NCBI GenBank assembly: GCA_905234565.1
Contig: CAJOHW010000028.1
Coordinates: forward strand, 9,874 to 73,873
DNA: 64,000 nucleotides
Reading direction: 5' to 3'
DNA from: an uncultured Oscillibacter sp.
GTDB taxonomy: Bacteria; Bacillota; Clostridia; Oscillospirales; Oscillospiraceae
In this document: piece by piece, positions 1 to 64,000 of the stretch
Position numbering within the stretch: the stretch's first letter is position 1
How the letters are laid out: each line of letters opens with the position of its first letter
Translations under genes and position numbers: made by a program
Notes under the pieces: generated by a model
Database searches by the model: none
Seen by the model: the letters and a program-made list of their open reading frames with translations, nothing else
Told to the model about the DNA's origin: nothing

Positions 1-147
1 TTGGACGCCCTGCCCGCCGGATGCCGCTTTGCCCCCCGTTGTCCCCGGCGGCAGGCGGTCTGCCAGGCGCAGAGACCGCCCCGGATTACCCGGGGCGGCA
101 GAACCGTGTATTGTCATCTTCCCATGTGGCCGGGAGAGGGGATCTAA
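1..147 (+). CDS. 3' end of an oligopeptide/dipeptide-type ABC transporter ATP-binding protein (partial; start lies outside the window)
   Basis: Frame 1 reads LDALPAGCRFAPRCPRRQAVCQAQRPPRITRGGRTVYCHLPMWPGEGI*. The P-x-GC-x-F-x-x-RCP...C...C string is the conserved C-terminal tail of OppD/DppD-like ATPases. Confidence 0.55.
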   Translation: MDALPAGCRFAPRCPRRQAVCQAQRPPRITRGGRTVYCHLPMWPGEGI

Positions 148-307
148 GGACTTGCGCAATAATAAGAGGCGCAACTATGGCGTAGTATCCGTCGTTCTGG
201 ACGAGGCGGCGGAGCGCCGCAATCCTTTGTGGATTGCAAGCGACGACAACGAAGTCCAGGGCGGCGGAGACAAGCCAGAGTGCGCAGATTATTGTTGCGC
301 AAGTCCT
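147..307. repeat. Long inverted repeat closing a ~123-nt GC-rich interior with nested hairpins; candidate structured RNA or miniature element
   Basis: aggacttgcgcaataataa (147-165) is the reverse complement of ttattgttgcgcaagtcct (289-307), apart from one T/G position. Interior pairs: ctggac/gtccag, gcaatcc-tttgt-ggattgc, gcggcg-gag-cgccgc, tccgtcg/cggcgga. Confidence 0.5.
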
Positions 308-321
308 AAGACAGTTCCCTC

Positions 322-2190
322 TTATCCCCCGGCGTGAGCGTATTTCTTCACGAAATCGTCTATGGCCAAGGGCTTGGAGAAATAGTAGCCTTGCAGGTAG
401 TCCGCCCCCAGGTCGCACAGGGCATCCGCCATTTCCTCCGTCTCAATGCCCTCCGCCGTAACCGTATAGTCCATCTCCTTGAAAGCCCGCACCACTGTGG
501 GCAGGAGAATGTCCCGGTCGTGGAAATAGCTCCACACCACTTCCATGTCCAGCTTGATGTTCACAAAGGGATACTGTTTCACCCGGGTCAGGTTGGAGTA
601 GCCGCTGCCGTAGTCATCTAAGGAGAACAGGAAGCCGTTCTCCCGGAGGATCCGGATCTGCTGTTCCAGGAGGGAGATGTCCAGCACCGCCTGCTCCGTG
701 ATCTCCAAGTGGATGACCTCCGCCGGAATGCCGTACTGGTCCAGAATGGTCAAAAACCGCTGGCTCAAGTCCTTGCGCATACACTGAATGGGGGACAGGT
801 TCACGTTCAGCCAAGACAGGCCCATGGCCTTCAAGTCATGGTCCCGGACAAACTGACAGGCTTTCTCTAAAATCTGCTCCCCCATAAGGTTGATGTACCC
901 GGTGCGCTCCGCGATGGGCACAAAGAGGCTGGGGGGCAGAATCCGCCCCTCCTCGTCCCGGATGCGGCACAGCACCTCCGCCCCGGACAGAGTCCGGGTT
1001 CTGCCGTCGATGAGGGGTTGGAGGAAGATCTCCACCTCGTTGCGCTCCACCGCCCGCTCCAAGGCCCGCTTTACGTCCACCTGACGGCCCATCTCCAAAA
1101 TACTGTCGGATTCGATGAGGCCCCCGGTGTCCGGAAGCAGGCCTTTTGTGTTGTCAAAGGCCATATAGAGACGGTTGAGGATGCCGTCCGCCGTGGCCAG
1201 GTCCGATTCCTCCCCGATCTCCACAAAGGCGATATTCAGATCCAGCTCCGCCTGGTCCGCCGCCCAGGGGGACTGGAACCGGTCATAGATGTCCGTGCGG
1301 ATCCGCTCCCAGTCCATGGACTGGGACCCCAGCAGGGCAAACCGCCCGCTGCGCAGATAAAACGCCTGGCACTCCGGAAACGTGTCCACCAGATACCGGC
1401 CAATCAAGGCCATGCCCCGGTCCATCTGCCGCCCGCCGTAGATTCCCCGGGTGTCGATGTAGTCCAGAATGGCGAAGGACAGGATCCGATAGGCCTTCTG
1501 CCGCTCCCGCAGAGCCTCCCGGAAGGCCCTGCCGTTGAAGGCGCTGCCCCGGTTGGACAGGTACAGCAGCGGGTTTTCAAAGGACAGAAACAGGAGGATC
1601 CCCCCCATGAGGCAGAAGGTCTCCCCCAGGGGCCGGGTGGCGTGGAAGATCCGGGCCAGGTTTCCCGCCAGAAGCATATGCTGGCAGAATACCGCCGAAA
1701 AGTATTCGCTGCGGTGCAGGAGGCCGGAGTGGCCCCGGATCAGGCGCAGGGATTCCATGGCGCACAGGCACTCCAGGCCGTGGGGCACCGCCCACAGATA
1801 CTCCGGAAGCAGTCCCGCCGTCACGGCCTCCATCAGGCACACCATGAGAATCTGGGCAAGGCCGAAGCCCGTCCAGGCCATGCGGGTCTGCCGGGGGACG
1901 GGGTCCAGGTGCAGGACCTGTACGGTGAAGCGGAGAAACCACCAGGACCGGGACAGGGACACCATCACGGACAGGGCGCACAGGAGATACACCCCGGCGC
2001 CCGGGGTTTCCGGATTGCTCAATGCCGCCCGGGTGAAGGCCAGGCCGCACACCGGAGCCAGGGTTTGCAGCACCAGCAGTTCCAGGAACACCCGGTTCCG
2101 GCGGCTTTTCAGCCGGGGCATGGCAAAGGTGTACGCCAGGATCACCAGCATCACCATGGTATTGGGCACCGCGTAAGTATCGTTCCACAT
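322..2190 (-). CDS. Membrane-anchored degenerate-GGDEF / EAL domain protein (putative c-di-GMP phosphodiesterase)
   Basis: 622-aa ORF. The N-terminal ~200 aa are hydrophobic helices. The middle GGDEF-like domain has RSGRF in place of GGDEF. The C-terminal EAL domain carries EIFLQPLI, DDYGSGYSNL, IKLD and EGIETEE motifs. Confidence 0.85.
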   Translation of the reverse strand: MWNDTYAVPNTMVMLVILAYTFAMPRLKSRRNRVFLELLVLQTLAPVCGLAFTRAALSNPETPGAGVYLLCALSVMVSLSRSWWFLRFTVQVLHLDPVPRQTRMAWTGFGLAQILMVCLMEAVTAGLLPEYLWAVPHGLECLCAMESLRLIRGHSGLLHRSEYFSAVFCQHMLLAGNLARIFHATRPLGETFCLMGGILLFLSFENPLLYLSNRGSAFNGRAFREALRERQKAYRILSFAILDYIDTRGIYGGRQMDRGMALIGRYLVDTFPECQAFYLRSGRFALLGSQSMDWERIRTDIYDRFQSPWAADQAELDLNIAFVEIGEESDLATADGILNRLYMAFDNTKGLLPDTGGLIESDSILEMGRQVDVKRALERAVERNEVEIFLQPLIDGRTRTLSGAEVLCRIRDEEGRILPPSLFVPIAERTGYINLMGEQILEKACQFVRDHDLKAMGLSWLNVNLSPIQCMRKDLSQRFLTILDQYGIPAEVIHLEITEQAVLDISLLEQQIRILRENGFLFSLDDYGSGYSNLTRVKQYPFVNIKLDMEVVWSYFHDRDILLPTVVRAFKEMDYTVTAEGIETEEMADALCDLGADYLQGYYFSKPLAIDDFVKKYAHAGG

Positions 2191-2441
2191 AGGCCTCTCC
2201 GTTCCTTCGGCGCGTTTCCTCTGCCGTCTCTCCCGCGTTTTGGGCAGCTTGATCTTTTTTCTCTCTACCTACTTTCCCATTCTTATAGTATATCACAGTC
2301 CGCCCCGGGCCGCAACTTTCTTTTCTGCGCTTTGCGCTTTCTTTTACGCTGTGATTGCACTTTGTTTCGCGTTGCTTTTGCCCCGCCGGAGGTGTATGAT
2401 AGGACCATCATCCGGAAGGGATTCACGGGAAGGAGCTTGTC

Positions 2442-2861
2442 ATGGAAAATCGGGAACCGGAGCTGCTGAAACTTCAGCGCAAAACCCTCTTTTACGCCCG
2501 TCTGGCCTGTTTCGCGGCGTCGATTTTGCTCTTGGCCTCCGTTGCGGCGGGGATTTTCGCGGCGGGAACCCTCCGCCGGGCGGAACACGCCCTGGAAACC
2601 GTCAACGATGTCCTCACCGCCGCCGGAACCCAGGACGCGGTCCGGTCCATAGCGGAGATCTCCCGGCGTTTGGAGGGACTGGATCTGGAGCGGCTGAACC
2701 AGGCCCTGGAAACCCTGGACGGGGCGGATCTCAGCCGCCTGGATGAGGCCCTGGAACTGCTGGACAGCGTGGACTTTGCCAAGCTCAACGAGGCCATCTC
2801 CCGCCTGGACTCCATCACCGGGCCTCTGTCCCGCTTTGCGAACCTGTGGGAGAGCCGCTGA
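2442..2861 (+). CDS. Small single-pass membrane protein with tandem ~15-aa L-E-x-L-D...L-x-x-L repeats (function unknown)
   Basis: 139-aa ORF with an SD (ggaaggag) 6 nt upstream. One TM segment (LACFAASILLLASVAAGIFAAG), then LEGLDLERLNQA / LETLDGADLSRLDEA / LELLDSVDFAKLNEA / ISRLDSI. Confidence 0.55.
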   Translation: MENREPELLKLQRKTLFYARLACFAASILLLASVAAGIFAAGTLRRAEHALETVNDVLTAAGTQDAVRSIAEISRRLEGLDLERLNQALETLDGADLSRLDEALELLDSVDFAKLNEAISRLDSITGPLSRFANLWESR

Positions 2862-2907
2862 GCGCACACATCTCAGCGCATACAAAAGAGAGAGGAGGGG
2901 GACGGCT

Positions 2908-3489
2908 GTGGCGGATACCTGGGAGGATCTGGAACGGGAGTGCGGACAGTGCCGGGGGTGCGCCCTGGCGGAACGGCGGACCCAGGTGGTCTTTGGCACC
3001 GGGTCCCGGACGGCGGAGATCCTGCTCATCGGAGAGGGCCCCGGACGGAATGAGGACCTTCAGGGGATCCCCTTTGTGGGGGCGGCGGGGCAGCTGCTGG
3101 ACGAGATGCTGGAAATGATCGGCCTGGACCGGACCAAGGTCTACATTGCCAACGTGGTGAAATGCCGTCCCCCGGGGAACCGGGATCCCCTGAACACGGA
3201 ACAGGCCGTGTGCCTGCCCTGGCTCCGGCGTCAGACCGCCCTGCTGCGGCCCAAACTCATCGTCTGTCTGGGACGCATCGCGGCGAAGGCCATTATCAAG
3301 GAGGACTTCCGCATTGCCGCCGAGCATGGCCAGTGGTTTCAGAGGGGCGGCGTGTATCTGACCGCCATTTACCATCCTGCGGCTCTGCTGCGGGATTTGG
3401 GAAAGCGTCCGGAGACTTTTGAGGACTTGAAAGCCATTCAGGGGAAAATCCGGGAGATCTGCTCTAAGACCGAACTGTCCGTGCCGTGA
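2908..3489 (+). CDS. Uracil-DNA glycosylase, family 4
   Basis: GTG at 2908 preceded by aggaggggg. Motifs CGQCRGCAL, LLIGEGPGRNEDLQGIPFVGAAGQLL and ANVVKCRPPGNRDP are typical of family-4 UDG. The upstream part of the 2743 ORF overlaps the preceding gene and is unlikely to be coding. Confidence 0.85.
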   Translation: MADTWEDLERECGQCRGCALAERRTQVVFGTGSRTAEILLIGEGPGRNEDLQGIPFVGAAGQLLDEMLEMIGLDRTKVYIANVVKCRPPGNRDPLNTEQAVCLPWLRRQTALLRPKLIVCLGRIAAKAIIKEDFRIAAEHGQWFQRGGVYLTAIYHPAALLRDLGKRPETFEDLKAIQGKIREICSKTELSVP

Positions 3490-3515
3490 AAGCACAAGGC
3501 CGAAAAACGAAAAGA

Positions 3516-3556
3516 AACGCCCCGGCGGAACCGCAGTCTCCACCGGGGCGTTTTCT
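3516..3556. terminator. Bidirectional rho-independent terminator between convergent genes
   Basis: aacgccccgg ... ccggggcgtt stem followed by a tttt run. Confidence 0.6.
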
Positions 3557-3577
3557 ATCTTTAAGAATCCGGTTTTC

Positions 3578-4021
3578 TCACCGGGCCTGGGCCAGGATCT
3601 CATAGAGAATCCGGTAGAGGGCCTGGCCGTCCTCTATGGACAGGGGCGTGGTCTCCGCAATGCGGACCGGGATCTTCACCGCCTGGTCCCGCAGGGCCAT
3701 GCCCGTCTCCGTGGGCGACACCAGCAGGCTCCGCTCATCCTCCGGATCCCGCCGCCGGGTGAGATACCCCTTGGATTCCAGACGTTTGAGCAGAGGGGTC
3801 AAGGTGCCGGAGTCCAAGTGCAGCATCCCCCCCAGGGCCTTGGCCGTGACACAGCCGTGTTCCCACAGGACCATCATGGTCAAATACTGGGTATAGGTCA
3901 GCCCTAAGGGATCCAACAGGGATTTGTACTGCCGGATGATCTCCCGGGAACAGGCATACAGGGGAAAGCACAGCTGGTTTTCCAGCCGGAGGCTTTCATA
4001 TGGGGTGCTTTGCGGGATCAC
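3578..4021 (-). CDS. ohrR: MarR-family organic-hydroperoxide-sensing repressor (OhrR-like)
   Basis: LENQLCFPLYACSREIIRQYKSLLDPLGLTYTQYLTMMVLWEH...LDSGTLTPLLKRLESKGYLTRRRDPEDERS closely follows B. subtilis OhrR, including the reactive Cys in the LCF motif. I chose the GTG at 4021, 5 nt after the flavodoxin stop; the track's TTG at 4060 would overlap flavodoxin. Confidence 0.8.
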   Translation of the reverse strand: MIPQSTPYESLRLENQLCFPLYACSREIIRQYKSLLDPLGLTYTQYLTMMVLWEHGCVTAKALGGMLHLDSGTLTPLLKRLESKGYLTRRRDPEDERSLLVSPTETGMALRDQAVKIPVRIAETTPLSIEDGQALYRILYEILAQAR

Positions 4022-4025
4022 GCGG

Positions 4026-4445
4026 TTACTGCCCCGCTTTCTTGACGGCCAGCTTCGCAAAGGCCGCCGCCCGGGTCAGATCCCCCTCATTGGGGCGTCC
4101 CCGGTGCAGCAGGGCAAAGGAGCCCCGGCAGTGGAACTCCCGCTCCGAGAGCCGGATGCCGCACTCCTCCGCCAGCTTGCGGATCTGGGGATAGGTGGAG
4201 GGCAGCAGGGCGGCGGTGCTGAAGCTGTACAGGGTGCCGATCTTGTCCGCGTTGCGGCGGAGGAAGCGCTTCACTTCCTCATCCACCCCGGCGGCGTAGA
4301 CCGCGCTGCCCAAAAACACCATCTCCGTCTTTTCCTCTAAGGGACGCTCCACCGTCTCCGCCTTGACGCCCAGTGCCTGGGCAATGGCCTCCGCCACTTT
4401 TTTCGTGTTCCCGCCCCGGGAGTAGTACCGGACCGCGATTTTCAT
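4026..4445 (-). CDS. Flavodoxin-family protein
   Basis: Only the last 139 aa of the 338-aa track ORF look coding: MKIAVRYYSRGGNTKKVAEAIAQALG... (flavodoxin N-terminal phosphate-binding loop). ATG at 4445. Confidence 0.75.
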   Translation of the reverse strand: MKIAVRYYSRGGNTKKVAEAIAQALGVKAETVERPLEEKTEMVFLGSAVYAAGVDEEVKRFLRRNADKIGTLYSFSTAALLPSTYPQIRKLAEECGIRLSEREFHCRGSFALLHRGRPNEGDLTRAAAFAKLAVKKAGQ

Positions 4446-4543
4446 GGACTGTCCTCTCCTTCCGTTTCTCTCCCGCCCCGAATGAGCGGGACGGGATGCC
4501 TTGTGCTTTCCGGGCGCTGAGCGCCCCTGATGGAACCCGTTTT

Positions 4544-4810
4544 TTACGGTTCCCCGCTCTGGGCGGCCCGGGCCGCCTGGACCGCTTTGGCCAGCTGGTC
4601 GCCGCAGGAGGTGTTTTTCGCCCCGCAGCGGATGCCGGAGAGCTTCTCGGCCACCTGGTCCACCGTCAGCCCCTCCACCAGAATGGGAATGGCTTTCAGA
4701 TTGCCGTCGCACCCGCCAAAAAAGCGGACGTTGTGGACCGTGTCCCCGTCCAGGTCCAGACTGATCTGCCGGGCGCAGGTGCCCCGGGTCTGATAGTCGA
4801 AATGCGTCAT
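4544..4810 (-). CDS. TSCPD-domain protein (TIGR03905-like small protein)
   Basis: MTHFDYQTRGTCARQISLDLDGDTVHNVRFFGGCDGNLKAIPILVEGLTVDQV...GIRCGAKNTSCGDQLAKAV, 88 aa, ATG at 4810. Confidence 0.7.
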   Translation of the reverse strand: MTHFDYQTRGTCARQISLDLDGDTVHNVRFFGGCDGNLKAIPILVEGLTVDQVAEKLSGIRCGAKNTSCGDQLAKAVQAARAAQSGEP

Positions 4811-4944
4811 CACACTGCCTCCGTTTTTGCAAAGGAATTGCGCACAATTTATATCTATCCGTATTGTACACACAAGCCCGCCCCTTGTCAAGCCCCCGTA
4901 ACAGGCAAAATCCACAGCGCCTCCCGGGAAAGTTCAGGTTTCTC

Positions 4945-4973
4945 TTGTAAAAATAGACGGTTTGTGGTATGAT
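4945..4973 (+). promoter_or_regulatory. Sigma-A-type promoter for the ATPase cassette
   Basis: TTGTAA (4945-4950), 17-nt spacer, TGgTATGAT extended -10 (TATGAT at 4968-4973), 45 nt upstream of the ATG at 5019. Confidence 0.5.
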
Positions 4974-5018
4974 ATAGGGAGAGGGTTCATATCGTTCGGA
5001 ACAGGAGGCGCTGGCACT

Positions 5019-6410
5019 ATGGAAAACCGCTGGACACTGCATATTGAGGAATTCGGACGGATCAAGGAGGCCGACGTGACGGTGGGGCCCCTGACGCTGT
5101 TCGTGGGGGACAACAACAGCGGTAAGAGCTATTTGATGGCGTTGATCTATGCCCTGCTGGGATTAGACTTTGGCCCTTTTGACTTTATGCGTCCTGAGAA
5201 CAGCTTTGACTTGTGTCGGGAATCCCCCGCCTATGAAAAGTGCATGGAATGGATCCAAGCCGGAATCGAAGCAGCAAAGTCCAAGGGAGCCGTGCAGCTT
5301 CCCCTCTCCCATGACGCACTTTCATCCTTCAAAGAACTTTTGTGCGCAGTCCTAAAAAAGAACTGGCTCCTAATTTCCAAACTGGCCTTTAACGAAGAAA
5401 TCTCGATTGGGGATATTTCCATTTCCTTTCCCGATACGTACACCCCACAGTATGTGTTTCGATATACCGAGGATTCTGTCAGAGAAAGCCCAACTTTTTA
5501 TCTTTACGTTGGCGGCAGAGACGATCATAACGTCCCAAGCTTGAAAGAAAATGACTATCAGGCCGGACTTTGGGAGCGTTTCCTCCGTTATCTGTTGGGA
5601 AGCCTTGTCAGGCAGGATTTCCGGGATTCCGGCTTACGAGATTTGACCTTTCTCCCCACTTCCCGGACCGGCTTCCTCTTGACCTATCGCACTTTGACGG
5701 GAAACGCGATGGACCAAATGTATCAAGGTGGGAATTTGCTGTATTCTGATCGGCTCACCCGGCCTTGCAGTGACTTTTTAAGCGCTCTTACCTGGATATC
5801 TCCGGAAAACGCAGGCAAAAAATATGTAGATCTCATCCGGTTTATGGAGAAAACCATGTTGGAAGGCCGCATTGTCCGAACCGGTCCCGGGCCGCTGGCC
5901 TCCTACGTCTACAGGCCCTCCGGACAAGATACGGAGATTCCCATGTTCCTGTCCTCCGGCGTGGTGACGGAACTGACACCCCTGCTCCTGATGCTTCAAT
6001 ATAAGCCAGCGCTCTCCACCCTCTTTATTGAGGAACCGGAGATGGCCCTGCACCCGGCCCTGCAAAAGCGGATGGCCCAGGTGCTGATCCGCCTGTGCAA
6101 TACGGGCACCCCCGTGTTCGCCACCACCCACAGCGACACCATTTTGCAGCACGTCAATGACATGATCATGCTCAGCCGCCAGCCGGAAGAACAGCGCAGA
6201 AAGCTGATGGAAACATTTTACTATGAGGAATCGGACCTGATCGGGGCGGAGGACGTGTCCATGTATGAGCTCACAAACCTGCCGGACGGTTCCTCCTCCC
6301 TCCACGCCTGTTCCGCCTATGAATATGGCTTTGAGGTTCCCCGATTTATCGATGCCCTGGATCAGATGCTGAACGAATCCCGGGCCTTTGAGCCGGATCC
6401 GGAGGCGTGA
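5019..6410 (+). CDS. ABC/OLD-class AAA ATPase (AAA_15/AAA_21-like), defence-type architecture
   Basis: SD aggagg lies 10 nt upstream of the ATG at 5019. Walker A is LFVGDNNSGKSYL, Walker B/D-loop is LFIEEPEMALHP, then ATTHSD. A long variable insert lies between the Walker motifs. The N-terminal half is markedly AT-rich. Confidence 0.8.
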   Translation: MENRWTLHIEEFGRIKEADVTVGPLTLFVGDNNSGKSYLMALIYALLGLDFGPFDFMRPENSFDLCRESPAYEKCMEWIQAGIEAAKSKGAVQLPLSHDALSSFKELLCAVLKKNWLLISKLAFNEEISIGDISISFPDTYTPQYVFRYTEDSVRESPTFYLYVGGRDDHNVPSLKENDYQAGLWERFLRYLLGSLVRQDFRDSGLRDLTFLPTSRTGFLLTYRTLTGNAMDQMYQGGNLLYSDRLTRPCSDFLSALTWISPENAGKKYVDLIRFMEKTMLEGRIVRTGPGPLASYVYRPSGQDTEIPMFLSSGVVTELTPLLLMLQYKPALSTLFIEEPEMALHPALQKRMAQVLIRLCNTGTPVFATTHSDTILQHVNDMIMLSRQPEEQRRKLMETFYYEESDLIGAEDVSMYELTNLPDGSSSLHACSAYEYGFEVPRFIDALDQMLNESRAFEPDPEA

Positions 6411-6411
6411 C

Positions 6412-7050
6412 ATGATACGGTTTACCAAAGAACTGGATCCGTTTTTTGATCTGCTGGATCCGAAAAAATGCATCTACTATGGCCCGGGACAGTCCTTTGA
6501 CCTGATAGAGAAGAAAAAAGGCGGAGAGGCAAAAATTACCGTGAAGAGCACAGCGTTTCCCTGTTTTTATGTGCCCAACGCGGACGATTTCTGTCGGTTC
6601 CTTCTGCTGAATGAGGACGCGGTGACAGGCAGAGAGCGGGTACGCCGGTGCGCGGATCATATGGTGTTCGTGTATGATCCCGGCACAGGGCGCTGGTCCG
6701 TCCATCTCTTTGAACTGACCAAATCCGTCTCCCAGAGCGTTTGGGAGGAAAAAGTCCTGGTGCAGTTCACCGGGGCGCTGATCCGGGCCTGCGCCGTGGC
6801 CGGAGTTTTGCAAATCCACGGCTTCCTCCACCTCTATCTGCACTGCGGCTTCCGAAACAGCGCCGCTTCCGCCAATTTCGCGGAAAAACGGCGCAGACTG
6901 GGAAAAGCCGCCCCGTCGGACTGGCAAAACGATTCAGTCATTCTCTACGCCCCATTTCACGGGAAGGAGTTTCAGCAAATCCTCAAAAACTGCCCCCTCC
7001 AACTGGACCGGGACACCGGGTTCGCAGAACTGGAAAGCCTGGAACTGTAA
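6412..7050 (+). CDS. Hypothetical 212-aa protein translationally coupled to the ATPase (candidate effector)
   Basis: The ATG at 6412 sits 1 nt after the ATPase TGA and is preceded by ggaggcg. I recognise no domain. It contains a weak VFVYD-x11-ELTK string. Confidence 0.6.
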   Translation: MIRFTKELDPFFDLLDPKKCIYYGPGQSFDLIEKKKGGEAKITVKSTAFPCFYVPNADDFCRFLLLNEDAVTGRERVRRCADHMVFVYDPGTGRWSVHLFELTKSVSQSVWEEKVLVQFTGALIRACAVAGVLQIHGFLHLYLHCGFRNSAASANFAEKRRRLGKAAPSDWQNDSVILYAPFHGKEFQQILKNCPLQLDRDTGFAELESLEL

Positions 7051-7103
7051 CCGCTGCCCCCACTCCCCATTTTCCCCGTCTCCTCCAACCGTCCGTTAAA
7101 GTT

Positions 7104-7129
7104 TTCACGGGATTTCTTGTGCCCGTGAA
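7104..7129 (+). terminator. Hairpin downstream of the cassette (possible terminator)
   Basis: ttcacggg-atttcttgtg-cccgtgaa: perfect 8-bp stem with only a weak T-tract after it. Confidence 0.35.
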
Positions 7130-7203
7130 CGATCAGCTTTCCCGTCCGCTGCCGTGCCAGTGAGTTGAAATGTGGCAAATCTGAAAGAGCGCGAATAAAA
7201 CAA
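7116..7203 (+). repeat. Interspersed repeat family, copy A (ends just before the hppA SD)
   Basis: tttcccgtccgctgccgtgccagtgagttgaaatgtggcaaatctgaaagagcgcgaataaaaca is ~85% identical by eye to 27164-27245. Its two ends recur at 36060-36096. Confidence 0.55.
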
Positions 7204-7215
7204 GGAGGGCTGAAC

Positions 7216-9327
<2,112 letters not shown>

Positions 9328-9345
9328 CCAATTCACTCGAAATAC

Positions 9346-9380
9346 AAGGGGCCTCCGGCTTTGCCGGAGGCCCCTTTTGT
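9346..9380. terminator. Bidirectional rho-independent terminator
   Basis: aaggggcctccgg-ctttg-ccggaggcccctt followed by ttgt; lies between convergent hppA and the SLH gene. Confidence 0.6.
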
Positions 9381-9394
9381 AATGCGCTGTACCT

Positions 9395-11536
9395 TTACGC
9401 CACGGCCCGATAGAGAATCGCGGCCATTTGCAGCCGGGTCAAAGTGCCGCTGGGGTTCAGACGCCCCTGGGCGTCGCCGTTGAACACGCCCATGCGGGCT
9501 AAAGCTCCCATGGCCTCTACGGCGTAGTAGGGCACGTCGTACCAGTCGGAGAACCGGGCCAGGTCCACATAGCCTCCCGGGGTCACGGTGCCGTAGCGCT
9601 CCATGCACCGGTACAGCAGCAGCGCCGCGGACTGGCGGGTAATGGGGGTGTCCGGCAGGAAGTACCGGGTGGCGTCCGTAATGCCCACGGCCCGGGCCCC
9701 CGCAATGGCCTCCGCGTAGTACATGGAGGTGTTTACGTCCTCATAGCCTCCGTTGCCGGGGTAAGGGGGAATCCCGTACAGCCGGGCCAGCACCGTGACG
9801 AAGGCCCCCCGGCGGGCGGGGCCGTCCGGCTCATAGGTGGAGGGGGTGACGCCGTTGAGGACGCCGTAGGTCCGGAAGAAGTCCACGGCGGGCACCGCCC
9901 AGGTCCGATCCGAGGTCCGCAGGTCCGAAAAGTACCGGGAATAGGTGGGCGGCGTCACGGAGATCCGCAGATAGCTGCTGTACACCCGGTTCTGACGGTT
10001 CCGGGCGGTGTAGCGGATCCGGGCGGTGCCGGAGAAGTCGTGGGCGGGCAGGAAGGACACCTGGCGTAAAGTGTCAGCGGTGTACAGGGTCTCCGGGTCA
10101 AAGGACGAGTAGATCCCCGGGGACAGGAAGTGGGTCAAAAGCCGCCCCTGGGCCGGATCCGGCTCTTGCAGCTGGATGGACACCACGTCCCCAATGATAG
10201 GCTCGGACTGGGCAAGGATCTCTGAGGCGTTCAGGGTCACGGCGGGGCCTGTGGAGAGGAAGGCGGAGGCGGCGTCGGACCAGCCGGTGCTCTCCGTGGC
10301 ACTCACCACGATGGTGATCCGCCCCTCAAAGGACGTGCCCCGGTTGTCATAGCCGCTGTAAAGGAAGGAGACGGTCCCCGTATAGCCCTCCGGGGCAGCA
10401 TAGTTCACGTTGTCCAGCAGGGACGCGCCGCCGGTGCGGTAATAGGAGGTTCCCGTGCTGACGCTCCGGCTCTCCCCATAGTAGAGGCTCCCCACAGCGG
10501 GCCGGGCCCGGAAGCGCACATAGTCCAGTTCCCGGCCTGTGGCGGTGCGGCTGGCGTTGGAGAAGTCGGAGGCGAAGAAGTACACCCGTTTCCCGCTGGC
10601 CACGGTGTACTCGATCTCGCTGCCCGCCCCCTCGTCCACGTCAATGTAAATCCGGGCGGTGAAGGACCGCCCCCGGGTGTTGACCCCGGTGAAGTTGATG
10701 GAAAAGGAGCCGGTATAGTCCTCGTCCGCCTCAAAGCTCAAAAGGGCGATCCGGTTGCTGCCGGAGCGGTTGAACTCGTCCCCGGTGTCCACCTCCGTGG
10801 TCCGGTTGTAGTACACCGTCCCCCGGGAGGCGGAGGGAAGAGAGGTAAAGTAGATGTAATCCAGCTGCTGCCCCGTGCGGTCGTAGCACTCCTCCTCAAA
10901 ATCCGCCAGGAGAAAGTCCACACGGCCCCCGGGGGAGGTCTCGTAGTTCAGCCGCTCCCGGTCCTCGCCGGAGGAGGAACTGACAGAGCCTTTGGCCTCC
11001 GGGTTGTTCACGTACATCCGGACCACACCCTGGAAACTGCGGCCCTCCGTGTCATAGCCTGTGAAGGACAGGGTGAAGTTCCCGGCGTACTCGGGGTTTG
11101 GCACAAAGGCCACGCCGTTGATGGAGGGGGACAGGGTGCGGTAATAGCGGGTGGAGGACTGGATGGGCTGTTCATACACGCTGGCGCTGACGTAGTTATA
11201 ATAGAGGGTGCCGCAGCGGGCGCTGGGCAGGCTGAAGGTGACGTATTGCAAAGAGCGGTTGGTCAGGGCCATGGCGTAGCGGAAGAAGTCCTCGGACCGG
11301 AAGCGGATCACCGCGCCGTTGTGGGAGGAATAAGACAGGGTTGCCTCGTCCTGCTCCACGGAGATGAGGATGGACCCGGTAAAGGACCGCTCGTTCTCGC
11401 TGTACCCCGTGTAGGAAACCCGCACGTTCCCGGAGGATCCGGCCTTGGGCAGGAAGGTCAGGTTCTCGATCTGATAGGGCCCGCTGCCGCCGTCATAGTA
11501 CAGGCGGGTGGCCTCCCTCGGACACGTACCCGTCAT
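9395..11536 (-). CDS. Cell-surface repeat protein with three C-terminal SLH domains (C-terminal portion; probably continuous with 11493..12818)
   Basis: Five or more ~100-aa repeats (pattern L-x-Y-h-x-F...G-x-L-Y-Y...Y-T-G...F-x-Y-x-G-x-D...G-x-S-F). These are followed by SLH-like segments (FSDL...WAVPAVDFF, YEDV...YYAEAIAGA, DVPYYAVEAMGALARMGVFNGD). It has no signal peptide of its own. Confidence 0.7.
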   Translation of the reverse strand: MTGTCPREATRLYYDGGSGPYQIENLTFLPKAGSSGNVRVSYTGYSENERSFTGSILISVEQDEATLSYSSHNGAVIRFRSEDFFRYAMALTNRSLQYVTFSLPSARCGTLYYNYVSASVYEQPIQSSTRYYRTLSPSINGVAFVPNPEYAGNFTLSFTGYDTEGRSFQGVVRMYVNNPEAKGSVSSSSGEDRERLNYETSPGGRVDFLLADFEEECYDRTGQQLDYIYFTSLPSASRGTVYYNRTTEVDTGDEFNRSGSNRIALLSFEADEDYTGSFSINFTGVNTRGRSFTARIYIDVDEGAGSEIEYTVASGKRVYFFASDFSNASRTATGRELDYVRFRARPAVGSLYYGESRSVSTGTSYYRTGGASLLDNVNYAAPEGYTGTVSFLYSGYDNRGTSFEGRITIVVSATESTGWSDAASAFLSTGPAVTLNASEILAQSEPIIGDVVSIQLQEPDPAQGRLLTHFLSPGIYSSFDPETLYTADTLRQVSFLPAHDFSGTARIRYTARNRQNRVYSSYLRISVTPPTYSRYFSDLRTSDRTWAVPAVDFFRTYGVLNGVTPSTYEPDGPARRGAFVTVLARLYGIPPYPGNGGYEDVNTSMYYAEAIAGARAVGITDATRYFLPDTPITRQSAALLLYRCMERYGTVTPGGYVDLARFSDWYDVPYYAVEAMGALARMGVFNGDAQGRLNPSGTLTRLQMAAILYRAVA

Positions 11537-12818
11537 ACAGGATCCCCAGATCCGTCCGGACGGAAAGGCTCGTGATGCTGCGCAGGTCCTCTCCCGTCAG
11601 TTTCTTACACATCTCCCGCAGATCCGGCAGAAGATCCGCAAAGCTCAACGCCCCGTTTTTCAAAGACGCGAATACGGTGGTGTCCTCATTGGTGGCCACC
11701 GTCACCTGGCAGGAGGCGGAAAAGCCTCCGCCGGTACAGGTGATGACGGCGCTGCCGTTGGCCACCGCCTGGACCACCGCCTCCCGCTCACTGGTCTCCG
11801 CCCGCCGCACCAGGGCCACCCCGGTGTTGCTGCTGCTCCACTGCCAGCTGGTACCCGTCACGTTCTCCGCCTCTCCAAAGACGCTGAGGGTCAGCATGGA
11901 GGCGGTGTTGGTGTCCATCTCCAAGTTTGTCGGCGACAGGGTGATGCCGGACACCGTCACCTGACAGACGGCGGGGTCCCCGGTGCCCACCTGGGCCTGG
12001 ACGGTGGTGGTGCCCGGGCCGATGCCCGTGACCACCACGGACTCCCCGGTGTTGGCGGACAGTTCCACCACGCCGGTATCCCGGACGGTCCAGGTGATAT
12101 ACTTGGGATCCACCACCGGGATCACGCTGGCAGTCCGCAGGCGGGTGGAACTGCCCTTGCGCAAAGACGCAATCACGGAGTCGGACAGGGACACCCGGGC
12201 GGCCAGAATCACCGTCACCTGACAGGAGGCGGTATAGTCCCCGCAGGTGCAAGTGACCAGTGTCGTGCCCGGATCCCGGGCGGTGAGCAGGGCGCTGCCG
12301 TCCTCCCGAGGCTCCACCGCCACCAGGGCCGGGTCCACAGGGGCCCAGGACCAGCTGTCCGCCTCCTCCGCCTTCCCGTAGCGGGTCATGGTCAGGACCT
12401 GCTCCTGGGCGGTGGTCAGGGACACGGTGGTGTCGGACAGGGCAACGCCGGATACCGTCACCTCACAGGAGGCGGTGTGTTCCTCGTCAATTTGAGCGGT
12501 GACAATGGTTTTTCCCGCCCCGATGGGGGACACGGTGATGGTTTTCCCGGTTTCGGCGGAGATCCGGACCACGGAGGCGTTTCCGGTGGTCCAGGAGAGT
12601 TCCGCGTCCTCCGGCGTCACGGCGGCGGTCAGTTCCAGGGTGCCGTCCGGCTCCAGGACCGCGCTGTCCTGGCTCAGGGCGATGGATACTTCCACGCTGG
12701 GGGGATCGCTCTGGGAATCGGGATCCGTCCCGTCTCCGGTTTCCGCCGCCAGGACGGGCAGGGCCAGCAGGATCGACGCCAGCAGCGCCGTCAGGACGGC
12801 GCGGATGGGATGTTTCAT
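11493..12818 (-). CDS. Secreted protein with tandem Big_2-like Ig domains (N-terminal portion of the split surface protein)
   Basis: Signal peptide MKHPIRAVLTALLASILLALPVLAAE, SD AAGGAGG. Four repeats of the type VTVSPIGAGKTIVTAQ...ASCEVTV. The last 20 aa already start the downstream repeat pattern. Confidence 0.7.
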   Translation of the reverse strand: MKHPIRAVLTALLASILLALPVLAAETGDGTDPDSQSDPPSVEVSIALSQDSAVLEPDGTLELTAAVTPEDAELSWTTGNASVVRISAETGKTITVSPIGAGKTIVTAQIDEEHTASCEVTVSGVALSDTTVSLTTAQEQVLTMTRYGKAEEADSWSWAPVDPALVAVEPREDGSALLTARDPGTTLVTCTCGDYTASCQVTVILAARVSLSDSVIASLRKGSSTRLRTASVIPVVDPKYITWTVRDTGVVELSANTGESVVVTGIGPGTTTVQAQVGTGDPAVCQVTVSGITLSPTNLEMDTNTASMLTLSVFGEAENVTGTSWQWSSSNTGVALVRRAETSEREAVVQAVANGSAVITCTGGGFSASCQVTVATNEDTTVFASLKNGALSFADLLPDLREMCKKLTGEDLRSITSLSVRTDLGILYDGYVSEGGHPPVL

Positions 12819-12898
12819 GATGCCTCCTTACTTCCGATACAGGGATCCCCTCCCCCCGTGATCCGGGGAGAGGGAATCCTGCGCGGCGGGACGATCCT

Positions 12899-15800
12899 TT
12901 AGCGGCCGTCCCAATCCTCATTGATCTGGACCTGACAGGTGTAGGTCCCTGTCCCGTCCTCCGCGGGACGGATCAGCAGGTTCACATCCAGCCCCGTGTC
13001 CCGCATATTGCCGAACTGGTCGCACAACTCCGTCTTGAAGCTGATGAAGGACCGGTCCCGCACCCCGTTGCACACCAGGGTCAAGGTCCGGGTGGACACG
13101 CCCGTCAGGCTGTCAGACTGCAGCATGACAATGGGGTAGTCCGACGTACGGGAGAACACCACAGTCTCCGCCCCCACAAAGCCCGGATAGTCGCCGCGGC
13201 GGCCGCCGCTGGTCAGGCCGTTGTCCACCTGCTTCAGTCTCGGCGGCGTCACACTGGTATCCCGGTACCACAGCGTCTCGTCAAAGGTCAGGACCACCGT
13301 GCCATTGATGAGGGTGCCGGTACTGTCTACGGTCAGGTTGGACTGAACCCGGATGACGCTGGGGGGAATCAGGTCCGGCTGCACCAGGGGATAGACCGAC
13401 AGGAAGGTCCTGCCCGTGGAACTGGACACCGTGGCAATGAGGGCATAGTCCCCGGGCTTCGCGTCGAAGTCCTCACAGTCCACGGCATACCAGCTTCCAG
13501 CCGTGACCTCAACGCCGTGGCCCACGCCCAGAATGGCGGTGTTGGCCTCGGCGCTTCGCAGATAGGCCGCCATCTGGCTGCGGGCGGAGTCTCCGGCGTA
13601 GGCGTCAAAGACCGTGCCCTGGGCGGAATCCGCCGGGTCCACGGGGGTGTTCATGGCCTGGAGAACCGTCTCGATTTTGGCGTAAGCGGGGAACTCCGCC
13701 GGGGCCTCCCGGTTCCCGGAGGGGAAGGCCCCCCAGAAGGACCGGGTGAACAGTTCGCCAAGGCCGTCCAAACTGGCAAGCATATAATCCAAGGTCACGT
13801 TCTGGCTGGGGGAGAGGTTGGCGGTGGAGCCGGTCAAATCGTAGGACAGCACCGGCAGGGCCTCCGCCTCCGTGTGGAAATAGAAGAGCTGGGCGTACTG
13901 GGAGTAGTTCTGCCCGCTGCCCTGTAAGACGAAATAGGCGAAGTAGTCCGTGTCGGACCGCAGTCCCTCAACGGGAACAGGCAGGATCCCCTGTCCGGCG
14001 CTGACGCTGCCGGTTTTCACCGTCTCGTCCTCAAAGGGCATATGCACCACGTCCAAATACGTGGGCTGGCTCAGGTAGAAGGGGTCCTCCACCGCCCCGC
14101 CCCGGGGCACAGAGGCGGCGTCCAGGGCATCTAAATACGCGCCGCTCAAATCCCGGGTCAGCACAGTGCCGTCCGCCGGGGCGATGACGTAGTACACCGT
14201 ACCCGTCCGGTCCAGCCGGAGGATCATATCCATGCGGGTGTCCGACGGCCGGAACTGGGGGTAGCGGGGGTAGAAATCGGGCACCACCGTGCCGGAATAG
14301 GCCCGGGACATCTCAAAGGGATCGGGATAGGTCAGATCCTGGCCCTTTTCCAGGAAGGCGTTATAGGAATCCTGGTCGATGTTGTGGGCCAGATCCCCGA
14401 TGTCCGTATAGTTCCCCGCGATGACGGAGATCCGGAACCGGACGGTCTTGTTCCAGTTGGACCGGAGGGGATCCCCGTTCAGGGACCGGACATGGATGGC
14501 GTACTCATAGACCCGGTCGTCCCGCAGGTTGGACAGGGCCAGCAGTTCTCCCGCCTGGCTGCCGTTCAGGTCTAAATGGAGGCTCCGGCCATGGAAGGAA
14601 CCTTCCTCCCCGCTGACCACGGCAATCCGCCCTACGCCGCCGCTGGCGCTCAGGCTGCCCAGACGCCGCCAGTTGTAGTCATACTCGCTGGAATCCGCGG
14701 GGCGGCTGCGGACAAACATCTCGAAATCCAGAGACGTGTCCGCCCAGATCACCATGTCCCAGCAGGCGTCCCCGTCGGACCGGGCGGTGGAGGTGGGGGT
14801 CACGGAGAACGCCGCGTCCACCGTGTCGATGTCCGGGGGATACTGGGAGGTCCGCAGGGTCAGGGATTTCAGATCCGCCTGGGCGGGCCGGGTGGTGAAG
14901 GGGCCAAGCCAGGTGTCGTCCATGGGGTTCACCGTGGGCAGCGCCGTGTCCGACAGGTCCGTCAGGCGGAAGCGGTAACTGGTGCCGCTGCGAAGGTTCA
15001 ACGCGCTGTCCGTACTCCTTGTGGGGAAGGTAATGACCGTGCGGCCGTCCTCGTTCTCAATGGTGGCAAAGCGGTAGTCCACGGTCCAGTCCCCCTCCGC
15101 CAGGGACGCCGGGCCGTACTCCGGCGCCGGCGAATCCCCCCGGTAGAGCCGCACCGTGGCCCGAAGGCAGGCGGCCAGGGCCTCCCGGGCGTCGTCCAGT
15201 TCCGCTTTGGCATCTTCCAGGGCGGAAAGGCCAGGGATTCCGGCCGCCTCCGCCTCCGATACCGCCGCCTCCGCCGCCTTCACCCGGTCGTAGAACTCCG
15301 TCAGGATCTGTCCCGTGTTCTGCCGCTGGACCTCCTCGCTGAACACCACCCGGATGTCCGTATCCGCCAGAGGCACGGCGGCGTTCTCCTCATCGTGGAT
15401 GGTGTATTCCAGTTCCGCCGTGGGGGGCACGGTATCCTGGGTCTGGGCGGTGATGAGGCACTTCCCCCGAAGGCTGTCCCGGTCCCCGGCGGAGAGCGCC
15501 GCCTCAATGGGAAACTCAGAGGTGTTTCCGGACGGGTCCTGGGCGAAGTACCAGATGTCGTAAGAGGTCTGGGGGTTCAGCCCGGGCACAGTGAAATAGG
15601 CCTCTTTCCGGGCATCGGCGCTGCCGGAGCCGTACTGGAAGGACAGCTTGCCGGAGCGGATCTGTTCCTGGGCGTGTTCCGCCGTAATGGAGCCGCCGCC
15701 GGTGGGCCGGGGGGGATAGTCCGTCCCCGTCACCACCGCCGCCCAGTATACCGACGCCTCCTCACTGACGGCATAGGTAAACGTCAGGGAGGTGGGCAGA

Positions 15801-16600
15801 ATGGTCTGGATCTGGGGGGCCTTGGTGAACACGGGGCTGACGCTGTCCACGGTCATGAGCGGCACCACATGGATCTGGGAGTTGGAGGCGAAATCCGGGT
15901 CGGTCAGCCACATATGGACCTGATAGCTGGTCAGCTGGCGCAAATCGGACAGCCGCAGGGTATAGGCCCGTCCGGCGGACAAGGCCACCGTGCCGCTGTC
16001 TAAGGCCCCGGGAATCACGTTGGTGCGGAAGTGGTTCATGGTGACATTGGCCCCGTCCCGGGTCAGCGCCCAGCGCAGAGAACAGGTCTTGTCCGCCGTG
16101 ACGGTGATCCAGGCGTAGCACCGGTTCTCCTGGGAGGAGTTGGAATCAAAGGTATTGGCGACGAGTTCCGGAAAGACGGAGAAGGACGGGGGCTCGTTGT
16201 CCGGATCTGGCACGGCCAGGGGCCAGGCGGGGCCAGCAGGGGCTCCGGAGGGGTCAATGGCCAGGAGCTTCCCCTCCGCCGGAGCGTTGTCGGCAGTCCA
16301 GGAGAGTTTCTTGGAGTGGACGTTGCTGGCAGCGGCGTCCAGAGGCTCCGGGTTCAGGGCGGTGACGGAGCGCATCCGGCCCTGGGCGTCGTACTCCGCG
16401 AAGTACAGCGCCCCCAGGGATTCCGTGGTCCAGTAGTAGAGGGTGGTGTCCGTCTCCCCGGAGCGCAGATACCCGCTGGCCGCGAACGTTTCCGCGGCGT
16501 CCGCCAAAACAGCGGGGGCCTCCCCCTCCGCCGCCAGGGCGGAGAGGGGGAGGAGGGCCAGCAGAACCAGGCAAAAGGAACATTGAAAAATCCGTTTCAT
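12899..16600 (-). CDS. Large secreted surface protein (1233 aa), paralog of the SLH protein but lacking SLH domains
   Basis: ATG at 16600 (MKRIFQCSFCLVLLALLPLSALAAEGE signal peptide), SD GGAG, 2 nt after the upstream stop. FN3-like modules (TSYDIWYFAQDPSGN). Long blocks are alignable to 16603..21750. Confidence 0.8.
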   Translation of the reverse strand: MKRIFQCSFCLVLLALLPLSALAAEGEAPAVLADAAETFAASGYLRSGETDTTLYYWTTESLGALYFAEYDAQGRMRSVTALNPEPLDAAASNVHSKKLSWTADNAPAEGKLLAIDPSGAPAGPAWPLAVPDPDNEPPSFSVFPELVANTFDSNSSQENRCYAWITVTADKTCSLRWALTRDGANVTMNHFRTNVIPGALDSGTVALSAGRAYTLRLSDLRQLTSYQVHMWLTDPDFASNSQIHVVPLMTVDSVSPVFTKAPQIQTILPTSLTFTYAVSEEASVYWAAVVTGTDYPPRPTGGGSITAEHAQEQIRSGKLSFQYGSGSADARKEAYFTVPGLNPQTSYDIWYFAQDPSGNTSEFPIEAALSAGDRDSLRGKCLITAQTQDTVPPTAELEYTIHDEENAAVPLADTDIRVVFSEEVQRQNTGQILTEFYDRVKAAEAAVSEAEAAGIPGLSALEDAKAELDDAREALAACLRATVRLYRGDSPAPEYGPASLAEGDWTVDYRFATIENEDGRTVITFPTRSTDSALNLRSGTSYRFRLTDLSDTALPTVNPMDDTWLGPFTTRPAQADLKSLTLRTSQYPPDIDTVDAAFSVTPTSTARSDGDACWDMVIWADTSLDFEMFVRSRPADSSEYDYNWRRLGSLSASGGVGRIAVVSGEEGSFHGRSLHLDLNGSQAGELLALSNLRDDRVYEYAIHVRSLNGDPLRSNWNKTVRFRISVIAGNYTDIGDLAHNIDQDSYNAFLEKGQDLTYPDPFEMSRAYSGTVVPDFYPRYPQFRPSDTRMDMILRLDRTGTVYYVIAPADGTVLTRDLSGAYLDALDAASVPRGGAVEDPFYLSQPTYLDVVHMPFEDETVKTGSVSAGQGILPVPVEGLRSDTDYFAYFVLQGSGQNYSQYAQLFYFHTEAEALPVLSYDLTGSTANLSPSQNVTLDYMLASLDGLGELFTRSFWGAFPSGNREAPAEFPAYAKIETVLQAMNTPVDPADSAQGTVFDAYAGDSARSQMAAYLRSAEANTAILGVGHGVEVTAGSWYAVDCEDFDAKPGDYALIATVSSSTGRTFLSVYPLVQPDLIPPSVIRVQSNLTVDSTGTLINGTVVLTFDETLWYRDTSVTPPRLKQVDNGLTSGGRRGDYPGFVGAETVVFSRTSDYPIVMLQSDSLTGVSTRTLTLVCNGVRDRSFISFKTELCDQFGNMRDTGLDVNLLIRPAEDGTGTYTCQVQINEDWDGR

Positions 16601-16602
16601 AC

Positions 16603-19600
16603 TCACTCCGTGGCGTTTTGCCGTCCGTCCCAGGCCGGGGTGATATGCACCACCGGCGTGGACACCGCCGTGTAGATGGGTTCGCCGGTCAGGGGATCCC
16701 AGTCCTCCACGGTGCGGACCTTTTGGATCTCAATGGACACCGTCAGAGGCGAGGAACGCACGTTGCTGTACTGGTCGCACAGGTCCGCGTTGAAGGTGAT
16801 GAAGGTGCCGTCCTGGGCGTGGTCGAAGGCGAAGTCGATGGTCAGGGTCTGTCGGCCCACCTGGCTGTCGCTGAGCATGAGGCCCACGGCGGTGGCGTCG
16901 GATTCGCTCTGGACCAGGGAGCCGATGCTGATGAAGTTGCTGTACGCCCCCTCCTGCCGGGCGGAGGTCAGGATGCTGCCCCGGTCCACCTGCCGGAGGG
17001 TAGGCGGCGCGGTGGAGTCGTCGCTGTGGAAGAGGTACTCGTTGAAGGTCAGGGACACCCGGCCGCTGCACGTGTCTAAGGTCTTGGTGTTGCCCTGGGC
17101 GTCGGTGGTCTTGTCCATGGTCAGGGTGGACTGGACGGCGGTGACCACCGGGGCCTCGTTGTCCACCAGGGTCAGGGGGTAGATGCCCCGGAAGGCGTCG
17201 CCGGAACCGGAGGGGCTGCGGCCCACGGCCAGGAAGGCGTACTGGGCCCGCTCGCTCATGGGATACTCGCTGCAGTCCACCCGGTGCCGTATCCCCGGGT
17301 TCACCTCAATGCCGTGGCCCACGCCGATGATGGTGCCCGCGGTGTTGGCGGCGGAGGCCCGGATGTACTCCGCCAGCTGGTCTTTGTAGGTTTGGGTGGC
17401 GTACTTGTCAAAGACGCTGCCCTGGCCGTTGTCGTCGGTACTGGCAAGGTTGGTGGACATGGCCTGGAGGACGTTGGTAATCCCGGCGTAGTTGCGGTAG
17501 GAGGAGGGGGCCGGGATGTTGCCGCAGGGGTCGTTGTTCCAGAAGGCCCGGCTTAAGAGATTGCTCAGGGCGGAGGAGTTGTAGTTCACCACCATGAAGT
17601 CCACGGAGGCCTCCCGGTTGGTGCCGATGTTCACCACGGGGTTGGCGAGATCCAGGGTCAGGACCGGGCGGCGGACCTCCGTGGTGGTAAAGCGGTAGAG
17701 CTGCACATACCGGGAATAGGTCTGGCCCGTGCCCCGGATGACAAAGTAGGCGAAGTAGTCCGTCTCCGGAATCAGCCCTGCCACCGTCACGGACACGGAG
17801 CCGGAGGTGATGTTGGTGGAGCCCGTGCGGATGTCCGGATTGTCATACTCCGGGTTCACGATTTCCAGATACGGCGGGACGCTGACCTCAAAGGGGGCCA
17901 GGGGGATGGACTGTCCGTTCTCGTCCCGGATCTCGTTGCCGGAGCTGTCCAAACGCACATCGCTGCCGCTGGAGGGGATCTCGTCGTGGCGGTTCCAGTC
18001 CACCACGATGCCGTCCAGGTCCCGGGTGGTGATGGTGCCGTCCGCCGGGGCCAGGGCATAGAACACGGTGCCGATCCGGCTGATTTGCAGCCGCATCTCC
18101 ACGCTCACGTCCCCGGGCTCAAAGATGGGCCGCCCGGAGGAGAAGCTGGGAGCCACGGTGTCCAGGAAGCGGCGGGTCAGGCGGAAGCCCAGATCGGAGG
18201 GATTGCCCACCTCAAAGACGGATTCCTCCCGCTTGTCCTGGGCGAAGCGGTCCTCGGTGATGTTGGCGGCCAGGTTGTACAGGTTCACGGACACGCCGGA
18301 CACCACGGAGATATAGAAGTTCACCTCCTGGCTCCAGCCAGTGCGGTCGTTGTCGCCGTTGACCTCCAAAAACCGGATGGCGTACTCATAAATCAGGTTG
18401 TCGGACAGGTCCCGGAGGGCAGGCGTCTCCCCCACGCCGTTGCCGTACAGGTTAAACTGTAAGCTCTGGCCGATGCGCTGGCCCCGCATGGTGGAGGGAA
18501 TGGCCACCCGGCCAATACCGCCGGAGCCGTCCCGGCTCTGCACCCGGTACCAGCCGTTGGCGTCCGTGGCGGGGCCGTCCAGCCCTTCCATGTCCACATG
18601 ATACTCTCCCGTGGGATCCGCGTCCCGGACCCGGGTGTAGACCTCGTACTGGCAGGAGATATCCGACCAGATCAGCATATCCCAGGAGAGGCTGGCGTCC
18701 GCCTGGGCGGTAGAAATGGGCGTGGCGCTGAAACTCATGTCGATGTCCGACACCCCCACGGGATAGCTGGACACCGCTAAGCTGAGGGTGGTCAGGGCCA
18801 CCTCCGAGTCCACAGTCCGGAACCGGGGCAGCCGGGTCAGCTGCATCCGGTTGCGGGAGGAGGACACGTCGGCGATATCTTCCAGCTCAAAGTAGTAGAA
18901 CGTGCCGCTGGCCAGTTTCAGGGCGCTGGTGCCCTGGGTCAGGGGCGTCTCCACCACCGTGGGCAGCAGGATCACCAGATTGGCCTCCTCCATGAACACC
19001 CGGGCGTTGCGGAAGTCAATCACCCAGGGCTCGTTAAGGCGCTCGTTGTTGTAGCTGCGCTCCGGCACCTGAATGGGCAGTCCGGAACTGGGCCGCTCAT
19101 AGAGCCGGATACAGGCCGACAGGGCCTCTCCCAGGGCTTTGCGGGCTTCGTAGAGCTCCGAGGCGCTCTGGGCGGAGGCCACCTGCTCATAGAGATCCAG
19201 GAACCGCTGGCCCGTGGTGTAGCGCTGGATGCCCTCGTTGAACACCAGACGGACGCTGGTGTCGGCGTAGGGGTTGTTCTCCGTGTTCTCCCGCTGGCGG
19301 GTGAACTCCTGGGTGGCGGTGGGAGGGATGTTGTCCAGGGTGTTGGCGGTGATCATGCACTCGTTTTTGGGGTTGTTGGGATCGTTGGGGTTGTTGAGAT
19401 CCCCGTCGGGCCAGCGGGAGTAGTTTCCGGCGGTGTCCCGGGCCAGATACCAGATGTCATAGGCGGTCTGGGCGGAGAGACCGGAGACGGTGATGTTGAC
19501 GGGGGTATTGGCCCGGGCGCTGGAAGAGCCAAAGCGCACGGCCCCGATGCCCGTGGAGATCTCGATCTGGGCGTAGGTCTCCGTGACGGTGTCATAGCCC

Positions 19601-21750
19601 CGCTGGGGCACGGGATAGGGAGTGCCCGCCCGGACCGCCGCCCAGTAGACCGTGGCGGGTTCGTTGACGGTGCAGGTGAGCTGAATAGAGGTTGCCCGCA
19701 TGGAGGTGACGGTCATGGGAATGATAAAGACGGGAGGCGTGCCGTCCACGGTGGTGAAGGTCAGTTTCCGCACGCCGGAGCTCTGGGCGAAGTCCGCGTC
19801 TGTGAGCCAGAAGTAAATATCGTAGGTGTGGCGCTCCTCCAAACCCGTGATCTCGATGGTGGAGGGGATGCTGCGGGTCATATCCTTCTGTCCTCTGGCC
19901 AGGGATCCGGACAGGGACTGGGTCCGGAAGTCCGGCGCCGTGGGAGCGGCGCTGCTGCCGTTGTACAAGGCCCAGTAGAGGATGCAGTCCTTGTTGGTCA
20001 TGACCAGGACCTGGGACCAGAAGCGGTCGCTGGCGGTGGAGGCGGAATCATAGGTGTTGGCGCTGATGGAGGGGTAGCCGCTGGCGAAGTTGGGGACGGT
20101 GCCGTCCGGCGTGGAGAAGGACTCCACCTTAATCGCCGACCGGGTGCCCCGGGCGTCCACCATAATGGCGGAGAGGTAGTAAGAGCCTCCGGCGGTGAGG
20201 CCCGTGACGCTGGCCCGGGCCTCCGTATTGGAGGCGGTCAGGCGCACGGAGCCGCTTTTCAGGGCCTTGGAGCCGTAGGCGGAGGGGGAGATCAGCTCCT
20301 CCTCGTTGATGGACCCGTCGGCAATGCCGCTGACGGCCCAGTACACGGTGCCCGCCTTGTTTCCGGAGAAGATGGCCCGGCAGTTGGTGGGGGCCACGTT
20401 GTCTACCCGGGGATAGCCCGCTAAGAGCCGGGGATCCTCCGACGCCTCCGCCCCCTTGGAGGCGTCCATGCTCTCCCGGGCCACGTTGGAGGTGATGCCG
20501 GGCCGGATCTGGATGTTGTCCGGCAGCATGGCCACGGTGGTGCCGGTGGTGGTGATGTTGACGGTGTCAATGTCTCCCGCGCCGGTGACGGCGGTGGCGG
20601 TGTCTAAGTTCAGCTGCTTGACGGTGGCGTTGGTGTCAATGGCCAGGCTGGAGCCTGCCCCGTCCTCGTCCATGGTCAAGACCTGGGCGGTGCCCGCCGC
20701 CATGCGCACGGTACTGCCCGGGGTCCGGTTGACAACAGTTTCCAGGTTCCCGGTGAGAGCGAAACTGTCCCCGGAAGCGCCCTCTAAGGCCACGTTCAAA
20801 AGCCCCGATCCCGTGGGGGTCCGGTCCTGAAGGAAGGCGCTGGTGCGCACGGAGGTGTCGTGGATGGAGGTGGTGCCCTCCGCCCGCAGGGACAGGTACT
20901 GTCCGGTGATGCTGTCCACCTGCAGCTTGTCCGCGGAGACGTTCCGCAGCACCACGCTGTCATCTCCGGCCTCGGCCTCGCCGGTGCCCGCCACCACGAT
21001 GTTTCCAAGAACCCGGACGTTTTCCAACGTCAATCCCGCAAGCCCCAGCCCTCCGGTGACGTACAGGTCCCCGGCCACGGTGGTGTTGCGCAGGGTGGTG
21101 TCGGGGGTGGCGATGGTGAGGTTCCCCGCCACCTGGTCCAGCTCATAGGTGCCCGGCTCCTGGATCAAGGTGCCCAGGGCACGGTAGAGCAGGATCGCCA
21201 TAGCGCCCCGGGTGATGTACGCCTCGGGGCGGAAGGTGCCGTCCTCATAGCCCGCGATGAGGCCCTTTTCCACGGCGGCTTTCACATAGCCCTTGGAGTA
21301 GGGGGCGAAGCGGTTGCCGTCGGTGAACTCCGTCACCTCTCCGGGGACGGTGTCCAGACGCATATTCTTGGCAAGCAGGGTCATGGCCTGCTGGCGGGTG
21401 AGAAAATCGTTGGGGGCCGCGGTGGAGGCGGTGGTGCCGGTGAAATAGCCCACGTTGTAGGCGATGGCGATGTCGTCGGCGTACCAGGCCCCGGGGGTCA
21501 CGTCCTTAAAGGGGTGCTCGCCGACCTTGTCATAGCCGTAGGCACGGTTGATCATGGCCACGAACTGGGCCCGGGTGACCATGCGCTCGGGGTGGAGCTG
21601 CCCATCGGCGTAACCGTTGACCACGCCCCAGCCGTTGAGCTTCTCCAAGGGAATGTCATAGGGTTCGGCCCGAACCCCCGCCGCCAGCAGCGCCGCCGCC
21701 AGCACACAGGTACAAAGAAGGGCCCCGGCCCTCCGGAAAAATCTGCCCAT
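16603..21750 (-). CDS. S-layer/SLH-anchored giant surface protein (1715 aa)
   Basis: ATG at 21750 (MGRFFRRAGALLCTCVLAAALLAAGVRAE). Three N-terminal SLH domains (LNGWGVVNGYADGQLHPERMVTRAQF..., FKDVTPGAWYADDIAIAY..., FTDGNRFAPYSKGYVKAAVEKGLIAGYEDGTFRPE). These are followed by a beta-helix-like region and FN3-like modules. The 71-aa upstream extension in the track is not coding-like. Confidence 0.85.
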   Translation of the reverse strand: MGRFFRRAGALLCTCVLAAALLAAGVRAEPYDIPLEKLNGWGVVNGYADGQLHPERMVTRAQFVAMINRAYGYDKVGEHPFKDVTPGAWYADDIAIAYNVGYFTGTTASTAAPNDFLTRQQAMTLLAKNMRLDTVPGEVTEFTDGNRFAPYSKGYVKAAVEKGLIAGYEDGTFRPEAYITRGAMAILLYRALGTLIQEPGTYELDQVAGNLTIATPDTTLRNTTVAGDLYVTGGLGLAGLTLENVRVLGNIVVAGTGEAEAGDDSVVLRNVSADKLQVDSITGQYLSLRAEGTTSIHDTSVRTSAFLQDRTPTGSGLLNVALEGASGDSFALTGNLETVVNRTPGSTVRMAAGTAQVLTMDEDGAGSSLAIDTNATVKQLNLDTATAVTGAGDIDTVNITTTGTTVAMLPDNIQIRPGITSNVARESMDASKGAEASEDPRLLAGYPRVDNVAPTNCRAIFSGNKAGTVYWAVSGIADGSINEEELISPSAYGSKALKSGSVRLTASNTEARASVTGLTAGGSYYLSAIMVDARGTRSAIKVESFSTPDGTVPNFASGYPSISANTYDSASTASDRFWSQVLVMTNKDCILYWALYNGSSAAPTAPDFRTQSLSGSLARGQKDMTRSIPSTIEITGLEERHTYDIYFWLTDADFAQSSGVRKLTFTTVDGTPPVFIIPMTVTSMRATSIQLTCTVNEPATVYWAAVRAGTPYPVPQRGYDTVTETYAQIEISTGIGAVRFGSSSARANTPVNITVSGLSAQTAYDIWYLARDTAGNYSRWPDGDLNNPNDPNNPKNECMITANTLDNIPPTATQEFTRQRENTENNPYADTSVRLVFNEGIQRYTTGQRFLDLYEQVASAQSASELYEARKALGEALSACIRLYERPSSGLPIQVPERSYNNERLNEPWVIDFRNARVFMEEANLVILLPTVVETPLTQGTSALKLASGTFYYFELEDIADVSSSRNRMQLTRLPRFRTVDSEVALTTLSLAVSSYPVGVSDIDMSFSATPISTAQADASLSWDMLIWSDISCQYEVYTRVRDADPTGEYHVDMEGLDGPATDANGWYRVQSRDGSGGIGRVAIPSTMRGQRIGQSLQFNLYGNGVGETPALRDLSDNLIYEYAIRFLEVNGDNDRTGWSQEVNFYISVVSGVSVNLYNLAANITEDRFAQDKREESVFEVGNPSDLGFRLTRRFLDTVAPSFSSGRPIFEPGDVSVEMRLQISRIGTVFYALAPADGTITTRDLDGIVVDWNRHDEIPSSGSDVRLDSSGNEIRDENGQSIPLAPFEVSVPPYLEIVNPEYDNPDIRTGSTNITSGSVSVTVAGLIPETDYFAYFVIRGTGQTYSRYVQLYRFTTTEVRRPVLTLDLANPVVNIGTNREASVDFMVVNYNSSALSNLLSRAFWNNDPCGNIPAPSSYRNYAGITNVLQAMSTNLASTDDNGQGSVFDKYATQTYKDQLAEYIRASAANTAGTIIGVGHGIEVNPGIRHRVDCSEYPMSERAQYAFLAVGRSPSGSGDAFRGIYPLTLVDNEAPVVTAVQSTLTMDKTTDAQGNTKTLDTCSGRVSLTFNEYLFHSDDSTAPPTLRQVDRGSILTSARQEGAYSNFISIGSLVQSESDATAVGLMLSDSQVGRQTLTIDFAFDHAQDGTFITFNADLCDQYSNVRSSPLTVSIEIQKVRTVEDWDPLTGEPIYTAVSTPVVHITPAWDGRQNATE

Positions 21751-21757
21751 AGACACC

Positions 21758-22420
21758 TCACTTTCTGGCATTCTGGATGGATTCGATCTGTACGTTGAAC
21801 ACGGCCTCCTGCAGCATGGCCTCCTGGTCATGGATGAGATCCGGGAACCGGGCGGCGTACCGCCGGACCGTTCCGGCCTCCTGCCCGATGCCCGCAATGG
21901 CGGCGCTGACCCCGGCGGGGGGATCCTGGACCGGATCGGCGCGGAGAATCTCCGCGTCCACAAGCAGGGGTCCCTCGGAGGTGATGGGGATCACCAGTTC
22001 CGGCACCTCTCCCGGCTCAAAGGGGGCGGCGCAGTAGAAGGCGATGCCCCCGCAGCTTAAGTCAATGGACCGGTACCGCCACCGTCCCCCCTCCTTGGGA
22101 TAGGCCAGGCTCTCAAAGTTCACGGGCATCCGGAAGTGCCGCCGGACCTGGGAGCCCAGCTTCCGCATGGGTTCCAGCACCACCTGGTTGCCCCGGCGGA
22201 AGATCACCCGTCCCAGCATCACCGCCGTGGAGATCCCCGGGGGCACCACCTGGATGACCTCCGCGTTCACCACGCTGTCCGTCTGGCCCTCCACAATCCG
22301 GATTTGGAGGTTGGCGTCTTCCAGGGAGTTTTCCAGCTCCCCCTTGGCCAGGATGTGGGAGTTGGCGTCCATCAGCAGATGGACCACCCCGGCCCGCTTC
22401 TTCTTTCCAAAACCAAACAT
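21758..22420 (-). CDS. PilZ-domain c-di-GMP receptor (YcgR/flagellar-brake-like)
   Basis: RRHFR (RxxxR) followed by SIDLSCGGIAF (DxSxxG). ATG at 22420, 4 nt after the upstream stop. The stop lies 7 nt before the SLH gene ATG. Confidence 0.8.
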   Translation of the reverse strand: MFGFGKKKRAGVVHLLMDANSHILAKGELENSLEDANLQIRIVEGQTDSVVNAEVIQVVPPGISTAVMLGRVIFRRGNQVVLEPMRKLGSQVRRHFRMPVNFESLAYPKEGGRWRYRSIDLSCGGIAFYCAAPFEPGEVPELVIPITSEGPLLVDAEILRADPVQDPPAGVSAAIAGIGQEAGTVRRYAARFPDLIHDQEAMLQEAVFNVQIESIQNARK

Positions 22421-22424
22421 CCCC

Positions 22425-22790
22425 TCAGCTCCCTTCTCCACGCAGATCTTCCCCGGGCTCCGGCAGGTCCTCTCCGGCCTCCGGACCGGGAGCGGCGGGC
22501 TGCACCGGCAGGGCCGCCGTATGGGTCTCCCGCTTCTGGGGGTCGAAGTTCAAAAAGTACACGTAGATCTCCACAATGGCCTGGTACAGCTCCGGGGGGA
22601 TCTCCTGGCCCAGGTTCAGCTGGGACAGGATGGTGGCCAGGGAGTCGTCCTCATAGACCGGGACGCCGTTCTCCTGGGCCACATCCACGATTTTCTCCGC
22701 CAGGTATCCCATGCCCGACGCCACCACCACCGGCGCGGCGTCGTCCGGGCCGTATTGCAGGGCCACTGCCCGTCTGCTCTGTCTTGGCAT
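22425..22790 (-). CDS. FlhB C-terminal-domain-like protein (EscU/YscU family, YlqH-like)
   Basis: AVALQYGPDDAAPVVVASGMGYLAEKIVDVAQENGVPVYEDDSLATILSQLNLGQEIPPELYQAIVEIYVY matches the cleaved C-terminal FlhB domain fold family. Confidence 0.75.
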   Translation of the reverse strand: MPRQSRRAVALQYGPDDAAPVVVASGMGYLAEKIVDVAQENGVPVYEDDSLATILSQLNLGQEIPPELYQAIVEIYVYFLNFDPQKRETHTAALPVQPAAPGPEAGEDLPEPGEDLRGEGS

Positions 22791-22826
22791 CCGCCCACCG
22801 TCCTTTCCTGTATAATACGCCCCGGG

Positions 22827-24245
22827 CTACACCCGCACGTTGACGCCGGAACGGTTCTTGAACAGCTTGGGAAAGGCGTCGGACACGGCGGCGGCGCGGC
22901 GCATCCGGGCCACCCGGACCTCCTCCACATTCAGGCCGTTGCGTTTGAGGATCTCCCCCATGCTCCGGCCCACCGCGTCCATAAACGGCGCCACGCTCTC
23001 CGGACACGCCACGCTCAAAGATACCTGCTCCCCCTTGGCGTTAAAGAGCAGATCGAAGGCTCCCAGGGATTCCACGTCCATTTTAATGAGGATCCGCAGC
23101 GTCCGCTCCCCGCCGCCGCCCCGTTTGGCCTCATCTTCCGCGTCCGGATCCACCCACATCTCCGCAAACATCCGGTTGCCGTTCCAGTTCAGGGGGATCA
23201 TGGCATGGCTCAGGGGCATATACACGCTCTCGTTCACCAGCACGGAGGCCATGATGTTCTGGAAAGCCTCCTGGGCCCCGGGCCCTCCTTCCCCCCGCAG
23301 GGCCCGGGAAGTGAGGTCCGCTAAGTGCCCCGCGAACTGGTTGTTCTGAGAGGATTTGAAGAACTCCCCCTCCCGCAGCAGCCGCAGAATCTCCTCATCG
23401 CTCAGCCGCCCCAGTTCCTGGGGGAACACCCCCCCGGCGGTCAGGGCCCGGAAGGAGCGCACCAAACCCTCCGGGGACCCGTTTTCATACCGGGCAACAT
23501 CTAAAGCCAGCATGGAGAGCAAGGCCCTGGCCCGGCCGTGGTCGTGGGTGGTGGAGACGTACCGGGAGATCAGGGGGAACAGTTCCCCCCGCAAAAGGTT
23601 CAGATTTCCCTCCCGGTCCCCGGCGGCCACGCCGTTTTGGAGCTTCGCCAGAATCTCCCCGCAGCGGTCCGCCCACTGGGAGGGCAGGGAGTCCCGCATC
23701 TCCTCCGTAAAGCGGAGGATCTTCCCTTCCAGGTGGTCCGTGGAGGTGTAGTCGCTGTACCGGCGGAGGAACTGTAAGATCTCCGAGCGCAGAAAGTCCG
23801 ACTGGCCCCCCGCCGCGGCGTCCCGCAGCAGCTGGAACAACGCCCCGGAAAACCGGGAGCCGCTTTGGAGCTGGTTGCGCAGAAAGTCCAGCAGCTGCCC
23901 CTCGTCCATCTTCAGAAATTCCAGGAACTCCGAGAGCTCTTTGGCAAAGCCCTCCCGGATCCCGGAGGTGACGCTGTTTTGCCATTGCAGCAGGCGCATA
24001 AAGGTCTCCGGCAGGTCCCGGGACGAGCGCAGGCGCTGCAAAAAGGTCATGTAGTTGGACTCGTACCGGGCCGCGCCGGTGGAGTCGCCGGTGTCCTGGC
24101 GCTCCGTCTTGCCGTCCGGCCGGACCACCCGGTTGGGATCGACAATGTTCTGTACGCTGGTATCTCCCGGCGGCGGCACCGTCACCTTGACGGGCTGGGG
24201 TTCATAGCCGGGTACCGGATTGGTGGGTCCCAGTAAGGACGGCAT
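22827..24245 (-). CDS. Hypothetical flagellar-locus protein, possibly FliK-like hook-length control protein
   Basis: 472-aa ORF. The C-terminal segment RTLRILIKMDVESLGAFDLLFNAKGEQVSLSVACPESVAPFMDAVGRSMGEILKRNGL resembles the FliK C-terminal (Flg_hook) pattern. It sits upstream of the flhB-like gene. Confidence 0.4.
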   Translation of the reverse strand: MPSLLGPTNPVPGYEPQPVKVTVPPPGDTSVQNIVDPNRVVRPDGKTERQDTGDSTGAARYESNYMTFLQRLRSSRDLPETFMRLLQWQNSVTSGIREGFAKELSEFLEFLKMDEGQLLDFLRNQLQSGSRFSGALFQLLRDAAAGGQSDFLRSEILQFLRRYSDYTSTDHLEGKILRFTEEMRDSLPSQWADRCGEILAKLQNGVAAGDREGNLNLLRGELFPLISRYVSTTHDHGRARALLSMLALDVARYENGSPEGLVRSFRALTAGGVFPQELGRLSDEEILRLLREGEFFKSSQNNQFAGHLADLTSRALRGEGGPGAQEAFQNIMASVLVNESVYMPLSHAMIPLNWNGNRMFAEMWVDPDAEDEAKRGGGGERTLRILIKMDVESLGAFDLLFNAKGEQVSLSVACPESVAPFMDAVGRSMGEILKRNGLNVEEVRVARMRRAAAVSDAFPKLFKNRSGVNVRV

Positions 24246-24352
24246 AGCGGTTTCTCTCCTTTTCTGCGGCGTCCGAGGGGGCTCTCAGGCCCGCAGGGAC
24301 GGGATTTTCGGGAAGGGCGGAGGGGAAATTGAAAAAAAAGAGTGGACAACCC

Positions 24353-24379
24353 TTAACTTCTGGTATAAAATGTCGATAG
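24353..24379 (+). promoter_or_regulatory. Sigma-28 (SigD/FliA)-type promoter upstream of cheA
   Basis: TTAA-N15-GTCGATAG, compared with the consensus TAAA-N15-GCCGATAA. Confidence 0.5.
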
Positions 24380-24453
24380 CATATTTAAGAGGCGGTTGGT
24401 CTGCCATTCCGTGGCCGGGCCGCCAGACAGTGCTGGAAGGAGATACCATAAGT

Positions 24454-26565
24454 ATGAACGATATGCTGGAAGCCTACCTGTTTGAAATGCACTCCCTGCT
24501 GGAGCAGCTGGACGATCTGGTCCTTGCCGCCGAACAGGCCCACACCTTTTCCCAGGACGATGTCAATGAGATCTTCCGCATCATGCATACGATCAAAGGC
24601 TCCTCCGCCATGATGGAGTTCAACTCCCTCATGACCATTGCCCACCGCATTGAGGACCTGTTCTATGTCATCCGGGAAAAGACCATGGACGCCATCCCCG
24701 AGGAGCGCAAGGGAGAGCTCTTTGATCTGATCTTCCACTCCATCGACTTCTTCCGGGATGAGATCGGAAAGGTGGAGGGCAATCAGCCCCTTAATACTTC
24801 TATCGACTCATTCTTAGATAAGATTAATAGCTTTGCCAACAAAATTTCCGGCGGAGCGTCCGTGCCCCAGGAAGAGGAGGCCCCCCAGGAAGCCCCCAGC
24901 CCCGAGGCCGCCCAGTACGCCAGCGCCGAGTTCCCCTACGCCCTGCGGGTGGTGTTCGACGAGGGCGTGGGCATGGAGAACCTGCGGGCCATGATGCTGG
25001 TCAACGCCGTGAAGGACTTCTGCGAGGAGAGCCAGTTCGACTTCTATCCCCCGGACGTGCAGCTCAACCCCGAAACCGCCAACTTCATCATTGACAACGG
25101 CTTCTTCCTCCGCTTCCGCTCCGCGGCGGACCGGGAGGAGGCCCTGCCCGCCGTGCGGGACAACGGGGCCGTGAAGGAGTTCCAGACCTTTACCGCCCCC
25201 GCGCCGGCGCCGGAGCCGGAGAGCGCGGCGGAGGAAGCGGAAGAATCCCTTCCCGAGGAACCGTCGCCCCAGGCGGAGGCTCCCGTCCAGGAGGCCCCCC
25301 GTCCGGCGGTGCAGGCCCCCCAGACGACGGCCCAGACCCAGCAGTCCGCCGCCGCCGCTGCCGCCGCCAAACAGGCCCATGTGAAAGAGAGCCTGATCTC
25401 CGTGTCCCTGGGGAAACTGGACGCCCTTATGGCCGTGGTCAGCGAGATCGTCATCACCGAGGCCCAGGTCACCGCCTCTCCGGACCTGCGGGGGCTGAAG
25501 CTGGATAACTTCACCAAGGCCGCAAGACAGCTGCGCTCCCTGACGGACAACCTCCAGGACGTGGCCATGTCCCTGCGGATGGTCCCCGTGTCCAGCACCT
25601 TCCAAAAGATGAAGCGCATCGTCCGGGATATGAGCAAGAAGCTCAATAAGGAGACGAACCTGACCCTCATCGGCGAGGACACCGAGGTGGACAAGACCAT
25701 CGTGGACAGCATCTCCGATCCCATCATGCACATCGTGCGCAACTCCATGGACCACGGCATCGAGAGCAGCCAGGCCGAGCGCATCGCCGCCGGGAAGGAC
25801 CCCGTGGGCAAGATCACCCTGGCCGCCCGGCAGACCGGCAGCGAGGTCATCATCGAAATCAGCGACGACGGCGCCGGCGTGGACGACGACGCCGTGCTGA
25901 ACAAGGCCATCCGCCAGGGCCTGGCCACTCCCGGCGTGGAATACTCCCACAAGGACATCCTGAACTTCCTGCTCATGCCGGGCTTCTCCACCAACACCGA
26001 GGTCACGGAGTACTCCGGCCGGGGCGTGGGCATGGACGTGGTCAAGAGCAACGTGGAGAGCGTAGGCGGCACCGTCACCATCACCAGCACCCGGGGCAAG
26101 GGCATGACCACCACGCTGAAGATCCCCCTGACCATGGCCATTCTGGACGGCATGGAGGTCTCCGTGGGCAAGTCCATCTTCACCGTGCCCATCAGCAACA
26201 TCCGCCAGATCTTCAAGGCTTCGGATATGCACATCATCCAGGACCCCACCCACGGCGAGATGATCAAGATCGTGGACAACTTCTACTCCATCGTCCGGGC
26301 CAAGGACTTCTTCCGCATCGACAGCGGCGTGGACAACTTCGACAACGGCGTGCTGCTGTGGGTGGAGTCCGGGGACAACTCCTTCTGCCTGTTTGTGGAC
26401 GCCCTCATCGGCGAGCAGCAGGTAGTGGTCAAGCCCCTGCCGGACTATGTGAACAACTTCGGCATCAAGGATTCCGGGATTTCCGGCTGCACGATCCTGG
26501 GCGACGGCAGTATCAGCATCATCCTGGCCGTTGAGAACATCTACACCGCCCAGGACAACATCTGA
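24454..26565 (+). CDS. cheA: Chemotaxis histidine kinase CheA
   Basis: ATG at 24454 after ggaaggag. HPt (FRIMHTIKGSSAMM), N-box HIVRNSMDHGIE, G1 DDGAGVD, G2 GRGVGMDVV and a C-terminal CheW-like domain. Confidence 0.92.
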   Translation: MNDMLEAYLFEMHSLLEQLDDLVLAAEQAHTFSQDDVNEIFRIMHTIKGSSAMMEFNSLMTIAHRIEDLFYVIREKTMDAIPEERKGELFDLIFHSIDFFRDEIGKVEGNQPLNTSIDSFLDKINSFANKISGGASVPQEEEAPQEAPSPEAAQYASAEFPYALRVVFDEGVGMENLRAMMLVNAVKDFCEESQFDFYPPDVQLNPETANFIIDNGFFLRFRSAADREEALPAVRDNGAVKEFQTFTAPAPAPEPESAAEEAEESLPEEPSPQAEAPVQEAPRPAVQAPQTTAQTQQSAAAAAAAKQAHVKESLISVSLGKLDALMAVVSEIVITEAQVTASPDLRGLKLDNFTKAARQLRSLTDNLQDVAMSLRMVPVSSTFQKMKRIVRDMSKKLNKETNLTLIGEDTEVDKTIVDSISDPIMHIVRNSMDHGIESSQAERIAAGKDPVGKITLAARQTGSEVIIEISDDGAGVDDDAVLNKAIRQGLATPGVEYSHKDILNFLLMPGFSTNTEVTEYSGRGVGMDVVKSNVESVGGTVTITSTRGKGMTTTLKIPLTMAILDGMEVSVGKSIFTVPISNIRQIFKASDMHIIQDPTHGEMIKIVDNFYSIVRAKDFFRIDSGVDNFDNGVLLWVESGDNSFCLFVDALIGEQQVVVKPLPDYVNNFGIKDSGISGCTILGDGSISIILAVENIYTAQDNI

Positions 26566-26583
26566 GTTGGGAGGAGTATTGGA

Positions 26584-27066
26584 ATGTCTGAAGAAAACGG
26601 CCTGTTTGCCCGGAATGACGAGATCAATAACGCCCTGAACGTCCATGAGACGGACGAGGAGAAATATCTGATCTTCCGCTCCAGCGGCATCCTCTACGCC
26701 ATGAGCACGGATTTCGTCAACGAGATCTTCACCAGCGTGGACATCACCCAGGTGCCCATGGTGCCGGAGTACATCGCGGGGGTCATCAACCTCCGGGGCG
26801 CGGTGGTGCCCATCATCGACTTCCGGCTGCTGCTGGGCCGGATCCCCGAGGGGGAGAGCAACGCCATCATCCTGAACATCGAGGATATCATCATCGGCAT
26901 CCTGGTGGACAGCGTGGATCAGATGGTGGACATCTCCAAGGCGGCCATTCTGCCGGTGCCCTCCCAGAACGAGCACAAGCTGGTGTCGGGGATGTGCACC
27001 CTGCCCGGGGGCCACGGCACCATCATGGTCCTGGACGGCAAGGCCCTGGTCCACGTCCACGAGTAA
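26584..27066 (+). CDS. cheW: Chemotaxis coupling protein CheW
   Basis: 160 aa; YLIFRSSGILYAM...VPEYIAGVINLRGAVVPIIDFR. Confidence 0.9.
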   Translation: MSEENGLFARNDEINNALNVHETDEEKYLIFRSSGILYAMSTDFVNEIFTSVDITQVPMVPEYIAGVINLRGAVVPIIDFRLLLGRIPEGESNAIILNIEDIIIGILVDSVDQMVDISKAAILPVPSQNEHKLVSGMCTLPGGHGTIMVLDGKALVHVHE

Positions 27067-27103
27067 AAAAGCGCGGGAGCGAGTAAAAAGCGCGAATAAA
27101 ACA

Positions 27104-27145
27104 CGCGGTCTGCCCGCCCCGGGCGGGGGGGCCGCGTCTCTTTTT
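27104..27145 (+). terminator. Rho-independent terminator after cheW
   Basis: cgcggtctgcccgcc-ccg-ggcggggggccgcg stem followed by tctcttttt. Confidence 0.5.
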
Positions 27146-27163
27146 CATCTTTTCGATTTATAC

Positions 27164-27245
27164 CTGTGCACGATAAGATTTTCCGTTCGTTGCCGTGTCA
27201 GTGACCTAAAATGCGGCAAATCTTAAAGAGCGCGAGTAAAAAAAG
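27164..27245 (+). repeat. Interspersed repeat family, copy B (upstream of cheR)
   Basis: ttttccgttcgttgccgtgtcagtgacctaaaatgcggcaaatcttaaagagcgcgagtaaaaaaag aligns with copy A. It contains a TTGCCG...CGGCAA hairpin. Confidence 0.55.
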
Positions 27246-27272
27246 ATTCTGTCAAAGTGAGGAGAATGACGC

Positions 27273-28091
27273 ATGGGCAGCAGCATGAAACCCCTGCTGA
27301 TTTCAGACCAGGATTTTAACCGCATGGTCCGGTTCGTGAAGGGCAATTACGGCATTGACCTCCACCAGAAGCGCCAGCTGATGCAAAGCCGTCTGAGCAG
27401 CCTGATCCAGAGCAAGGGCTTCGGGGATTTCAAGGATTACGTGGACTATCTGCTCACCCGGGGCACCGGAGAGGACATCAACCAGCTCCTCTCCAAGCTC
27501 ACCACCAACTATACCTATTTCATGCGGGAGACGGAGTCCTTCGACTACTTCGTCAAGGCCATTCTGCCCCAGATCACCCGCCGCCACCAGTCGGACAAGT
27601 CCCTGGCCCTGTGGAGCGCGGGGTGTTCCTCCGGAGAGGAGCCCTACAACGTCACCATGTACCTGCTGGACTACTTCGGGGGCCAGGCGGGAGCCTGGGA
27701 TACCCGGATTCTGGCCACGGACCTGTCCGTGGAGGTGCTGAACAAGGCCCAGCGGGGGGTCTACCAGCTGCCGGACACCATGCCCGCCAAGTGGAAACAG
27801 GACTACTTCGTCCCCGCCCCGGGAGGGCGCTATCAGGTGGCCCCCAAAGTCCGGCGGAATGTGATCTTCCAGCAGTTCAATCTGATGGAACCCATCCGGT
27901 TCCGGAAGAAGTTCGATGTGATCTTCTGCCGGAACGTGATGATCTACTTTGACCAGCCCACCAAAAACGCCCTGATCCGGCGCTTTTACGACGCCACCGC
28001 CCCCGGCGGGTACCTGATCATCAGCCTGTCGGAGAACCTGCCGCCGGATCTCCCCTATAAGCGGGTGGCAACCTCGATTTTCCAGAAGTGA
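27273..28091 (+). CDS. cheR: Chemotaxis protein methyltransferase CheR
   Basis: 272 aa; LWSAGCSSGEEPYNVTMYL SAM-binding motif, FCRNVMIYFD. Confidence 0.9.
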   Translation: MGSSMKPLLISDQDFNRMVRFVKGNYGIDLHQKRQLMQSRLSSLIQSKGFGDFKDYVDYLLTRGTGEDINQLLSKLTTNYTYFMRETESFDYFVKAILPQITRRHQSDKSLALWSAGCSSGEEPYNVTMYLLDYFGGQAGAWDTRILATDLSVEVLNKAQRGVYQLPDTMPAKWKQDYFVPAPGGRYQVAPKVRRNVIFQQFNLMEPIRFRKKFDVIFCRNVMIYFDQPTKNALIRRFYDATAPGGYLIISLSENLPPDLPYKRVATSIFQK

Positions 28092-28150
28092 GACACTCCC
28101 CGCTCCCGCAGGGGGCGGGGATGGGATACATAAGCAAAGGAGGGGCGCAG

Positions 28151-29242
28151 ATGGCTAAGAAAATCCGCGTACTGGTGGTGGACGACTCCATCCTGGCCAG
28201 AAAGGTCATCATGGACGGCCTGGGCGCCATTCCAAACCTGGAAGTGGTAGGGTACGCCATCAACGCAATCGACGCGAAAAGCAAGGTCAAACAGCTCCGG
28301 CCCGATGTCATGACGCTGGACGTGCAGATGCCCGGCATGACGGGGCTGGATTTTTTGAAATCCTTCCTGCCGGAGTACCCCCTGCCGGTGGTGCTGGTGT
28401 CCGCCCTGAACATGGGGGCCTTCGACGCCCTCCACGCCGGGGCGGTGGACTTCGTGCGAAAGCCCGACCGGGACGTGAGCACCGGGGACTTTATTGCCAC
28501 GCTGGCCCGCAGCGTCCAGGACGCCTCCCGGGCCAAGGTCCAGCGTCCCGCAGCGGCGGCGGCGGTGGAGGCCGGCCCCCCCGCTCTGGGGGGCACCATC
28601 GCCGGACGCACCGTCATCGCCCTGGGGGCCTCTACCGGCGGCACGGAGGCCACGCTGGAAGTCATGAAGCGGCTGCCGGCGGACATCCCCGGCATGGTCA
28701 TCGTGCAGCATATGCCTGTGGGCTTTACGAAGATGTACGCCGAGCGGCTGAACAAGCTCTGCCGCATGGAAGTGCGGGAGGCCAAAGAAGGAGACGAGGT
28801 GAAGCGGGGGGTGGCCCTCATCGCCCCGGCGGACCTTCAGACCCGGGTGGTCCGATCCCCTCTGGGGGGCTACCGGGTGAGCTGCACCCACGGGGACCGG
28901 GTCAGCGGCCACCGGCCCAGCGTGGACGTGCTGTTCCAGTCCATGGCGGACAACGTCCGCTGCCAGATGGTGGGGATCATCATGACCGGCATGGGCCGGG
29001 ACGGGGCCTCCGGGCTTCTGGCCATGCGGAAAAAGGGGGCCTATACCATCGGCCAGGACGAGGACACCTGCGTGGTCTACGGAATGCCCCGGGCCGCCTA
29101 TGAGGACGGAGCCGTCATGGTCCAGGCCGGGTGCACTGCTGCGGCGGCTGCGGGGCGGACGATAGAAAAGCTGCGGCTGAATTCAGTATCTCTATATCGT
29201 TTGAAAGGATGTGTCTATAATGCCCGAAAAATTGTCCGTTAA
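28151..29242 (+). CDS. cheB: Chemotaxis protein-glutamate methylesterase CheB (3' end runs into a repeat-bounded insertion)
   Basis: ATG at 28151 after aaaggagggg. REC domain (VLVVDDS...DVMTLDVQMPGMTG). Catalytic motifs GASTGGTEA, VIVQHMPVGFT and MTGMGRDGA. Confidence 0.88.
   Translation: MAKKIRVLVVDDSILARKVIMDGLGAIPNLEVVGYAINAIDAKSKVKQLRPDVMTLDVQMPGMTGLDFLKSFLPEYPLPVVLVSALNMGAFDALHAGAVDFVRKPDRDVSTGDFIATLARSVQDASRAKVQRPAAAAAVEAGPPALGGTIAGRTVIALGASTGGTEATLEVMKRLPADIPGMVIVQHMPVGFTKMYAERLNKLCRMEVREAKEGDEVKRGVALIAPADLQTRVVRSPLGGYRVSCTHGDRVSGHRPSVDVLFQSMADNVRCQMVGIIMTGMGRDGASGLLAMRKKGAYTIGQDEDTCVVYGMPRAAYEDGAVMVQAGCTAAAAAGRTIEKLRLNSVSLYRLKGCVYNARKIVR
29037..29135 (+). repeat. 99-bp perfect direct repeat, copy 1 (inside the cheB 3' end)
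   Basis: gggcctataccatcggccaggacgaggacacctgcgtggtctacggaatgccccgggccgcctatgaggacggagccgtcatggtccaggccgggtgca is identical to 30756-30854. Confidence 0.9.
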
Positions 29243-30755
29243 AATTATCTCGAAAAACGCACCCTCCCCCCGGAACTGTAAAGGTATAACAACTTACGGA
29301 TCCGCGAATTGTGATCACATATCTTTTCCTCTGGAAGACACCCGCGCTCTTATGGACTTGAGAGGCAGCTTTGCGATGGTTGTGGAGAGCCCGGATTCTG
29401 TCACGCTGATCTGTGACCCGATCCGGAGTATTCCTCTGTTTTACAGTGTAACCCATAAGGGAATTGTCGTAGGGTGCCACGGCGTGGCTGTGGCGGAAGA
29501 GTGCGGGATGGAACTGGACCAGGAGGCTGCGACAGAATTTCTTTACGCAAGATATGTCACAGGAATCCGTACGCTTTTTAAGAATGTTTACGCCGTCAAT
29601 CCAGGTGAGATTCTCCGTATTTCCAGGGAAGACGGCTCTGTCAGCCGCCGATTTTACTATGAACTTCTCTATTGCATGGAAGGGCGTGAGGAGGTCCCGG
29701 TTTCCCGGCTCATTGAGGAATTTGACGCCTGTTTGGAGGATGTTTTCAGAGATCTTGCCAAACGCCTCAACGGAAGGCCCGTTTTAATTCCTCTGAGCGC
29801 CGGGTGCGATTCCCGTACCGCCGCAGTGATGTTCAAACGGATCGGATATCCGGATGTGGCCTGTTTCTACTTTGGCAGGAAGATTAACCGGGATGCCGCT
29901 ACATCCAGAGCCATTGCCGAAAACCTGGGCTATCCCTGGGTTTTGGCGGAAACCACAAACGAGCGGTGGGGGAAACTGTACCAGTCCGATGTCTATTCCC
30001 AGTATTTGGAATACAGCTGTAACGGAAACAGCATGGGGACGGCTCGCACTTTTTTAGGCCCCCTGATTGTGAAGGATCGCTTTCAAGACCGTGTGGTGGT
30101 GCCGGGGCACACTCTGGATGTTGAGATGGGCAGCCATCTGCCGGCTTGGAGCCGCGAAAAAGAGATTTCACGGGAAATGCTGACGGCATACAATATCCAA
30201 TGGCATTATTCCCTGAGACTGCATCCGGAGAAATGCGCCGCCTCTATCCGCCGGTGGTCGGAAAAGCTGCCGGAAAAAATGGACGCCGCCGCCGCCATTC
30301 GAGAGTTTCAGCATTTTGAATGGCTCAACCGCCAGCCAAAGTTTATTGTCAACGAAGTGCGTAAGTATGAATTTTTTCAGTTTGCCGGTTGGGAGATCCC
30401 CTTCTGGGACACGCGGGTCTGCGACTTCGCAACAAAACTTACGCCCTTCCAGCTGGAAGGCCGCAACTTCCAATACCGGTATATGGAGAAGATTGTCGAT
30501 CCCTTTGCCGGAATCCAGCAGACATACCCGGCTGCGGGGGAAGTTCCGGAAAAAACCAAGACTTCCCGGTTCCAGGAACTCAAAGCATGTCTGCGCAGAT
30601 ACCGCGATTCAGGTTTGTCGCTTTATGGGCATATGAGTTTTCCAGAATACTTGAACTGGGTCCGCAAGTGCGGCACATATTTCAATATCCATGCCAAAAC
30701 AGCGGAAGACGGGTTGAACAGGATTCTCGCAAAGTATCACCTTCCCATGCCATAA
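29220..30755 (+). CDS. Asparagine-synthetase-family (PP-loop ATP-pyrophosphatase) enzyme lacking the N-terminal Cys nucleophile
   Basis: GSFAMVVESPDSVTLICDPIRSIPLFY (AsnB N-domain-like) and PVLIPLSAGCDSR (SGGxDS-type PP-loop). The N-terminus is MPEKLS, not MCG. Start is ATG 29220 or GTG 29211. The gene is AT-rich (41 and 44% G+C in two hand-counted 100-nt samples). Confidence 0.7.
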   Translation: MPEKLSVKIISKNAPSPRNCKGITTYGSANCDHISFPLEDTRALMDLRGSFAMVVESPDSVTLICDPIRSIPLFYSVTHKGIVVGCHGVAVAEECGMELDQEAATEFLYARYVTGIRTLFKNVYAVNPGEILRISREDGSVSRRFYYELLYCMEGREEVPVSRLIEEFDACLEDVFRDLAKRLNGRPVLIPLSAGCDSRTAAVMFKRIGYPDVACFYFGRKINRDAATSRAIAENLGYPWVLAETTNERWGKLYQSDVYSQYLEYSCNGNSMGTARTFLGPLIVKDRFQDRVVVPGHTLDVEMGSHLPAWSREKEISREMLTAYNIQWHYSLRLHPEKCAASIRRWSEKLPEKMDAAAAIREFQHFEWLNRQPKFIVNEVRKYEFFQFAGWEIPFWDTRVCDFATKLTPFQLEGRNFQYRYMEKIVDPFAGIQQTYPAAGEVPEKTKTSRFQELKACLRRYRDSGLSLYGHMSFPEYLNWVRKCGTYFNIHAKTAEDGLNRILAKYHLPMP

Positions 30756-30868
30756 GGGCCTATACCATCGGCCAGGACGAGGACACCTGCGTGGTCTACG
30801 GAATGCCCCGGGCCGCCTATGAGGACGGAGCCGTCATGGTCCAGGCCGGGTGCATGCGGGGCCGATAA
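30756..30868 (+). pseudogene. Duplicated promoterless cheB 3' fragment (repeat copy 2 plus 14 nt to a stop)
   Basis: Encodes AYTIGQDEDTCVVYGMPRAAYEDGAVMVQAGCMRGR* with no start codon. The first 99 bp are identical to 29037-29135. Confidence 0.8.
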
Positions 30869-30925
30869 CCCGGAGGCAGAGCGGGGAGATACGCAATTTC
30901 TTTCCGGATTTTGGGGCGCGGACTA

Positions 30926-30954
30926 TTAATTTTTTGGCCCAATGGACCGATGAA
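30926..30954 (+). promoter_or_regulatory. Sigma-28-type promoter upstream of flgM
   Basis: TTAA-N16-ACCGATGA. Confidence 0.4.
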
Positions 30955-31043
30955 TAGTATGAATGATATTTTATGACCCGCCTCCCTGGCGGCGGATTGT
31001 AAGGATAGCATACCTCAAAATGTGGAAAAGGGGGCGGACCCTG

Positions 31044-31343
31044 ATGAACATCACCAGCACGATTGCGCGGCCCGGAGAGGTGCAGCGCACGTACCAGTCC
31101 CAGCTGTACGCCGCGCCGCAGCCCCAGCGCACGGAACCGGATTCCCGCCGGTTTGACAGCGTCACCATTGCCGCCAGTTCCTCCCGGCTTATGGAACTGC
31201 GGGGGAAAATCGCCCAGGAAGTGCGCACCGCCACCTCCTCCGGCCAGGTCAGCGCCCTGCGGGAACAGGTCCAGAACGGTACCTACCAGCCCGACGCCAT
31301 GGAGATTGCCCGGCGGATGCTGCTGATTCCGGAGGCCGGATAA
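31044..31343 (+). CDS. flgM: Anti-sigma-28 factor FlgM
   Basis: 99 aa. C-terminal SGQVSALREQVQNGTYQPDAMEIARRML is the typical FlgM sigma-binding helix. Lies directly upstream of flgN-flgK. Confidence 0.8.
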   Translation: MNITSTIARPGEVQRTYQSQLYAAPQPQRTEPDSRRFDSVTIAASSSRLMELRGKIAQEVRTATSSGQVSALREQVQNGTYQPDAMEIARRMLLIPEAG

Positions 31344-31796
31344 ATGGACGCCCAGCAGTACCGGGAGTGCTTCGCCTTCCTGGAAAAGCTCTGCGGCACC
31401 CTGGACGCCCTGGCGGACCTGCAAAGGGAGAAAAGCACGGCCGTATCCCGGGACGATCTCCTGGGCGTGGAGGCCTGCATGAAGCGGGAACAGGCCCTGA
31501 GCCTCTCCCTGCGGTCCATGGAGCAGAAGCGGGAAAAACTGTTCTCCCCCCTGGGCATGAGAGACAAACCCTTCTCCGCCCTGCCGGAGTACTGTCCGCC
31601 GGAACTGCGGCCCCAGGCCCGGGATCTGGCGGACCGGGTGCGCCGGTGCTACGGCATCTACCGCAGCGCGGCGGACGCCGCCCGCTCCAACCTGGAGCTG
31701 AACCTCCACCAGATTGAAAAAATGACCGCGGCGCAGGCGCCCGCCGGAGGCATCGACCTGCCCCCCAGCGGCGCTTTTGCCGATATCCGGGCATAA
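31344..31796 (+). CDS. flgN: FlgN-family flagellar export chaperone
   Basis: 150-aa helical protein between flgM and flgK, the position of B. subtilis yvyG. Confidence 0.6.
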   Translation: MDAQQYRECFAFLEKLCGTLDALADLQREKSTAVSRDDLLGVEACMKREQALSLSLRSMEQKREKLFSPLGMRDKPFSALPEYCPPELRPQARDLADRVRRCYGIYRSAADAARSNLELNLHQIEKMTAAQAPAGGIDLPPSGAFADIRA

Positions 31797-31865
31797 GCCC
31801 AAAGCCCCCGGTGACGCGGCACCCGCGCTCACAAGTATCTAAGGGAGAAGGAGGGACGCATCGCA

Positions 31866-34061
31866 ATGGGTACCCTGTCTACGTTCGGCATCTTCACTAT
31901 GACCCGGCTGGGGGTGTACGCCGCCACCCAGGGCCTGAACGTGTCCGGAAACAATGTCACCAATATCAATACGGAGGGCTATACCCGTCAGGTTCTGGAC
32001 CAGACCTCCCTCCATATGAGCGCCGCCGACCGGTACAGCACCCAGTCCATCCATATGGGCTCCGGTGTGCTGGCCCCGGGCGTGTATCAGATCCGGGACC
32101 AGTTCTTAGACATCCGCTACCGCAAAGCCAACAGCGGCGTGGGCTATATGGAGTCCGAACTGGACGGCCTGGACCACCTGTCCAGCCTCCTGGACGAGGT
32201 AAACAAGGGCAATGACCAGGAGGGCGTCCTGGAAGCCATGTTCAACGACATGGTGGATCAGATGGACCAGCTGGCCGCCCAGGGCGCCGGAAAGGACCAG
32301 GACGACACCCTGTTCCGGGCCTCCGTGGAGACCCTGACCCGCCAGCTCAACAAAACCGCCAGCGATCTTGAGGAGTTGAGAGGCACCCGCATTGAAAAGC
32401 TCCAGGAGGACATCGGAGAGGTCAACAAAATCCTGGAACAGATCCGGGATCTCACCACCACCATCCGGAAAAACACCATCTACGGCGACAACTCCCTGGA
32501 ACAGCTGGACCAGCGGAACCTGCTTTTGGATAAACTGTCCGAGTACATGGACATTGACGTGGTCTATACCGAGGAAAACCTGACGCCTACCATCACCTGG
32601 GATAAGCTCACCATCCGCACGGGCACGGACCCCCAGCGGATCGTGGCCGACGGGCTGTACGCCTCCACCCTGGAACTGCGGGTGGGCACGGATGAGGGGG
32701 AGGACCCCAACTTCGACCTGAACTTCCTGGAACTGCGGGATATCCACGGCCACGGCAAAATCCTGCGGGAAGGTGACTTAGGCGCGGTGAAAAACCGGGA
32801 CGCCGGAGCCATGACCTTAGATGAAAACGGGGAATATGTGGTCATCGGCGAGGGAGACGAGATGGAACCCTTGGAATTCCTGACCGAGGAGGAGGCCCAG
32901 GCCCTGTGCGATCAGCTCAATGAAACCGCCAACGGCGTGGAATACCGCCTCCAATACGACGATGGAGTCCTGACCGTCCACCAGTACACCACCACGTTCT
33001 ACGCCTCCAGCGAGGACGCCTACGCCGCCCTGGAAGAACTCAACGCCGCCGGACGGGATTACACCGAGCATACCAATCCCGTCACCGGAGAGGTCACCCG
33101 CTACACCAACCGGATTGTCAATATGGGCTCCACCTTTGAAATCCACCAGTTTGAGGTGTTCTACGGCAAAGTGCAGCTGGGGGATACGGAACTGGGCGGC
33201 GGCCTTCTGGCGGACCGGGAGATCCTGACGGAGGAGGGCATCTTCTCCACCCAGGAGGATCTGGACGGAGACCCCAACGCCGCCTCCAAACGGGGCATCG
33301 TGTTCTACCAGAAGGCCCTGGATGTGCTGGCCAACACCCTTGCCTCCACACTGAACGACGCCAATACCATCCCCGATCAGGAACTCTACGAAACCCGGCA
33401 GGTGGATGTGCGCCAGGACGACGGCAGTTACCTCACCACCTATGAGTTCATCGACGCGGACGGCAACCCCGTCACCGACGGGGACCGGTCCAAGTACGTG
33501 CTGAAAAAGGAGTACAGCTACTATAACGGCGGCGTCCTCCTGAGCAACAAGTCCACGGACAACGACGATACCGGCATCACCGCCGCCAATATCTCGATTT
33601 CCAAAAACTGGGCCAACGGCTCTTTCCGGGTGCTGCGGACCAAGCAGCCCCAGGACCTGGACAGCAACGGCAACCCCATCCCCGCCAGCACCTTGAACGA
33701 CAACCTGAACCATATCCGCAACCTCCTGATTGACAAACACGCATTTATGCCCAATAACGCCGGGATTTACAGCAACGCCGCGTCGGACGAACCCTTCTTT
33801 ACCGGCTCTTTCCAGGAACTGTTCACCGATCACATCGCCGTGTCCCTGGCCACGGACAAGAGCTATGTCAGCACCATGCTGAACAACAACACCATCATGG
33901 CGGACCAGCTCTACGTCAACCGGGACGGCGTGCAGGGTGTGGATTTGAACGACGAGGCCGTGAACATGATGCAGTACCAGAAGGCCTACGACGCCGCCTG
34001 CCGCCTGATGACCGTATACGACGAGATGCTGGATAAGCTCATCAACGGCACAGCCGTGTAA
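31866..34061 (+). CDS. flgK: Flagellar hook-associated protein 1, FlgK
   Basis: N-terminus STFGIFTMTRLGVYAATQGLNVSGNNVTNINTEGYTRQ. C-terminus DEAVNMMQYQKAYDAACRLMTVYDEMLDKLIN. Confidence 0.9.
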   Translation: MGTLSTFGIFTMTRLGVYAATQGLNVSGNNVTNINTEGYTRQVLDQTSLHMSAADRYSTQSIHMGSGVLAPGVYQIRDQFLDIRYRKANSGVGYMESELDGLDHLSSLLDEVNKGNDQEGVLEAMFNDMVDQMDQLAAQGAGKDQDDTLFRASVETLTRQLNKTASDLEELRGTRIEKLQEDIGEVNKILEQIRDLTTTIRKNTIYGDNSLEQLDQRNLLLDKLSEYMDIDVVYTEENLTPTITWDKLTIRTGTDPQRIVADGLYASTLELRVGTDEGEDPNFDLNFLELRDIHGHGKILREGDLGAVKNRDAGAMTLDENGEYVVIGEGDEMEPLEFLTEEEAQALCDQLNETANGVEYRLQYDDGVLTVHQYTTTFYASSEDAYAALEELNAAGRDYTEHTNPVTGEVTRYTNRIVNMGSTFEIHQFEVFYGKVQLGDTELGGGLLADREILTEEGIFSTQEDLDGDPNAASKRGIVFYQKALDVLANTLASTLNDANTIPDQELYETRQVDVRQDDGSYLTTYEFIDADGNPVTDGDRSKYVLKKEYSYYNGGVLLSNKSTDNDDTGITAANISISKNWANGSFRVLRTKQPQDLDSNGNPIPASTLNDNLNHIRNLLIDKHAFMPNNAGIYSNAASDEPFFTGSFQELFTDHIAVSLATDKSYVSTMLNNNTIMADQLYVNRDGVQGVDLNDEAVNMMQYQKAYDAACRLMTVYDEMLDKLINGTAV

Positions 34062-34078
34062 GAGGGAGGGAGGAAACC

Positions 34079-35143
34079 ATGTCGTTCCGCATTACCACCA
34101 ACGGGCTGTTCCGCACCTATGGCACCGCCATGCGCACCCAGAACAAAAAGGTCTACGACGCCCTGGAACGGGTCCAGACCAACCGGAAGTTCGCCCACTT
34201 CTCCGAGGATCCCGCCAGCGCCGCCAAGGCCTTCCGGCTGCGCCGGGACCACTGGCGCTCCACAGACTTCCTGGACAACACCAACTTCCTCATCAGCAAA
34301 CAGGAGATCGCGTACAGCGCCGGCAGCGCCATTGTCAACGGAGATGACCGGGTGCCCAGTCTGGACGGCATTTATGAGAGCCTGGCGGGCCTGTCGGACA
34401 CCGCTGGGGCCGGACGCAAACCCCTGGGCTATGAACTGTCAGCCAAGGCGGAGTCCATTGCCTCCGCCATGAACGTGACGTTCAATGAGGAGTTCGTGTT
34501 CGCCGGAGCCGACGGACTGAACGTCCCCTTTACCTGGGACGGAGATAAACTCCTCTACCGGGGCATTGATGTCAGCGCGGAGACCGGCTCGGAGGACTAT
34601 GAGCGGCTGCAAAAAATGGCCGCCGAGAACACCTATGTGGACATCGGCCAGGGCATGAAGGAAAACGACCAGGGAGTCATTCCCAACAGCGCCTACGACT
34701 CCTGCCTCAGCGGGCTCACCTTCCTGGGCTACGGCACGGATGAGGACGGAGACTCCAAAAACCTGGCGGTGCTGATGAGAGAACTGGGAAACCTGTACCA
34801 GAACTGCGATCCGGATACGGGAGACTACCCCGGCATCAATCACGACGCCCAGGAGGCCAACAAGGCCCGGGCCCAGACCCTGTCCCTGAAAATTCACGAC
34901 GCCATTAACCGCGTCCAGGAACAGCACGTGGCCCTCAGCGCCGGCAGCAACTTCCTGCAGCAGAACAAACGGCAGTTGGAAGAGACCCAGTTCACCCTGC
35001 AGGAACAGATCAGCCAGGTGGAGAAGTTAGATGACACCGGCGCTCTGGCCATTGAGGAGATGGCATGGGCTCAGTACGTCTATGAAGCGGCGCTGCACGT
35101 GGGCAACGACCTGCTCTCCCACTCCCTCTTTGACTATATGTAA
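34079..35143 (+). CDS. flgL: Flagellar hook-filament junction protein FlgL
   Basis: MSFRITTNGLFRTY... flagellin-like N and C helices; position after flgK. Confidence 0.8.
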   Translation: MSFRITTNGLFRTYGTAMRTQNKKVYDALERVQTNRKFAHFSEDPASAAKAFRLRRDHWRSTDFLDNTNFLISKQEIAYSAGSAIVNGDDRVPSLDGIYESLAGLSDTAGAGRKPLGYELSAKAESIASAMNVTFNEEFVFAGADGLNVPFTWDGDKLLYRGIDVSAETGSEDYERLQKMAAENTYVDIGQGMKENDQGVIPNSAYDSCLSGLTFLGYGTDEDGDSKNLAVLMRELGNLYQNCDPDTGDYPGINHDAQEANKARAQTLSLKIHDAINRVQEQHVALSAGSNFLQQNKRQLEETQFTLQEQISQVEKLDDTGALAIEEMAWAQYVYEAALHVGNDLLSHSLFDYM

Positions 35144-35237
35144 GGACGGAAATGTGGAAATAAAGGTGGAAAGTTGAGATCCTCAACGGACGGCTCCGGT
35201 CTGCCGTGTGGAAATTCAGGAAAGGAAGTGCTTTACA

Positions 35238-36044
35238 ATGTATCCCCTGCTTGAGATTACGACGGTGCCCATCGAGATACAGATGAAAACCACCAACGCC
35301 TCCTTGGAGTACACCAAGGGCTCGGTGGAGATGGAAATCGTCCGCTCCGAAAAAAGCGGTGTGGAAGTCAAAAGCGGGCCCATTCAGGTACAGCTGGATA
35401 CCTTTGAACTGCGGGGAGACGCCTTCCAGGCCGCCACGGCCAACGCGGTGGCCGCGGTACAGGCCAGCAACCAGGCAAGCCAGCTGGCCAACCAGACAAA
35501 ACAGCCGGTCAGCCAGCCTGCCGCCAGTCCGGTGTCCAACGCGGCCTTGAACCAATCGGCCGCCGCCCAGGGCAGTTACCGGGCTACCTCCGCCTTCGCC
35601 GACGGGGGTGCCATTCAGTTCAGCTTTCTTTTGAGCGGAGGTCCTCCCCAGACCCAGCAGGCCGTGCCCCAGAATACCCAGCTTACCGCGCCGGAGGCCC
35701 AGATCCTGCCCCAGGAACCCCAGTACGTTCCGCCCCAGGCCCAGATTGCCGCGCCGGAGGCCCAGATCCTGCCCCAGAACAGCGGCGGCGCTCCGGCCCA
35801 GGTTCCGGAGTTCCCGAAAGAACTGAAAGATCTGCCGGATGAGCGGGCCATTGAGATCCGCTATAACATGGACCAGATGAAATTCTCCTGGGACATTCAG
35901 CAGGGCAAGTTCACCTTTATCCCCGGAGACATCGAGTTCACCATGTCCCGGCGGCCCAGCATCACCTATAAGTACTTAGGTGAGCCCATCTATGTGCCCG
36001 CGTCGGCGGATCCCAACTACGAGCCTGTGGATACGGAGGCCTGA
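35238..36044 (+). CDS. YviE-like (DUF6470-type) flagellar-locus protein
   Basis: MYPLLEITTVPIEIQMKTTNASLEY... in the flgL/fliW slot occupied by yviE in B. subtilis. It has an internal PEAQILPQ tandem motif. Confidence 0.6.
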   Translation: MYPLLEITTVPIEIQMKTTNASLEYTKGSVEMEIVRSEKSGVEVKSGPIQVQLDTFELRGDAFQAATANAVAAVQASNQASQLANQTKQPVSQPAASPVSNAALNQSAAAQGSYRATSAFADGGAIQFSFLLSGGPPQTQQAVPQNTQLTAPEAQILPQEPQYVPPQAQIAAPEAQILPQNSGGAPAQVPEFPKELKDLPDERAIEIRYNMDQMKFSWDIQQGKFTFIPGDIEFTMSRRPSITYKYLGEPIYVPASADPNYEPVDTEA

Positions 36045-36059
36045 GCGCGGGGAAAGATA

Positions 36060-36096
36060 CCCGTGAGCGATTCTGAAAGAGCGCGGGTAGAAAAAA
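36060..36096 (+). repeat. Interspersed repeat family, internally deleted copy C (upstream of the fliW SD)
   Basis: cccgtgagcgat + tctgaaagagcgcgggtagaaaa equals the two ends of copy A (cccgtgaacgat ... tctgaaagagcgcgaataaaa) with the middle missing. Confidence 0.45.
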
Positions 36097-36110
36097 GGAG
36101 GCGTCCTGCT

Positions 36111-36569
36111 GTGAAAACCATGACGAAATACTTTGGCGAAATCGAATACGCCCAGGAGGACATCCTTACCTTTCCCAAGGGACTGTACGGTTTTGAGGGG
36201 GAACACTCCTTTCTGCTGCTGCCCTTTTCCGGCAACGGCACCCTCTTCTGTCTCCAAAGCCTGTCCACCCCCCAACTGGGGTTCATCATGATGGATCCCT
36301 TCTCCCTGGAACCGGCCTATGCCCCGGTATTGCAGCCGGAGGAACTGGAATTTTTGAAGGTGGAGCGCAGCCAGGACCTGAGTTATTACGTCATGTGCGT
36401 GGTAAAGGACCCGGTGGCCTGCTCCACAGTGAATCTGCGCTGCCCGGTGGCCGTCCAGGACGACGGCACCGCCATTCAGGTGATTCTGGAGGACGCCGCC
36501 TACCATATGCGCCACCAGCTGGCGGAGTTCGCCCAGCCGGAGGAAGAGGAGGAGGACGCGCCATGCTGA
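36111..36569 (+). CDS. fliW: Flagellar assembly factor FliW
   Basis: GTG at 36111, 9 nt after ggagg. KTMTKYFGEIEYAQEDILTFPKGLYGFEGEHSFLLLP matches the FliW N-terminus. Confidence 0.85.
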   Translation: MKTMTKYFGEIEYAQEDILTFPKGLYGFEGEHSFLLLPFSGNGTLFCLQSLSTPQLGFIMMDPFSLEPAYAPVLQPEELEFLKVERSQDLSYYVMCVVKDPVACSTVNLRCPVAVQDDGTAIQVILEDAAYHMRHQLAEFAQPEEEEEDAPC

Positions 36570-36799
36570 TCCTGCGGCGAAAAGCGGGGGAATCCCTGGT
36601 GATTGGCGACGAGATCAAGGTGGCGGTGCTGGATATCAATGAGGGCAGCGTACGCCTGGCGATTGACGCGCCCAAACGCATTCCCATTCTGCGCAGCGAA
36701 CTGCTTCAGGCGGCGGACGCCAACCGGGACGCCGCCAATGAACAGTCCCAGCCGGAAAAACTTCTGGCCCTGCTGAACCATACGGCCAGACCCAAATAG
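36563..36799 (+). CDS. csrA: Carbon storage regulator CsrA
   Basis: MLILRRKAGESLVIGDEIKVAVLDINEGSVRLAIDAPKRIPILRSEL. The start overlaps the fliW stop (ATGCTGA). Confidence 0.92.
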   Translation: MLILRRKAGESLVIGDEIKVAVLDINEGSVRLAIDAPKRIPILRSELLQAADANRDAANEQSQPEKLLALLNHTARPK

Positions 36800-36805
36800 A
36801 AGGAA

Positions 36806-36838
36806 AGCGCACCTCCTGAGAGGTGCGCTGTGTTTTTT
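36806..36838. terminator. Bidirectional rho-independent terminator
   Basis: agcgcacctc-ctga-gaggtgcgct followed by gtgtttttt. Confidence 0.65.
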
Positions 36839-36859
36839 GGCTGGATAATTTCCCCGGCG

Positions 36860-37798
36860 TTACCGCTTGTGGTGGGGGCGCAGCTTCACCTTTTCACAGG
36901 CGTTCATCACCTGGGTGGTGACGGCGGCGCTGTACCGGCCCTCGTACATGGAGAGCAAAGGCATCACATCCCGGTTGGAGGTGGCCACGTACTTGGAGGG
37001 CAGGTTGGACAGGGCAATAGCAGTTACATCCACTTTACAGCGGTTGCAGGTACACATCCCCATGAGCTTCATATACTTTTCCGCCTTGGCCTCTACCAGG
37101 GCCTGGGTCAGATTGTAGCAGATGAACTCGTCGGGGTGGGGCTCGGGCTTTTTCGCGGCTTGCGGTGCGGCGGGAGCCGGGGCCGCGGGGGCCGCCTGGG
37201 GCGCAGCGGGAGCCGGAGCCACGGGGGCCGTCTGAGGCGCGGCAGGAGCCGGAGCCACGGGGGCCGCCTGAGGCGCAGCGGGAGCCGGTACCACGGGGGC
37301 CGCCTGAGGCGCAGCAGGAGCCGGGGCCGCAGGCGCGGCCTGGGGCGCAACAGGAGCCGAAGCCATGGGCGCGGCCTGGGTGACGACCGGAGCCGAAGCC
37401 ATGGGCGCGGCCTGGGGCGCAACAGGAGCCGGAGCCGTGGGCGCCGCCTGGGTAACAACCGGGGCCGGAGCCGTGGGCGCCGCCTGGGGCGCGGCGGGGG
37501 CCGGAGTTTCCGGCGCAATGGGCGTAAATTCAGGGACTGACGGCTCCTGGCTCTCCGGCGGCTCTTCCTCTGCCACAGCCTTCTTCCCGCCTCTGGCGGG
37601 CTTCCGGCTGCCGAACAGTTCCTCCACCAAGGCGTCCCGGATTTGCTCCTGGGTGGCCTTGTCGTCCAAGCGCTGCACAGTGGGTTCCTCGGCGGCATGG
37701 TCTCCCGACAGGGAGGCGGGGTCCGTCAGCAGGCTCAGGACCCGGGCGGTCTTGCTGCTCTTACCGCCCTTCCCGGTTTTCGATCCGTTTTTTGGCAT
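36860..37798 (-). CDS. ComFB-domain protein with basic N-terminus and long Ala/Pro-rich repeat linker
   Basis: The C-terminal ~95 aa carry the ComFB Cys pattern (YNLTQALVEAKAEKYMKLMGMCTCNRCKVDVTAIALSNLPSKYV). The N-terminus is MPKNGSKTGKGGKSSKTARVLSLL. The middle has ~10 copies of a 12-aa AP-rich unit. Confidence 0.7.
   Translation of the reverse strand: MPKNGSKTGKGGKSSKTARVLSLLTDPASLSGDHAAEEPTVQRLDDKATQEQIRDALVEELFGSRKPARGGKKAVAEEEPPESQEPSVPEFTPIAPETPAPAAPQAAPTAPAPVVTQAAPTAPAPVAPQAAPMASAPVVTQAAPMASAPVAPQAAPAAPAPAAPQAAPVVPAPAAPQAAPVAPAPAAPQTAPVAPAPAAPQAAPAAPAPAAPQAAKKPEPHPDEFICYNLTQALVEAKAEKYMKLMGMCTCNRCKVDVTAIALSNLPSKYVATSNRDVMPLLSMYEGRYSAAVTTQVMNACEKVKLRPHHKR
37150..37515 (-). repeat. ~36-bp tandem repeats (about 10 copies) encoding the PAPAAPQAAPVA linker
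   Basis: Reiterated ggagccggagccRYgggSgccgcctgRggcgc units are visible in the DNA. The protein reads APTAPAPVVTQA/APMASAPVAPQA/APAAPAPAAPQA... Confidence 0.75.
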
Positions 37799-37846
37799 GG
37801 TGGTTCCCCCATTTCATTGTTTCACAGTCCTATGGTTTTGCGTTCG

Positions 37847-38608
37847 TCAGCCCTCCGGACGCATCAGTTCCCGCAGCAGCGCCTTAAAATCCCGGGCGGG
37901 CCGGGAGTCCGGCGCGTAGGTAATGACGCTCTCGCCGTGGGCGGGAGATTCCGCCACGGTGACGCTGGCGTGGATTTTGGAGTGGAACACCTTGGTCCCC
38001 AGCTTCCGGGCCACGTCCTGGGACATCTCCTCCACTTCCCGGTTCAGCAGCAGGCGGTTGTTGTACCGGTTGAGGAGGATCCCCAGGACTTCCAGGTCCG
38101 GATTGTAGTATTTGCGCACCGTCTCGATGGTGTCCCGGATCTGGGCAATGCCTAAGAGACTGAGGATCTCCGGGGCCATGGGAATGATGAGCCCCTCCGC
38201 CGCCACGTAGGCGTTTACCGTCAGCACGTTCAGGGCGGGCGGGGTGTCGATGATGATGTAGTCATAGTTCCCGGCGGCCTTGGTCAGCTCGTTGCGCAGC
38301 AGGTATTCCCGGCCCGGCACGTTGAACTCCAGTTCCGCCGTGGACAAAAGGATGTTGGAGGGGATGAAGTCCCCCATGTCCGTGGAGGCGATGGCGTTGC
38401 GGATAGGTTCCTTTCCCTTCAGGACATCGTAAATGGTGACACTGTTCTCAATATCCACCCCGGCGCTGAAGCCCAGGCTCCCCTGGGGATCCAGGTCCAC
38501 TCCCAGCACCCGGAAGCCCTTCTGCCGCAATGCCCCAATCAGAGACAGCGCCGTGGTAGTCTTTCCCACGCCGCCTTTCTGGTTGGTGATGGCGATGGTT
38601 TTTTTCAA
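37847..38608 (-). CDS. Orphan ParA/Soj-family (deviant Walker A) ATPase
   Basis: MKKTIAITNQKGGVGKTTTALSL...GVDLDPQGS...IIIDTPPAL. No parB or parS-like partner is present; the gene lies directly upstream of the ComFB-domain gene. Confidence 0.85.
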   Translation of the reverse strand: MKKTIAITNQKGGVGKTTTALSLIGALRQKGFRVLGVDLDPQGSLGFSAGVDIENSVTIYDVLKGKEPIRNAIASTDMGDFIPSNILLSTAELEFNVPGREYLLRNELTKAAGNYDYIIIDTPPALNVLTVNAYVAAEGLIIPMAPEILSLLGIAQIRDTIETVRKYYNPDLEVLGILLNRYNNRLLLNREVEEMSQDVARKLGTKVFHSKIHASVTVAESPAHGESVITYAPDSRPARDFKALLRELMRPEG

Positions 38609-38648
38609 GGCAAGCCCTCCTGTCTGTGTAAAAATTTTTCCTGCCCTC

Positions 38649-38676
38649 TTAATCTTTCTAATTATTATGTCGATAT
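38649..38676 (+). promoter_or_regulatory. Sigma-28-type promoter upstream of fliD
   Basis: TTAA-N16-GTCGATAT, ~205 nt upstream of the fliD ATG. Confidence 0.45.
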
Positions 38677-38882
38677 AAAAGATAAGAAAATTAATAGGGC
38701 CGGAACATTTTTTTCGCGGGATCTCCCTGCCCGCCGCCCCTTTTGACCTGCGGGGCGTCCCGGGGCGGGACCCTTTCCCGTGCCCTTCCCGATTTTCCGT
38801 ACCTTAAGCATCCCACGGAACTCTTTCCGCGTGACGACCGACGCTCCGCCTTGTGCGGAGCGGGACAAAGGAGTGAACATCC

Positions 38883-41800
38883 ATGGCGAACATCAACAGC
38901 ATTTCCGGTTCCACGACTACCACCAGTTCTGTCAGCAACCCCAATGCCATCACAGGCCTTGCCACCGGCATGGACACGGAGGCCATGATCGAAAAAAGCG
39001 TCTCCGGCATCAAGTCCAAAATCTCCTCCCTTCAGCAGAGCCAGACCAAGGTGGAGTGGCGGCAGGAAGCCATGCGCAGCATCCTGGACAAAATGTCCGA
39101 CCTCTCCTCCAAGTACACGTCCTACACCTCCCCCACCAACCTCATGAGCAACCAGTTCTTCACCGGAAACGTGACCGTCACCCCCACCGGCGCTTATGCC
39201 GACCGGGTCAGCGCCACGGGGAAAAGCAATACCGACATCCAGATCAAATCCGTGGACCAGCTGGCCACCTCCTCCCGTTACAGCGTCAACGCCAGCGCCC
39301 TGAATATGGCCTCCGGCCTCAACGCCGAAGGCACCGCCATCGACTGGGAGGGCACCTTCACCCAGCCCGCTTTCTCCGGCACCCTGACCTTGTCCTATGG
39401 CAACCGGACCGTGGACCTGAAGCTGGATCCGGACGATCTGAACATCGGCGGCAGCGACTATCAGCGGGCCAACACCACATACAGCAAGAGCGCCGCCGCC
39501 CGGACCCTGGCCGACGCCATTACCAAAAAGCTGGCGGAGACCGACGTGCGCAACAAAGACGGGGAACTGGTCAAAGGCAGCGAGCTGTTCCAGGGCCTCA
39601 CCGTCACCAAGGACGGGGACATCCGGTTCAACGGCACCACCGACGGACAGCTGGTCACCATCACCAGCGCCAGCGGGGATCTGAAAAGCAATCTGGGCGT
39701 CGGCTCCAGCAGCATCCGGATTTGGACCAACACGGATCAGGGCACCTTCCAGTTTTACAAGAAGCAGAACGCCGCGGAGTACCTGTCCGGCAAGACCATT
39801 GACGTGACCCTGGACGGCGTGACCAAGTCCGTATCCCTGGGGAACCTGACCAACCTGACGGTGTCCACCGGCGGCACCTCCTCCCCCGGCGGCGCCAATG
39901 AAACGGACATCCTCTCCGACGACGATACCTCCTCCACCGCCACAGAGGACAACGCCCTCATGCAGCAGTTGGTGAAAAACCTCCAGACCAGCCTGGACAA
40001 GTCCTTTGGCAAGAACCGGGTCCATGTCACGGAGAAAGACGGCGCCCTGGCCTTCGAGGCCACCGGCGGGTCCACCCTGAAAGTCGCGGCGGAGGACGCC
40101 CTGTCCAACTCCCTGGGGATGGGGGAAACCGGATTGACCAACTACTTCGACACCAGCAAAAACCTGGGGACCCTGCTCAAAGACGAAACCGCCGGAAACA
40201 CCTGGTTTAACCAGCACACCACCATTGAGGTGGACGAGTCCCAAATTGATACCTCCCGGAACGCCTTCGACAAGTCCAAGGGGATCCTCTATGATACGGA
40301 TGGGAACCTGGTGCGCAAAATCGGCATGGCCTACTACCGGGTAGATGAGGACGGAAACCAGGTCTATGAGCAAAACGGCATGAAGGTGGATCCCACCGAA
40401 ATCGACACCACCCGGGACCCCTATAACCCCCAGATCAGCATCCTCTACGATAAGAGCGGCAACCTGGTGAAGAAGTTCGGCGACGACTATTACCGGGTGG
40501 ACTCCGACGGAGATATGCTCTATGAGCTGAAAATCAACGGCGCTTCTGTGGGAGCCTTTAACGGGAAAAACTCCCTGGAGAGCGTCCTCAACACCATCAA
40601 CGGCTCTGACGCCGGGGTTACCGCCACTTACTCCCGCATGACCAACCAGTTCACCTTCACCTCCAAGGAGACCGGGGAACTGGGGGAGATCAACTTCGAC
40701 AGCCCCCTGGCCGCCCGGCTGTTCCAGGCCAACGGGAATACCACCACCATGAAAACCCTGAAAGACGCCCTGTCCGGCTGGAAGTGGGACAGCGACGGCT
40801 CCACCACCCTCTCCCTGGACGGAAAGGAACTGGGCTCCTTCAAGCGGACCGACACCGTGCAGGATGTCATTGACGCCATCAACGCCGGAGGGGACTATAC
40901 CGTGGCCTTTAGCGACAACACCGGCGCGTTCCGCCTGCTGGACAAGGACGGCAACGCCCTCTCTGACAGCCTGTCCCTCACCTCCAACACCGGCAGTTCC
41001 ATCGCGGCGGACAGCACGGTTCCTCCCAGCATTGGCCGGCCCGGCGGGTTCTTCTACGGCCTGGACGACTCCGCCCAGTATACCCGGGGCCAGGACGCCC
41101 AGCTCACCGCCATTGTCAACGGCAAGGAGATGGCCATGAAGCGGGGCTCCAACGTGGTGAATATGGACGGCATGAACGTCACCTTGAAGGGCACCTTCCA
41201 GACGGCGGAGGGGGAGGAGGCCGTGGGCTTCCAGACCAGCGCCGACACCACCGAAATTACCGACGCCATCCGCTCCTTTGTGGACGAGTTCAACGCCCTG
41301 GCCAAGGAGATTCACGACGCCTACTCCACCCAGCCGGCGGAGAAGAACTCCTCCACCCATGCCCGCTATGAGCCCCTCACCGAGGAGGATAAGGCGGATA
41401 TGAGCGATATCGCCATTGAGCGCTATGAGGAGAAGGCCAAACAGGGGATCCTCTTTGGAGACAACGACCTCTCCAACCTCTATTCCCGGCTTATCAGCGC
41501 CATCAGCCCCGGCGGCGCGGACCGCAAGGCCATGGAAGCCATCGGCCTGACCACCCAGTATTCCAACGGCCTGACTACCTTGACCTTGGACGAGGGACGG
41601 CTGAAATCCGCCCTGGAAGCCAACGCGGAGAACGTGAAAAACGTCTTTTCCAGCGCCACCGTCAGTTCCAACGGCCTTATGAGCAAGATGAAGCAGACTT
41701 TGGATACCTACGGCTCCACCGCTTATGGCAACTTAGGCGTCCTGGTGCGCAAGGCCGGCTCCACCCGCAACTCCTCTTCCCTGCTGAACAACACCATGCA

Positions 41801-41960
41801 GTCCCAGATCAACAACTACCAGACCCAGATTGAGAAGTGGCAGGACAAGATGAGCAACAGCATCGACCGCTATACCAAACTGTTCACCCAGCTGGAACAG
41901 CTGACCGCCAAGATGAACAGCCAGTCCAGCGCCCTCAGCGGCCTTATGGGCGGCTATTAA
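38883..41960 (+). CDS. fliD: Flagellar filament cap protein FliD (unusually long, 1025 aa)
   Basis: N-terminus ITGLATGMDTEAMIEKSVSGIKSKISSLQQSQTKVEWRQEA. C-terminus IDRYTKLFTQLEQLTAKMNSQSSALSGLMGG. The large central insertion contains an internal duplication. Confidence 0.85.
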   Translation: MANINSISGSTTTTSSVSNPNAITGLATGMDTEAMIEKSVSGIKSKISSLQQSQTKVEWRQEAMRSILDKMSDLSSKYTSYTSPTNLMSNQFFTGNVTVTPTGAYADRVSATGKSNTDIQIKSVDQLATSSRYSVNASALNMASGLNAEGTAIDWEGTFTQPAFSGTLTLSYGNRTVDLKLDPDDLNIGGSDYQRANTTYSKSAAARTLADAITKKLAETDVRNKDGELVKGSELFQGLTVTKDGDIRFNGTTDGQLVTITSASGDLKSNLGVGSSSIRIWTNTDQGTFQFYKKQNAAEYLSGKTIDVTLDGVTKSVSLGNLTNLTVSTGGTSSPGGANETDILSDDDTSSTATEDNALMQQLVKNLQTSLDKSFGKNRVHVTEKDGALAFEATGGSTLKVAAEDALSNSLGMGETGLTNYFDTSKNLGTLLKDETAGNTWFNQHTTIEVDESQIDTSRNAFDKSKGILYDTDGNLVRKIGMAYYRVDEDGNQVYEQNGMKVDPTEIDTTRDPYNPQISILYDKSGNLVKKFGDDYYRVDSDGDMLYELKINGASVGAFNGKNSLESVLNTINGSDAGVTATYSRMTNQFTFTSKETGELGEINFDSPLAARLFQANGNTTTMKTLKDALSGWKWDSDGSTTLSLDGKELGSFKRTDTVQDVIDAINAGGDYTVAFSDNTGAFRLLDKDGNALSDSLSLTSNTGSSIAADSTVPPSIGRPGGFFYGLDDSAQYTRGQDAQLTAIVNGKEMAMKRGSNVVNMDGMNVTLKGTFQTAEGEEAVGFQTSADTTEITDAIRSFVDEFNALAKEIHDAYSTQPAEKNSSTHARYEPLTEEDKADMSDIAIERYEEKAKQGILFGDNDLSNLYSRLISAISPGGADRKAMEAIGLTTQYSNGLTTLTLDEGRLKSALEANAENVKNVFSSATVSSNGLMSKMKQTLDTYGSTAYGNLGVLVRKAGSTRNSSSLLNNTMQSQINNYQTQIEKWQDKMSNSIDRYTKLFTQLEQLTAKMNSQSSALSGLMGGY

Positions 41961-41987
41961 ACCGATGGGGAGTGACAGAATCAGGCC

Positions 41988-42398
41988 ATGAATACAAGAG
42001 GATATCAGCGCTATAAAGCGCAGTCCCTGAACACCATGACCCAGGGAGAGCTGCTGCTCCTGGTCCTGGACGAACTGGTGAAGCGCCTGCTGCGGGGAGA
42101 TCTGGCCTTGAGCCAGGGGGACTATGAACTGTTTGAAGCCTCCATCGACCGGTGCATCCTGATCGTCCGCTATCTGGACGATACCCTGGACCGGAAGTAT
42201 GAGATCAGCTTCCAGCTCCACCGGCTCTATGAGTTTTTCAGCTACGACCTCAACCGCATCAAGCTGGGCCGCAACAAAACGGAACTGGACCGGCTCCGCC
42301 CCCTGATTACGGACCTGCGGGATACCTTCCGGGCGGCGGAACAGATGGTGTCCTCCGCCCAGGCCCAGGCGGCCCAAGGCGGGGCGCCGGGGATGTGA
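41988..42398 (+). CDS. fliS: Flagellar export chaperone FliS
   Basis: YQRYKAQSLNTMTQGELLLLVLDELVKRL...; 136 aa; position after fliD. Confidence 0.85.
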   Translation: MNTRGYQRYKAQSLNTMTQGELLLLVLDELVKRLLRGDLALSQGDYELFEASIDRCILIVRYLDDTLDRKYEISFQLHRLYEFFSYDLNRIKLGRNKTELDRLRPLITDLRDTFRAAEQMVSSAQAQAAQGGAPGM

Positions 42399-42796
42399 TG
42401 GACCGGGCGGAACTGGAGGCCCTGTGGCAGCGCAGGAAACTCCAGACCCTGCGGCTGCTGGACGTGGAGAACCTGACCCGGGAACTGCTCCAAGCCGCCC
42501 GGCAGCGGGACCAGGTGACGCTGAATATGCTGCTGTCCATGCGGGAAGAACCCCTGCGCCGCCTGGAAGAACTGGAAGCCGCCGTGCGGCAGCAGCTGCT
42601 GCGTCTGCCCCGGGAGGACGCCGTCCGGGCGAAAGCGCTGCTGGAAGGGGCGCCGGCGTCAGGGGAAGAGGAAGCGGCTCTGGCGGCGCAGGTGGCCCAG
42701 TACCGCCGGACCTTAGACGCCGTGGTGGAACTGGACCGGCGGCTGAACCTGAGCCTGACCGGAGACAAGTCCTTTTATAAGATGTTCCGGAACTGA
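42398..42796 (+). CDS. Helical protein in the FliT position (FliT-like, tentative)
   Basis: The ATG overlaps the fliS stop (TGATG). 132 aa, all-helical and charged. The call rests only on fliD-fliS-fliT synteny. Confidence 0.4.
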   Translation: MDRAELEALWQRRKLQTLRLLDVENLTRELLQAARQRDQVTLNMLLSMREEPLRRLEELEAAVRQQLLRLPREDAVRAKALLEGAPASGEEEAALAAQVAQYRRTLDAVVELDRRLNLSLTGDKSFYKMFRN

Positions 42797-42811
42797 ACAC
42801 GATTCCGCGCT

Positions 42812-42845
42812 GCCCGCCCCCGGAAACGAGGGCGGGCTGTCTTTG
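42812..42845 (+). terminator. Rho-independent terminator after the fliT-like gene
   Basis: gcccgccc-ccggaaacga-gggcgggc followed by tgtcttt. Confidence 0.55.
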
Positions 42846-43200
42846 GCAGACAGCCAACTCGCTCTATAAGTCTTTCGCCTCCCAGGTCTTTGGCAGACAG
42901 CCAACTCGCTCTATGAGTCTTTCGCCTCCCAGGTCTTTGGCAGACAGCCAACTCGCTCTACAAGTCTTTCGCCCCCCAGGTTTCTGCGACGGCAACGCAG
43001 GAAGCGCAAAATCTCCCCTGTCCGTCTTTGGCAGACAGCCAACTCGCTCTACAAGTCTTTCGCCTCCCAGGTCTTTGGCAGACAGCCAACTCGCTCTACA
43101 AGTCTTTCGCCTCCCAGGTCTTTGGCAGACAGCCAACTCGCTCTATAAGTCTTTCGCCTCCCAGGTTTCTGCGACGGCAACGCAGGGCTGCCGTCCCTAA
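42839..43200. repeat. Tandem array: two blocks of 3 x 47-bp units, each block ending in a gtttctgcgacggcaacgcag hairpin tail
   Basis: Units at 42839, 42886, 42933 and at 43024, 43071, 43118 (gtctttggcagacagccaactcgctctaYaagtctttcgcctcccag). Tails at 42980-43023 and 43165-~43200. Same family, in reverse orientation, as 51276-51455. Confidence 0.9.
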
Positions 43201-43211
43201 GAGAACCCCTT

Positions 43212-44207
43212 TCACGGCGATATAATCCACAGAGGTGCGCCGTCGTAGCGGCTGGCGGACAGCTCCGAGATGATGAGATCCGGATCCCACACCTCCACGC
43301 TGTTCTCCCGGCTGTTGGGGTCCGCCACCAGCACCCCGCCGTCCTCCGTGGTGCCGTGGATGATGATGAAGTGTCCGCTTTTGGTGAAGTGGCCCCGTCC
43401 CATAAGGGCCACGGCATAGGCCCCGCCCTTCACCGTGTCGTACAGGGTCTGGCCGTCCAGTTGGGCGGGGGACTGGCAGGAGAAGCCGTAGTGGTCCGCC
43501 GCCCCCTGGATGATGGACAGGTAGGAGCCGCTGGAAGGGGCGGCGTATCCCGCGTTGGAAGCCCACTGGGCGGCGGCCTCCGGCGTCAGGGCCTTCCCCC
43601 GGAAGGTGGACACCAGCATGGCCACCACCACCGGGCCGCAGCCGTGGGTGCCGATGGGGTCCCGGCCAAAGAGCTTGTCCGCCCAGGCGTCGTCCTTCTG
43701 GTTGTAGTAGACGAAGTACTTCCGGTTCCCGCCGGTGAGCAGTTCAAAACTGCCGCTGTGTACCAGTTCCGTCACCGCCGCCGGGGTGGTATCCTGGGGG
43801 GCGGTGTCCTCTGGCAGCTGGCCGCTCTTCATGAGCTTTTTCAGCCGCCGCTCCTCCGCCTTCCGGGCACGCTCCTCCTCCCTGGCCCTGCGCTTTTCCT
43901 CCCGGACGCGCAGCCGCTCCTGACGCTGGCGCTCCCGCTCTATCCGCAGTTCCTCCGCCCGCAGACGCTGGGCCTGGGCCAGTTCCTCCCGGAGATCCGC
44001 CTGATCCGACAGCCACTGGGCATATTGGCCGGAAATATCCTTGACTTGTGTACGCGCTCCGTGGTATAAAATACGTACAGGCGTGACAATCCGCTCGTAG
44101 AGGGCCGGATCCTGGCTCCGGCAGGCGGCCAGCTCCGCGGCACATACGCACAGCGCCGCTAAGAGCACGGTCATGATGAAGTTTTTCACAAGGCTTCGCT
44201 CGTTCAT
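43212..44207 (-). CDS. Membrane-anchored papain-like (C39-like) cysteine peptidase-domain protein with a highly charged coiled-coil linker
   Basis: ATG at 44207 (SD GAGGTG). TM segment FIMTVLLAALCVCAA. ER-rich helix RAEELRIERERQRQERLRVREEKRRAREEERARKAEERR. C-domain with THGCGPVVVAMLV (Cys) and GHFIIIHG (His). Confidence 0.6.
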   Translation of the reverse strand: MNERSLVKNFIMTVLLAALCVCAAELAACRSQDPALYERIVTPVRILYHGARTQVKDISGQYAQWLSDQADLREELAQAQRLRAEELRIERERQRQERLRVREEKRRAREEERARKAEERRLKKLMKSGQLPEDTAPQDTTPAAVTELVHSGSFELLTGGNRKYFVYYNQKDDAWADKLFGRDPIGTHGCGPVVVAMLVSTFRGKALTPEAAAQWASNAGYAAPSSGSYLSIIQGAADHYGFSCQSPAQLDGQTLYDTVKGGAYAVALMGRGHFTKSGHFIIIHGTTEDGGVLVADPNSRENSVEVWDPDLIISELSASRYDGAPLWIISP

Positions 44208-44323
44208 GGATGCACCTCGGGGCGGTACGCGCCAAGTTCGGAATGATACGCATATCAGTATAACAAACCCGGCGGGATTTGTAAAGTGACAATCCCATTT
44301 CAACGGGGCAGGAGGCGGCTTGG

Positions 44324-45028
44324 ATGCCAACCATTCGACTGGAAAACGTGGCGAAAATCTACAAGAGCAAGACCCGGGAGAACGCCGCGATCAAAAACGT
44401 GAATCTGACCATCGAGCAGGGGGAGTTCGTGTTCGTGGTGGGGAGCCGGGGCGCCGGAAAGAGTACGCTGCTGGATGTCATCGCCGGGGTGCTGAAGCCG
44501 GAACAGGGCCAGGTGTTCCTGGACGACGCGGATCTCTACAAGCTCAGCCCCCGGGAGAGCGAGAAGAAGCGGGCCTGTATCGGCCGGATCGCCCAGGAAT
44601 CGGAACTCAACCGCATGGAGACGGTGTACGACAACCTGTCCACCATGAAGCGGGTGGGACTGTTCCGGAAGAAAGTGGTGGACGAGAGCCTGGCGGACAA
44701 GGCTCTGGGCATCGTGGGGATGCCGGGGACAGGAAAAACCTTCCCCCGGGACCTGACGCCGCCGGAGTGCCGCCGGATCCAGGTGGCCAAGGCGATTTTG
44801 AACAGCCCCGCCATTTTGATGCTGGACGACTTCACCATGAACATGGACGAGGACACCATCTGGGATATGCTCCACCTGCTCATGGAGCTGAACCGGCGGG
44901 GGACCACCATCCTCATGGCCACCAATTCCAGCTATGTGGTCAACGTCATGCGCCGCCGGGTGGTGACCCTGGCGGACGGACGGGTGGTAGGCGACGTGAA
45001 AAAAGGCAAATACGGATTTATAGGCTAA
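44324..45028 (+). CDS. FtsE-like ABC ATPase with degenerate signature, Walker B and H-loop motifs; no FtsX partner
   Basis: Collinear with FtsE (Walker A GSRGAGKST retained). LSGGEQQR is replaced by LTPPECRR, DEP by DDF and ATH by ATN. Confidence 0.75.
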   Translation: MPTIRLENVAKIYKSKTRENAAIKNVNLTIEQGEFVFVVGSRGAGKSTLLDVIAGVLKPEQGQVFLDDADLYKLSPRESEKKRACIGRIAQESELNRMETVYDNLSTMKRVGLFRKKVVDESLADKALGIVGMPGTGKTFPRDLTPPECRRIQVAKAILNSPAILMLDDFTMNMDEDTIWDMLHLLMELNRRGTTILMATNSSYVVNVMRRRVVTLADGRVVGDVKKGKYGFIG

Positions 45029-45040
45029 GGCGGTGCAATT

Positions 45041-46933
45041 ATGGCGGAATCCAGAAGAAAAACGGCGGAGGCAAAGAAATCCGCGGAACCCAAGAAAATC
45101 CCGGAGCCGGAGAAGGACCAGGACTGCGTGTTCGCCCTGGACATCGGTACCCGGAGCGTCATCGGCGTGGTGGGCCGGGTGGAGGAGGGAAAACTCCACG
45201 TGCTGGCCATCGAGAAGGAGAACCACGGGCAGCGGGCCATGCTGGACGGGCAGATCGAGAACATCGCCCAGGTGGCGGAGGTGGCCCGGGACGTGGCCGC
45301 CCGGCTGGAAAAGCGGACGAAACTGCGGCTGAGCCGGGTGTGTCTGGCGGCGGCGGGACGGGCGTTAAAGTCCGAATCCGCCTCCTTTACCCTGGAACTG
45401 CCCGCCACCCAGCCCATTACGGACGAGAACATCAGCCATTTGGAGGCCGGGGCCGTGTCCGAGGCGGAACAGGCCGTGGCGGAACAGGCGGGAGGCTCCT
45501 CCGATCAGTATTATATGGTGGGGTATACCGTCATCGGCTACCGCATCGACGGCTATCCCATGTCCAGCATCCGGGACCACAGCGGCAAAGTCCTGGAGGC
45601 GGAGGTGGTGGCTACCTTCCTGCCCCGGGGGGTGGTGGACAGCCTGTACGCCGTGGTGGGAAAACTGGGCTTAGAAGTGGCCAGCATGACGTTGGAGCCC
45701 ATCGCCGCCCTGAACGCCGCCATTCCCGCCGATATCCGGCTTTTGAACCTGGTGCTGGTGGACATCGGCGCGGGCACGTCGGACATCGCCGTGTGCCGGG
45801 ACGGCAGCGTGGTGGGCTACACCATGGCCACCATCGCCGGGGACGAGATCACGGAACTGCTCATGCGGTCCCTGCTGGTGGACTTCGACACCGGGGAACA
45901 GATGAAAATGGCCCTGAACGACGACAAGCCCATCTCCTATACGGATATTCTGGGACTGCCCCATGAGGTTCCGGCGGCGGAACTGCGGGAACTGGTGGCC
46001 CCCTCCGTGGAGACGTTGGCCCAGGAGATCTCCAAGCGGATCCTGGATCTGAACGGGCGGCTGCCCTCCGCCGTGTTCCTGGCGGGCGGCGGGTGCAAGC
46101 TGGCGGGACTGCGGGAGCGGGTGGCGGAGGCGCTGAAAATCGACCCCGCCCGGGTCACCACCGCCGGGAACCACTTCCAGCGCAACTCCTTCGCCGAGGA
46201 CTACAACCTCAACGATCCGGAGTACGCCACCCCTCTGGGGATCGCCATCTCCGCCGGACTGGGCCTCATCAACGACAGCTATATCATCCTCCTGAACGGG
46301 GAACCCGCCAAGCTCTTCCGCAGCGGTACCCTCCTGGCCCGGGACATCCTCATGATGAACGGCTACGGCTACAACGAGATGATGGGCCGGACGGGATCCA
46401 ACCTGTCCTTTACCCTGAACGGGGAGCGGAGACTGTTCCGGGGGGCCATGCCCGTGCCGCCGGTGCTGCTGATCAACGGGGAGCTGGCCGCTTTGACGGA
46501 CGTGGTCCGGGCCGGCGACAACATCGAATTCACTCCCGCCCGGGCGGGCGCCGACGCCTCCAAGCGCCTCATTGACCTCCTGGGGGAGGACTTCATGGGC
46601 AGCGTGACGGTGAACGGCGCGGCGGCGGCGTTGGAGGACGTGATTCACACCGGGGACGACATCTGGGCCGACGCCCACGCCGAACCCGCCCCGCCGGAAC
46701 CCCAGAAATCCGCCGACGCCCCCAGCGGCCCGGAGATGCGGGTGAATCTGAACGGGGAAACCGTGATTCTCTTTGGAAAACCCAACGCCGAACCCTATTA
46801 CCTCATGGATCTGCTGAAATACTCCGGCATCAACCTGGACCACCCGGACAAGGTGGTGGAGATGACCGTCAACGGCCAGCCGGGGCTGTTCAGCCAGAAG
46901 ATCCGGGAGGGTGACAGCGTGGTCATCCGGTGA
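45041..46933 (+). CDS. FtsA/actin-like ATPase with four C-terminal beta-grasp-like (xLNGE) repeats
   Basis: ALDIGTRSVIGVVG (phosphate 1), VLVDIGAGTSDIAV (phosphate 2), FLAGGGCKLAGL (adenosine). C-terminal repeats: ILLNGEPAKLF, FTLNGERRLF, VTVNGAAAAL, VNLNGETVILF...REGDSVVI. Confidence 0.7.
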   Translation: MAESRRKTAEAKKSAEPKKIPEPEKDQDCVFALDIGTRSVIGVVGRVEEGKLHVLAIEKENHGQRAMLDGQIENIAQVAEVARDVAARLEKRTKLRLSRVCLAAAGRALKSESASFTLELPATQPITDENISHLEAGAVSEAEQAVAEQAGGSSDQYYMVGYTVIGYRIDGYPMSSIRDHSGKVLEAEVVATFLPRGVVDSLYAVVGKLGLEVASMTLEPIAALNAAIPADIRLLNLVLVDIGAGTSDIAVCRDGSVVGYTMATIAGDEITELLMRSLLVDFDTGEQMKMALNDDKPISYTDILGLPHEVPAAELRELVAPSVETLAQEISKRILDLNGRLPSAVFLAGGGCKLAGLRERVAEALKIDPARVTTAGNHFQRNSFAEDYNLNDPEYATPLGIAISAGLGLINDSYIILLNGEPAKLFRSGTLLARDILMMNGYGYNEMMGRTGSNLSFTLNGERRLFRGAMPVPPVLLINGELAALTDVVRAGDNIEFTPARAGADASKRLIDLLGEDFMGSVTVNGAAAALEDVIHTGDDIWADAHAEPAPPEPQKSADAPSGPEMRVNLNGETVILFGKPNAEPYYLMDLLKYSGINLDHPDKVVEMTVNGQPGLFSQKIREGDSVVIR

Positions 46934-46984
46934 CATTCGGTGATATTCGCCGCCAGGGCGGTCAGAGTGGGAGGATAGGACGCC

Positions 46985-47754
46985 ATGCCCAAGGAAAAGA
47001 AACCCAAGAAGGAGAAGAAACCCAAGAAAGAGAAGCCCAAAAAGGAAAAGAAGCCCAAGAAGGAGAAACCGCCCAAAAAAGAGAAACCCAAGAAGGAAAA
47101 AAAGCCAAAAAAGGAAAAGCCCAAAAAGGAACCCCAGATCGATCCCGAAACCGGGGAACCCATAGAGGAAAAGAAGGGGCTGAACCCCCTGTTCATCATT
47201 CTGCCGGTCCTGCTGATCGTGGCGGGCGGGGCGCTGTTCTTCCTGCTGCGGATCCGGCCCATGCTGGCGGCCCGGGAACAGCCCCCGGAGGACCCCGCCG
47301 CCGTGGAGGAACAGGAGGAGACGCAGCCGGAGGAGGAAACGCCTTCGGAACCGGAGGAGGAAGAGACGCCCCCGGAGGAGGAATCCCCCTTCCCCGTGGT
47401 GGAGACCCCCTACGTGGAGGGCAATATGACCACGGGAGAGGCGGTCCGCCGGAGGCCCTGGGCCTGTCCGGGGAGAGTTTGGGGGAGTATGAGCTGATCC
47501 CCTCGGACCACGTGGTGATGGTGGACGGCATGATGTGCATGGAGGTGCAGATCTACGGCAGCGGCTCCGCCGGAACCAACGACATCGCCGGTACCTTCCT
47601 GCTGACCCGGGGCAGTCCCCGGAAGCTGTTCCGTTTGGACGAGAACACCGGGGAGATTGAGGAGGTATCCCTGTCCTTCCTGCGGCCCCCGGCTCCGGAA
47701 CCGGTGCCGGAAGAAGGGGAGGAAGTGCCGGAGGAGGAAGATGCAGAGGATTGA
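46985..47754 (+). pseudogene. Lys-rich / single-TM / acidic protein, reading frame broken near 47445 (frameshift or sequencing error)
   Basis: Frame A (46985-47497): MPKEKKPKKEKKPKKEKP..., TM segment LFIILPVLLIVAGGALFFLL, acidic tail. Frame B continues coding-like from ~47445 (PPEALGLSGESLGEYELIPSDHVVMVDG...EEEDAED*) to 47754. Confidence 0.45.
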
Positions 47755-47816
47755 GCGCCGTCTCCCCGGTATTTATTATATGAAAGTATCTACCTTTATT
47801 TCTCACGCTTTTCCTG

Positions 47817-47841
47817 TAATTTGTACCCCCCTCCCCGATAA
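47817..47841 (+). promoter_or_regulatory. Possible sigma-28-type promoter upstream of the EAL-HDOD gene
   Basis: The -10-like cCCGATAA is at 47834-47841, with TAAT 13 nt upstream. The spacing is shorter than the consensus. Confidence 0.3.
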
Positions 47842-47918
47842 AATCCAGCCTGTAAAGTTTACCTTCTTTAGGAATGTTCTGTCTGGCCCCCTGCCGGGGA
47901 AAGGGGGTGGCTGACGGC

Positions 47919-49196
47919 ATGAACGCCTATATCGGCCGTCAGGCGATCTATAACCGGGACTACGTCCCCGCCGCTTACGAGCTGCTCTACCGCAGCGGCC
48001 GGGAGGAAAACGCCGCGTCCTTTGCCAATCCCGACGCCGCCACCCGGACGGTGCTGGCCAACGCCGTGCAGGTGTTCGGCGTGGACAAGCTCACCGGGGG
48101 AAAACCCGCCTACGTCAATTTTACCCAGGAACTGCTCATGAGCAATCTCATGTATATGATCCCGCCGGGGCGGATCATCGTGGAACTGCCGGGAAACCTG
48201 AAAGTAGACGAGGCCCTGTCCTATAAGCTCCATGAGATGAAAACCCTGGGCTACCAGCTCTCCCTGGGAGACTACACGGAGGTCCGGGGGCAACTGCACC
48301 TAAATTCCGTGATCCACCTGTTTGACTACATCCGGCTGAACGTGCGGACCCGCAACCGCCTGGAACTGCGGGAACTGATCCGAAAAATCCGCCGCCGCAG
48401 TCAGGCGGAGATCATTATGGAGCGGGTGGAGACGGAAGCGGATTTCGACAAGGTGAAAGACCTGGACTTCTCCCTGTGGCAGGGCTACTTCTTTGAAAAG
48501 CCGGAGCGGCTGTGCAAAGAGGTGAACCTGGCCTCTTCGCCCTACGGACTGCTGTTCCGGGCGTCGGCCCAGAGGGAGAACGCCCTCTCCGATCCCCTGC
48601 GCTCCTGCCAGGATCTGATTCTGCGCCAGCCCGTGCTGACCCACCTGCTGCTGGGGTCCTCCCCTACGCCCAACCTGACGGAGGAGCAGGTGGCCTCTTC
48701 CATCCACCACAAGCTGCTGCGCATCGGCGCGTCGGGACTGAAGAAGTGGGCGTGCCTGGTGCTGCTCAAACAGCTCAACGTCTCCAACTCCGATGCGGAG
48801 GCGGTGCAGGCCTACCTCCGGGGGATCTTTACCGAGGGGCTCATTGGCGTGGGGGAGACCCGGGCCGATCCGGATCTGGGGCTGTACGTGGGCCTGTTCA
48901 GCCTGCTGGAACAGGTGACGGACATCCCCCTGGAGGAACTGCTGGAGGCCCTGAAACCCGGCATCGAGGTGGAGAACATCTTTATGAACCGGGAGATGAA
49001 CGAGTACGCGGAGTATCTTCTCTACGCCGCCTACTATGAGCGAACCCGGTCCCCCCTGCGCCAGACAAAGGTCCGCCTGTCCATCGCGGACTGGGACCTG
49101 GACTCCCTGTTCCAGTTCTGCCAGGAGGAGGCGGAGCGGGCCTACGAGACCATGACCCCCTCTGACGGGACTTACCGGGGGAACGTGCTGCACTGA
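47919..49196 (+). CDS. EAL-like plus HDOD domain signalling protein (YuxH/PdeH-like architecture)
   Basis: MNAYIGRQAIYNRDYVPAAYELLYRSG...IIVELPGN...LSLGDY...IRLNV...QGYFFEKP, followed by an HDOD-like helical domain. Confidence 0.75.
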   Translation: MNAYIGRQAIYNRDYVPAAYELLYRSGREENAASFANPDAATRTVLANAVQVFGVDKLTGGKPAYVNFTQELLMSNLMYMIPPGRIIVELPGNLKVDEALSYKLHEMKTLGYQLSLGDYTEVRGQLHLNSVIHLFDYIRLNVRTRNRLELRELIRKIRRRSQAEIIMERVETEADFDKVKDLDFSLWQGYFFEKPERLCKEVNLASSPYGLLFRASAQRENALSDPLRSCQDLILRQPVLTHLLLGSSPTPNLTEEQVASSIHHKLLRIGASGLKKWACLVLLKQLNVSNSDAEAVQAYLRGIFTEGLIGVGETRADPDLGLYVGLFSLLEQVTDIPLEELLEALKPGIEVENIFMNREMNEYAEYLLYAAYYERTRSPLRQTKVRLSIADWDLDSLFQFCQEEAERAYETMTPSDGTYRGNVLH

Positions 49197-49252
49197 GGCG
49201 CCGTCTCTCTCCGCTGGAAAAAACCGGATTTCCTGGAAATGCAAGAAAGAAG

Positions 49253-49281
49253 TTGACGCGGAGGAAAATTTGTAATAAAAT
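49253..49281 (+). promoter_or_regulatory. Sigma-A-type promoter upstream of the MCP gene
   Basis: TTGACG-N17-TAAAAT. Confidence 0.4.
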
Positions 49282-49388
49282 AGGAAGAAGTCAGGAAACA
49301 GCGCAGATAACAGCGGTATTTCCACGGTCGCTTCCGAATCCGGCGGGCCCCATGGGGCAAACACAATGAAAAAAGGAGAATTGCCACT

Positions 49389-51137
49389 ATGTTGAAAAAC
49401 ATGCAGATCAACACAAGACTGATTACGGCGTTCATGATCGTAGTCGTCTTCCTGGTCATCACCGGCGTCACGTCCATTGTCATGCTGTCCAACGTGGGAG
49501 ACGCCCTGACGGACTTCCACAACACATCCTACCAGTCCGTCACAAACTCCTGGAAGGCCAAACAGGCCCTGGCTGAGATGAAAGCCACCCTGCTTCAGGG
49601 AACCTTGGACCAGGACACCGTCCGCTCCACCGGTTACGTGTCCGACGCCCGCAGCGCTTTTGACACCTATCAGACCGCTTGTGCCGATCTGGAAAAGACC
49701 TATATGGGCGACAAGGCTGATATCGAACGCATCAAAGCCATTACCGCCCAGATCACGCCGATTGTGGAGCAGCTGTACAGCTATGCCAGCGCCAACAACC
49801 TTGAAGTGGGCTATCAGTATCTGCGGGATATGTATGAGCCCCTGGCGGACGAGGCGGTCAGCGTCTTTGACACCATCGGCAATTACGCGGATGACCGGGC
49901 CAGCGACAAAGTGGCCACCGGCATCACCACCACCCGTATGGCCACGATTGTGGTGATCACCCTGATCATCATCAGCGCCGCCGTCAGTATCGTCCTGGCC
50001 ATCACCATTGCCAACGGCATTGTGAAGCCCGTGAACCAGATGCAGGAGGTCACTCTGGCCGTGTCCAAGGGCGACTTCGAGTCCGACATTACTTACAACT
50101 CCAAGGACGCCCTGGGCGATCTGGCCAACAATATGCGCCACCTGACCGCCACCATTAAGGAGATCATCACGGACGTGGAGATGCAGCTGGCCGCCATGGG
50201 CGACGGCAACTTCAACATCCGCAGCCGCAAGGAAGAGATGTACCTGGGTTCCTTCGCCCGGCTCCAGACCGCTATGACCAAGCTGACCCTGGCGGTGTCC
50301 GAGACCATGGCCCAGATCGATGTGTCCGCCGACCAGGTCAACAGCGGCGGCGAGCAGATCTCCTCCTCCGCCCAGGCTATGGCCCAGGGCGCCACGGAAC
50401 AGGCCTCCTCCGTCCAGGAACTGGCCGCCACCATCGGCGAGATCTCCCACGCCGTGGAAGCCACCGCCTCCCACGCCCAGAGCGCCAAGGTGGACAACCA
50501 GGCCTCCCACGACCAGATCGCCATCTGCTCCGCTCATATGGCGGACCTCATGGGCGCTATGAAGGCCATCGAGGACAAGTCCATCGAGATCAGCAAGGTC
50601 ATCAAGACCATCGAGGATATCGCGTTCCAGACCAACATCCTGGCCTTGAACGCCGCCGTGGAGGCCGCCCGGGCGGGCAGCGCCGGCAAGGGCTTCGCCG
50701 TTGTGGCGGACGAGGTCCGGAACCTTGCCACCAAGTCCCAGGAGGCTTCCAAGAGCACGGCCGCTTTGATCGACGAGACGGTGAAGGCCGTCAACGAGGG
50801 CTCCCGGCTGTCCGTGGAGACCGATGAGGCGTTGAAGGAAGTGGTCATCCGGGCCCAGAAGGTCATGGACGCCGTCACCAACATCTCCCAGGCCACCGAC
50901 GCCCAGTCCCGGGACGTGGCCCAGGTCAGCACCGGCATCGACCAGATCTCCAGCGTGGTCCAGACCAACTCCGCCACCGCCGAGCAGTCCGCCGCCGCCA
51001 GCGAGGAGCTGTCCGGTCAGGCCAATATGCTCAAAGAGCTCATCGGCCGCTTCACCCTGCGTCAGGAAGCCCGGGCCAGCCGGGGCACCCACGTGGACAC
51101 CGCCGCTGCCAGCTACGGCGGAAACGACAAGTATTGA
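49389..51137 (+). CDS. Methyl-accepting chemotaxis protein
   Basis: TM-periplasmic-TM-HAMP architecture and the highly conserved hairpin [40 protein letters not shown]. Confidence 0.92.
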
Positions 51138-51177
51138 TTCTGCCCCCCTGTCCCTCAACCCCCTACAAAGCACAAAA

Positions 51178-51216
51178 CCTCACCCGGCCTATAAGGGCCG
51201 GGTGAGGTCAATTTTG
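51178..51216 (+). terminator. Rho-independent terminator after the MCP gene
   Basis: cctcacccggcc-tataag-ggccgggtgagg followed by tcaatttt. Confidence 0.65.
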
Positions 51217-51275
51217 CGTTCGCTTGCGTTGCCGGATCCTACACCCATTGGGTTGCCTGAGCCTGCACCTGCCTA

Positions 51276-51455
51276 CGTTGCCGTCGCAGAAACCTGGGAG
51301 ATAAAACACTTATAGGGCGCGCTGGCTGTCCGCCAAGGACTCCGCCAAGGACTGGCGGTCAATTTTGCACCCGCCTGCGTTGCCGTCGCAGAAACCTGGG
51401 AGATGAAACACTTATAGGGCGCGCTGGCTGTCCGCCAAGGACTCCGCCAAGGACT
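51276..51455 (+). repeat. Two 78-nt copies (1 mismatch, 102-bp period) of the interspersed repeat family, opposite orientation to the 42.8-43.2 kb array
   Basis: cgttgccgtcgcagaaacctgggagatRaaacacttatagggcgcgctggctgtccgccaaggactccgccaaggact occurs at 51276-51353 and 51378-51455. Confidence 0.85.
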
Positions 51456-52047
51456 CTGCCGAGGACGAACGGTAGGCCGCCAAAAACAGGGGGGTGGCCT
51501 TGTCCGTATAGGCGACCAGGGAGTACTCCCCGCCGGAGAGACACCAGTCGTACAGCAGGGCCCGCTCCCACATGGCGTAGGCCCGGAGAATCTCCCCGGC
51601 GGTGCGGTCCGAACGCAGCTGCCCCCGCTCCAGCCCCCGGGCGATGATCCGCCGCAAGAGCTTAAAATACGTACGGTTCCGGTCCAGCAGGCTCCGCTCC
51701 CCCCGGGCCAGAAGCTGGGTGGAGAGGAGCCGCGCCACCAGATCCATGGAGATGCCGCTGTCGATCATGGCGAACAGCTCGTGGTTCAGAAAGACCAGAG
51801 CCTCCATGGCGTCCATGTCCGGGTCCATGGTTTTCATGAGCTGCTCATATTTCTCGTCGAACACATAGGCCAGGGTGCCCAAAAGGGCGTCCTTGCCGGG
51901 AAAGTAGTGGTAAAAGGACCCCTTGGAAGTCTCCGACTCAAAGACGATGTCCTCCACGGTGGTGTCCTCATACCCCTGCTCATAGAAAAGCTTCCAGGCG
52001 GCGGAGATAATGCGTCCCCGGGTGTTGCGGCTGTTCTTCCTGGGCAT
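51412..52047 (-). CDS. TetR/AcrR-family transcriptional regulator (last 15 codons and stop are repeat-derived)
   Basis: N-terminal HTH: NTRGRIISAAWKLFYEQGYEDTTVEDIVFESETSKGSFYHYF. The C-terminus AESLAESLADSQRAL* is encoded by repeat copy 2. Confidence 0.85.
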   Translation of the reverse strand: MPRKNSRNTRGRIISAAWKLFYEQGYEDTTVEDIVFESETSKGSFYHYFPGKDALLGTLAYVFDEKYEQLMKTMDPDMDAMEALVFLNHELFAMIDSGISMDLVARLLSTQLLARGERSLLDRNRTYFKLLRRIIARGLERGQLRSDRTAGEILRAYAMWERALLYDWCLSGGEYSLVAYTDKATPLFLAAYRSSSAESLAESLADSQRAL

Positions 52048-52055
52048 AGGACCGC

Positions 52056-52373
52056 TTACAAATTGGCGTCCAGCACCTTCCGGAACTCCGCCTCCGGCAT
52101 GACGCCAATCTTCCGGGCCGTCTCCACGCCGTTTTTCAAAAACACCACCGTGGGGATGCTCTGCACACCGAACCGGGCGGCCAGTTCCTCCTCCTCGTCC
52201 ACGTTCACCTTGCCCACCAGGACTTTGCCCTCATAAGCCGCCGCCAGGGACTCGATGATGGGGGAGAGCATCTTGCAGGGTCCGCACCAGTCCGCCCAGA
52301 AGTCCACCATAGCCAGAGGGGCCGCCTTCACGGCCTGGTCAAAGCCGCTCTCCGTCAAATGCTGTAATGCCAT
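52056..52373 (-). CDS. trxA: Thioredoxin
   Basis: MALQHLTESGFDQAV...VDFWADWCGPCKMLSPII; ATG at 52373. Confidence 0.9.
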   Translation of the reverse strand: MALQHLTESGFDQAVKAAPLAMVDFWADWCGPCKMLSPIIESLAAAYEGKVLVGKVNVDEEEELAARFGVQSIPTVVFLKNGVETARKIGVMPEAEFRKVLDANL

Positions 52374-52522
52374 ATGGGTTCGCTCCTTTGTCAAATTGAT
52401 TTGCGTGGTTGTATGGATAGGATACCACGATTTTGAAAAAATACAAGGGGCATTCCCCATTTTGCCGGGAAAACCGGACAGACTATCCTATGAAGAATCT
52501 GTGATTGGAAAGGAGCGGTTTC

Positions 52523-52972
52523 ATGGACGGCTTGGAGATGACGCCGGAGGAATATCAGACTTACGTGGAGGGGAAGGCGAAAAAATCCCCCCTGGTCCGG
52601 GACACGGCCCTGGCCTTCTGCATTGGGGGAGCCATCTGCGTGCTGGGGCAGGCCATTCACAACGGCTGGGCCGCCGCCGGACTGGGGGAACAGGACGCGG
52701 GCACCGCCACGTCCTGTACTTTGGTGCTGCTGTCCGCCCTGCTGACGGGCCTGAACCTTTACAACAAGCTGGCCCGGTACGGCGGAGCGGGAACCCTGGT
52801 GCCCATTACGGGCTTTGCCAACGCGGTGGTGTCCCCGGCCATTGACTTCCGGGCGGAGGGCCTGGTGACGGGTATGGCGGCGAAGATGTTCACCGTGGCG
52901 GGGCCAGTGCTGGTGTACGGGACCCTGGCCAGCGTGATCTATGGGGTGGCGCTGATGCTGCTGGGGCGGTAG
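52523..52972 (+). CDS. spoVAC: Stage V sporulation protein AC
   Basis: SD aggag 7 nt upstream. ...ALAFCIGGAICVLGQ...YGGAGTLVPITGFANAVVSPAIDFRAEGLVTG matches SpoVAC. Confidence 0.85.
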   Translation: MDGLEMTPEEYQTYVEGKAKKSPLVRDTALAFCIGGAICVLGQAIHNGWAAAGLGEQDAGTATSCTLVLLSALLTGLNLYNKLARYGGAGTLVPITGFANAVVSPAIDFRAEGLVTGMAAKMFTVAGPVLVYGTLASVIYGVALMLLGR

Positions 52973-52984
52973 GCGAAAAAAGCA

Positions 52985-53013
52985 TTGACAAGAATCCGTT
53001 TGTGGGGTATGAT
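52985..53013 (+). promoter_or_regulatory. Consensus sigma-A promoter for the tRNA gene
   Basis: TTGACA (52985-52990), N17, TATGAT (53008-53013). Confidence 0.65.
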
Positions 53014-53039
53014 AGCACTTGCCGGAACTTCCGGCCAGC

Positions 53040-53126
53040 GCCGGTGTGATGGAATTGGTAGACGTAGCGGACTCAAAATCCGCCGGTGGCGACACCGTAT
53101 GGGTTCGAGTCCCATCACCGGCACCA
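53040..53126 (+). tRNA. tRNA-Leu (anticodon CAA), CCA encoded
   Basis: Acceptor stem GCCGGTG/CACCGGC. Anticodon stem GCGGA/TCCGC with loop CTCAAAA. Long variable arm, TPsiC arm GGGTTCGAGTCCC, 3' ACCA. Confidence 0.9.
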
Positions 53127-53172
53127 AGCGCGTCCGCGCAGGGCAAACCGCCTTGCGCGGACGCGCTTTTTC
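53127..53172. terminator. Rho-independent terminator after the tRNA
   Basis: agcgcgtccgcgca ... tgcgcggacgcgct 14-bp stem followed by ttttt. Confidence 0.7.
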
Positions 53173-53235
53173 CGTTCAAACGGGACAAGCAACCCCGTCC
53201 CCGGTACATCACCAGGGACGGGGTTCTCTTTTTTC

Positions 53236-54399
53236 TCAGCCGCCGCTGCGGTGCCGGTTGTTCCGGTACCAGGGCTTTTGACGGCGGCGCTTGGGGTCCC
53301 CCTCGTAGTACTCCCGCTTCTGTTTCTGGGGGGCGGACTGTGTATTTTTGGCCTTCTTGAAATTGCGGCTCTTTCGGTTGTTCTCCCGCCAGGCCCGCTG
53401 TTCCTCGTCCTCGTAGTCCTCCTCCGTCCACGCCTCCGGGAACTCCGGGGCTGTCCGGACGCTGTTCCGGACTGCGCTGGGGGCGGGGGCGGAGGTGGGG
53501 AAGGGCTCAAAGGACGGAAGAAACGGTTCCTCCTTCCGCTCCACCACGTACCGGGCCGGACGCTCCGGCAGGGGGATCCCCTCCCGGCCGCCCTTGCCGT
53601 TGCGCAGCAGCACAATCTCGCTGACCCGGTAGGTCTTGGGATGGTCCGTGTCCGTATCCAGGGCCACTTTCACCGTCTCCCTCAGCAGGTCCACGCCCTT
53701 CACATTCCCCGGGCCGTCCGGGGTCTGGACGAAGGAATCCAGCCGGGGCAGACGCTTGGCGGCCTCCTCATAGGCGTACTGTTCATATTTCAGACAGCAC
53801 ATGAGCCGCCCGCAGGTGCCGGAGATGTTGGCGGGGTTCAGGCTCAGGTTCTGGGTTTTCGCCATCTTAATGGACACAGGCAGGAAGTTGGTCAAAAACT
53901 GGGCGCAGCAGAAGGGCCGCCCGCAGATACCCATGCCGCCGATCATCTTGGCTTCGTCCCGGACGCCGATCTGCCGCAGTTCAATGCGGCAGTGGAGTAC
54001 GGAGGCCAGGTCCCGTACCAACGCCCGGAAATCCACCCGGCCGTCGGCCTTGAAATAAAAGGTGAGTTTGTTGCCGTCGAAACTGGCAAAGACGCTGACC
54101 AGTTTCATTTCCAAGCCGTGTTCCGCGATTTTCCGCTCCGCGATGCCGTAGGACTCCTGTTCCCGCTGGCGGTGGTGTTCCACCGTACGGCGGTCCGCGT
54201 CGGTGGCCAGACGGATAACGCCGCTGGTGGGAGCCATGGCCTCCGGCACCTCGTGATTTCCCCGGGTACACACGGCAAACTCCGGCCCCTGGGCCGTCTC
54301 CACAATCACCGCCTCCCCGGTCCGGACCTGATAGCCCTGGGGATCAAAAAAATACGTCTTGTTTCCGCTGCGGAAACGGACGCTGACCGCTTCACTCAA
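53236..54399 (-). CDS. ricT: PSP1-domain protein RicT/YaaT with a ~110-aa charged C-terminal extension
   Basis: The TTG at 54399 (SD GGAGGG, 6-nt spacer) overlaps the holB stop. FASFDGNKLTFYFKADGRVDFRALVRDLASVLHCRIELRQIGVRDEAKMIGGMGICGRPFCC...CGRLMCCLKYE. Confidence 0.85.
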   Translation of the reverse strand: MSEAVSVRFRSGNKTYFFDPQGYQVRTGEAVIVETAQGPEFAVCTRGNHEVPEAMAPTSGVIRLATDADRRTVEHHRQREQESYGIAERKIAEHGLEMKLVSVFASFDGNKLTFYFKADGRVDFRALVRDLASVLHCRIELRQIGVRDEAKMIGGMGICGRPFCCAQFLTNFLPVSIKMAKTQNLSLNPANISGTCGRLMCCLKYEQYAYEEAAKRLPRLDSFVQTPDGPGNVKGVDLLRETVKVALDTDTDHPKTYRVSEIVLLRNGKGGREGIPLPERPARYVVERKEEPFLPSFEPFPTSAPAPSAVRNSVRTAPEFPEAWTEEDYEDEEQRAWRENNRKSRNFKKAKNTQSAPQKQKREYYEGDPKRRRQKPWYRNNRHRSGG

Positions 54400-55262
54400 C
54401 GCAATCCCTCCAATTCCACCGCCAGCGCCCCCAGGATGTGGCCTTGGCCCACGTTCCAGGGGCACTCCGCGGCATAGTGTTCGCAATGTTCCATGGCGGA
54501 GAGCAGCTGCTTCCGGGAGAACGCTTTCGCAAGCTCCGGGGCAATGATCCTGTACGGTTCCTCCGGCGGTTTGCCGTAGGTCAGGAACAGGGCGGCGGCA
54601 AAGGCCTCCCGGCTCCATTCCAGCACCCGGGCCAGATCCTCCCGGTCCATGCGCCTCTTTTCCAGACGCACCGCCCACTCCGCCGCCGCGCCCTTCCCCC
54701 GGACCGCCGCATAGCACAGGGCCTCTCCCAGCTCCGCCGCCTCCGGGAAAGTGTCAGTATCCCGGTTTTCCGGCGGCAGTTTCAGCTCCACGCACCGGGA
54801 CCGGAGAGTGTTCAGCACCGCCGAAGCGTTCTCCGCGCAGAATACGAAGGCCGCGTAAGGCGGACCCTCCTCCACCACTTTCAGTAAGATATTCTGATCC
54901 CGCTCCGTCAACAGGCCGCAGTCCGGAAAGAGATACACCTTGCGCCGCCCCTCGTTGGGCCGGATCCAGGCGTCGGACCGGAGGGCGCGGACCGTGTCGG
55001 CGGAGAGGAACTTGTGTTCCTCGTCCCGGGCGGTGATCACGTCCGGATGGATGTTCCGGAGGACCTTCCGGCAGGCGGGACACCCGCCGCAGGGCCGTTC
55101 CCCCTTGCTCTCGCACTGGAAGGCGGCGGCGGCGTACTGGGCCACCGGCAGGGCCTGGGCGCTGCCCGTCAGCAGCAGGGCGTGGGACAGGGTCCCACGG
55201 GTGGCCGCCTCCCGGATCCGGACGCCCGCCTCCTCCGTCTCAATGGCTCCAAAGGCCCCCAT
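54396..55262 (-). CDS. holB: DNA polymerase III subunit delta prime
   Basis: LSHALLLTG...CGGCPACRKVLRNIHPDV...RKVYLFPD; conserved holB-ricT gene order. Confidence 0.8.
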   Translation of the reverse strand: MGAFGAIETEEAGVRIREAATRGTLSHALLLTGSAQALPVAQYAAAAFQCESKGERPCGGCPACRKVLRNIHPDVITARDEEHKFLSADTVRALRSDAWIRPNEGRRKVYLFPDCGLLTERDQNILLKVVEEGPPYAAFVFCAENASAVLNTLRSRCVELKLPPENRDTDTFPEAAELGEALCYAAVRGKGAAAEWAVRLEKRRMDREDLARVLEWSREAFAAALFLTYGKPPEEPYRIIAPELAKAFSRKQLLSAMEHCEHYAAECPWNVGQGHILGALAVELEGLR

Positions 55263-55271
55263 GGCTCCTCC

Positions 55272-56423
55272 TTATCCAAAAACAGATTGGAAAAACGCTT
55301 CAATCTCCCGGCGGTCCGCCTGGACGCTGCCCTGGGCAAACCCGCCCCGGCCTCCGCCCCGGCCCCGCAGGGCGGCGTTCAGGGCTTTCACCTCCACGGT
55401 GCCCGTCTCCCGGACCAGGGCGTACGTATAGCCCGCCCCGTCCTGTCCGGCGAACACCGCCGCGCAGCCGCCGCAGGTGCGGGCCAGGGCGTCCGCCAGA
55501 CGCCGCACGCTGTCCGGCCGCATGGGTTCCCGGATCAACAGCGTATCCCCCGCCCCGGCGTGAGCCTGGGCGATAGACTGGAACAGTTCCCCCTCTAAGG
55601 CGGCGATCCGGGCCTTCTCCCCCTCCGTCTCCTGCCGCAGACGCTCCACGGCCCGGAGGGTGTCCAGGGGCTTCACGGACAGGGCCTGTCCCACCGCCCG
55701 GTCCTGTTCCCACACGGCGGAGAGGTAGTCATAGGCCCGCTTTCCGCAGAGGATCTCCATGCGGACCCCCTCCCGGAACTTCTGACAGGACAAGATCTTA
55801 ATGACCCCTACCTGTCCCGCGGACCGGACATGGGTGCCGCAGCAGGCACAGCAGTCCGCCCCGGGGACGGCGACGATCCGCACCTCTCCCGTGAGCGCCT
55901 TCTTGCTCCGATAGCGCAGGGTTTCCAGTTCCGCCCGGGAAGGGAAACGGATCTCCACCGCCGGATCCGCCCACAGGACTGCATTGGCCCGGCGCTCCGC
56001 CTCCGCCGCCTGTTCCGGCGTAATGGGCACGTTATAGTCGATGGTGACGGTGTCCGCCCCCAGGTGAAAGCCCACGTTGTCGCAGTGGTATAAATCGCAC
56101 AGGATCCCGGAGAGGATGTGCTCCCCGGAGTGCTGCTGCATATGGTCAAACCGCCGCCCCCAGTCGATATGACCGGAGACCTCCGCGCCTACGTCTAAGG
56201 AGGCGTCGCAGAGGTGGACGATCCCCTCCGGTCCCTCCCGCACATCCAGCACGGAGACGCCGCCTAAGACGCCGTGGTCCGCCCCCTGGCCCCCGCCCTC
56301 GGGATAGAAGGCGGTCCGGTCCAGGGCCACGGCCCAGCGGCCCCGGTCCGGCTGGCAGGACAGGACCCGGGCGGTGAAGTCCGTGAGGAAGGCGTCCTGA
56401 TAGTAGAGTTTCTCTGTGGTCAC
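55272..56423 (-). CDS. AlaX-type alanyl-tRNA editing protein (AlaRS-related, SAD domain)
   Basis: GTG at 56423 after GGGAGGCGG. HxxxH (QQHSGEHIL) and CxxxH (CCGTH) zinc motifs, plus a C-terminal DHHA1-like region. Confidence 0.75.
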   Translation of the reverse strand: MTTEKLYYQDAFLTDFTARVLSCQPDRGRWAVALDRTAFYPEGGGQGADHGVLGGVSVLDVREGPEGIVHLCDASLDVGAEVSGHIDWGRRFDHMQQHSGEHILSGILCDLYHCDNVGFHLGADTVTIDYNVPITPEQAAEAERRANAVLWADPAVEIRFPSRAELETLRYRSKKALTGEVRIVAVPGADCCACCGTHVRSAGQVGVIKILSCQKFREGVRMEILCGKRAYDYLSAVWEQDRAVGQALSVKPLDTLRAVERLRQETEGEKARIAALEGELFQSIAQAHAGAGDTLLIREPMRPDSVRRLADALARTCGGCAAVFAGQDGAGYTYALVRETGTVEVKALNAALRGRGGGRGGFAQGSVQADRREIEAFFQSVFG

Positions 56424-57937
56424 GGCTGTTCCGCCTCCCGACGGCACACCTTCACCCCCGCCAGGGCCATGGCAAACAGGAACCAGAAAATCACCATGAC
56501 CCGGGGATAGTGCCAGGGATAGTCCGCCATGCCGCACAGGGCGATGCCGCACAGCCCCGCCGACGCCCCGCAGGTGATGGTCCGGGCGGGGGACGGCGCC
56601 GCTTTCTGTACCGCCCAGAACCCCCGCTTCACGCTCCAGGCCATAGAGGCCAGGAAACTGGTGATGCCCAGCAGTCCCGTCTCCATCCAGACTTCCAAAT
56701 AGAAATTGTGGGCGTGGACAAAGGGGGCGGTGCCCTTGTAGAGGCGGTAGGCCCGGATATAGGCTTTCACGGCGTCCACCCCTAAGCCGCCGCCATAGAC
56801 CGGGGACTGGCGCAGCAGGGACAGCGCGGCGTCGTACAGGGGGAAGCGGCTGGAGGTGGTGGTGTCGGAGAAGTTGAAGATGGTGAGGATCCGGATCCAC
56901 ACGGCGGAGGGCAGCAGGGGGATGGCCGCCGCGCACAGCAAGAGCAGGGCCGGAATCAGGCCCGGCCGCAGGACCAAGACCATGAGCCCCACCGACAGGG
57001 CAAAGCCCACCCATCCGGCCCGGGAGTAGGTCATGACCAGGGCGGCAGTGCCTACCGCCCACACGCCTCCGGCCAGGACTTTCCCCATCCGGCTTTTGGC
57101 GCAGATTGCCAGGGACAGCACCAGGGGCAGCAGGATCACCAGTACCTCCCCAAAGGTGTTGGGGTTGTCGAAATAGGACATGACCCGTCCGGGCATATCC
57201 GGGTTCAACGTCAGATCCACATAGGACAGGTTCACCCGCACCCCCCGGATCCGCTGGAACACGCCGTAAATCGACGCCGCCGCCGTCACCCCCGTGGCCC
57301 CGGCGCACAGGCGCTTCAGATCCTCCCCGCAGCGCACGGCGCTGACCGTCACCAGCACGCACAAGGCGGCGGGCAGGTGGTACCACAGAAACCGGGCGGA
57401 GAGATCCGGACGGTAGGACAGGGGCACCGCCAGCAGGACCGCCAGGAAGAACACCAGGGGGAAGCCCCCAATGTCCGCCATGTCCAGCCGGAAAGATCGA
57501 TGCCGCATGGCCCCGGCGTGGAACAGCACCAGCAAAAAGGCAAAGGCAATGAGGCTGTATGCGTTGTCCCAGTACAGAAAGGGGATGGTCCACAGGCACA
57601 GGATGTACCAGCTCTCGGCAATGGCGGTGCCGTGGCCCAGTTGAAACGCCAGATTGGCAAAGAAGCTGTCGTCAAAGGTGGCCTGCCAGGCCAGATACCA
57701 CCGGTGCAGCAGATCCCCGGGACAGGCGGTGCAGGCGGTGAGTACGCGGCAGGTCCGGCTTTGGGGCCATAGGGTTTTCCGCTCCCGGCAGAGGAACCGG
57801 ACCAGGCGGCTGTCCCGGAACCAGCCCGCGCAAGTCCGCCCAAGGGCCGCCAAAGCGCGCCGGAGGCTGCTGTCCCCATAGGCGTACCGCAGAAAGAGCC
57901 ACAGCCTATACAGGGCGCTGGATTGTAAAAGTGTCAT
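56420..57937 (-). CDS. O-antigen ligase/polymerase (Wzy_C) family membrane protein
   Basis: 505 aa, about 10 or more TM helices, with YSRAGWVGFALSVGLMVLV in the central loop region. Confidence 0.65.
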   Translation of the reverse strand: MTLLQSSALYRLWLFLRYAYGDSSLRRALAALGRTCAGWFRDSRLVRFLCRERKTLWPQSRTCRVLTACTACPGDLLHRWYLAWQATFDDSFFANLAFQLGHGTAIAESWYILCLWTIPFLYWDNAYSLIAFAFLLVLFHAGAMRHRSFRLDMADIGGFPLVFFLAVLLAVPLSYRPDLSARFLWYHLPAALCVLVTVSAVRCGEDLKRLCAGATGVTAAASIYGVFQRIRGVRVNLSYVDLTLNPDMPGRVMSYFDNPNTFGEVLVILLPLVLSLAICAKSRMGKVLAGGVWAVGTAALVMTYSRAGWVGFALSVGLMVLVLRPGLIPALLLLCAAAIPLLPSAVWIRILTIFNFSDTTTSSRFPLYDAALSLLRQSPVYGGGLGVDAVKAYIRAYRLYKGTAPFVHAHNFYLEVWMETGLLGITSFLASMAWSVKRGFWAVQKAAPSPARTITCGASAGLCGIALCGMADYPWHYPRVMVIFWFLFAMALAGVKVCRREAEQP

Positions 57938-57950
57938 GAAATTCTCCGTT

Positions 57951-59000
57951 TCATATGGTCTCCCCGGAGTTTACGCCATAGGTCCACATCCGGTTTTTTA
58001 AGAAATACAGGGCGGCCAGGGTCCGGAAGCGGCGCGTTCGCAGAAGGTCCGCCACGACTTGTTTGTTGCGGCCCAGGCCCACGGGCACCAGTTCCCGGAG
58101 GGCCCGGTCCATCTCCGGACGGCGGCACAGGGCCTCCACCGCCTTTTGACGCTGTTTCATGGAGGCGGGATTCCCCCGGGCGTACTCGTTGGCCACGGCG
58201 ATGAGCAGATTGGCCCAGTTGGAACTGTTGCGCCACTGGGGACAGCTCCGGTCCAACTCGTACCGCAGGGCCAGTTCCCCCTTGCGGTCCATGTACGCCG
58301 TCAGGATGTCCATGAGGTTTCCCATATAGTGCCGGGTGGCGGAGGCGGGGTTTTTCAGATAGCGGTACAGGGGCCGCTCCGTTACCGCCATTCGCTGTGC
58401 CCCGCACAGGTACTCGATGACGAACAGCTCGTCTTCCAGATAGGCCCCGGCAAAGGACAGCCCCCGGTTCCGGACGGCCTCCCCGGAGAACAGATATCGC
58501 CACAAAAAGCCGTTGAACAGAGGCGCCCTCAATCGCTCCCCAAAGAGGGGACCCACCGCCTGGGACAAAATGGCCTCCCGGTCATAGACCCCGGCGGACA
58601 GCAGCGGTTCCACGCTCTCTTCCCCGTCAGGCGTCACGTTCCAATGGGCGCAGCCCGCTGTATCCGCCCCGGCGTCCACCCGGAGAGTCCGGAGGGTTTC
58701 CAATGTCTCCGGCACGTATCGGTCGTCGGCGTCTAAGAAGGCGATCCAGTCCCCCCGGGCGGCTTCCAGCCCCCGGTTCCGGGCGGCGCTGACCCCCCGG
58801 TTCTCCGGGAGACGGAGGGCGCGGATCCGGGGGTCCGACGCGGCATACTGCTCGCACCGCTCCCCGGAGCCGTCCGTGGAGCCGTCGTCCACCAGAATCA
58901 GCTCCCAGTCCCGGAAGCGCTGGCCCCGTACACTCTCCACGCAGGGGGCCAGAAAGCCCCCCGCCTGGTACACCGGCACAATGACGGAGATCTCCGGCAT
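57951..59000 (-). CDS. Family-2 glycosyltransferase
   Basis: MPEISVIVPVYQAGGFLAPCVESV...LILVDDGSTDGS...FLDADD. Confidence 0.85.
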   Translation of the reverse strand: MPEISVIVPVYQAGGFLAPCVESVRGQRFRDWELILVDDGSTDGSGERCEQYAASDPRIRALRLPENRGVSAARNRGLEAARGDWIAFLDADDRYVPETLETLRTLRVDAGADTAGCAHWNVTPDGEESVEPLLSAGVYDREAILSQAVGPLFGERLRAPLFNGFLWRYLFSGEAVRNRGLSFAGAYLEDELFVIEYLCGAQRMAVTERPLYRYLKNPASATRHYMGNLMDILTAYMDRKGELALRYELDRSCPQWRNSSNWANLLIAVANEYARGNPASMKQRQKAVEALCRRPEMDRALRELVPVGLGRNKQVVADLLRTRRFRTLAALYFLKNRMWTYGVNSGETI

Positions 59001-59032
59001 CCTTCCCCCCTCCTTTTTCAAATCGCCTGCAT

Positions 59033-59209
59033 TCAATAAAAGGGTTCCCCCTCGTCCGCCGCGAAGGACTGAATCTCCGCAAAGGTGGTAATGCTCTCCT
59101 GCCGCCGCAAAGCCGCCCGGACCGGGGACGGCAGGGAGTGAAAGTATTCATACACCACCCCGTCCCCTTCCAGCAGTTCCACCAGATTCCCGTACTGCCG
59201 CTCCTCCAT
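59033..59209 (-). CDS. Small 58-aa ORF below the track threshold (hypothetical)
   Basis: Hand translation gives MEERQYGNLVELLEGDGVVYEYFHSLPSPVRAALRRQESITTFAEIQSFAADEGEPFY*. It fills the gap between two co-directional genes. The overlapping 195-aa track ORF is Arg/Gly/Pro-rich and not coding-like. Confidence 0.35.
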   Translation of the reverse strand: MEERQYGNLVELLEGDGVVYEYFHSLPSPVRAALRRQESITTFAEIQSFAADEGEPFY

Positions 59210-59281
59210 GGCAAGATTCCTCCCCTGGTCTGTGTTTTCCCAAGGTTAGTCTGCCCCGGAGGGAACGGCGTTATGAGCGGC

Positions 59282-59779
59282 TCAGGCCTCCGGCTCCTGG
59301 ATGTCCCAAATGACGTCCAGGATGATGGTGTTGTGGAACTCGATATACTCGGTTTTCAGGGTGTAGTCCTTCCGGCCGATGCGGATCTCCTGTTCCCCCA
59401 CCTTGCTCATGAGCACGTCCCCGGTGACGGAGGTGTTCTCCACGGTGAAGATCAGATCCACATGGTGGGGATCCGACACCCACTGTCCGTCCGGTCCCAC
59501 CACCAGGTGGTCCTGCCGCTCCACGGACAGGATCTGCCCGTCCAGGATGACGCCGGAGGCCATCAGGTCTGAGGGCAGGTGGGCCTTGGCGTTTTCGTAC
59601 ATATCCGCCGCCGCCCCCTCTACCAGCACCCGGTAGGTCATATGCACGGTGCGCTGGGTTTCGCTGTCTTTCGGCGACGCCATGCGCCACACCGCCAGCA
59701 GGGCCACCAGGACGATGAGGACCACCGCCGCCACGTCCACCACGTTGAATCTGCCGGCTTTGGCTGCTTTGTCTTTCAT
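59282..59779 (-). CDS. DUF4330-like membrane-anchored protein
   Basis: MKDKAAKAGRFNVVDVAAVVLIVLVALLAV..., then a beta-rich domain. ATG at 59779. Confidence 0.55.
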   Translation of the reverse strand: MKDKAAKAGRFNVVDVAAVVLIVLVALLAVWRMASPKDSETQRTVHMTYRVLVEGAAADMYENAKAHLPSDLMASGVILDGQILSVERQDHLVVGPDGQWVSDPHHVDLIFTVENTSVTGDVLMSKVGEQEIRIGRKDYTLKTEYIEFHNTIILDVIWDIQEPEA

Positions 59780-59913
59780 GAATACCTCCCGATACCGAAG
59801 CCCCAAGGGGCTTCTGGACTGTGGACAAACTGTCTCTTGTATTGTATAATACTTTCCGGAATTTCACAAGCCTTTTCTTTTGGGCCAATTTGATGACAAG
59901 GGAGACTCCGGGT

Positions 59914-60975
59914 ATGAAACGGATCGCCATTTTCCAGTCCGACCTGCGGGTGGGGGGAATCCAGAAGGCGCTGATCAACATCCTCAACGAGATCGATTAC
60001 AGGCGCTGCCAGGTGGACCTGTACCTCTACGACGAGGGCAGTTTTTTCGATATGCCCGCCCATGAGCATCTGCGGGTGATCCATCTGCGGCCCCATTTCG
60101 CCGCCTGGGACCGGCTGGTGTACTTCAATCTGCTCTTTGCCCTGTCCCGGGACGTGACGGGAGGGCGGGAGTACGACGCGGCGGTGGACTTCAACAGCTA
60201 TCAAAACGAGTGCGCCGTGGGGGTGCTGAAAAGCCGCGCCCGGAAGAAGATCATGTGGATCCACAACGACATGGAGATCAAGCTGAAAAACGAGCCCAAA
60301 TACCGGATCCTCTGGCACTTCTTCAAAGGCAAACTCTCCCGGTACGACGCCTTTGCCGCCGTGTCCCCGGGGATTGTGGAGGGCTTCCGCCGGGTGTCCG
60401 GCCTGGGGGACGTTTCCATCACCCCCATCCCCAACCACATCGACACCGCGGAGATCTTCCGGAAAAAGGACCTGCCGGTGGACTTTGCCCCGGATCCGGC
60501 CCTGCTGAACCTCTGCTCCGTGGGGCGGATCTGCCACCAGAAGGGCTACGACCTCCTTATGGGGGAACTGGCGAAAGTGAAGGCCGCCCGGCAGGACTTC
60601 CACTTCTACCTCATCGGGGACGGCCCGGACCGGGGGGCTCTGGAATCCCAGATCCGTGCCCTGGGCCTGGAGACCTATGTGACCCTGCTGGGCAACCAGC
60701 CCAATCCCTTCTGCTATCTGGACAAGCTGGACGGGTTCGTCCTGACTTCCCGCTATGAGGGCCAGGGCATGGCCATCTGGGAGGCCAAGGCCCTGGGACT
60801 GCCCCTGTATATCTCCAAGAACTTAGAGCCCTATAACCCGGGGATCCCAGGCTGGGCCGACGTGGCGGAGGCCCTGATCCGGGCGGAGAAGCCCCGGGAA
60901 AAGCGCTATGACGATTTGGCGTCCTACAACGCCGCCATCTCCCGTTCCCTCCGGGAACTGCTGGATCTGGAATGA
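59914..60975 (+). CDS. Family-4 (GT-B) glycosyltransferase
   Basis: MKRIAIFQSDLRVGGIQKALINIL...GRICHQKGYDLL...LTSRYEGQGMAIWEAKALGLP (EX7E). Confidence 0.8.
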   Translation: MKRIAIFQSDLRVGGIQKALINILNEIDYRRCQVDLYLYDEGSFFDMPAHEHLRVIHLRPHFAAWDRLVYFNLLFALSRDVTGGREYDAAVDFNSYQNECAVGVLKSRARKKIMWIHNDMEIKLKNEPKYRILWHFFKGKLSRYDAFAAVSPGIVEGFRRVSGLGDVSITPIPNHIDTAEIFRKKDLPVDFAPDPALLNLCSVGRICHQKGYDLLMGELAKVKAARQDFHFYLIGDGPDRGALESQIRALGLETYVTLLGNQPNPFCYLDKLDGFVLTSRYEGQGMAIWEAKALGLPLYISKNLEPYNPGIPGWADVAEALIRAEKPREKRYDDLASYNAAISRSLRELLDLE

Positions 60976-60988
60976 GGGGAGGGGCGAG

Positions 60989-62098
60989 ATGCCGAAAAGA
61001 CCGAAAAAAGAGGGTATTTTGATCTGCGGAGCCTACGGCTTAGGCAACGCCGGGGATGAGGCCATTCTCACCGCCATTTTGGGACAGGTCCGGCGGGCCG
61101 CCCCGGAGGCGGAGATCACGGTGCTGTCCCGGAACCCGGAGGAGACCGCCGCCCAGTACGGCGTGAAGGCCCTGTATATGTTCGATTTCCCCGGGTTCCG
61201 CCGGGTGCTGGAGGGGACGAAACTGTATATCAACGGCGGCGGCACCTTGATCCAGGACGCCACCAGCCGCCGGTCCCTGTGGTATTACCTCTATACCCTC
61301 TGGGCGGCGAAGCGCCAAAACTGCCGGGTGCTGATGTACGGCTGCGGCGTGGGGCCCGTCAGCCGCCCCCTGGACGCCCGTCTGGCGGGGAGGATCCTCA
61401 ACACCTGCGTGGACACCATCACCCTGCGGGAGTCGGACTCCCTGGGGGAATTGGAGGCCATGGGGGTGACAAAACCGGAGGTCATCCTCTCGGCGGACCC
61501 GGCCCTGACCCTGGCCCCGGCCCCGGCGGAGGAAGTGGACCGGGTGTTCCAGCGGGCGGGGATCCCGCCCCGGGGGCGGTATCTGTGCTTTGCCCTGCGG
61601 GAGTGGAAGGGCTATGGCAAAAAGGCCCCGGTGTTCGCGGCGGCGGCCCGGTACGCCTATGAGGCCTACGGCCTGACCCCGGTGTTCACCGCCATTGAGA
61701 AGCGGGAGGACCCTGCCGCCCACCGCTCCGCCGCCCGGGGCTTAGAGGGCGTGCCCCACTATTTCCTGGACGACGCGGGGAACGCGGGTACCATCATCGG
61801 CGCTCTGGGCCGGATGGAGGTGGTGGTGTCCATGCGGCTCCATGCCTTGATCTTCGCCGCCGGACAGGGGATCCCCCTGGTGGGGGTGGTGTACGACCCG
61901 AAAGTGTCCGCCTTCCTGCGCTATCTCCAACAGGACCTGTTCACGGACCTGGACACCCTGACAGAGCCGGTGCTGCGGTCCTTGATGGACCGGGCGGCGG
62001 CCCGGTCCCGGCGTCCGGAGGAACAGGCGGAGGCGGTGCGCCGTCTGCGGGAGATTGAGGCCCGGAACGCGGAGGCGGTGAAACGATTGATCCAATAG
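60989..62098 (+). CDS. csaB: Polysaccharide pyruvyl transferase CsaB
   Basis: ILICGAYGLGNAGDEAIL...LYINGGGTLIQDATSRRSLWYY...MRLHALIFAA. This enzyme makes the pyruvylated wall glycan bound by SLH domains. Confidence 0.8.
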   Translation: MPKRPKKEGILICGAYGLGNAGDEAILTAILGQVRRAAPEAEITVLSRNPEETAAQYGVKALYMFDFPGFRRVLEGTKLYINGGGTLIQDATSRRSLWYYLYTLWAAKRQNCRVLMYGCGVGPVSRPLDARLAGRILNTCVDTITLRESDSLGELEAMGVTKPEVILSADPALTLAPAPAEEVDRVFQRAGIPPRGRYLCFALREWKGYGKKAPVFAAAARYAYEAYGLTPVFTAIEKREDPAAHRSAARGLEGVPHYFLDDAGNAGTIIGALGRMEVVVSMRLHALIFAAGQGIPLVGVVYDPKVSAFLRYLQQDLFTDLDTLTEPVLRSLMDRAAARSRRPEEQAEAVRRLREIEARNAEAVKRLIQ

Positions 62099-62112
62099 AT
62101 GACAGGAGGTGT

Positions 62113-63537
62113 GTGATGACGATAACAGCTTGTATCCGCCGCGTGGCGGCGGCTCTGATAGGGACGGCGGCGCTTTTTTGCGGTGCCCGGGCGGCGGAGT
62201 ATGACGGTTTTCTTGTGAAACTGGACCCCGGCGCTTCCACCCTGGAGCGCCTGCCGGAAATGGAAGAAGTGGTGCCGGATCGGGGGCTGTGGAAGGCCGC
62301 CGCCTGGGATGACGTGGAGCGGCTGGCGGAGGCCGGGGTCCTGCGGGCGGTAGAGCCCAATACCCGGCTAACCCTGGGAGACCCTGCCGCGCAGCTGGCG
62401 GCCTGGGACGATGACGAGGACGATGAGGAAGAGGGCGAGGAGACGCCCTGGTACTTCCAAACCCTGGACATCCCCTACTGCCGCCAGTACGGCCTGACGG
62501 GCAAGGGCGTCCGGGTGGGGGTGCTGGACTCCGGATTGAACACCCGCCATGAGGAGTTCACCCGGGCCCGGGTGCTGACAGGGCTCAATTACTGCGCCGA
62601 ACCCGGAACCGCCCAGCGGGCAGATACCTCCGACGACAACGGCCATGGCACCCAGGTCGCCGGCATTCTGGCGGCGGCGGAGGACAACGGCGTCGGCTTT
62701 GCCGGGATTGCGCCGTCCATTGAACTGGTGCCCATGAAATGCTTCGACGCCAAGGGCAACGGGGATACCGCCGACATCGTGGCCGCCATCTACGGCGCGG
62801 TGGATCTGTTCCACTGCAAAGTTCTCAACATGAGCTTCAGCGATCCGGAGGACTCCGGCATCCTCCGGGAGGCCATCCAATACGCTGACGCGGCGGGGGT
62901 CATTCTGGCGGCGGCAGCCAGCAACATCATGGAACAGCGCACCGAACCGGATCCCATGATCTATCCCGCCTCCTATCCGGAGGCGGTCTCCGTGGGATCC
63001 CTGGATCCGGACGGCACGGCGTCCTACTTCTCCGCCCGGAATGAGAGCGTGTGGATCTGCGCCCCGGGCAGCGACATCACCACCCCCTCCGCCGGCGGAA
63101 AGGACGACTATGTCACCTGCTTCGGCACCTCCTGCTCCGCCCCCATCGTAGCGGGCACCGCCGCCCTGGCCTTACAGGCCTATCCCAACCTGACCCCGGC
63201 GGAGTTCCGCGCCCTTCTGCGTCAGACCGCCTTGGACCGGGGCGCTCCCGGATACGATATCACTTACGGATACGGCGCTCTCCACACCGGGGCGGTGCTG
63301 GCGGCGCTTCGGGGAGATATAGACGCCCAGGCCGCCGCCCTGTCCCAGCAGTTGGACGCCGATACCGCTTTCGCCGCCGCCTATGACGGGGAAGGAAAGC
63401 TCCTGTCCGTCCAGGCAGCGGGAGAAACCCTGGCGGTACCGGAGGAGGCCCGGCGCTGGAAACTGTTCCTCCTGCAAGAGGGCTGTCCGGTCCGGGCGCC
63501 GGTTGCCCTGCGGACAAAGAACGAGGGCGCGGTATGA
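62113..63537 (+). CDS. Secreted S8 (subtilisin-family) serine peptidase
   Basis: Signal peptide. Catalytic Asp VGVLDSG, His HGTQVAGIL, Ser GTSCSAPIVAG. Confidence 0.88.
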   Translation: MMTITACIRRVAAALIGTAALFCGARAAEYDGFLVKLDPGASTLERLPEMEEVVPDRGLWKAAAWDDVERLAEAGVLRAVEPNTRLTLGDPAAQLAAWDDDEDDEEEGEETPWYFQTLDIPYCRQYGLTGKGVRVGVLDSGLNTRHEEFTRARVLTGLNYCAEPGTAQRADTSDDNGHGTQVAGILAAAEDNGVGFAGIAPSIELVPMKCFDAKGNGDTADIVAAIYGAVDLFHCKVLNMSFSDPEDSGILREAIQYADAAGVILAAAASNIMEQRTEPDPMIYPASYPEAVSVGSLDPDGTASYFSARNESVWICAPGSDITTPSAGGKDDYVTCFGTSCSAPIVAGTAALALQAYPNLTPAEFRALLRQTALDRGAPGYDITYGYGALHTGAVLAALRGDIDAQAAALSQQLDADTAFAAAYDGEGKLLSVQAAGETLAVPEEARRWKLFLLQEGCPVRAPVALRTKNEGAV

Positions 63538-64000
63538 GAGGGGGAATCCGGCTGTGGGCGGCGCTGGCCTGGGTCTGGCTTTTGTATACCGGGACTCAGG
63601 CGGCGGAGTATGACGGCTTTTTGGTGAAACTGGATCCCGGCCCCCAGCCTTACGCCGTGGAAACCGCCTTTCCAAATTTGAGAGAAGTCGCGCCGGAACA
63701 GGGGCTGTGGCAGACGGGGGACCTGTCCGACGTGGAGCAAATGGTGGAGCGGGGGCTGCTGGAATACGCGGAACCCAATTACCGCGTTACCTTGGACGAT
63801 CCCGTGGAGGACCCGGCTCTCCGGGGGGCCAGAGTGCTGGACGTGTCGGAGTTTGGCTGGCACTGGTCCGCCATGGAGGCGGACTACGCCTGGGAACATG
63901 GCATCACGGGCCAGGGCGTCCGGGTGGGGGTCATCGACTCCGGCATCTACGCGGACCATGAGGACTTCGCCGGAGTGAAGATTGTGCCGGGGGTAAACTA
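63534..64000 (+). CDS. Second S8 serine peptidase paralog (partial; runs off the window)
   Basis: The ATG overlaps the upstream stop (ATGA). MRGGIRLWAALAWVWLLYTGTQAAEYDGFLVKLDPG... has the same propeptide start as the upstream gene. VRVGVIDSGI supplies the catalytic Asp. Confidence 0.75.
   Translation, partial: MRGGIRLWAALAWVWLLYTGTQAAEYDGFLVKLDPGPQPYAVETAFPNLREVAPEQGLWQTGDLSDVEQMVERGLLEYAEPNYRVTLDDPVEDPALRGARVLDVSEFGWHWSAMEADYAWEHGITGQGVRVGVIDSGIYADHEDFAGVKIVPGVN

Follow-up and report, generated by a model that had tools for sequence, protein, structure and literature searches.

A hitherto unannotated chromosomal cassette of an uncultured Oscillibacter, encoding an ATPase and a predicted nuclease, is distantly related to PD-T4-4/WonAB and probably an anti-phage module

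Among bacterial immune modules, pairs of an ABC ATPase and a small nuclease are emerging as a large class that annotation tools cover poorly. A 64,000-nucleotide stretch of DNA from an uncultured Oscillibacter sp. (contig CAJOHW010000028.1; henceforth termed the window) carries a compact two-gene cassette at positions 4945-7129 that raises the question of whether such a module is encoded here and, if so, whether it is of a new kind. A previous reading of the sequence alone had proposed a candidate unclassified phage-defence system, in which an ATPase of known type might be coupled to a new type of effector. Here, we find that the cassette, hitherto unannotated, is distantly related to the tested anti-phage systems PD-T4-4 and WonAB and does not constitute a new kind of system, and we consider it probable that it represents a horizontally acquired anti-phage module of this class, lodged between housekeeping genes.

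Direct inspection of the sequence recovered all features of the 4945-7129 stretch that had been flagged from the letters alone (Table 1), including the Walker A, Walker B and TTHSD motifs of gene 1 and the Shine-Dalgarno sequence of gene 2. A single nucleotide separates the ATPase stop codon (6408-6410) from the ATG of gene 2 (6412). This start right past the stop, together with a GGAGG inside the end of gene 1, suggests that the two genes are translationally coupled. The candidate transcription signals are less certain. The promoter-like hexamers are present, but the promoter is plausible rather than proven: a scan found 2 such sites in the region versus 1.4 expected by chance, i.e., a count near chance level. 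Likewise, the hairpin described 3' of gene 2 is a real inverted repeat that is folded in the MFE structure, but it lacks a U-tract, no terminator was called there, and folding of the intergenic region is no better than that of shuffled sequences (z=+1). On these grounds we rejected a canonical terminator; the repeat is possibly a weak terminator or stabiliser. An Rfam scan of 4500-7400 returned no RNA families.

Table 1. Features of the two-gene cassette, in window coordinates.
Feature	Position (nt)	Strand	Details
Promoter candidate, sigma-70-like	4945..4973	+	TTGTAA-N17-(TG)TATGAT, extended -10 TG; scan, 9/12 matches
Shine-Dalgarno GGAGG, gene 1	5004..5008	+	sequence reading
Gene 1, OLD/ABC-type ATPase, 463 aa	5019..6410	+	ATG 5019, TGA 6408-6410
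Walker A GDNNSGKS, G30-S37	5106-5129	+	gene 1
LPTSRTGF, R216 = 'Q-loop' equivalent	5655-5675	+	gene 1
Signature LSSGV	5949-5963	+	gene 1
Walker B LFIEEPE	6021-6041	+	gene 1
H-loop TTHSD	6123-6137	+	gene 1
Shine-Dalgarno GGAGG, gene 2	6401..6405	+	located within gene 1 3' end; sequence reading
Gene 2, predicted PD-(D/E)xK-type nuclease effector, 212 aa	6412..7050	+	motif conservation, remote PD-T4-4_B homology
E33	6508-6510	+	gene 2 key residue
C80-A81-D82 (motif CAD)	6649-6657	+	gene 2 key residues
E101-L-T103-K104 (ELTK)	6712-6723	+	gene 2 key residues
Q118	6763-6765	+	gene 2 key residue
Inverted repeat, 8 bp, 3' of gene 2	7104..7129	+	folded in MFE structure

The location of the cassette between redox genes and hppA was as proposed: divergently transcribed TSCPD, flavodoxin and MarR genes lie upstream, and the H+-pyrophosphatase gene (hppA) lies downstream. 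A UDG gene is also found near the cassette. The AT-richness noted earlier is pronounced: the GC content of the cassette is 0.536, where the window averages 0.625 +/- 0.029, so that it falls within the bottom 1.5% of 2-kb windows, and GC3 values are 0.65-0.66 versus 0.82-0.87 in the flanking genes. Another low-GC region of the window, at 29.2-30.8 kb, is a protein-coding ORF; an interpretation of this stretch as 16S rRNA was rejected with a negative Rfam result. The composition of the cassette is foreign, and it looks to have been inserted between housekeeping genes after horizontal acquisition. No close relative without the cassette turned up in which the insertion could be seen directly: in a metagenome scan with the flanking H+-PPase, identity of the relatives did not exceed 76%, and the TSCPD/flavodoxin/MarR synteny was found in none of them.

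The assignment of gene 1 to the defence-type OLD/ABC ATPases was borne out by sequence and structure comparisons. Its product matches the Pfam families AAA_15 (8.8e-20) and AAA_21 (2.1e-14). PD-T4-4_A is its best PADLOC family (PDLC04033, 3.6e-34, 117 bits) and PDC-M47A the second (1.3e-29), with further matches to AriA (1.4e-21), Old (9.5e-15) and GajA (about 1e-10). By sequence, the PDB yields the OLD nuclease 6p74 (1.7e-6), and Foldseek with an AF2 model (pLDDT 85) lists PtuA, AriA, retron ATPases and Rad50/SMC heads as top matches (E about 1e-11 to 1e-9). All ATPase motifs are invariant across an alignment of 32 homologues, which is also consistent with a start at M1, and the Pfam search revealed the ABC ATPase only, with no extra domain and no Toprim. 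We rejected a transport ABC ATPase, for which the weak matches are confined to motif regions. These comparisons place gene 1 among the ABC ATPases of the defence clade that includes OLD, PtuA and AriA and, by the same evidence, mark it as a distant rather than a close member of the PD-T4-4_A family: the two are of the same length and align over their full length at 23-25% identity, but gene 1 reaches 117 bits on the PD-T4-4_A model versus 862 bits for a true member, and the PD-T4-4_A proteins aligned to gene 1 score 2.9e-260 on their own model.

Gene 2 had defied recognition in the sequence-only reading, and the model collections are equally silent, with zero matches in Pfam, PADLOC (E<=1), NCBIfam and PHROGs. 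Since the PADLOC, Pfam and NCBIfam models miss the partner, automated tools would leave it unclassified. A word-indexed protein search returned one relative only; it took an exhaustive profile search to uncover a family of no fewer than 148 clusters (50% identity), whose 148 representatives are ~200 aa each. Across an alignment of 204 family sequences, E101 is present in 204/204 and D82 in 202/204, Q118 is kept in 178, and position 103 is K in 186. Judged by this conservation, D82, E101-x-K103 and Q118 form a predicted PD-(D/E)xK signature. It only partly coincides with the VFVYD-x11-ELTK string that had been likened to such nucleases: the string is present and its ELTK is correctly placed, but its aspartate, D89, is not conserved, and the conserved acid is D82. 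The window copy is a minority variant with T at position 103 and K at 104. T or S occupies position 103 in 18/204 sequences, among them the window copy and Brachyspira members, and in 16 of these 18 the residue that follows is K or R. The pattern suggests that a lysine shift is tolerated, and not that these copies are decaying; the catalytic competence of the window copy, with T103 in place of the canonical lysine, is uncertain.

An AF2 model of the partner is confident (pLDDT 91), and its order of strand(D)-strand(ExK)-long helix-strand fits a predicted REase core. The proposed Foldseek search with this model, against the PDB and the viral BFVD, gave nothing significant; the best match was the REase PaqCI (E=0.016, TM 0.17), and the weak matches lean to REase folds (REases, NucS/EndoMS, HamA, UL24). 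One of 61 family members matches a PADLOC homing-endonuclease model (HEase, E=0.0035).

The closest counterpart of the cassette is PD-T4-4, an experimentally validated system that came out of a selection for protection against T4 (Vassallo et al. 2022, PMC9519451). It is likewise a two-gene operon, composed of the ATPase PD-T4-4_A and the PD-(D/E)xK nuclease PD-T4-4_B (PADLOC models PDLC04032-37), and in both cases the ATPase comes first and a partner of roughly 205-210 aa follows after a gap of 1-3 nt, an arrangement seen on the PD-T4-4 plasmids. PD-T4-4_B also resembles gene 2 in size and in its motif order E...C-x-D...(D/E)xK...Q. Alignment of the gene 2 family with PD-T4-4_B by hhalign gave a probability of 64.7% (P=6.2e-5, 100 columns) with the motifs in register, pairing E33 with E32, CAD with CSD, ExK with (D/E)xK, and Q with Q. 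When a PD-T4-4_B HMM was run on 3730 locus ORFs, 73 of 81 matches at E<=1 belonged to the gene 2 family, which makes up 5.5% of that database. The distance is nonetheless considerable. The window gene 2 is unmatched by any PD-T4-4_B or PDC-M47B model, this HMM included, and carries ELTK in place of ExK. At E<=0.01, the PADLOC PD-T4-4_B model detects 0/61 family members; true PD-T4-4_B proteins score 6e-108 on it. Hosts differ as well, being mainly gut Firmicutes and Brachyspira for the gene 2 family and Enterobacteria or Bacteroidota for PD-T4-4. Overall, profile-level evidence of moderate strength suggests that the gene 2 family is remotely homologous to PD-T4-4_B. With this homology and the D...ExK...Q signature of its family, the partner is probably not a new type of effector.

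Similarity to other systems is less extensive. PDC-M47 is a PADLOC phage-defence candidate for which we found no describing publications. Its B component supplies the sole PADLOC B-component models touched by the gene 2 family (4/61, best E 0.0024) and also cross-matches PD-T4-4_B proteins, but all scores obtained here are far under the level of family members. WonAB and the 'OLD-ABC ATPase + novel REase' operon (PMC12137116; survey by Krishnan et al. 2020, as cited there) combine an OLD-type ABC ATPase with a small restriction-fold nuclease, a logic shared with the cassette. Defence by WonAB proceeds through abortive infection and depends on both genes, on the motifs of the ATPase and on the lysine of the nuclease (PMC12137116). 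The WonB motif C-x-D...ELK...Q (VDG...CDY...ELKG...Q) parallels the order in the gene 2 family, and hhalign places the motifs in register at a probability of 12% (P=0.0024). A WonB HMM found nothing significant among the locus ORFs, and the profiles suggest a weaker link of the family to WonB than to PD-T4-4_B. WonB and the novel REase are also shorter (138-195 aa), with variable gene order. On the ATPase side, BLASTP similarity of gene 1 to WonA is local only, in the Walker B/H-loop (C-terminal motif) region (E 6e-8 to 2e-5), which led us to reject a full-length WonA-type ATPase; a gene 1 family HMM scores WonA at 5e-18 versus 3e-37 to 6e-48 for three PD-T4-4_A proteins. The Walker A context differs as well, with GPQANGKS or GEQSSGKS in the WonAB type and GDNNSGKS in gene 1, and NNSGKSY is not among the matches listed in the hit tables of PMC12137116.

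PARIS (AriA/AriB), Septu (PtuA/PtuB) and Gabija/OLD share with the cassette the OLD/ABC ATPase clade, as seen with PADLOC and Foldseek, and the logic of a sensor ATPase with a nuclease effector. Their partners set them apart. The gene 2 family gave no Pfam or PADLOC match to the Toprim/DUF4435 protein AriB, which excludes PARIS, and no match to HNH, which excludes Septu. Gabija and class 1-2 OLD were rejected as well, gene 1 having no fused Toprim and its GajA and Old matches spanning the ATPase motifs only.

The pairing of the two genes is conserved and their spacing tight. In 67 of the 80 genome loci collected with the ATPase alignment (the partner alignments were insufficiently conserved), the gene immediately 3' of the ATPase homologue belongs to the gene 2 family, in answer to the earlier question of whether homologous pairs co-occur. 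The partner start usually overlaps the ATPase gene or sits within a few nucleotides of it, and a partner is also immediately downstream in the only close relative. Pairs span Lachnospiraceae, Brachyspira, Selenomonadaceae, Planctomycetes and Bacilli, and their surroundings are diverse: 120 neighbours cover 184 Pfam families. A suggested survey for defence islands gave a mixed outcome: a handful of defence genes and some prophage contexts occur, with some copies adjoining portal, terminase, integrase or holin genes (IMG/VR contigs), but the neighbours are mostly unrelated housekeeping genes, and any enrichment in defence islands appears weak.

By analogy, the most likely role of the cassette is phage defence of the abortive-infection type, with a sensor ATPase in control of a nuclease effector. 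As in WonA, AriA and PtuA, the gene 1 ATPase would dimerise head-to-head around two ATP and serve as infection sensor and regulator. Gene 2 would supply a restriction-endonuclease-fold protein of roughly 200 aa, with D82, E101 and K104 as catalytic candidates (most relatives have K103 instead of K104), joined by E33 and Q118; this protein would bind the ATPase and may be held inactive or stabilised by it. A phage cue would then trigger ATP-dependent remodelling and thereby release or activate the nuclease, which would cut nucleic acid, such that phage development stops and the infected cell is probably lost. For this cassette, we infer complex formation, nuclease activity, trigger, substrate and defence phenotype alike.

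An ATPase-restrained nuclease toxin could also act as a selfish module for addiction or mobile-element competition, TA- or anti-plasmid-like, that mainly benefits its carrier element and not the host in its defence against phage. Such a role would be in keeping with the bona fide PD-T4-4 pairs, which take up the larger part of tiny ColE1-type Klebsiella plasmids and are present on IncX1 plasmids too, with the annotation of AAA_21 as 'putative AbiEii toxin', and with the loss of the nuclease protein in WonAB ATPase mutants (PMC12137116). We nevertheless consider it unlikely: the window cassette is chromosomal, with no adjoining integrase, transposase or plasmid genes, tblastn with gene 2 against phage and plasmid collections gave no match, and tested relatives protect against phage (PMC9519451, PMC12137116). 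Moreover, a restrained toxin overlaps mechanistically with abortive infection. It is quite unlikely, in our estimate, that the window cassette is a decaying or inactive remnant that has lost its catalytic lysine (K103T). Although T103 replaces the K of 186/204 family members, several pair copies in other genomes are frameshifted, the terminator is unconfirmed and the promoter merely plausible, both ORFs are intact and tightly coupled with Shine-Dalgarno sequences, the ATPase motifs are all preserved, T/S103 recurs in the 18 members described above, mostly with a basic neighbour, and identical proteins occur on independent metagenome contigs.

A housekeeping role in DNA repair or recombination, as an ATPase-nuclease module like SbcCD, RecF/RecN or NucS, appears very improbable. 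The resemblance of the ATPase head to Rad50, SMC and RecN heads, weak UvrA and RecF matches of gene 1, the nearby UDG gene, and NucS/EndoMS among the weak structural matches of the partner point in this direction; however, the pair is sporadically distributed in unrelated genomic contexts, its base composition is foreign, its nearest named relatives are all defence ATPases, and curated housekeeping models lack the family (no match to an NCBIfam equivalog). We see a small but appreciable chance that the gene 2 family is a functionally distinct effector branch and not simply a divergent PD-T4-4_B, e.g., a lysine-shifted REase-fold enzyme that acts on RNA, tRNA, a structured replication intermediate or some other substrate, or one with another mode of activation, forming a separate gut-Firmicute system. 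Such a branch with its own ATPase insert would, if real, constitute a widespread system that senses a trigger outside PD-T4-4/WonAB.

As a PD-T4-4/WonAB relative, with the domain identities, conserved motifs, pairing, foreign composition and remote PD-T4-4 homology of both proteins described here, the cassette opens no new mechanistic category. It does belong to a well-populated branch, frequent in Lachnospiraceae and Brachyspira, whose effector escapes the PADLOC, Pfam, NCBIfam and PHROGs libraries searched here; cassettes of this branch are therefore probably uncalled in defence censuses of gut microbiomes. The K103T/K104 variants that occur naturally would allow the tolerance of the active site for a lysine shift to be probed directly, and a profile for the partner family would widen the detection of PD-T4-4-type systems.

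The cassette comprises two co-directional genes, an ATPase (gene 1) and a small partner (gene 2), in the arrangement described by the sequence-only reading. It is compositionally foreign: its GC content of 0.536, compared with 0.625 +/- 0.029, places it among the lowest 1.5% of 2-kb windows, and its GC3 of 0.65-0.66 compares with 0.82-0.87 in neighbouring genes, in agreement with the lower GC noted earlier. The flanks are also as first described, with redox-type genes upstream (TSCPD, flavodoxin and MarR, all divergently transcribed, and beyond them UDG and EAL genes) and an H+-pyrophosphatase gene downstream, after which come SLH and Big_2 surface proteins. An empty site for the Oscillibacter cassette was not found; the nearest metagenome H+-pyrophosphatase relatives were at most 76% identical and shared no synteny. 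The promoter proposed for the cassette was recovered, but two promoter-like sites in the region against 1.4 expected from shuffled sequence represent little excess. A stronger, near-consensus site lies ca. 55-80 nt upstream of this candidate; it faces the TSCPD-flavodoxin-MarR genes and serves the TSCPD gene. At the hairpin reported downstream of gene 2, the inverted repeat is real but the T-run is absent, and folding against shuffles revealed no unusual structure in the downstream intergenic region (z=+1).

Features of the window and conserved positions of gene 2
Feature	Position	Strand	Detail
Divergent promoter-like site	4863-4891	-	TTGACA-17-TACAAT (11/12)
Cassette promoter candidate	4945-4973		TTGTAA-17-TATGAT with TG extension
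Gene 1 Shine-Dalgarno	5004-5008	+	GGAGG
Gene 1	ATG 5019 to TGA 6408-6410	+	463 aa
Gene 2 Shine-Dalgarno	6401-6405	+	GGAGG, within 3' end of gene 1
Gene 2	ATG 6412 to 7050	+	212 aa
Inverted repeat	7104-7129
Two very large ORFs	12899-21963	-	1235 aa and 1786 aa
CheR/CheB genes	27273-29242
ORF of low GC	29211-30755	+	514 aa, GC 0.51-0.54
FlgK-like gene	31866-34061
Gene 2 family	residue 33		E in 184/204
Gene 2 family	residue 82 (motif C-A-D)		D in 202/204
Gene 2 family	residue 98		H in 183/204
Gene 2 family	residue 101		E in 204/204
Gene 2 family	residue 103		K in 186/204
Gene 2 family	residue 118		Q in 178/204, K in 26/204
Gene 2 family	residue 171		W in 179/204

Elsewhere in the window, the second-lowest GC stretch is a 514-aa ORF between CheR/CheB genes and a FlgK-like gene. 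It had no Pfam or Rfam match and may likewise have arrived by horizontal transfer or be evolving fast, encoding for instance a surface or flagellar protein. Two very large ORFs downstream of the SLH/Big_2 proteins probably encode cell-surface proteins; the 1235-aa ORF had no Pfam match at 1e-5.

In gene 1, GDNNSGKS forms Walker A and LFIEEPE Walker B, as read previously, and TTHSD is the H-loop; the Pfam matches are AAA_15 and AAA_21. PADLOC models of defence families ranked PD-T4-4_A, the ATPase of an anti-phage system, first (3.6e-34), followed by the phage-defence candidate PDC-M47A (1.3e-29) and, lower, AriA, NsnB, Old, HEC ATPases and GajA. NCBIfam returned sub-threshold matches limited to motif regions (retron Eco8, MADS3, PtuA, transporters), and the sole notable match among PDB sequences was the class 2 OLD nuclease 6p74 (1.7e-6). 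AlphaFold2 modelling from 32 homologues (pLDDT 85) gave PtuA (Septu, retron Ec78/IA), AriA (PARIS), retron Eco8 and Rad50/SMC heads as structural neighbours (E 1e-11 to 1e-9). Walker A, PxxRTGF, an LSSGV signature, FIEEPE and THSD are invariant across the homologue alignment; PxxRTGF stands in for the Q-loop, and its R216 is the counterpart of R182 in WonA, the ATPase of the WonAB system. From these motifs and the family and structural matches, we conclude that gene 1 encodes an OLD-clade ABC ATPase that is intact and has no nuclease fused to it. The cassette is real, and its defence-like nature had been correctly flagged.

Gene 2, which the sequence-only reading did not recognise, indeed had no match in Pfam, PADLOC, NCBIfam or PHROGs. 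A word-indexed protein search returned a single relative (49% identity) on a short contig, again located 3' of an ATPase homologue (44% identity). With the resulting two-sequence profile, an exhaustive HMMER search retrieved 148 cluster representatives (E<=1e-3), nearly all of 185-215 aa. Conservation among 204 sequences aligned to the family HMM (see table) delineates a D...E-x-K...Q pattern, a predicted PD-(D/E)xK-type signature. Within the VFVYD-x11-ELTK string previously likened to such nucleases, ELTK is the real motif, but D89 is not conserved in the family. The window protein falls in a 9% minority (18/204, two of them Brachyspira copies) in which T or S replaces the lysine; since 16 of these 18 carry K or R one residue later, the pattern resembles a lysine shift that is tolerated, not decay. 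In the confident AlphaFold2 model of gene 2 (pLDDT 91, pTM 0.88), D82 opens one strand and E101/K104 lie in the next, followed by a long helix with Q118 and a further strand. The Foldseek search suggested earlier returned nothing significant from PDB or BFVD; its best match, PaqCI (E=0.016), and the other weak ones (NucS/EndoMS, R.BspD6I, HamA, SgrAI, MunI, UL24, Mrr-like proteins) lean towards restriction-fold proteins, the likely assignment for the modelled structure.

Scanning the ATPase alignment against one genome per species yielded 80 loci, 67 of which carry a gene-2 family HMM match as the next downstream ORF in the same orientation, usually overlapping the ATPase or at most ca. 10 nt away. 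The remaining 13 comprise contig ends, solo ATPases, one locus with another arrangement and two with divergent partners. The former, in a Synergistaceae MAG (L065, 7552-11618), has the ATPase homologue without a small partner between 937-aa and 925-aa ORFs and may represent a different system recruiting the same ATPase family. The divergent partners of ca. 230 aa, in Lachnospiraceae MAGs (L076, 10012-10692; L077, 11371-12066), were matched by neither the family HMM nor PADLOC models and contain AD...DxK-like strings; these proteins probably form another divergent nuclease branch that pairs with this ATPase family. Most hosts of the 80 loci are Lachnospiraceae or other Clostridia, alongside several Brachyspira species, Selenomonadaceae, Veillonellaceae, Planctomycetes, Bacilli and others. 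At six loci (L017, L033, L048, L063, L068, L075), apparent frameshifts or stops split the ATPase or partner into two ORFs, suggesting frequent pseudogenisation of the pair.

Two genes on each side of the pair at 30 loci gave 120 neighbouring proteins with 184 Pfam families, ferredoxin, PFOR and oxidoreductase domains foremost among them; strong matches to defence models were few (type II methyltransferases, SoFic, DpdF, mad3/mad8). The neighbours are extremely heterogeneous. The pair thus acts as a stand-alone islet of two genes rather than part of a larger conserved operon, and the defence-island signal was weak. Seven predicted viral contigs in IMG/VR (L086-L092) carry the ATPase homologue, mostly near contig ends, with the partner downstream in six. 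Since portal, terminase, integrase, holin, endolysin and tail genes occur within 8 kb, some copies are carried by prophages or lie next to them.

The partner had been proposed as a possible new effector type, which comparison with PD-T4-4 makes unlikely. A tblastn search of the ATPase against plasmids found the same two-gene architecture on Escherichia and Klebsiella plasmids and on one Bernardetia plasmid, where the pairs are bona fide PD-T4-4 (PADLOC: A 2.9e-260, B 6.1e-108). On the 4.26-kb ColE1-type Klebsiella pneumoniae plasmid pKPN6 (L084, NC_009652.1), the pair (1622-3680) occupies about half the sequence, with only rop and a gene for an HTH protein annotated besides it; the matches include further near-identical Klebsiella plasmids of 4.2-7.9 kb. 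PD-T4-4_A and the window ATPase share 23-25% identity over their full length, and PD-T4-4_B nucleases (206-210 aa) contain E...C-x-D...(D/E)-x-K...Q in the same order as the gene-2 family. Profile-profile comparison aligned the two families over 100 columns (probability 64.7%, P=6.2e-5) with all four motif positions in register. Of 81 matches (E<=1) of a PD-T4-4_B HMM to 3730 ORFs of fetched loci plus family members, 73 were gene-2-family proteins, which make up 5.5% of that database; the first apparent outsider was the partner on a viral contig, and window gene 2 was not among the 81. The link to WonB/'novel REase' sequences (supplement of PMC12137116) is weaker than that to PD-T4-4_B (hhalign P=0.0024, probability 12%, motifs aligned), and WonA resembles the window ATPase only locally; the ATPase family motif NNSGKSY was not found in the examined portion of the hit tables of that paper. 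A few gene-2 family members weakly matched PDC-M47B models, and a literature search found no PDC-M47 publication. The cassette is probably a distant, currently unannotated branch of the PD-T4-4/WonAB class.

PD-T4-4 was recovered by functional selection for T4 resistance (PMC9519451) and has been grouped with complex-forming PD-(D/E)xK nuclease-NTPase systems (bioRxiv 10.1101/2025.07.10.664194). WonAB depends on both of its genes, on the ATPase motifs (K34, R182, E300, H333) and on the lysine of the nuclease; WonB protein is lost in ATPase mutants, and defence proceeds as lysis-independent abortive infection after the start of phage DNA replication (PMC12137116). By homology and architecture, the same logic would apply here: an ATPase dimer would sense infection and license a bound restriction-fold nuclease. 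The finding is useful mainly for improving how completely gut Firmicutes are annotated and for its naturally occurring lysine-shift variants.

Follow-up and report, generated by a model that had tools for sequence, protein, structure and literature searches.

Gene X and the cheB repeats

The window (the whole 64-kb stretch of DNA analysed here) carries one foreign gene, gene X, between two copies of the cheB 3' end and upstream of flgM. The features are given below; L001, L002 and L090 are other assemblies of the same species, and L003 and L005 come from relatives.

28151..29242, + strand: cheB, 363 aa here (NCBIfam CheB, 3.1e-104; Pfam Response_reg and CheB_methylest)
29037..29135, + strand: R1, repeat copy 1, from the second base of cheB codon 296 through codon 328 (99/99 match to R2)
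29135..29136, + strand: site of a 17-bp deletion (AGGAGATCGCCGGGGTG missing) that frameshifts cheB; L001, L002 and L090 retain these 17 bp
29136..29164, + strand: remaining native cheB 3' sequence of copy 1, ending with the first two bases (TA) of the native stop codon, from the alignment with L002
29165..30755, + strand: foreign insert proper, 1,591 bp, consisting of a 55-nt AT-rich leader and gene X
29220..30755, + strand: gene X, 511 aa (ATG at 29220, TAA at 30753-30755), one intact gene with a predicted AsnB/beta-lactam-synthetase fold
30756..30854, + strand: R2, repeat copy 2, a dead duplicate of the cheB 3' end (99/99 match to R1)
30855..30868, + strand: cheB-tail remnant of copy 2 (TGCGGGGCCGATAA), lacking 30 bp relative to copy 2 of L002, with a GGA codon also missing
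30933..30962, + strand: sigma-28-like motif upstream of flgM (TTAATTTTTTGGCCCAATGGACCGATGAAT), conserved in the alignment with L003 and L005
31044..31343, + strand: flgM (Pfam FlgM), directly 3' of cheB in relatives

The two repeat copies, identical at all 99 positions, are the sole long exact dispersed repeat within the window, and a chance origin is excluded. A preliminary description of this DNA had recognized this identity and its derivation from the cheB 3' end, and had placed one gene between the copies, ending exactly at the second; all of this was confirmed, X being the single ORF in the 1,620-bp interval and its stop codon abutting R2. The length of the duplication, given there as 99 bp, needs correction. 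By comparison with three independent same-species assemblies, the duplication was originally about 145 bp and comprised the whole cheB 3' end from codon 296 to the stop (alignment with L002); 99 bp is what remains because of two strain-specific deletions, 17 bp in the live copy and 30 bp in the dead copy. Homology between the cheB-end copies ends at ...CGATA, and the first 29 bp of the 1,620-bp interval (29136-29164) are native cheB, which leaves 1,591 bp as the insert proper. The tail of copy 1 (...GGACGATAG) was considered as donor-derived, which would favour Campbell-type integration, and rejected: the GGR ending before the stop also occurs in the CheB of relatives (P0048, P0067, and the DNA of L003 and L005), so copy 1 is native and it is copy 2 that lacks one codon. 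Hairpin-driven deletion was also rejected (in folding, the 146-nt cheB end does not surpass shuffled versions of itself, z = +1.2).

In the window strain, residues 1-328 of CheB are normal, with both the REC and methylesterase domains detected, and the final 35 aa are a frameshifted tail; the protein is identical to P0166 (86,445-bp NCBI/ENA contig). As described earlier, cheB reads into the insert (to 29242, with the tail then quoted), but the cause is the 17-bp deletion, absent from the three other same-species assemblies, and not the duplication. With AGGAGATCGCCGGGGTG present, CheB ends in ...VQAGCKEIAGVLLRRLRGGR before the stop; here the native stop TAG (29163-29165) is out of frame. The junction of the 17-bp deletion reads GGGTGCA/CTGCTGCGG and that of the 30-bp deletion GGGTGCA/TGCGGGGCC, the two having the same left breakpoint. 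The sister-strain CheB (P0043, 343 aa) aligns end to end with PDB 1A2O, and the 15 C-terminal amino acids aligned to the 1A2O C-terminus, which we take to be the C-terminal helix, are intact in L002 and swapped for the 35-aa tail here. In the window strain the 17-bp deletion breaks the end of cheB and frameshifts this presumed C-terminal helix. The orphan cheB fragment reported downstream of X (...GCMRGR before the stop) is present, with its stop at 30866-30868. Translation of this fragment was considered and has no support, the ORF concerned (30389-30868) overlapping X in another frame.

The 1,620-bp interval has 51.6% G+C compared with 62.5% for the window, the lowest of 1,248 sliding segments of 1,620 nt. 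G+C is 0.37 in the leader and 0.516 in gene X, and GC3 of X is 0.59 versus 0.83-0.91 in cheA/W/R/B and flgN/K. X is clearly foreign and horizontally acquired, so that the foreign nature and relative AT-richness claimed in the preliminary description agree with the composition; its sampled values of 41% and 44% G+C are, however, local minima and not the mean, since 100-nt segments inside the interval range from 38% to 62%. The leader carries a Shine-Dalgarno-like AAAGGA, and neither a promoter nor a terminator was called between cheB and X. Across the 64 kb of the window Rfam detects a single tRNA (at 53040), and no structured RNA in the region.

X is full length, with a C-terminus of native length. 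It has no Pfam match itself, and its NCBIfam matches are weak, all far below the cut-off (35 bits vs 817 for eps_aminotran_1). The profile of the X family matches AsnB, beta-LS and CarA structures in PDB (9B6C, 1JGT, 1CT9, 1Q15), and the AlphaFold model (pLDDT 91.5) has 1MBZ (E = 2e-14), 1Q15, 7YLZ and 1CT9 as best Foldseek matches. The PP-loop SAGCDS, in which S193, G195, D197 and S198 are invariant across the family, corresponds to the SxGxDS motif of the AsnB/beta-lactam synthetase superfamily (N-type ATP pyrophosphatases), and the two-domain fold of that superfamily, with its PP-loop, is shared with beta-lactam and carbapenam synthetases (PDB 1JGT, 1Q15). X starts with MPEKL and, like beta-lactam synthetase, is without the N-terminal Cys nucleophile of the AsnB glutaminase (Ntn) domain; its alignment to AsnB models starts at about model position 115. 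X is thus predicted to be a PP-loop adenylating enzyme of the AsnB/beta-lactam-synthetase fold. Its homologs (41-48% identical) are located beside pyruvyl transferases, Wzx, FrhB-like proteins and glycosyltransferases, that is, in polysaccharide clusters. The two-domain AsnB fold, the PP-loop and the polysaccharide-cluster homologs are also common to X and the glycan-pathway AsnB-family amide-forming enzymes WbpS/WbqG (PMC7468200), but X, unlike these, is stranded away from the usual partner genes and scores far below the NCBIfam cut-off.

Distribution and decay of the insertion

Gene order in relatives was compared across L003-L007 and L010-L046. In about 25 related Oscillospiraceae-type loci that keep cheB-flgM-flgN, X is absent and cheB is followed directly by flgM (the closest of these has a CheB of 83% identity). 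The distance from cheB to flgM-flgN is 470-770 nt in these loci versus 2,209 nt in the window. The motif at 30933..30962, which we read as a candidate sigma-28 site, lies downstream of the scar and is therefore undisturbed by the insertion.

All four known assemblies of the species carry X: the window's own contig and three separate ENA records (k141_ naming, k87_ naming, and a scaffold with a 55-mer end). Two of the four span the whole locus and two are 1.7-kb fragments. Both novel junctions (cheB tail/leader and X stop/R[1-23], R being the 99-bp repeat) recur in these four independent assemblies. L002, a 63-kb MEGAHIT contig, is about 99.8% identical to the window outside two misaligned repeat regions; its copy 1 is intact and its copy 2 consists of R[1-23], R[81-99], AGGAGATCGCCGGGGTGCTGCTGCGGCGGCTGCGGGGC and CGATAA, i.e., it is without R[24-80]. 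L001 begins with a 55-mer and L090 (a contig named k87) with an 87-mer, both finishing at ...CTGCGGGGC, as expected from a de Bruijn graph if that stretch occurs twice. The two contigs stop at R[23], an indication that natural samples contain mixed variants.

The 90%-identity CheB cluster of the species comprises only the 343-aa and 363-aa forms, both on X-bearing contigs, and an empty-site CheB allele was not found in the protein collection. Exact scans for the species-specific flank GGAGGCAGAGCGGGGAGATACGCAATTTC returned nothing in JGI metagenomes or GTDB species representatives, and X was not found in JGI metagenomes by a protein-guided scan either. From these sequences, the insertion looks neither recent nor strain-specific, but like an old scar common to every known genome of the species.

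Deletions in the dead copy comprise one of 3 bp, found in both long assemblies, one of 30 bp in the window strain and one of 57 bp in L002. Over 21 kb, the window and L002 differ by indels at four sites, three of which lie within the two cheB-end copies (P ~1e-5). Substitutions in X are 6 nonsynonymous to 2 synonymous, compared with 3 to 25 in 16 flanking genes (Fisher P = 0.001). X appears to evolve near-neutrally and is probably a passenger rather than a selected function.

Two other readings of these patterns may be mentioned. The clustered substitutions in X could instead mean diversifying selection or allele exchange, and the shared left breakpoint or the indel hot spot in the repeats could reflect ongoing recombination between the copies and not passive decay.

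Origin of the insertion

No integrase or transposase was found in the insert, in the 10 kb on either side of it or among 20 further large ORFs, in agreement with the preliminary description, and the repeat, as was also argued there, greatly exceeds the target duplications that transposases make (about 145 bp versus the short 2-15 bp of transposons and IS elements). Transposon ends were rejected, as the insert has no terminal inverted repeats (best score 6 vs a null of 6.5 ± 1). An integron cassette would carry an attC site 3' of X; none is present, X abutting R2 so closely that no room is left for one, and no integrase occurs in the window ORFs tested. The locus does not look like an active mobile element.

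We consider it moderately probable that the locus goes back to one insertion in an ancestor, made without a recombinase inside the stop codon of cheB and accompanied by target duplication, and that it is now decaying. In the ancestor of the species, a promoterless foreign segment (the 55-nt leader and X), presumably derived from a donor of lower GC and there part of a polysaccharide-biosynthesis cluster, would have been joined inside the cheB stop, between TA and the third base. Its far end would have been attached at cheB codon 296, some 145 bp upstream, and the last 47 cheB codons and the stop were duplicated as a consequence, an intact cheB being kept upstream of X and a dead copy being left between X and the flgM promoter. 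The joints may have been formed by recombinase-independent illegitimate joining, staggered in the recipient by 145 bp, either by microhomology/template-switch or by double illegitimate recombination of incoming DNA, with no role for a transposase or integrase; this mechanism, a tentative choice within the insertion scenario, has slightly less than even weight in our view. Later, the locus would have been inherited vertically with decay, namely deletions in the dead copy, mostly amino-acid-changing substitutions in X and the 17-bp loss in the live copy. Known illegitimate recombination similarly brings in a short foreign segment without mobile-element machinery, through joints needing few identical bases, but a 145-bp target duplication is not its usual outcome.

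Some observations count against such an insertion. The closest X homolog is only 48% identical and no donor sequence was found. Both joints fall at stop codons (cheB TA/G; X TAA/GGG), a coincidence not predicted for a random illegitimate event; this suggests that either one out of many events was selected or the process was a more orderly one. A single crossover between the chromosome and a circle bearing the cheB end would also yield this structure.

Such a crossover is the basis of the Campbell-type or homology-anchored integration proposed in the preliminary description, in which a circular or anchor-bearing DNA with the cheB 3' end and X was integrated by a RecA-dependent single crossover that duplicated the homologous segment. 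Foreign DNA flanked by direct repeats of a host gene segment (99 bp exact, about 145 bp reconstructed from L002) is its classical product, and 99-145 bp suffices for RecA-dependent recombination. The repeats are an indel hot spot, and the repeat and insert assemble as separate repeat-bounded 1.7-kb contigs in two samples; these contigs are, however, expected from the de Bruijn graph of a chromosomal repeat, and their ends lack the overlap that a circle would give (L090 spans R[51] to R[23]). Homology-facilitated illegitimate recombination, documented in transformable bacteria, offers a precedent (PMC6382021). As in integrated suicide plasmids and 'pop-in' duplications, a direct host duplication brackets the foreign DNA and the upstream gene is kept. 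Here, in contrast to these, there is no vector or replicon remainder (origin, backbone or marker) but only the leader and one promoterless gene, which all known genomes of the species share, between eroding repeats. Such integration moreover needs a prior molecule that already linked X to a cheB end of this very species, since a diverged donor would not have given copies that match at every aligned base; the problem of origin is thereby only shifted one step back. The empty-site allele is missing from the protein collection. Of the earlier proposal the flanking repeat stands. A circular intermediate is not called for by any of the observations, and we regard integration of this type as a live, though rather unlikely, rival. 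Excision by recombination between the repeats is possible in principle, as it is for Campbell products; under Campbell-type integration, the repeats may still permit excision and re-integration.

Decay of a site-specific integrative element is improbable in our view. Here, an integrase would have targeted the cheB 3' end with an element bearing a replacement cheB end, which later lost everything except X and the att-like repeats. A duplicated target 3' end, with the gene restored upstream and a dead end on the far side, is the hallmark of 3'-end integrators. A 145-bp identity block is long for an att site, and with X flush against both repeats one or two very precise internal deletions are needed. 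CIMEs are elements without integration and transfer genes that retain attL and attR (PMC5704250), a definition that allows for the loss of the integrase; cargo of foreign composition, the lack of an integrase (none occurs among the 64-kb window ORFs tested) and attL/attR-like direct repeats that include the target gene 3' end are found here too. Unlike in CIMEs, no related integrase-bearing element and no recurrent use of the cheB end were seen in relatives, nothing being inserted at this site in the ~25 related cheB-flgM-flgN loci, which argues against a recurrent att site.

Still less credible is a repeat pair that works as a recombinase-independent switch, the 1.7-kb promoterless cassette popping out of and into the cheB stop, toggling expression of X within the che operon and remodelling the CheB C-terminus; the indels clustered in the repeats, with shared breakpoints, would then be the footprint of repeated imprecise cycles.

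An assembly artefact is the least probable of all. On this view an assembler or strain mixing made the whole path from repeat through insert to repeat or, failing that, the two deletions that give 99 bp. In its favour, assemblers often use a k-mer size of 99, the contig of the window is of metagenome type, both deletions begin at the same base and the ends at R[23] indicate mixed variants. Against it, both novel junctions occur in four assemblies, which answers the concern raised in the preliminary description, a full R2 after X needs reads that cross X into R past position 23, and de Bruijn assemblers are not known to invent deletion junctions absent from the reads.

Significance

For annotation, the 363-aa CheB of the deposited genome is best treated as a probable frameshift variant, possibly a sequence error, and not as having a novel CheB tail. 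The locus opens no new question. It is a natural case of one foreign gene captured in a conserved chemotaxis/flagellar operon without mobile-element machinery; the host gene was preserved by the target duplication, which at ~145 bp is unusually long. The four assemblies, two of them whole-locus, display the decay of such a scar, with deletions concentrated in the repeats and a passenger gene that appears near-neutral. If excision were shown, the locus would serve as a simple model of how repeats mediate the gain and loss of genes.

Gene content and layout of the cheB-flgM locus

Direct comparison of positions 29037-29135 and 30756-30854 showed two identical stretches of 99 nt each, as the preliminary description had stated, and a repeat scan of the 64-kb window found this cheB-end pair to be its sole long exact dispersed repeat. 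The features of the locus, in which X denotes the inserted gene, are as follows:

24454-26565, cheA, first in the order cheA, cheW, cheR, cheB, X, cheB 3' fragment, flgM, flgN, flgK
starting at 28151, cheB, after cheR and before X
5' of X, leader of the insert, 55 nt, 37% G+C, with an AAAGGA ribosome-binding motif
29220-30755, X, 511-aa ORF
between X and flgM, cheB 3' fragment
31044-31343, flgM, followed by flgN and flgK

X does end at the second repeat, its TAA (30753-30755) directly adjoining position 30756, and the cheB 3' fragment reported downstream of it is present. The G+C content between the repeats is 51.6% (window, 62.5%), the minimum among all 1,620-nt windows; the low G+C first noticed is real, although the 41-44% samples were local minima. 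GC3 is 0.59 in X vs 0.83-0.91 in its neighbours.

X gave only sub-threshold matches to AsnB-type NCBIfam models and no match in a Pfam search. Both its family profile and its confidently predicted structure (pLDDT 91.5) matched asparagine synthetases, beta-lactam synthetase and carbapenam synthetase. Because the PP-loop (SAGCDS) is kept and the N-terminal Cys is absent, X is predicted to form amides or rings at the expense of ATP and not to be an AsnB of the glutamine-hydrolysing type. Complete in length relative to its homologs (41-48% identity; one, P0002, is annotated as from a Lachnospiraceae MAG), it resembles genes found in polysaccharide clusters next to pyruvyl transferases, a Wzx flippase, FrhB-like proteins and glycosyltransferases. 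Sugar-acid amidation by AsnB-like enzymes is known in polysaccharide pathways (WbpS; PMC7468200). A host Wzy_C-type protein and a polysaccharide pyruvyl transferase are encoded at 56420-57937 and 60908-62098. As a pyruvyl transferase also flanks the homologs of X in their native clusters, a pyruvylated host polymer is a possible substrate of X. Neither promoter nor terminator was predicted between cheB and X, so X is presumably transcribed by read-through from the che operon. Between the scar and flgM there is a motif that relatives share and that appears to us sigma-28-like.

Elsewhere in the window, SLH-domain proteins are encoded at 9395-11536 and 16603-21963. A second low-GC patch (~4150-5700; 0.52-0.56 in 1,620-nt windows), with an AAA_15/AAA_21 ATPase ORF at 4962-6410 and no long flanking repeat found, is possibly a further islet of acquired DNA, of defence type. 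A 47-nt unit is repeated seven times in tandem (42839-43186; also scored as a 185-nt period, 96%) in the gap separating two minus-strand ORFs, of which one encodes a Peptidase_C39_2 protein (43212-44330); this array is not a CRISPR. Shortly downstream of the gene for a methyl-accepting chemotaxis protein (49389-51137), a 102-nt unit is tandemly duplicated (51264-51455; 96-97% identity), and Lys/Pro/Glu-rich, KKEKKP-like coding repeats of 15-18 nt (46987-47131) lie in ORF 46930-47754, which adjoins an FtsA/PilM-like gene (45041-46933).

Occurrence of the insertion

When X was used as a protein query, a single cluster matched at 99% identity, the next matches all being at most 48% identical. Through this cluster and that of CheB, three further same-species assemblies were reached: L002 (a 63-kb MEGAHIT contig with ~40 real mismatches to the window across 21 kb), L001 (1,677 bp) and L090 (1,709 bp; k87 in the contig name). 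The window's X and CheB are identical to database proteins P0165 and P0166, respectively. X is present in every assembly of the species, and the 90%-identity CheB cluster holds two forms only, both from X-bearing contigs. Both junctions recur in the four assemblies, so the assembly artefact considered earlier can hardly account for the insertion, though it might for the two deletions seen only in the window.

In the closest other species (a goat-reticulum Oscillospiraceae MAG; 83% CheB identity) cheB is followed directly by flgM-flgN, the arrangement to be compared according to the preliminary description. The same holds for ~25 further related loci, counted where the order cheB-flgM-flgN was retained and mostly annotated Oscillospiraceae or close relatives; X occurs neither in these nor in the closest species. 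The end of cheB lies 470-770 nt from the start of flgN in relatives vs 2,209 nt in the window. Since X is absent from relatives and present in all assemblies of the species, the insertion is lineage-specific yet older than the divergence of the sampled strains.

Erosion of the cheB ends and variation in X

After the first repeat copy, L001, L002 and L090 all read on as AGGAGATCGCCGGGGTG-CTGCTGCGGCGGCTGCGGGGCGGACGATAG, the window lacking 17 of these bases. With them, CheB has 343 aa and the C-terminus ...VQAGCKEIAGVLLRRLRGGR, which agrees with those of related CheB proteins; it can be aligned with Salmonella CheB 1A2O from one end to the other, the last stretch included, which we take to be the terminal helix of 1A2O. 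The long CheB tail of the window, formerly blamed on the duplication, thus stems from the loss of 17 bp at 29135/29136 in this strain alone. Nor does the insert start at 29136: native cheB reaches 29 bp beyond that boundary, and the foreign segment is 29165-30755 (1,591 bp).

Because CheB proteins of relatives end in GGR and the stop codon (protein comparison and DNA), copy 1 carries the native tail and copy 2, beyond X, the decaying one. In L002 the stop codon of X is followed by repeat positions R[1-23], R[81-99], AGGAGATCGCCGGGGTGCTGCTGCGGCGGCTGCGGGGC-CGATAA and the flgM upstream region. The duplication therefore originally spanned ~145 bp, starting at base 2 of cheB codon 296 and reaching the TA of the stop codon. 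Since then copy 1 has lost 17 bp, and this solely in the window, whereas copy 2 is short of a GGA codon in each of the two long assemblies and has additionally lost 30 bp in the window and 57 bp in L002. The repeat measures exactly 99 bp because both window deletions start directly 3' of ...GGGTGCA; they have this left breakpoint in common, with no clear microhomology, and a folding test revealed no unusual fold of the cheB-end DNA (z = +1.2). The contig ends of L001 and L090 agree with this reconstruction. The opening 55-mer of L001 and the opening 87-mer of L090 both run to ...CTGCGGGGC, the last base common to both copies. At their other end both contigs terminate at R[23], where the 57-bp deletion of L002 has its breakpoint; to us this implies that copy 2 is present in their metagenome samples in a full-length and a deleted form.

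Three of the four indel sites between the window and L002 in 21 kb fall inside the two cheB-end copies (P about 1e-5). The fourth lies within a 36-nt tandem array (~9 copies, 37167-37506, in minus-strand ORF 36860-37798) that is longer in the window by 72 nt, or two units; this ORF therefore encodes a length-variable repeat protein. Nonsynonymous and synonymous changes number 6:2 in X vs 3:25 in 16 flanking genes (Fisher P = 0.001). Among the four alleles, changes in X concentrate at codons 272-302, 380-390 and 423-429; the clusters, including window 30357-30504 and the L090 equivalent of 30035-30124, are mostly nonsynonymous and suggest mosaic alleles or short recombination tracts. We read X as a passenger gene under relaxed constraint and the cheB pseudo-fragment as in deletional decay; diversifying selection or allele exchange may instead lie behind the changes in X.

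Origin of the duplication

What has to be explained is foreign DNA at a stop codon with ~145 bp of the same gene duplicated on the far side, both joints falling exactly at stop codons. Three routes able to yield it were weighed. Incoming DNA may have been joined illegitimately to the recipient at two points separated by 145 bp, by template switching or double illegitimate recombination. We lean slightly towards our picture as a whole and, more tentatively, towards this route within it, because the insert is X alone, the site is unused in relatives, and the aligned bases of the copies show no mismatch, a sign of probable self-duplication. The single crossover proposed earlier, with a circle or anchor already carrying a cheB end beside X, seems rather unlikely: it requires a pre-existing cheB-X chimera, and the insert contains no backbone. 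Quite improbable is a CIME-like site-specific element later reduced to X alone (PMC5704250), which demands precise internal deletions and an integrase family: as first described, no integrase or transposase was found, within 10 kb or among 20 other large window ORFs. The insert has no terminal inverted repeats.

The original observation stands, its interpretation only in part. Structures of this kind are already known, and the novelty is modest. The locus is a genuine islet of one gene, gained by horizontal transfer and bordered by a long target duplication; it is already a decaying scar, to which this strain has added a cheB frameshift.

Follow-up and report, generated by a model that had tools for sequence, protein, structure and literature searches.

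A ParA-type ATPase and a ComFB-domain partner with a ParB-like N-terminus: a probable module tying c-di-GMP to flagellar control in Oscillospirales

The stretch of DNA that was analysed (the window, 64,000 nucleotides of a contig from an uncultured Oscillibacter sp.) carries, within a flagellar locus, a gene for a ParA-like ATPase and, downstream of it on the same strand and in the same reading frame, a gene for a protein with a C-terminal ComFB domain (Table 1). An earlier note on this DNA had described the features of this pair and had placed it between csrA and fliD; analysis of reading frames, Pfam domains and tandem repeats (TRF) recovered all the features at the coordinates given there, and Pfam matches on both flanks bear out the placement. 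The pair lies on the strand opposite to every flanking flagellar gene, convergent with csrA and divergent from fliD, an orientation that the note did not mention. A terminator scan found no terminator-like site in the gap between the two genes, which are probably co-transcribed, and an Rfam scan of positions 30000-46000 returned zero matches. The late regulator and chaperone genes csrA, fliW, fliS and flgM are neighbours of the pair.

Table 1 Features of the parA-comFB locus and its surroundings in the window
Feature	Positions	Strand	Description
csrA	36566-36799	+	Pfam
Bidirectional terminator	36806..36829	both	Hairpin with 10-bp stem, T-runs on both strands; common to csrA (+) and parA-comFB (-)
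comFB partner gene	36860..37798	-	ORF, 312 aa; protein starts MPKNGSKTGKGGKSSKTARVLSLL
ComFB domain, aa 225-312	36863..37126	-	Pfam, AlphaFold2, Foldseek; candidate c-di-GMP/c-di-AMP receptor and target-binding domain
Tandem repeats	37173..37506	-	TRF: 36-nt period, 9.3 copies; encode Ala/Pro-rich disordered linker
Second conserved helix, aa 46-61	37616..37663	-	DDKATQEQIRDALVEELF; AlphaFold2 helix, pLDDT 59-77
N-terminal peptide, aa 1-25	37724..37798	-	Lys/Ser/Gly-rich leader, then S-K16-T-A-R19-V-L-S-L-L
parA-comFB spacer	37799..37846	-	48 nt; GGGGGA ribosome-binding site before comFB ATG
parA-like gene	37847..38608	-	ORF, 253 aa, TTG start; protein begins MKKTIAITNQKGGVGKTT
parA-fliD divergent intergenic region	38609..38882	.	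Sigma-28/SigD-like -10 box TCGATAT inside
fliD	38883-41960	+	Pfam
EAL(-HDOD-type) gene	47874..49196	+	Pfam EAL 3.1e-10; associated element, outside the operon

The arrangement is conserved among relatives. A scan of species-representative genomes yielded 424 species-level relatives. A further homologue search with the ComFB domain alone gave only 3 candidates, and an exhaustive search of representatives took its place. Among the best 80 of these 424, a parA gene lies directly upstream of comFB on the same strand in 75 loci; four of the others end at contig edges, and one (L077) is truly without ParA. Adjacency thus holds in 75 of the 76 species loci that contain upstream DNA, with a median gap of 36 nt between the reading frames, and the gene arrangement persists down to 33% ComFB identity. 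The fliD gene, as part of fliD-fliS, diverges from parA in every locus with enough DNA (61/61). The co-occurrence check that the earlier note had proposed has in this way been run, with synteny as the outcome, and its impression that such a pairing had gone unreported agrees with a literature search, which found no description of a ParA-ComFB pair in the papers that it covered.

The ATPase matches Pfam AAA_31 (E=7.7e-50) and CbiA (2.1e-28). Its best PDB matches, M. xanthus ParA (8RAY, 6.6e-45) and T. thermophilus Soj (1WCV, 4.1e-43), fall together with 4PFS at E values of ~1e-43 to 1e-45, whereas MinD structures are matched at ~1e-18, about 25 orders of magnitude behind Soj. Judged by its sequence, the protein is a Soj-type deviant-Walker-A ATPase and not one of the MinD/FlhG type. 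Ten residues and no extension precede the deviant Walker A motif (KGGxGK[ST], here within NQKGGVGKTT), in which K11 and K16 are invariant (75/75 orthologues), as are the motif 2 aspartates D38 and D40 (D58 and D60 of M. xanthus); the equivalent of M. xanthus N64 is Ser in the window protein, and Asn in 44 and Ser in 31 of the 75. The window ParA ends (...ALLRELMRPEG) directly after the last core helix, without a membrane-targeting tail, while about two thirds of the orthologues have C-terminal tails of 6-18 aa that are basic or aromatic. Some of these tails are MinD-like. R185, which we take to correspond to B. subtilis Soj R189, is kept in 73 of 75 orthologues.

In spite of this affinity, chromosomal Soj is disfavoured as the identity of the protein by its context and a missing DNA-binding arginine: the position that corresponds to M. 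xanthus R238, without which non-specific DNA binding fails there, is residue 217 here and holds S, G, A, V, T or N in 75/75 orthologues, never R or K. Where Soj proteins have the hallmark PRNxRLSEAP, the window ParA has HASVTVAESPA; throughout the family, neither R nor K occurs at the position of the second Arg of this hallmark. A partition ATPase, chromosomal or plasmid-borne, with its ParB encoded elsewhere would account for the best PDB matches being chromosomal ParA/Soj proteins and for the name 'chromosome partitioning protein' that an orthologue bears in some sources, but we attach hardly any credence to it, given the lost arginine and a position in the flagellar locus that is fixed in 75 species. 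In Firmicutes the soj-spo0J context is typically ori-proximal, which is not the context found here. The claim that no ParB accompanies the ATPase was also borne out: a GERRxRA-type (box-II-like) ParB motif is lacking from the six-frame translation of the 64-kb window and from 88 related loci (1.08 Mb in total); in none of the 75 species does one occur within 7 kb. A chromosomal soj usually shares its operon with the ParB (Spo0J) gene, and here the gene downstream is comFB.

Like FlhG/FleN, the ATPase belongs to the ParA/MinD superfamily and is encoded in a flagellar locus. FlhG is characterized by an N-terminal FlhF-activating helix and an FlhF neighbour. Membership of FlhG was considered and rejected, since the N-terminal helix and the membrane-targeting tail are both wanting and the sequence affinity is Soj-type; the related loci contain no second P-loop reading frame that could represent an FlhF neighbour. 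In loci of the Oscillibacter type the gene directly after flhA is the sigma-28-type one, and neither flhF nor flhG lies between them.

The partner protein begins with a short peptide of which residues 16-25 are predicted to be helical (AlphaFold2). Its family motif, K-T-A-R/H-V-L/M-x-L-L, lies no further than ~35 residues from the start of the longest reading frame in nearly all orthologues, preceded, after trimming to the nearest Met, by a leader of 11 residues (median) with a mean net charge of about +2. K16, T17, A18, V20 and L23 are invariant, and all 52 homologues collected have a ComFB domain. Of the best 150 representatives of 50%-identity clusters, 116 carry the strict motif, and most others are variants or start-truncated. 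On a helical wheel V20, L21, L23 and L24 share one face and R19 lies opposite; at this central basic position about half of the species have His. The KTA peptide is the hallmark of this ComFB subfamily, and from its sequence it is a candidate ParA-docking, ATPase-activating peptide.

A second helix follows; I53 and L57 in it never vary, and L61 is conserved to at least 90%. For residues 62-224 no structure was predicted by AlphaFold2. The disordered linker of ~200 aa includes 12-aa units of the type APxAPQAAPxxP encoded by the 36-nt repeat, the copy number of which differs between strains: a 288-aa variant of the partner accompanies a ParA that is 100% identical. Family linkers measure 91-234 aa, with a composition of 20% Ala, 20% Pro and 14% Glu. 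A minority lineage carries 1-4 copies of SQ(E/D)(E/D)IEKLL in the linker, a sequence that we take to resemble the CheY-P-binding N-terminus of FliM/FliY.

A close parallel to such a pair is offered by chromosomal ParA-ParB (Soj-Spo0J) of M. xanthus (PMC12462528; 8RAY). The ATPases are of the same subfamily, the ATPase gene comes first and the partner gene second, and both partners start with a short, unstructured basic/aliphatic peptide for which an amphipathic helix is predicted, its basic residue opposite the hydrophobic face. In ParB this residue is R13 (PMC12462528), and its replacement by alanine abolishes ATPase stimulation. Most of what receives the peptide is kept on the ATPase side: the equivalents of M. 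xanthus ParA Y81, E82 and E117 are Y60 (74/75), D61 (D or E in 74/75) and E94 (71/75), and the ParB-peptide pocket residues L93, L126, V128 and V131 remain aliphatic throughout the family, with L126 invariant. There are also differences. In the pocket T163 replaces L187 and Y/F168 replaces L192, and the equivalent of D110 (position 87) is Leu or Met. The central peptide residue is R/H here against R/K in ParB, and the hydrophobic register counted from it is +1, +2, +4, +5 as compared to -2, +2, +5, +6. Furthermore, the ParB/Srx CTPase, HTH and parS-binding parts of ParB have a ComFB domain in their place, the R238 equivalent is absent, and the locus is flagellar instead of ori-proximal.

A similar architecture is known from PomX, the partner of PomZ in M. 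xanthus, which likewise combines a conserved positively charged N-terminal peptide (~22 aa), modelled at a MinE-type site, with an Ala/Pro-rich unstructured region and a C-terminal interaction domain (PMC7993993). In both systems conservation is high for the ATPase, and the partner is divergent; here ParA orthologues are 73-90% identical and ComFB partners 33-55%. PomX, however, ends in a coiled coil that forms filaments, has the division machinery as its cargo, and contains no receptor for a nucleotide messenger.

The proposal of the earlier note that the ComFB protein is the dedicated partner of this ParA gains support from the synteny, the invariant basic amphipathic motif, the retention of most docking residues and the stronger conservation of ParA over its partner. 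It is further supported by the exceptional locus L077, where ParA and peptide are lost together: the ComFB protein of only 127 aa (starting MTNENVLSEQIKDSLEEELH) lacks the KTA peptide and retains helix 2 and the domain. Covariation speaks neither for nor against this proposal. In a phylogeny-aware test, with only 5 peptide changes on the tree, no ParA column switched together with the peptide; the peptide variants L/M, S/N and T/S track ParA positions 44, 87, 93 and 168 as one deep clade split, and a raw anti-correlation of the peptide R/H with ParA position 213 was lost when co-transitions were counted by parsimony. Natural ParA-ComFB fusions were not found, the longer ParA matches being mis-called starts or, in one case, an internal duplication. 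The two proteins might instead have independent functions, ComFB as a c-di-GMP motility brake and ParA, for example, in the organisation of chromosomes or division sites, with adjacency serving co-expression. The short form of L077, a ComFB domain with helix 2 that occurs without ParA, would suit this, as would the Soj-type sequence of the ATPase and the fact that B. subtilis ComFB (BsComFB) acts without any ParA. We nevertheless regard it as improbable, in view of an adjacency maintained over ~33-100% partner identity, the loss of the peptide exactly where ParA is lost, the lack of a nearby ParB and the altered Soj hallmark.

The ComFB domain itself is identified by profile and by fold. Residues 229-308 match the 83 positions of the Pfam ComFB profile (PF10719) from 2 to 83, with E=9.1e-14 and a score of 51.7 bits where the gathering cut-off is 25 bits, and the AlphaFold2 model of residues 225-310 has a pLDDT above 90 and is matched by Foldseek, with probability 1.0 each, to BsComFB (4WAI, TM 0.75-0.77) and to CdgR with bound c-di-GMP (8HJA). 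The domain is shared by Pfam and fold with BsComFB and CdgR/SyComFB, including the Zn-type Cys cluster (PMC12448109, PMC12265714, PMC10068817); Cys249, Cys251, Cys254 and Cys301 are invariant, and the C-terminal PHH is near-invariant (at least 90% of 52 sequences). D33, A36, Y46 and V47 of BsComFB align to D257, A260, Y270 and V271, and L37 to I261. D257 is invariant, and mutation of D33 weakens ligand binding by BsComFB most. On the other hand, conservation fails at N40 and K41, whose counterparts are S264 (S/N/T in the family) and N265 (N/H), and the ligand residue Y55 has no clear counterpart in the alignment, in which Y285 is invariant. ComFB proteins of four lineages bind c-di-GMP, and ligand-bound BsComFB inhibits flagellar function (PMC12448109, PMC12265714). 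Late flagellar genes accompany the comFB gene here as they do in B. subtilis. BsComFB and CdgR/SyComFB consist of the domain alone or add a helical subdomain at the N-terminus, and for none of them has a ParB-like peptide, a long tether of Ala and Pro or a neighbouring parA gene been reported.

An orthologue of the EAL-HDOD gene lies directly downstream of comFB (within 400 nt, convergent) in 39 of the 80 loci, and within the locus in 42. Together with the ComFB fold and the invariant counterpart of D33, this adjacency in half of the species makes a cyclic-dinucleotide link of the partner plausible. In Oscillibacter-type loci the EAL-HDOD gene is followed by cheV, cheD and cheC.

How such a link might act on flagella can be envisaged in different ways. 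In Pseudomonas, the ATPase FleN and the c-di-GMP-binding FleQ together control flagella. By analogy with this MinD-like protein modulating FleQ, and with CdgR binding CRP-type factors, ParA-ATP and a c-di-GMP-sensing ComFB could form a switch for late flagellar expression or export by sequestering a transcription factor, a sigma or anti-sigma factor, CsrA-FliW or FliS. In cyanobacteria, ComFB/CdgR proteins do work by binding the transcription factors DevH and SyCRP1/2 in a manner sensitive to c-di-GMP, late regulators and chaperones are encoded nearby, and an ATPase without DNA-binding Arg or, in the window, a tail fits such a role better than it fits a surface gradient. The parA promoter, moreover, must overlap the sigma-28-like fliD promoter, the -10 box of which (38670-38676, +) points towards fliD at 62 nt upstream of the parA start. 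A box of the form [CT]CGATA[AT] was found in the fliD direction in 62 of 68 parA-fliD intergenic regions and in the parA direction in none of the 68; it belongs to fliD, and neither a sigma-28-type promoter in these regions nor, in a sigma-70 consensus scan, any other promoter was found for parA-comFB. Since it lacks the sigma-28-type box that fliD has, the operon may lie outside the late flagellar regulon. We consider the switch rather unlikely. BsComFB changes flagellar function and not flagellar abundance, a small Soj-type ParA contains no domain that recognizes a specific DNA sequence, no conserved transcription factor gene was seen beside the pair in the relatives' loci, and a long disordered tether with a ParB-like peptide is typical of an adaptor instead of a co-regulator. 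In the Pseudomonas circuit the c-di-GMP receptor is an AAA+ enhancer-binding protein, here it would be ComFB.

Orphan ParA-type ATPases encoded beside a cargo-specific partner with a basic, disordered N-terminus are also known from McdA-McdB, PpfA-TlpT and ParC-ParP, although their cargos are carboxysomes or chemoreceptor arrays, the partner domains differ, and the surface on which those ATPases work is the nucleoid or a polar landmark. A ComFB protein that tethers chemoreceptor arrays to ParA, as ParP or TlpT do for ParC and PpfA, might be suspected from the window, where cheA-cheW-cheR-cheB lie 8-13 kb and an MCP gene 11 kb from the pair, from the che genes behind EAL-HDOD in Oscillibacter-type loci, and from the linker motifs of the minority lineage. 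It appears highly improbable to us: the constant neighbour is fliD-fliS, with che genes near the pair in some lineages only, the partner has neither a CheW nor an MCP domain, and McdA and other cargo-positioning ParAs in the PDB are matched weakly (~1e-16). The placement of flagella or chemosensory arrays that the earlier note had envisaged is so far unsupported, and since the R238 equivalent and, in the window ParA, a membrane tail are absent, canonical surface-gradient positioning is not evident either.

On balance, and with modest confidence, we believe that parA-comFB is an operon in which a ParA-type ATPase is paired with a cognate adaptor or ATPase-activating protein, on the pattern of ParA-ParB, McdA-McdB and PomZ-PomX, with a c-di-GMP receptor as the cargo-binding domain, and that it acts on flagella. 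The ATP-bound ParA dimer would offer two hydrophobic clefts at the dimer edge, and the partner, presumably a dimer through its ComFB domain, would present two copies of the N-terminal amphipathic helix that may dock there and stimulate ATP hydrolysis. Through the Ala/Pro-rich disordered tether, the docking peptide would be joined to a ComFB domain with c-di-GMP, or possibly c-di-AMP, as its ligand, on which the binding of a motility-related target would depend. The module could thereby couple the level of the second messenger to how Oscillospirales assemble or distribute their flagella, or to how active these are. That the two proteins interact, that the ATPase is stimulated and that a ligand and a cargo are bound is what we infer from these comparisons, and the output may be either spatial positioning or an on/off switch. 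A bolder version is speculative and seems unlikely to us. In it the pair would replace FlhF/FlhG as a c-di-GMP-gated, ParA-driven system that determines how many basal bodies there are, how they are spaced or how they are inherited, or does the like for a motor-braking complex, and the partner would have originated when a ParA-docking peptide of the ParB type was joined to a receptor for a second messenger. Because of the fliD linkage, the ComFB receptor and the ParB-like N-terminus, the pair is probably an undescribed ATPase/partner module that ties c-di-GMP to flagellar control.

ParA/MinD ATPases organise chromosomes, division sites, carboxysomes, chemoreceptor arrays and flagella, with diverse partners, and many of them are orphans. 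One such orphan now gains a specific, testable partner that ends in a candidate cyclic-dinucleotide receptor. The family is widespread, with 424 species-level matches and hundreds of 50%-identity clusters, and its hosts are abundant gut and rumen Clostridia, the flagella of which matter to immune recognition by the host and the regulation of which is essentially unstudied. To the c-di-GMP field, in which ComFB receptors are newly recognised, this subfamily offers a built-in candidate interaction partner together with a peptide that can be mutated. On the bolder version, the partner would be the first ParA/MinD cargo adaptor that is itself a cyclic-dinucleotide receptor. With such a receptor at the cargo-binding end of the partner, the module would provide a direct route for the control of a ParA-type machine by c-di-GMP.

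The ParA-type gene followed 48 nt downstream by a gene for a 312-aa ComFB-domain protein, as the earlier note had described it, was recovered from open reading frames, Pfam matches and repeat finding, with features and coordinates accurate. Both genes lie opposite in orientation to the flagellar genes around them, the order being flgM, flgN, flgK, flgL, DUF6470, fliW and csrA (+), comFB and parA (−), and fliD, fliS and a small unknown ORF (+). Farther out in the window, cheA, cheW, cheR and cheB are found upstream, and genes for a C39-like peptidase, an ABC-type ATPase, a 630-aa FtsA/PilM-like protein, an EAL-domain protein and an MCP downstream.

Features of the parA-comFB locus and its surroundings, in window coordinates
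Feature	Position	Strand	Remarks
parA ORF	37847-38608	−	253 aa; TTG start; begins MKKTIAITNQKGGVGKTT
comFB ORF	36860-37798	−	312 aa; 48 nt after parA
Tandem repeat in comFB	37173-37506		36-nt unit, 9.3 copies (Tandem Repeats Finder)
Hairpin	36806-36829	both	10-bp stem, T-runs on each strand; between csrA and comFB
Sigma-28/SigD-like −10 box, [CT]CGATA[AT]	38670-38676	+	towards fliD; ~207 nt 5' of fliD ATG, 62 nt 5' of parA start
47-bp tandem repeat	42839-43186		7 copies, 81% match; alternatively 185-bp period, 1.9 copies, 96%
Block downstream of fliS	42395-46933		recurs in related loci L001, L005, L008 and L089
Lys-rich ORF	46985-47497	+	170 aa; extremely Lys-rich repeat at start, MPKEKKPKKEKKPKKEKPKKEKKPK
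EAL-HDOD homologue	47874-49196		9 kb from comFB
Three very large ORFs	9395-21963	−	713, 1235 and 1786 aa

This arrangement is widely shared. The contigs of three homologues, with identities down to 33%, all carry fliS and fliD divergent from parA, followed by comFB. A scan with one genome per GTDB species gave 424 relatives, and the best 80 of these, all from Oscillospirales or unclassified Clostridia MAGs, were examined; the genera include Oscillibacter, Flintibacter, Lawsonibacter, Pseudoflavonifractor, Pygmaiobacter, Acutalibacter and Neglectibacter, and cultured carriers include Oscillibacter valericigenes, Flintibacter faecis, Pygmaiobacter massiliensis and members of Acutalibacter and Neglectibacter. 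A same-strand ParA gene directly upstream of comFB is present in 75 of these 80 loci, so the co-occurrence check proposed by the earlier note came out with one genuine exception, locus L077, the other four being interrupted by a contig end. The L077 ComFB protein (127 aa) has kept the second helix and the domain and lacks the basic leader and KTA motif: ATPase and peptide have been lost together. Wherever there was enough DNA, fliD was divergent from parA (61/61), and csrA-fliW lay downstream of the pair in 25/80 loci. The lack of a ParB extends to the 1.08 Mb of related loci, in which neither a ParB-type motif nor a second deviant-Walker-A ORF was found. Of 68 fliD-parA intergenic regions, 62 have the sigma-28/SigD-like −10 box pointing towards fliD and none has it pointing towards parA; its distances from the two starts imply a long fliD 5' leader and make back-to-back promoters necessary.

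The parA product matches the Pfam families AAA_31 (7.7e-50) and CbiA. Judged from its sequence, it is a small Soj-type ParA and not a MinD/FlhG-type protein, because chromosomal ParA/Soj structures (M. xanthus ParA 8RAY, 6.6e-45; T. thermophilus Soj, 4e-43; H. pylori Soj) match far better than those of MinD (~1e-18). An N-terminal extension is lacking. The flhA gene of Oscillibacter-type loci shares a 4-nt overlap with a gene for a sigma-28-type sigma factor (L001 13821-16693), with no flhF/flhG in between; this order differs from that in B. subtilis and is a hint that flhF/flhG may be missing. The strongest of the rival explanations, a regulatory switch like that of FleN and FleQ, is considered unlikely. 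Residues of M. xanthus ParA (PMC12462528) were transferred via the 8RAY alignment and counted over 75 orthologues. The residues that take up the ParB arginine are largely retained, with Y81 corresponding to Y60 (74/75), E82 to D61 (D/E) and E117 to E94 (71/75), and the pocket residues L93, L126, V128 and V131 are aliphatic throughout; two pocket residues, T163 and Y/F168, depart from M. xanthus. The equivalent of R238, position 217, is S/G/A/V/T/N in 75/75 orthologues, and in M. xanthus the R238E substitution abolishes non-specific DNA binding (PMC12462528). That the ATPase is simply the chromosomal Soj would be extremely improbable given this missing arginine, the synteny, the co-loss in L077 and the absence of ParB from the window and the related loci. 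The same four observations disfavour independent functions for ParA and the ComFB protein, which we regard as improbable.

About two thirds of the ParA orthologues end in a C-terminal tail of 6-18 aa (AG.xFPxP[RK]...) with a basic/aromatic end, such as PRSKWF, GFSFWG, EKSKGFFSALFK and QSFRQKYISKFFN (orthologues including L001, L037, L044, L047 and L072), and some of these, e.g. EKSKGFFSALFK, are similar to the membrane-targeting helix of MinD. The clade of the window is without it, its ParA stopping directly after the last core helix. With the DNA-binding arginine missing and a membrane-like tail found in some lineages only, neither DNA nor the membrane is an evident surface for this ParA.

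ATPase orthologues share 73-90% identity, whereas their partners share only 33-55%, and the ParA of a strain with a shorter partner (288 aa, two repeats fewer) is 100% identical. The ComFB domain is matched at residues 229-308 (9.1e-14; 51.7 bits, cut-off 25). In an AlphaFold2 model based on 52 aligned sequences, residues 16-25 are predicted to form a short helix and 46-61 a second one, 62-224 have no structure, and 225-310 make up a confident ComFB domain (pLDDT >90), which matches B. subtilis ComFB (4WAI; TM 0.75-0.77, probability 1.0) and the CdgR-c-di-GMP complex (8HJA; probability 1.0). In an alignment of homologues, three parts are conserved and the linker is hypervariable. The N-terminal motif reads S-K-T-A-R/H-V-L/M-x-L-L, with K16, T17, A18, V20 and L23 invariant; helix 2 reads QIRDALxxEL; and the domain has invariant C249, C251, C254, C301, D257, A260, Y270, V271 and Y285, with a near-invariant PHH at the C-terminus. 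An exhaustive HMMER search with this domain gave 1064 50%-identity clusters, 546 of them at E<=1e-10; the strict N-terminal motif is present in 116 of the best 150, and most of the rest have motif variants or truncated starts.

Across the family the linkers span 91-234 aa, with some 20% Ala, 20% Pro and 14% Glu, and the 36-nt repeats of the window's comFB encode 12-mers of the APxAPQAAP type. In a minority lineage (locus L088; partner homologues P0034, P0048, P0266, P0298 and P0306) the linker contains 1-4 copies of GGKMSQ(E/D)(E/D)IE(K/R)(L/M)L, a motif absent from the partner in the window. Its SQEEIEKLL-type core resembles the CheY-P-binding LSQxEIDALL at the N-terminus of FliM/FliY. This likeness and the nearby che genes would fit a role in positioning chemoreceptor arrays, a reading that we consider quite improbable.

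Partner proteins activate ATPases of the ParA/MinD kind with a short peptide that is positively charged, often N-terminal and grafted on a cargo-interaction domain (PMC7993993, PMC10241942). The ParB peptide is an amphipathic helix whose aliphatic residues fill a groove at the ParA dimer's edge, while its central Arg/Lys, opposite the hydrophobic face, touches Y81, E82 and E117 (PMC12462528). The predicted peptide helix of the ComFB partner is similar, V20, L21, L23 and L24 sharing one face and basic R/H19 lying on the other side. As in PomX, a basic leader is followed by an Ala/Pro tether; the C-terminal domain here is ComFB. ComFB proteins are dimeric c-di-GMP/c-di-AMP receptors that work via ligand-sensitive protein-protein interactions, and that of B. 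subtilis inhibits flagellar function (PMC12448109, PMC12265714, PMC10068817). Since the partner unites the basic leader, the helix, the PomX-like tether and this domain known from the literature, ParA and the ComFB protein are probably, by analogy, a cognate ATPase-partner pair. A ComFB dimer would offer its two N-terminal peptides to ParA-ATP dimers, whose ATP hydrolysis would thereby be stimulated, and the ComFB end would bind a motility target in a c-di-GMP-dependent manner, candidate targets being MotA/B, FliG/M/Y, FliS, FliD, FliW, CsrA, CheY and the EAL-HDOD protein. The altered register of the peptide, together with the changed pocket positions, could shield the pair from the ParB of the cell.

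Within 400 nt downstream of comFB, and convergent with it, 39/80 species have an EAL-HDOD gene (e.g. L001 8846-10135). Because neither the L001 copy nor that of the window has a recognisable DDFGTG motif, the EAL domain may be degenerate and the protein a receptor or regulator instead of an active phosphodiesterase. The recurrent block downstream of fliS may be an uncharacterised flagellum-associated module. Its small unknown ORF has a homologue in 61/80 loci, the gene for a C39_2-type peptidase in 37/80 and that for an ABC-type ATPase of ~235 aa in 50/80; the block also includes a gene for an FtsA/PilM/MreB-like actin-fold protein of 613-663 aa, with an MCP gene next in Oscillibacter-type loci. 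The 47-bp repeat, intergenic between the small ORF and the peptidase gene, lies in a region without Rfam match. The Lys-rich ORF had no Pfam match. The three very large ORFs, two with S-layer-homology domains, presumably encode cell-surface proteins unrelated to the pair.

A survey paper on ComFB lists as neighbourhoods the comF operon, pili, hfq, flagellar genes and GGDEF, and as architectures REC, CheR, PATAN, PspA-like and Ig-like, with no mention of a ParA neighbour or of this N-terminal module. A full-text literature search for ComFB together with ParA gave nothing relevant either, in agreement with the earlier note, to which no such pairing was known. The output of the proposed pair may be spatial, acting on flagellar number or placement, or a switch. 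The logic of ParA and partner is known; what is new is a partner of the receptor type and its flagellar setting.
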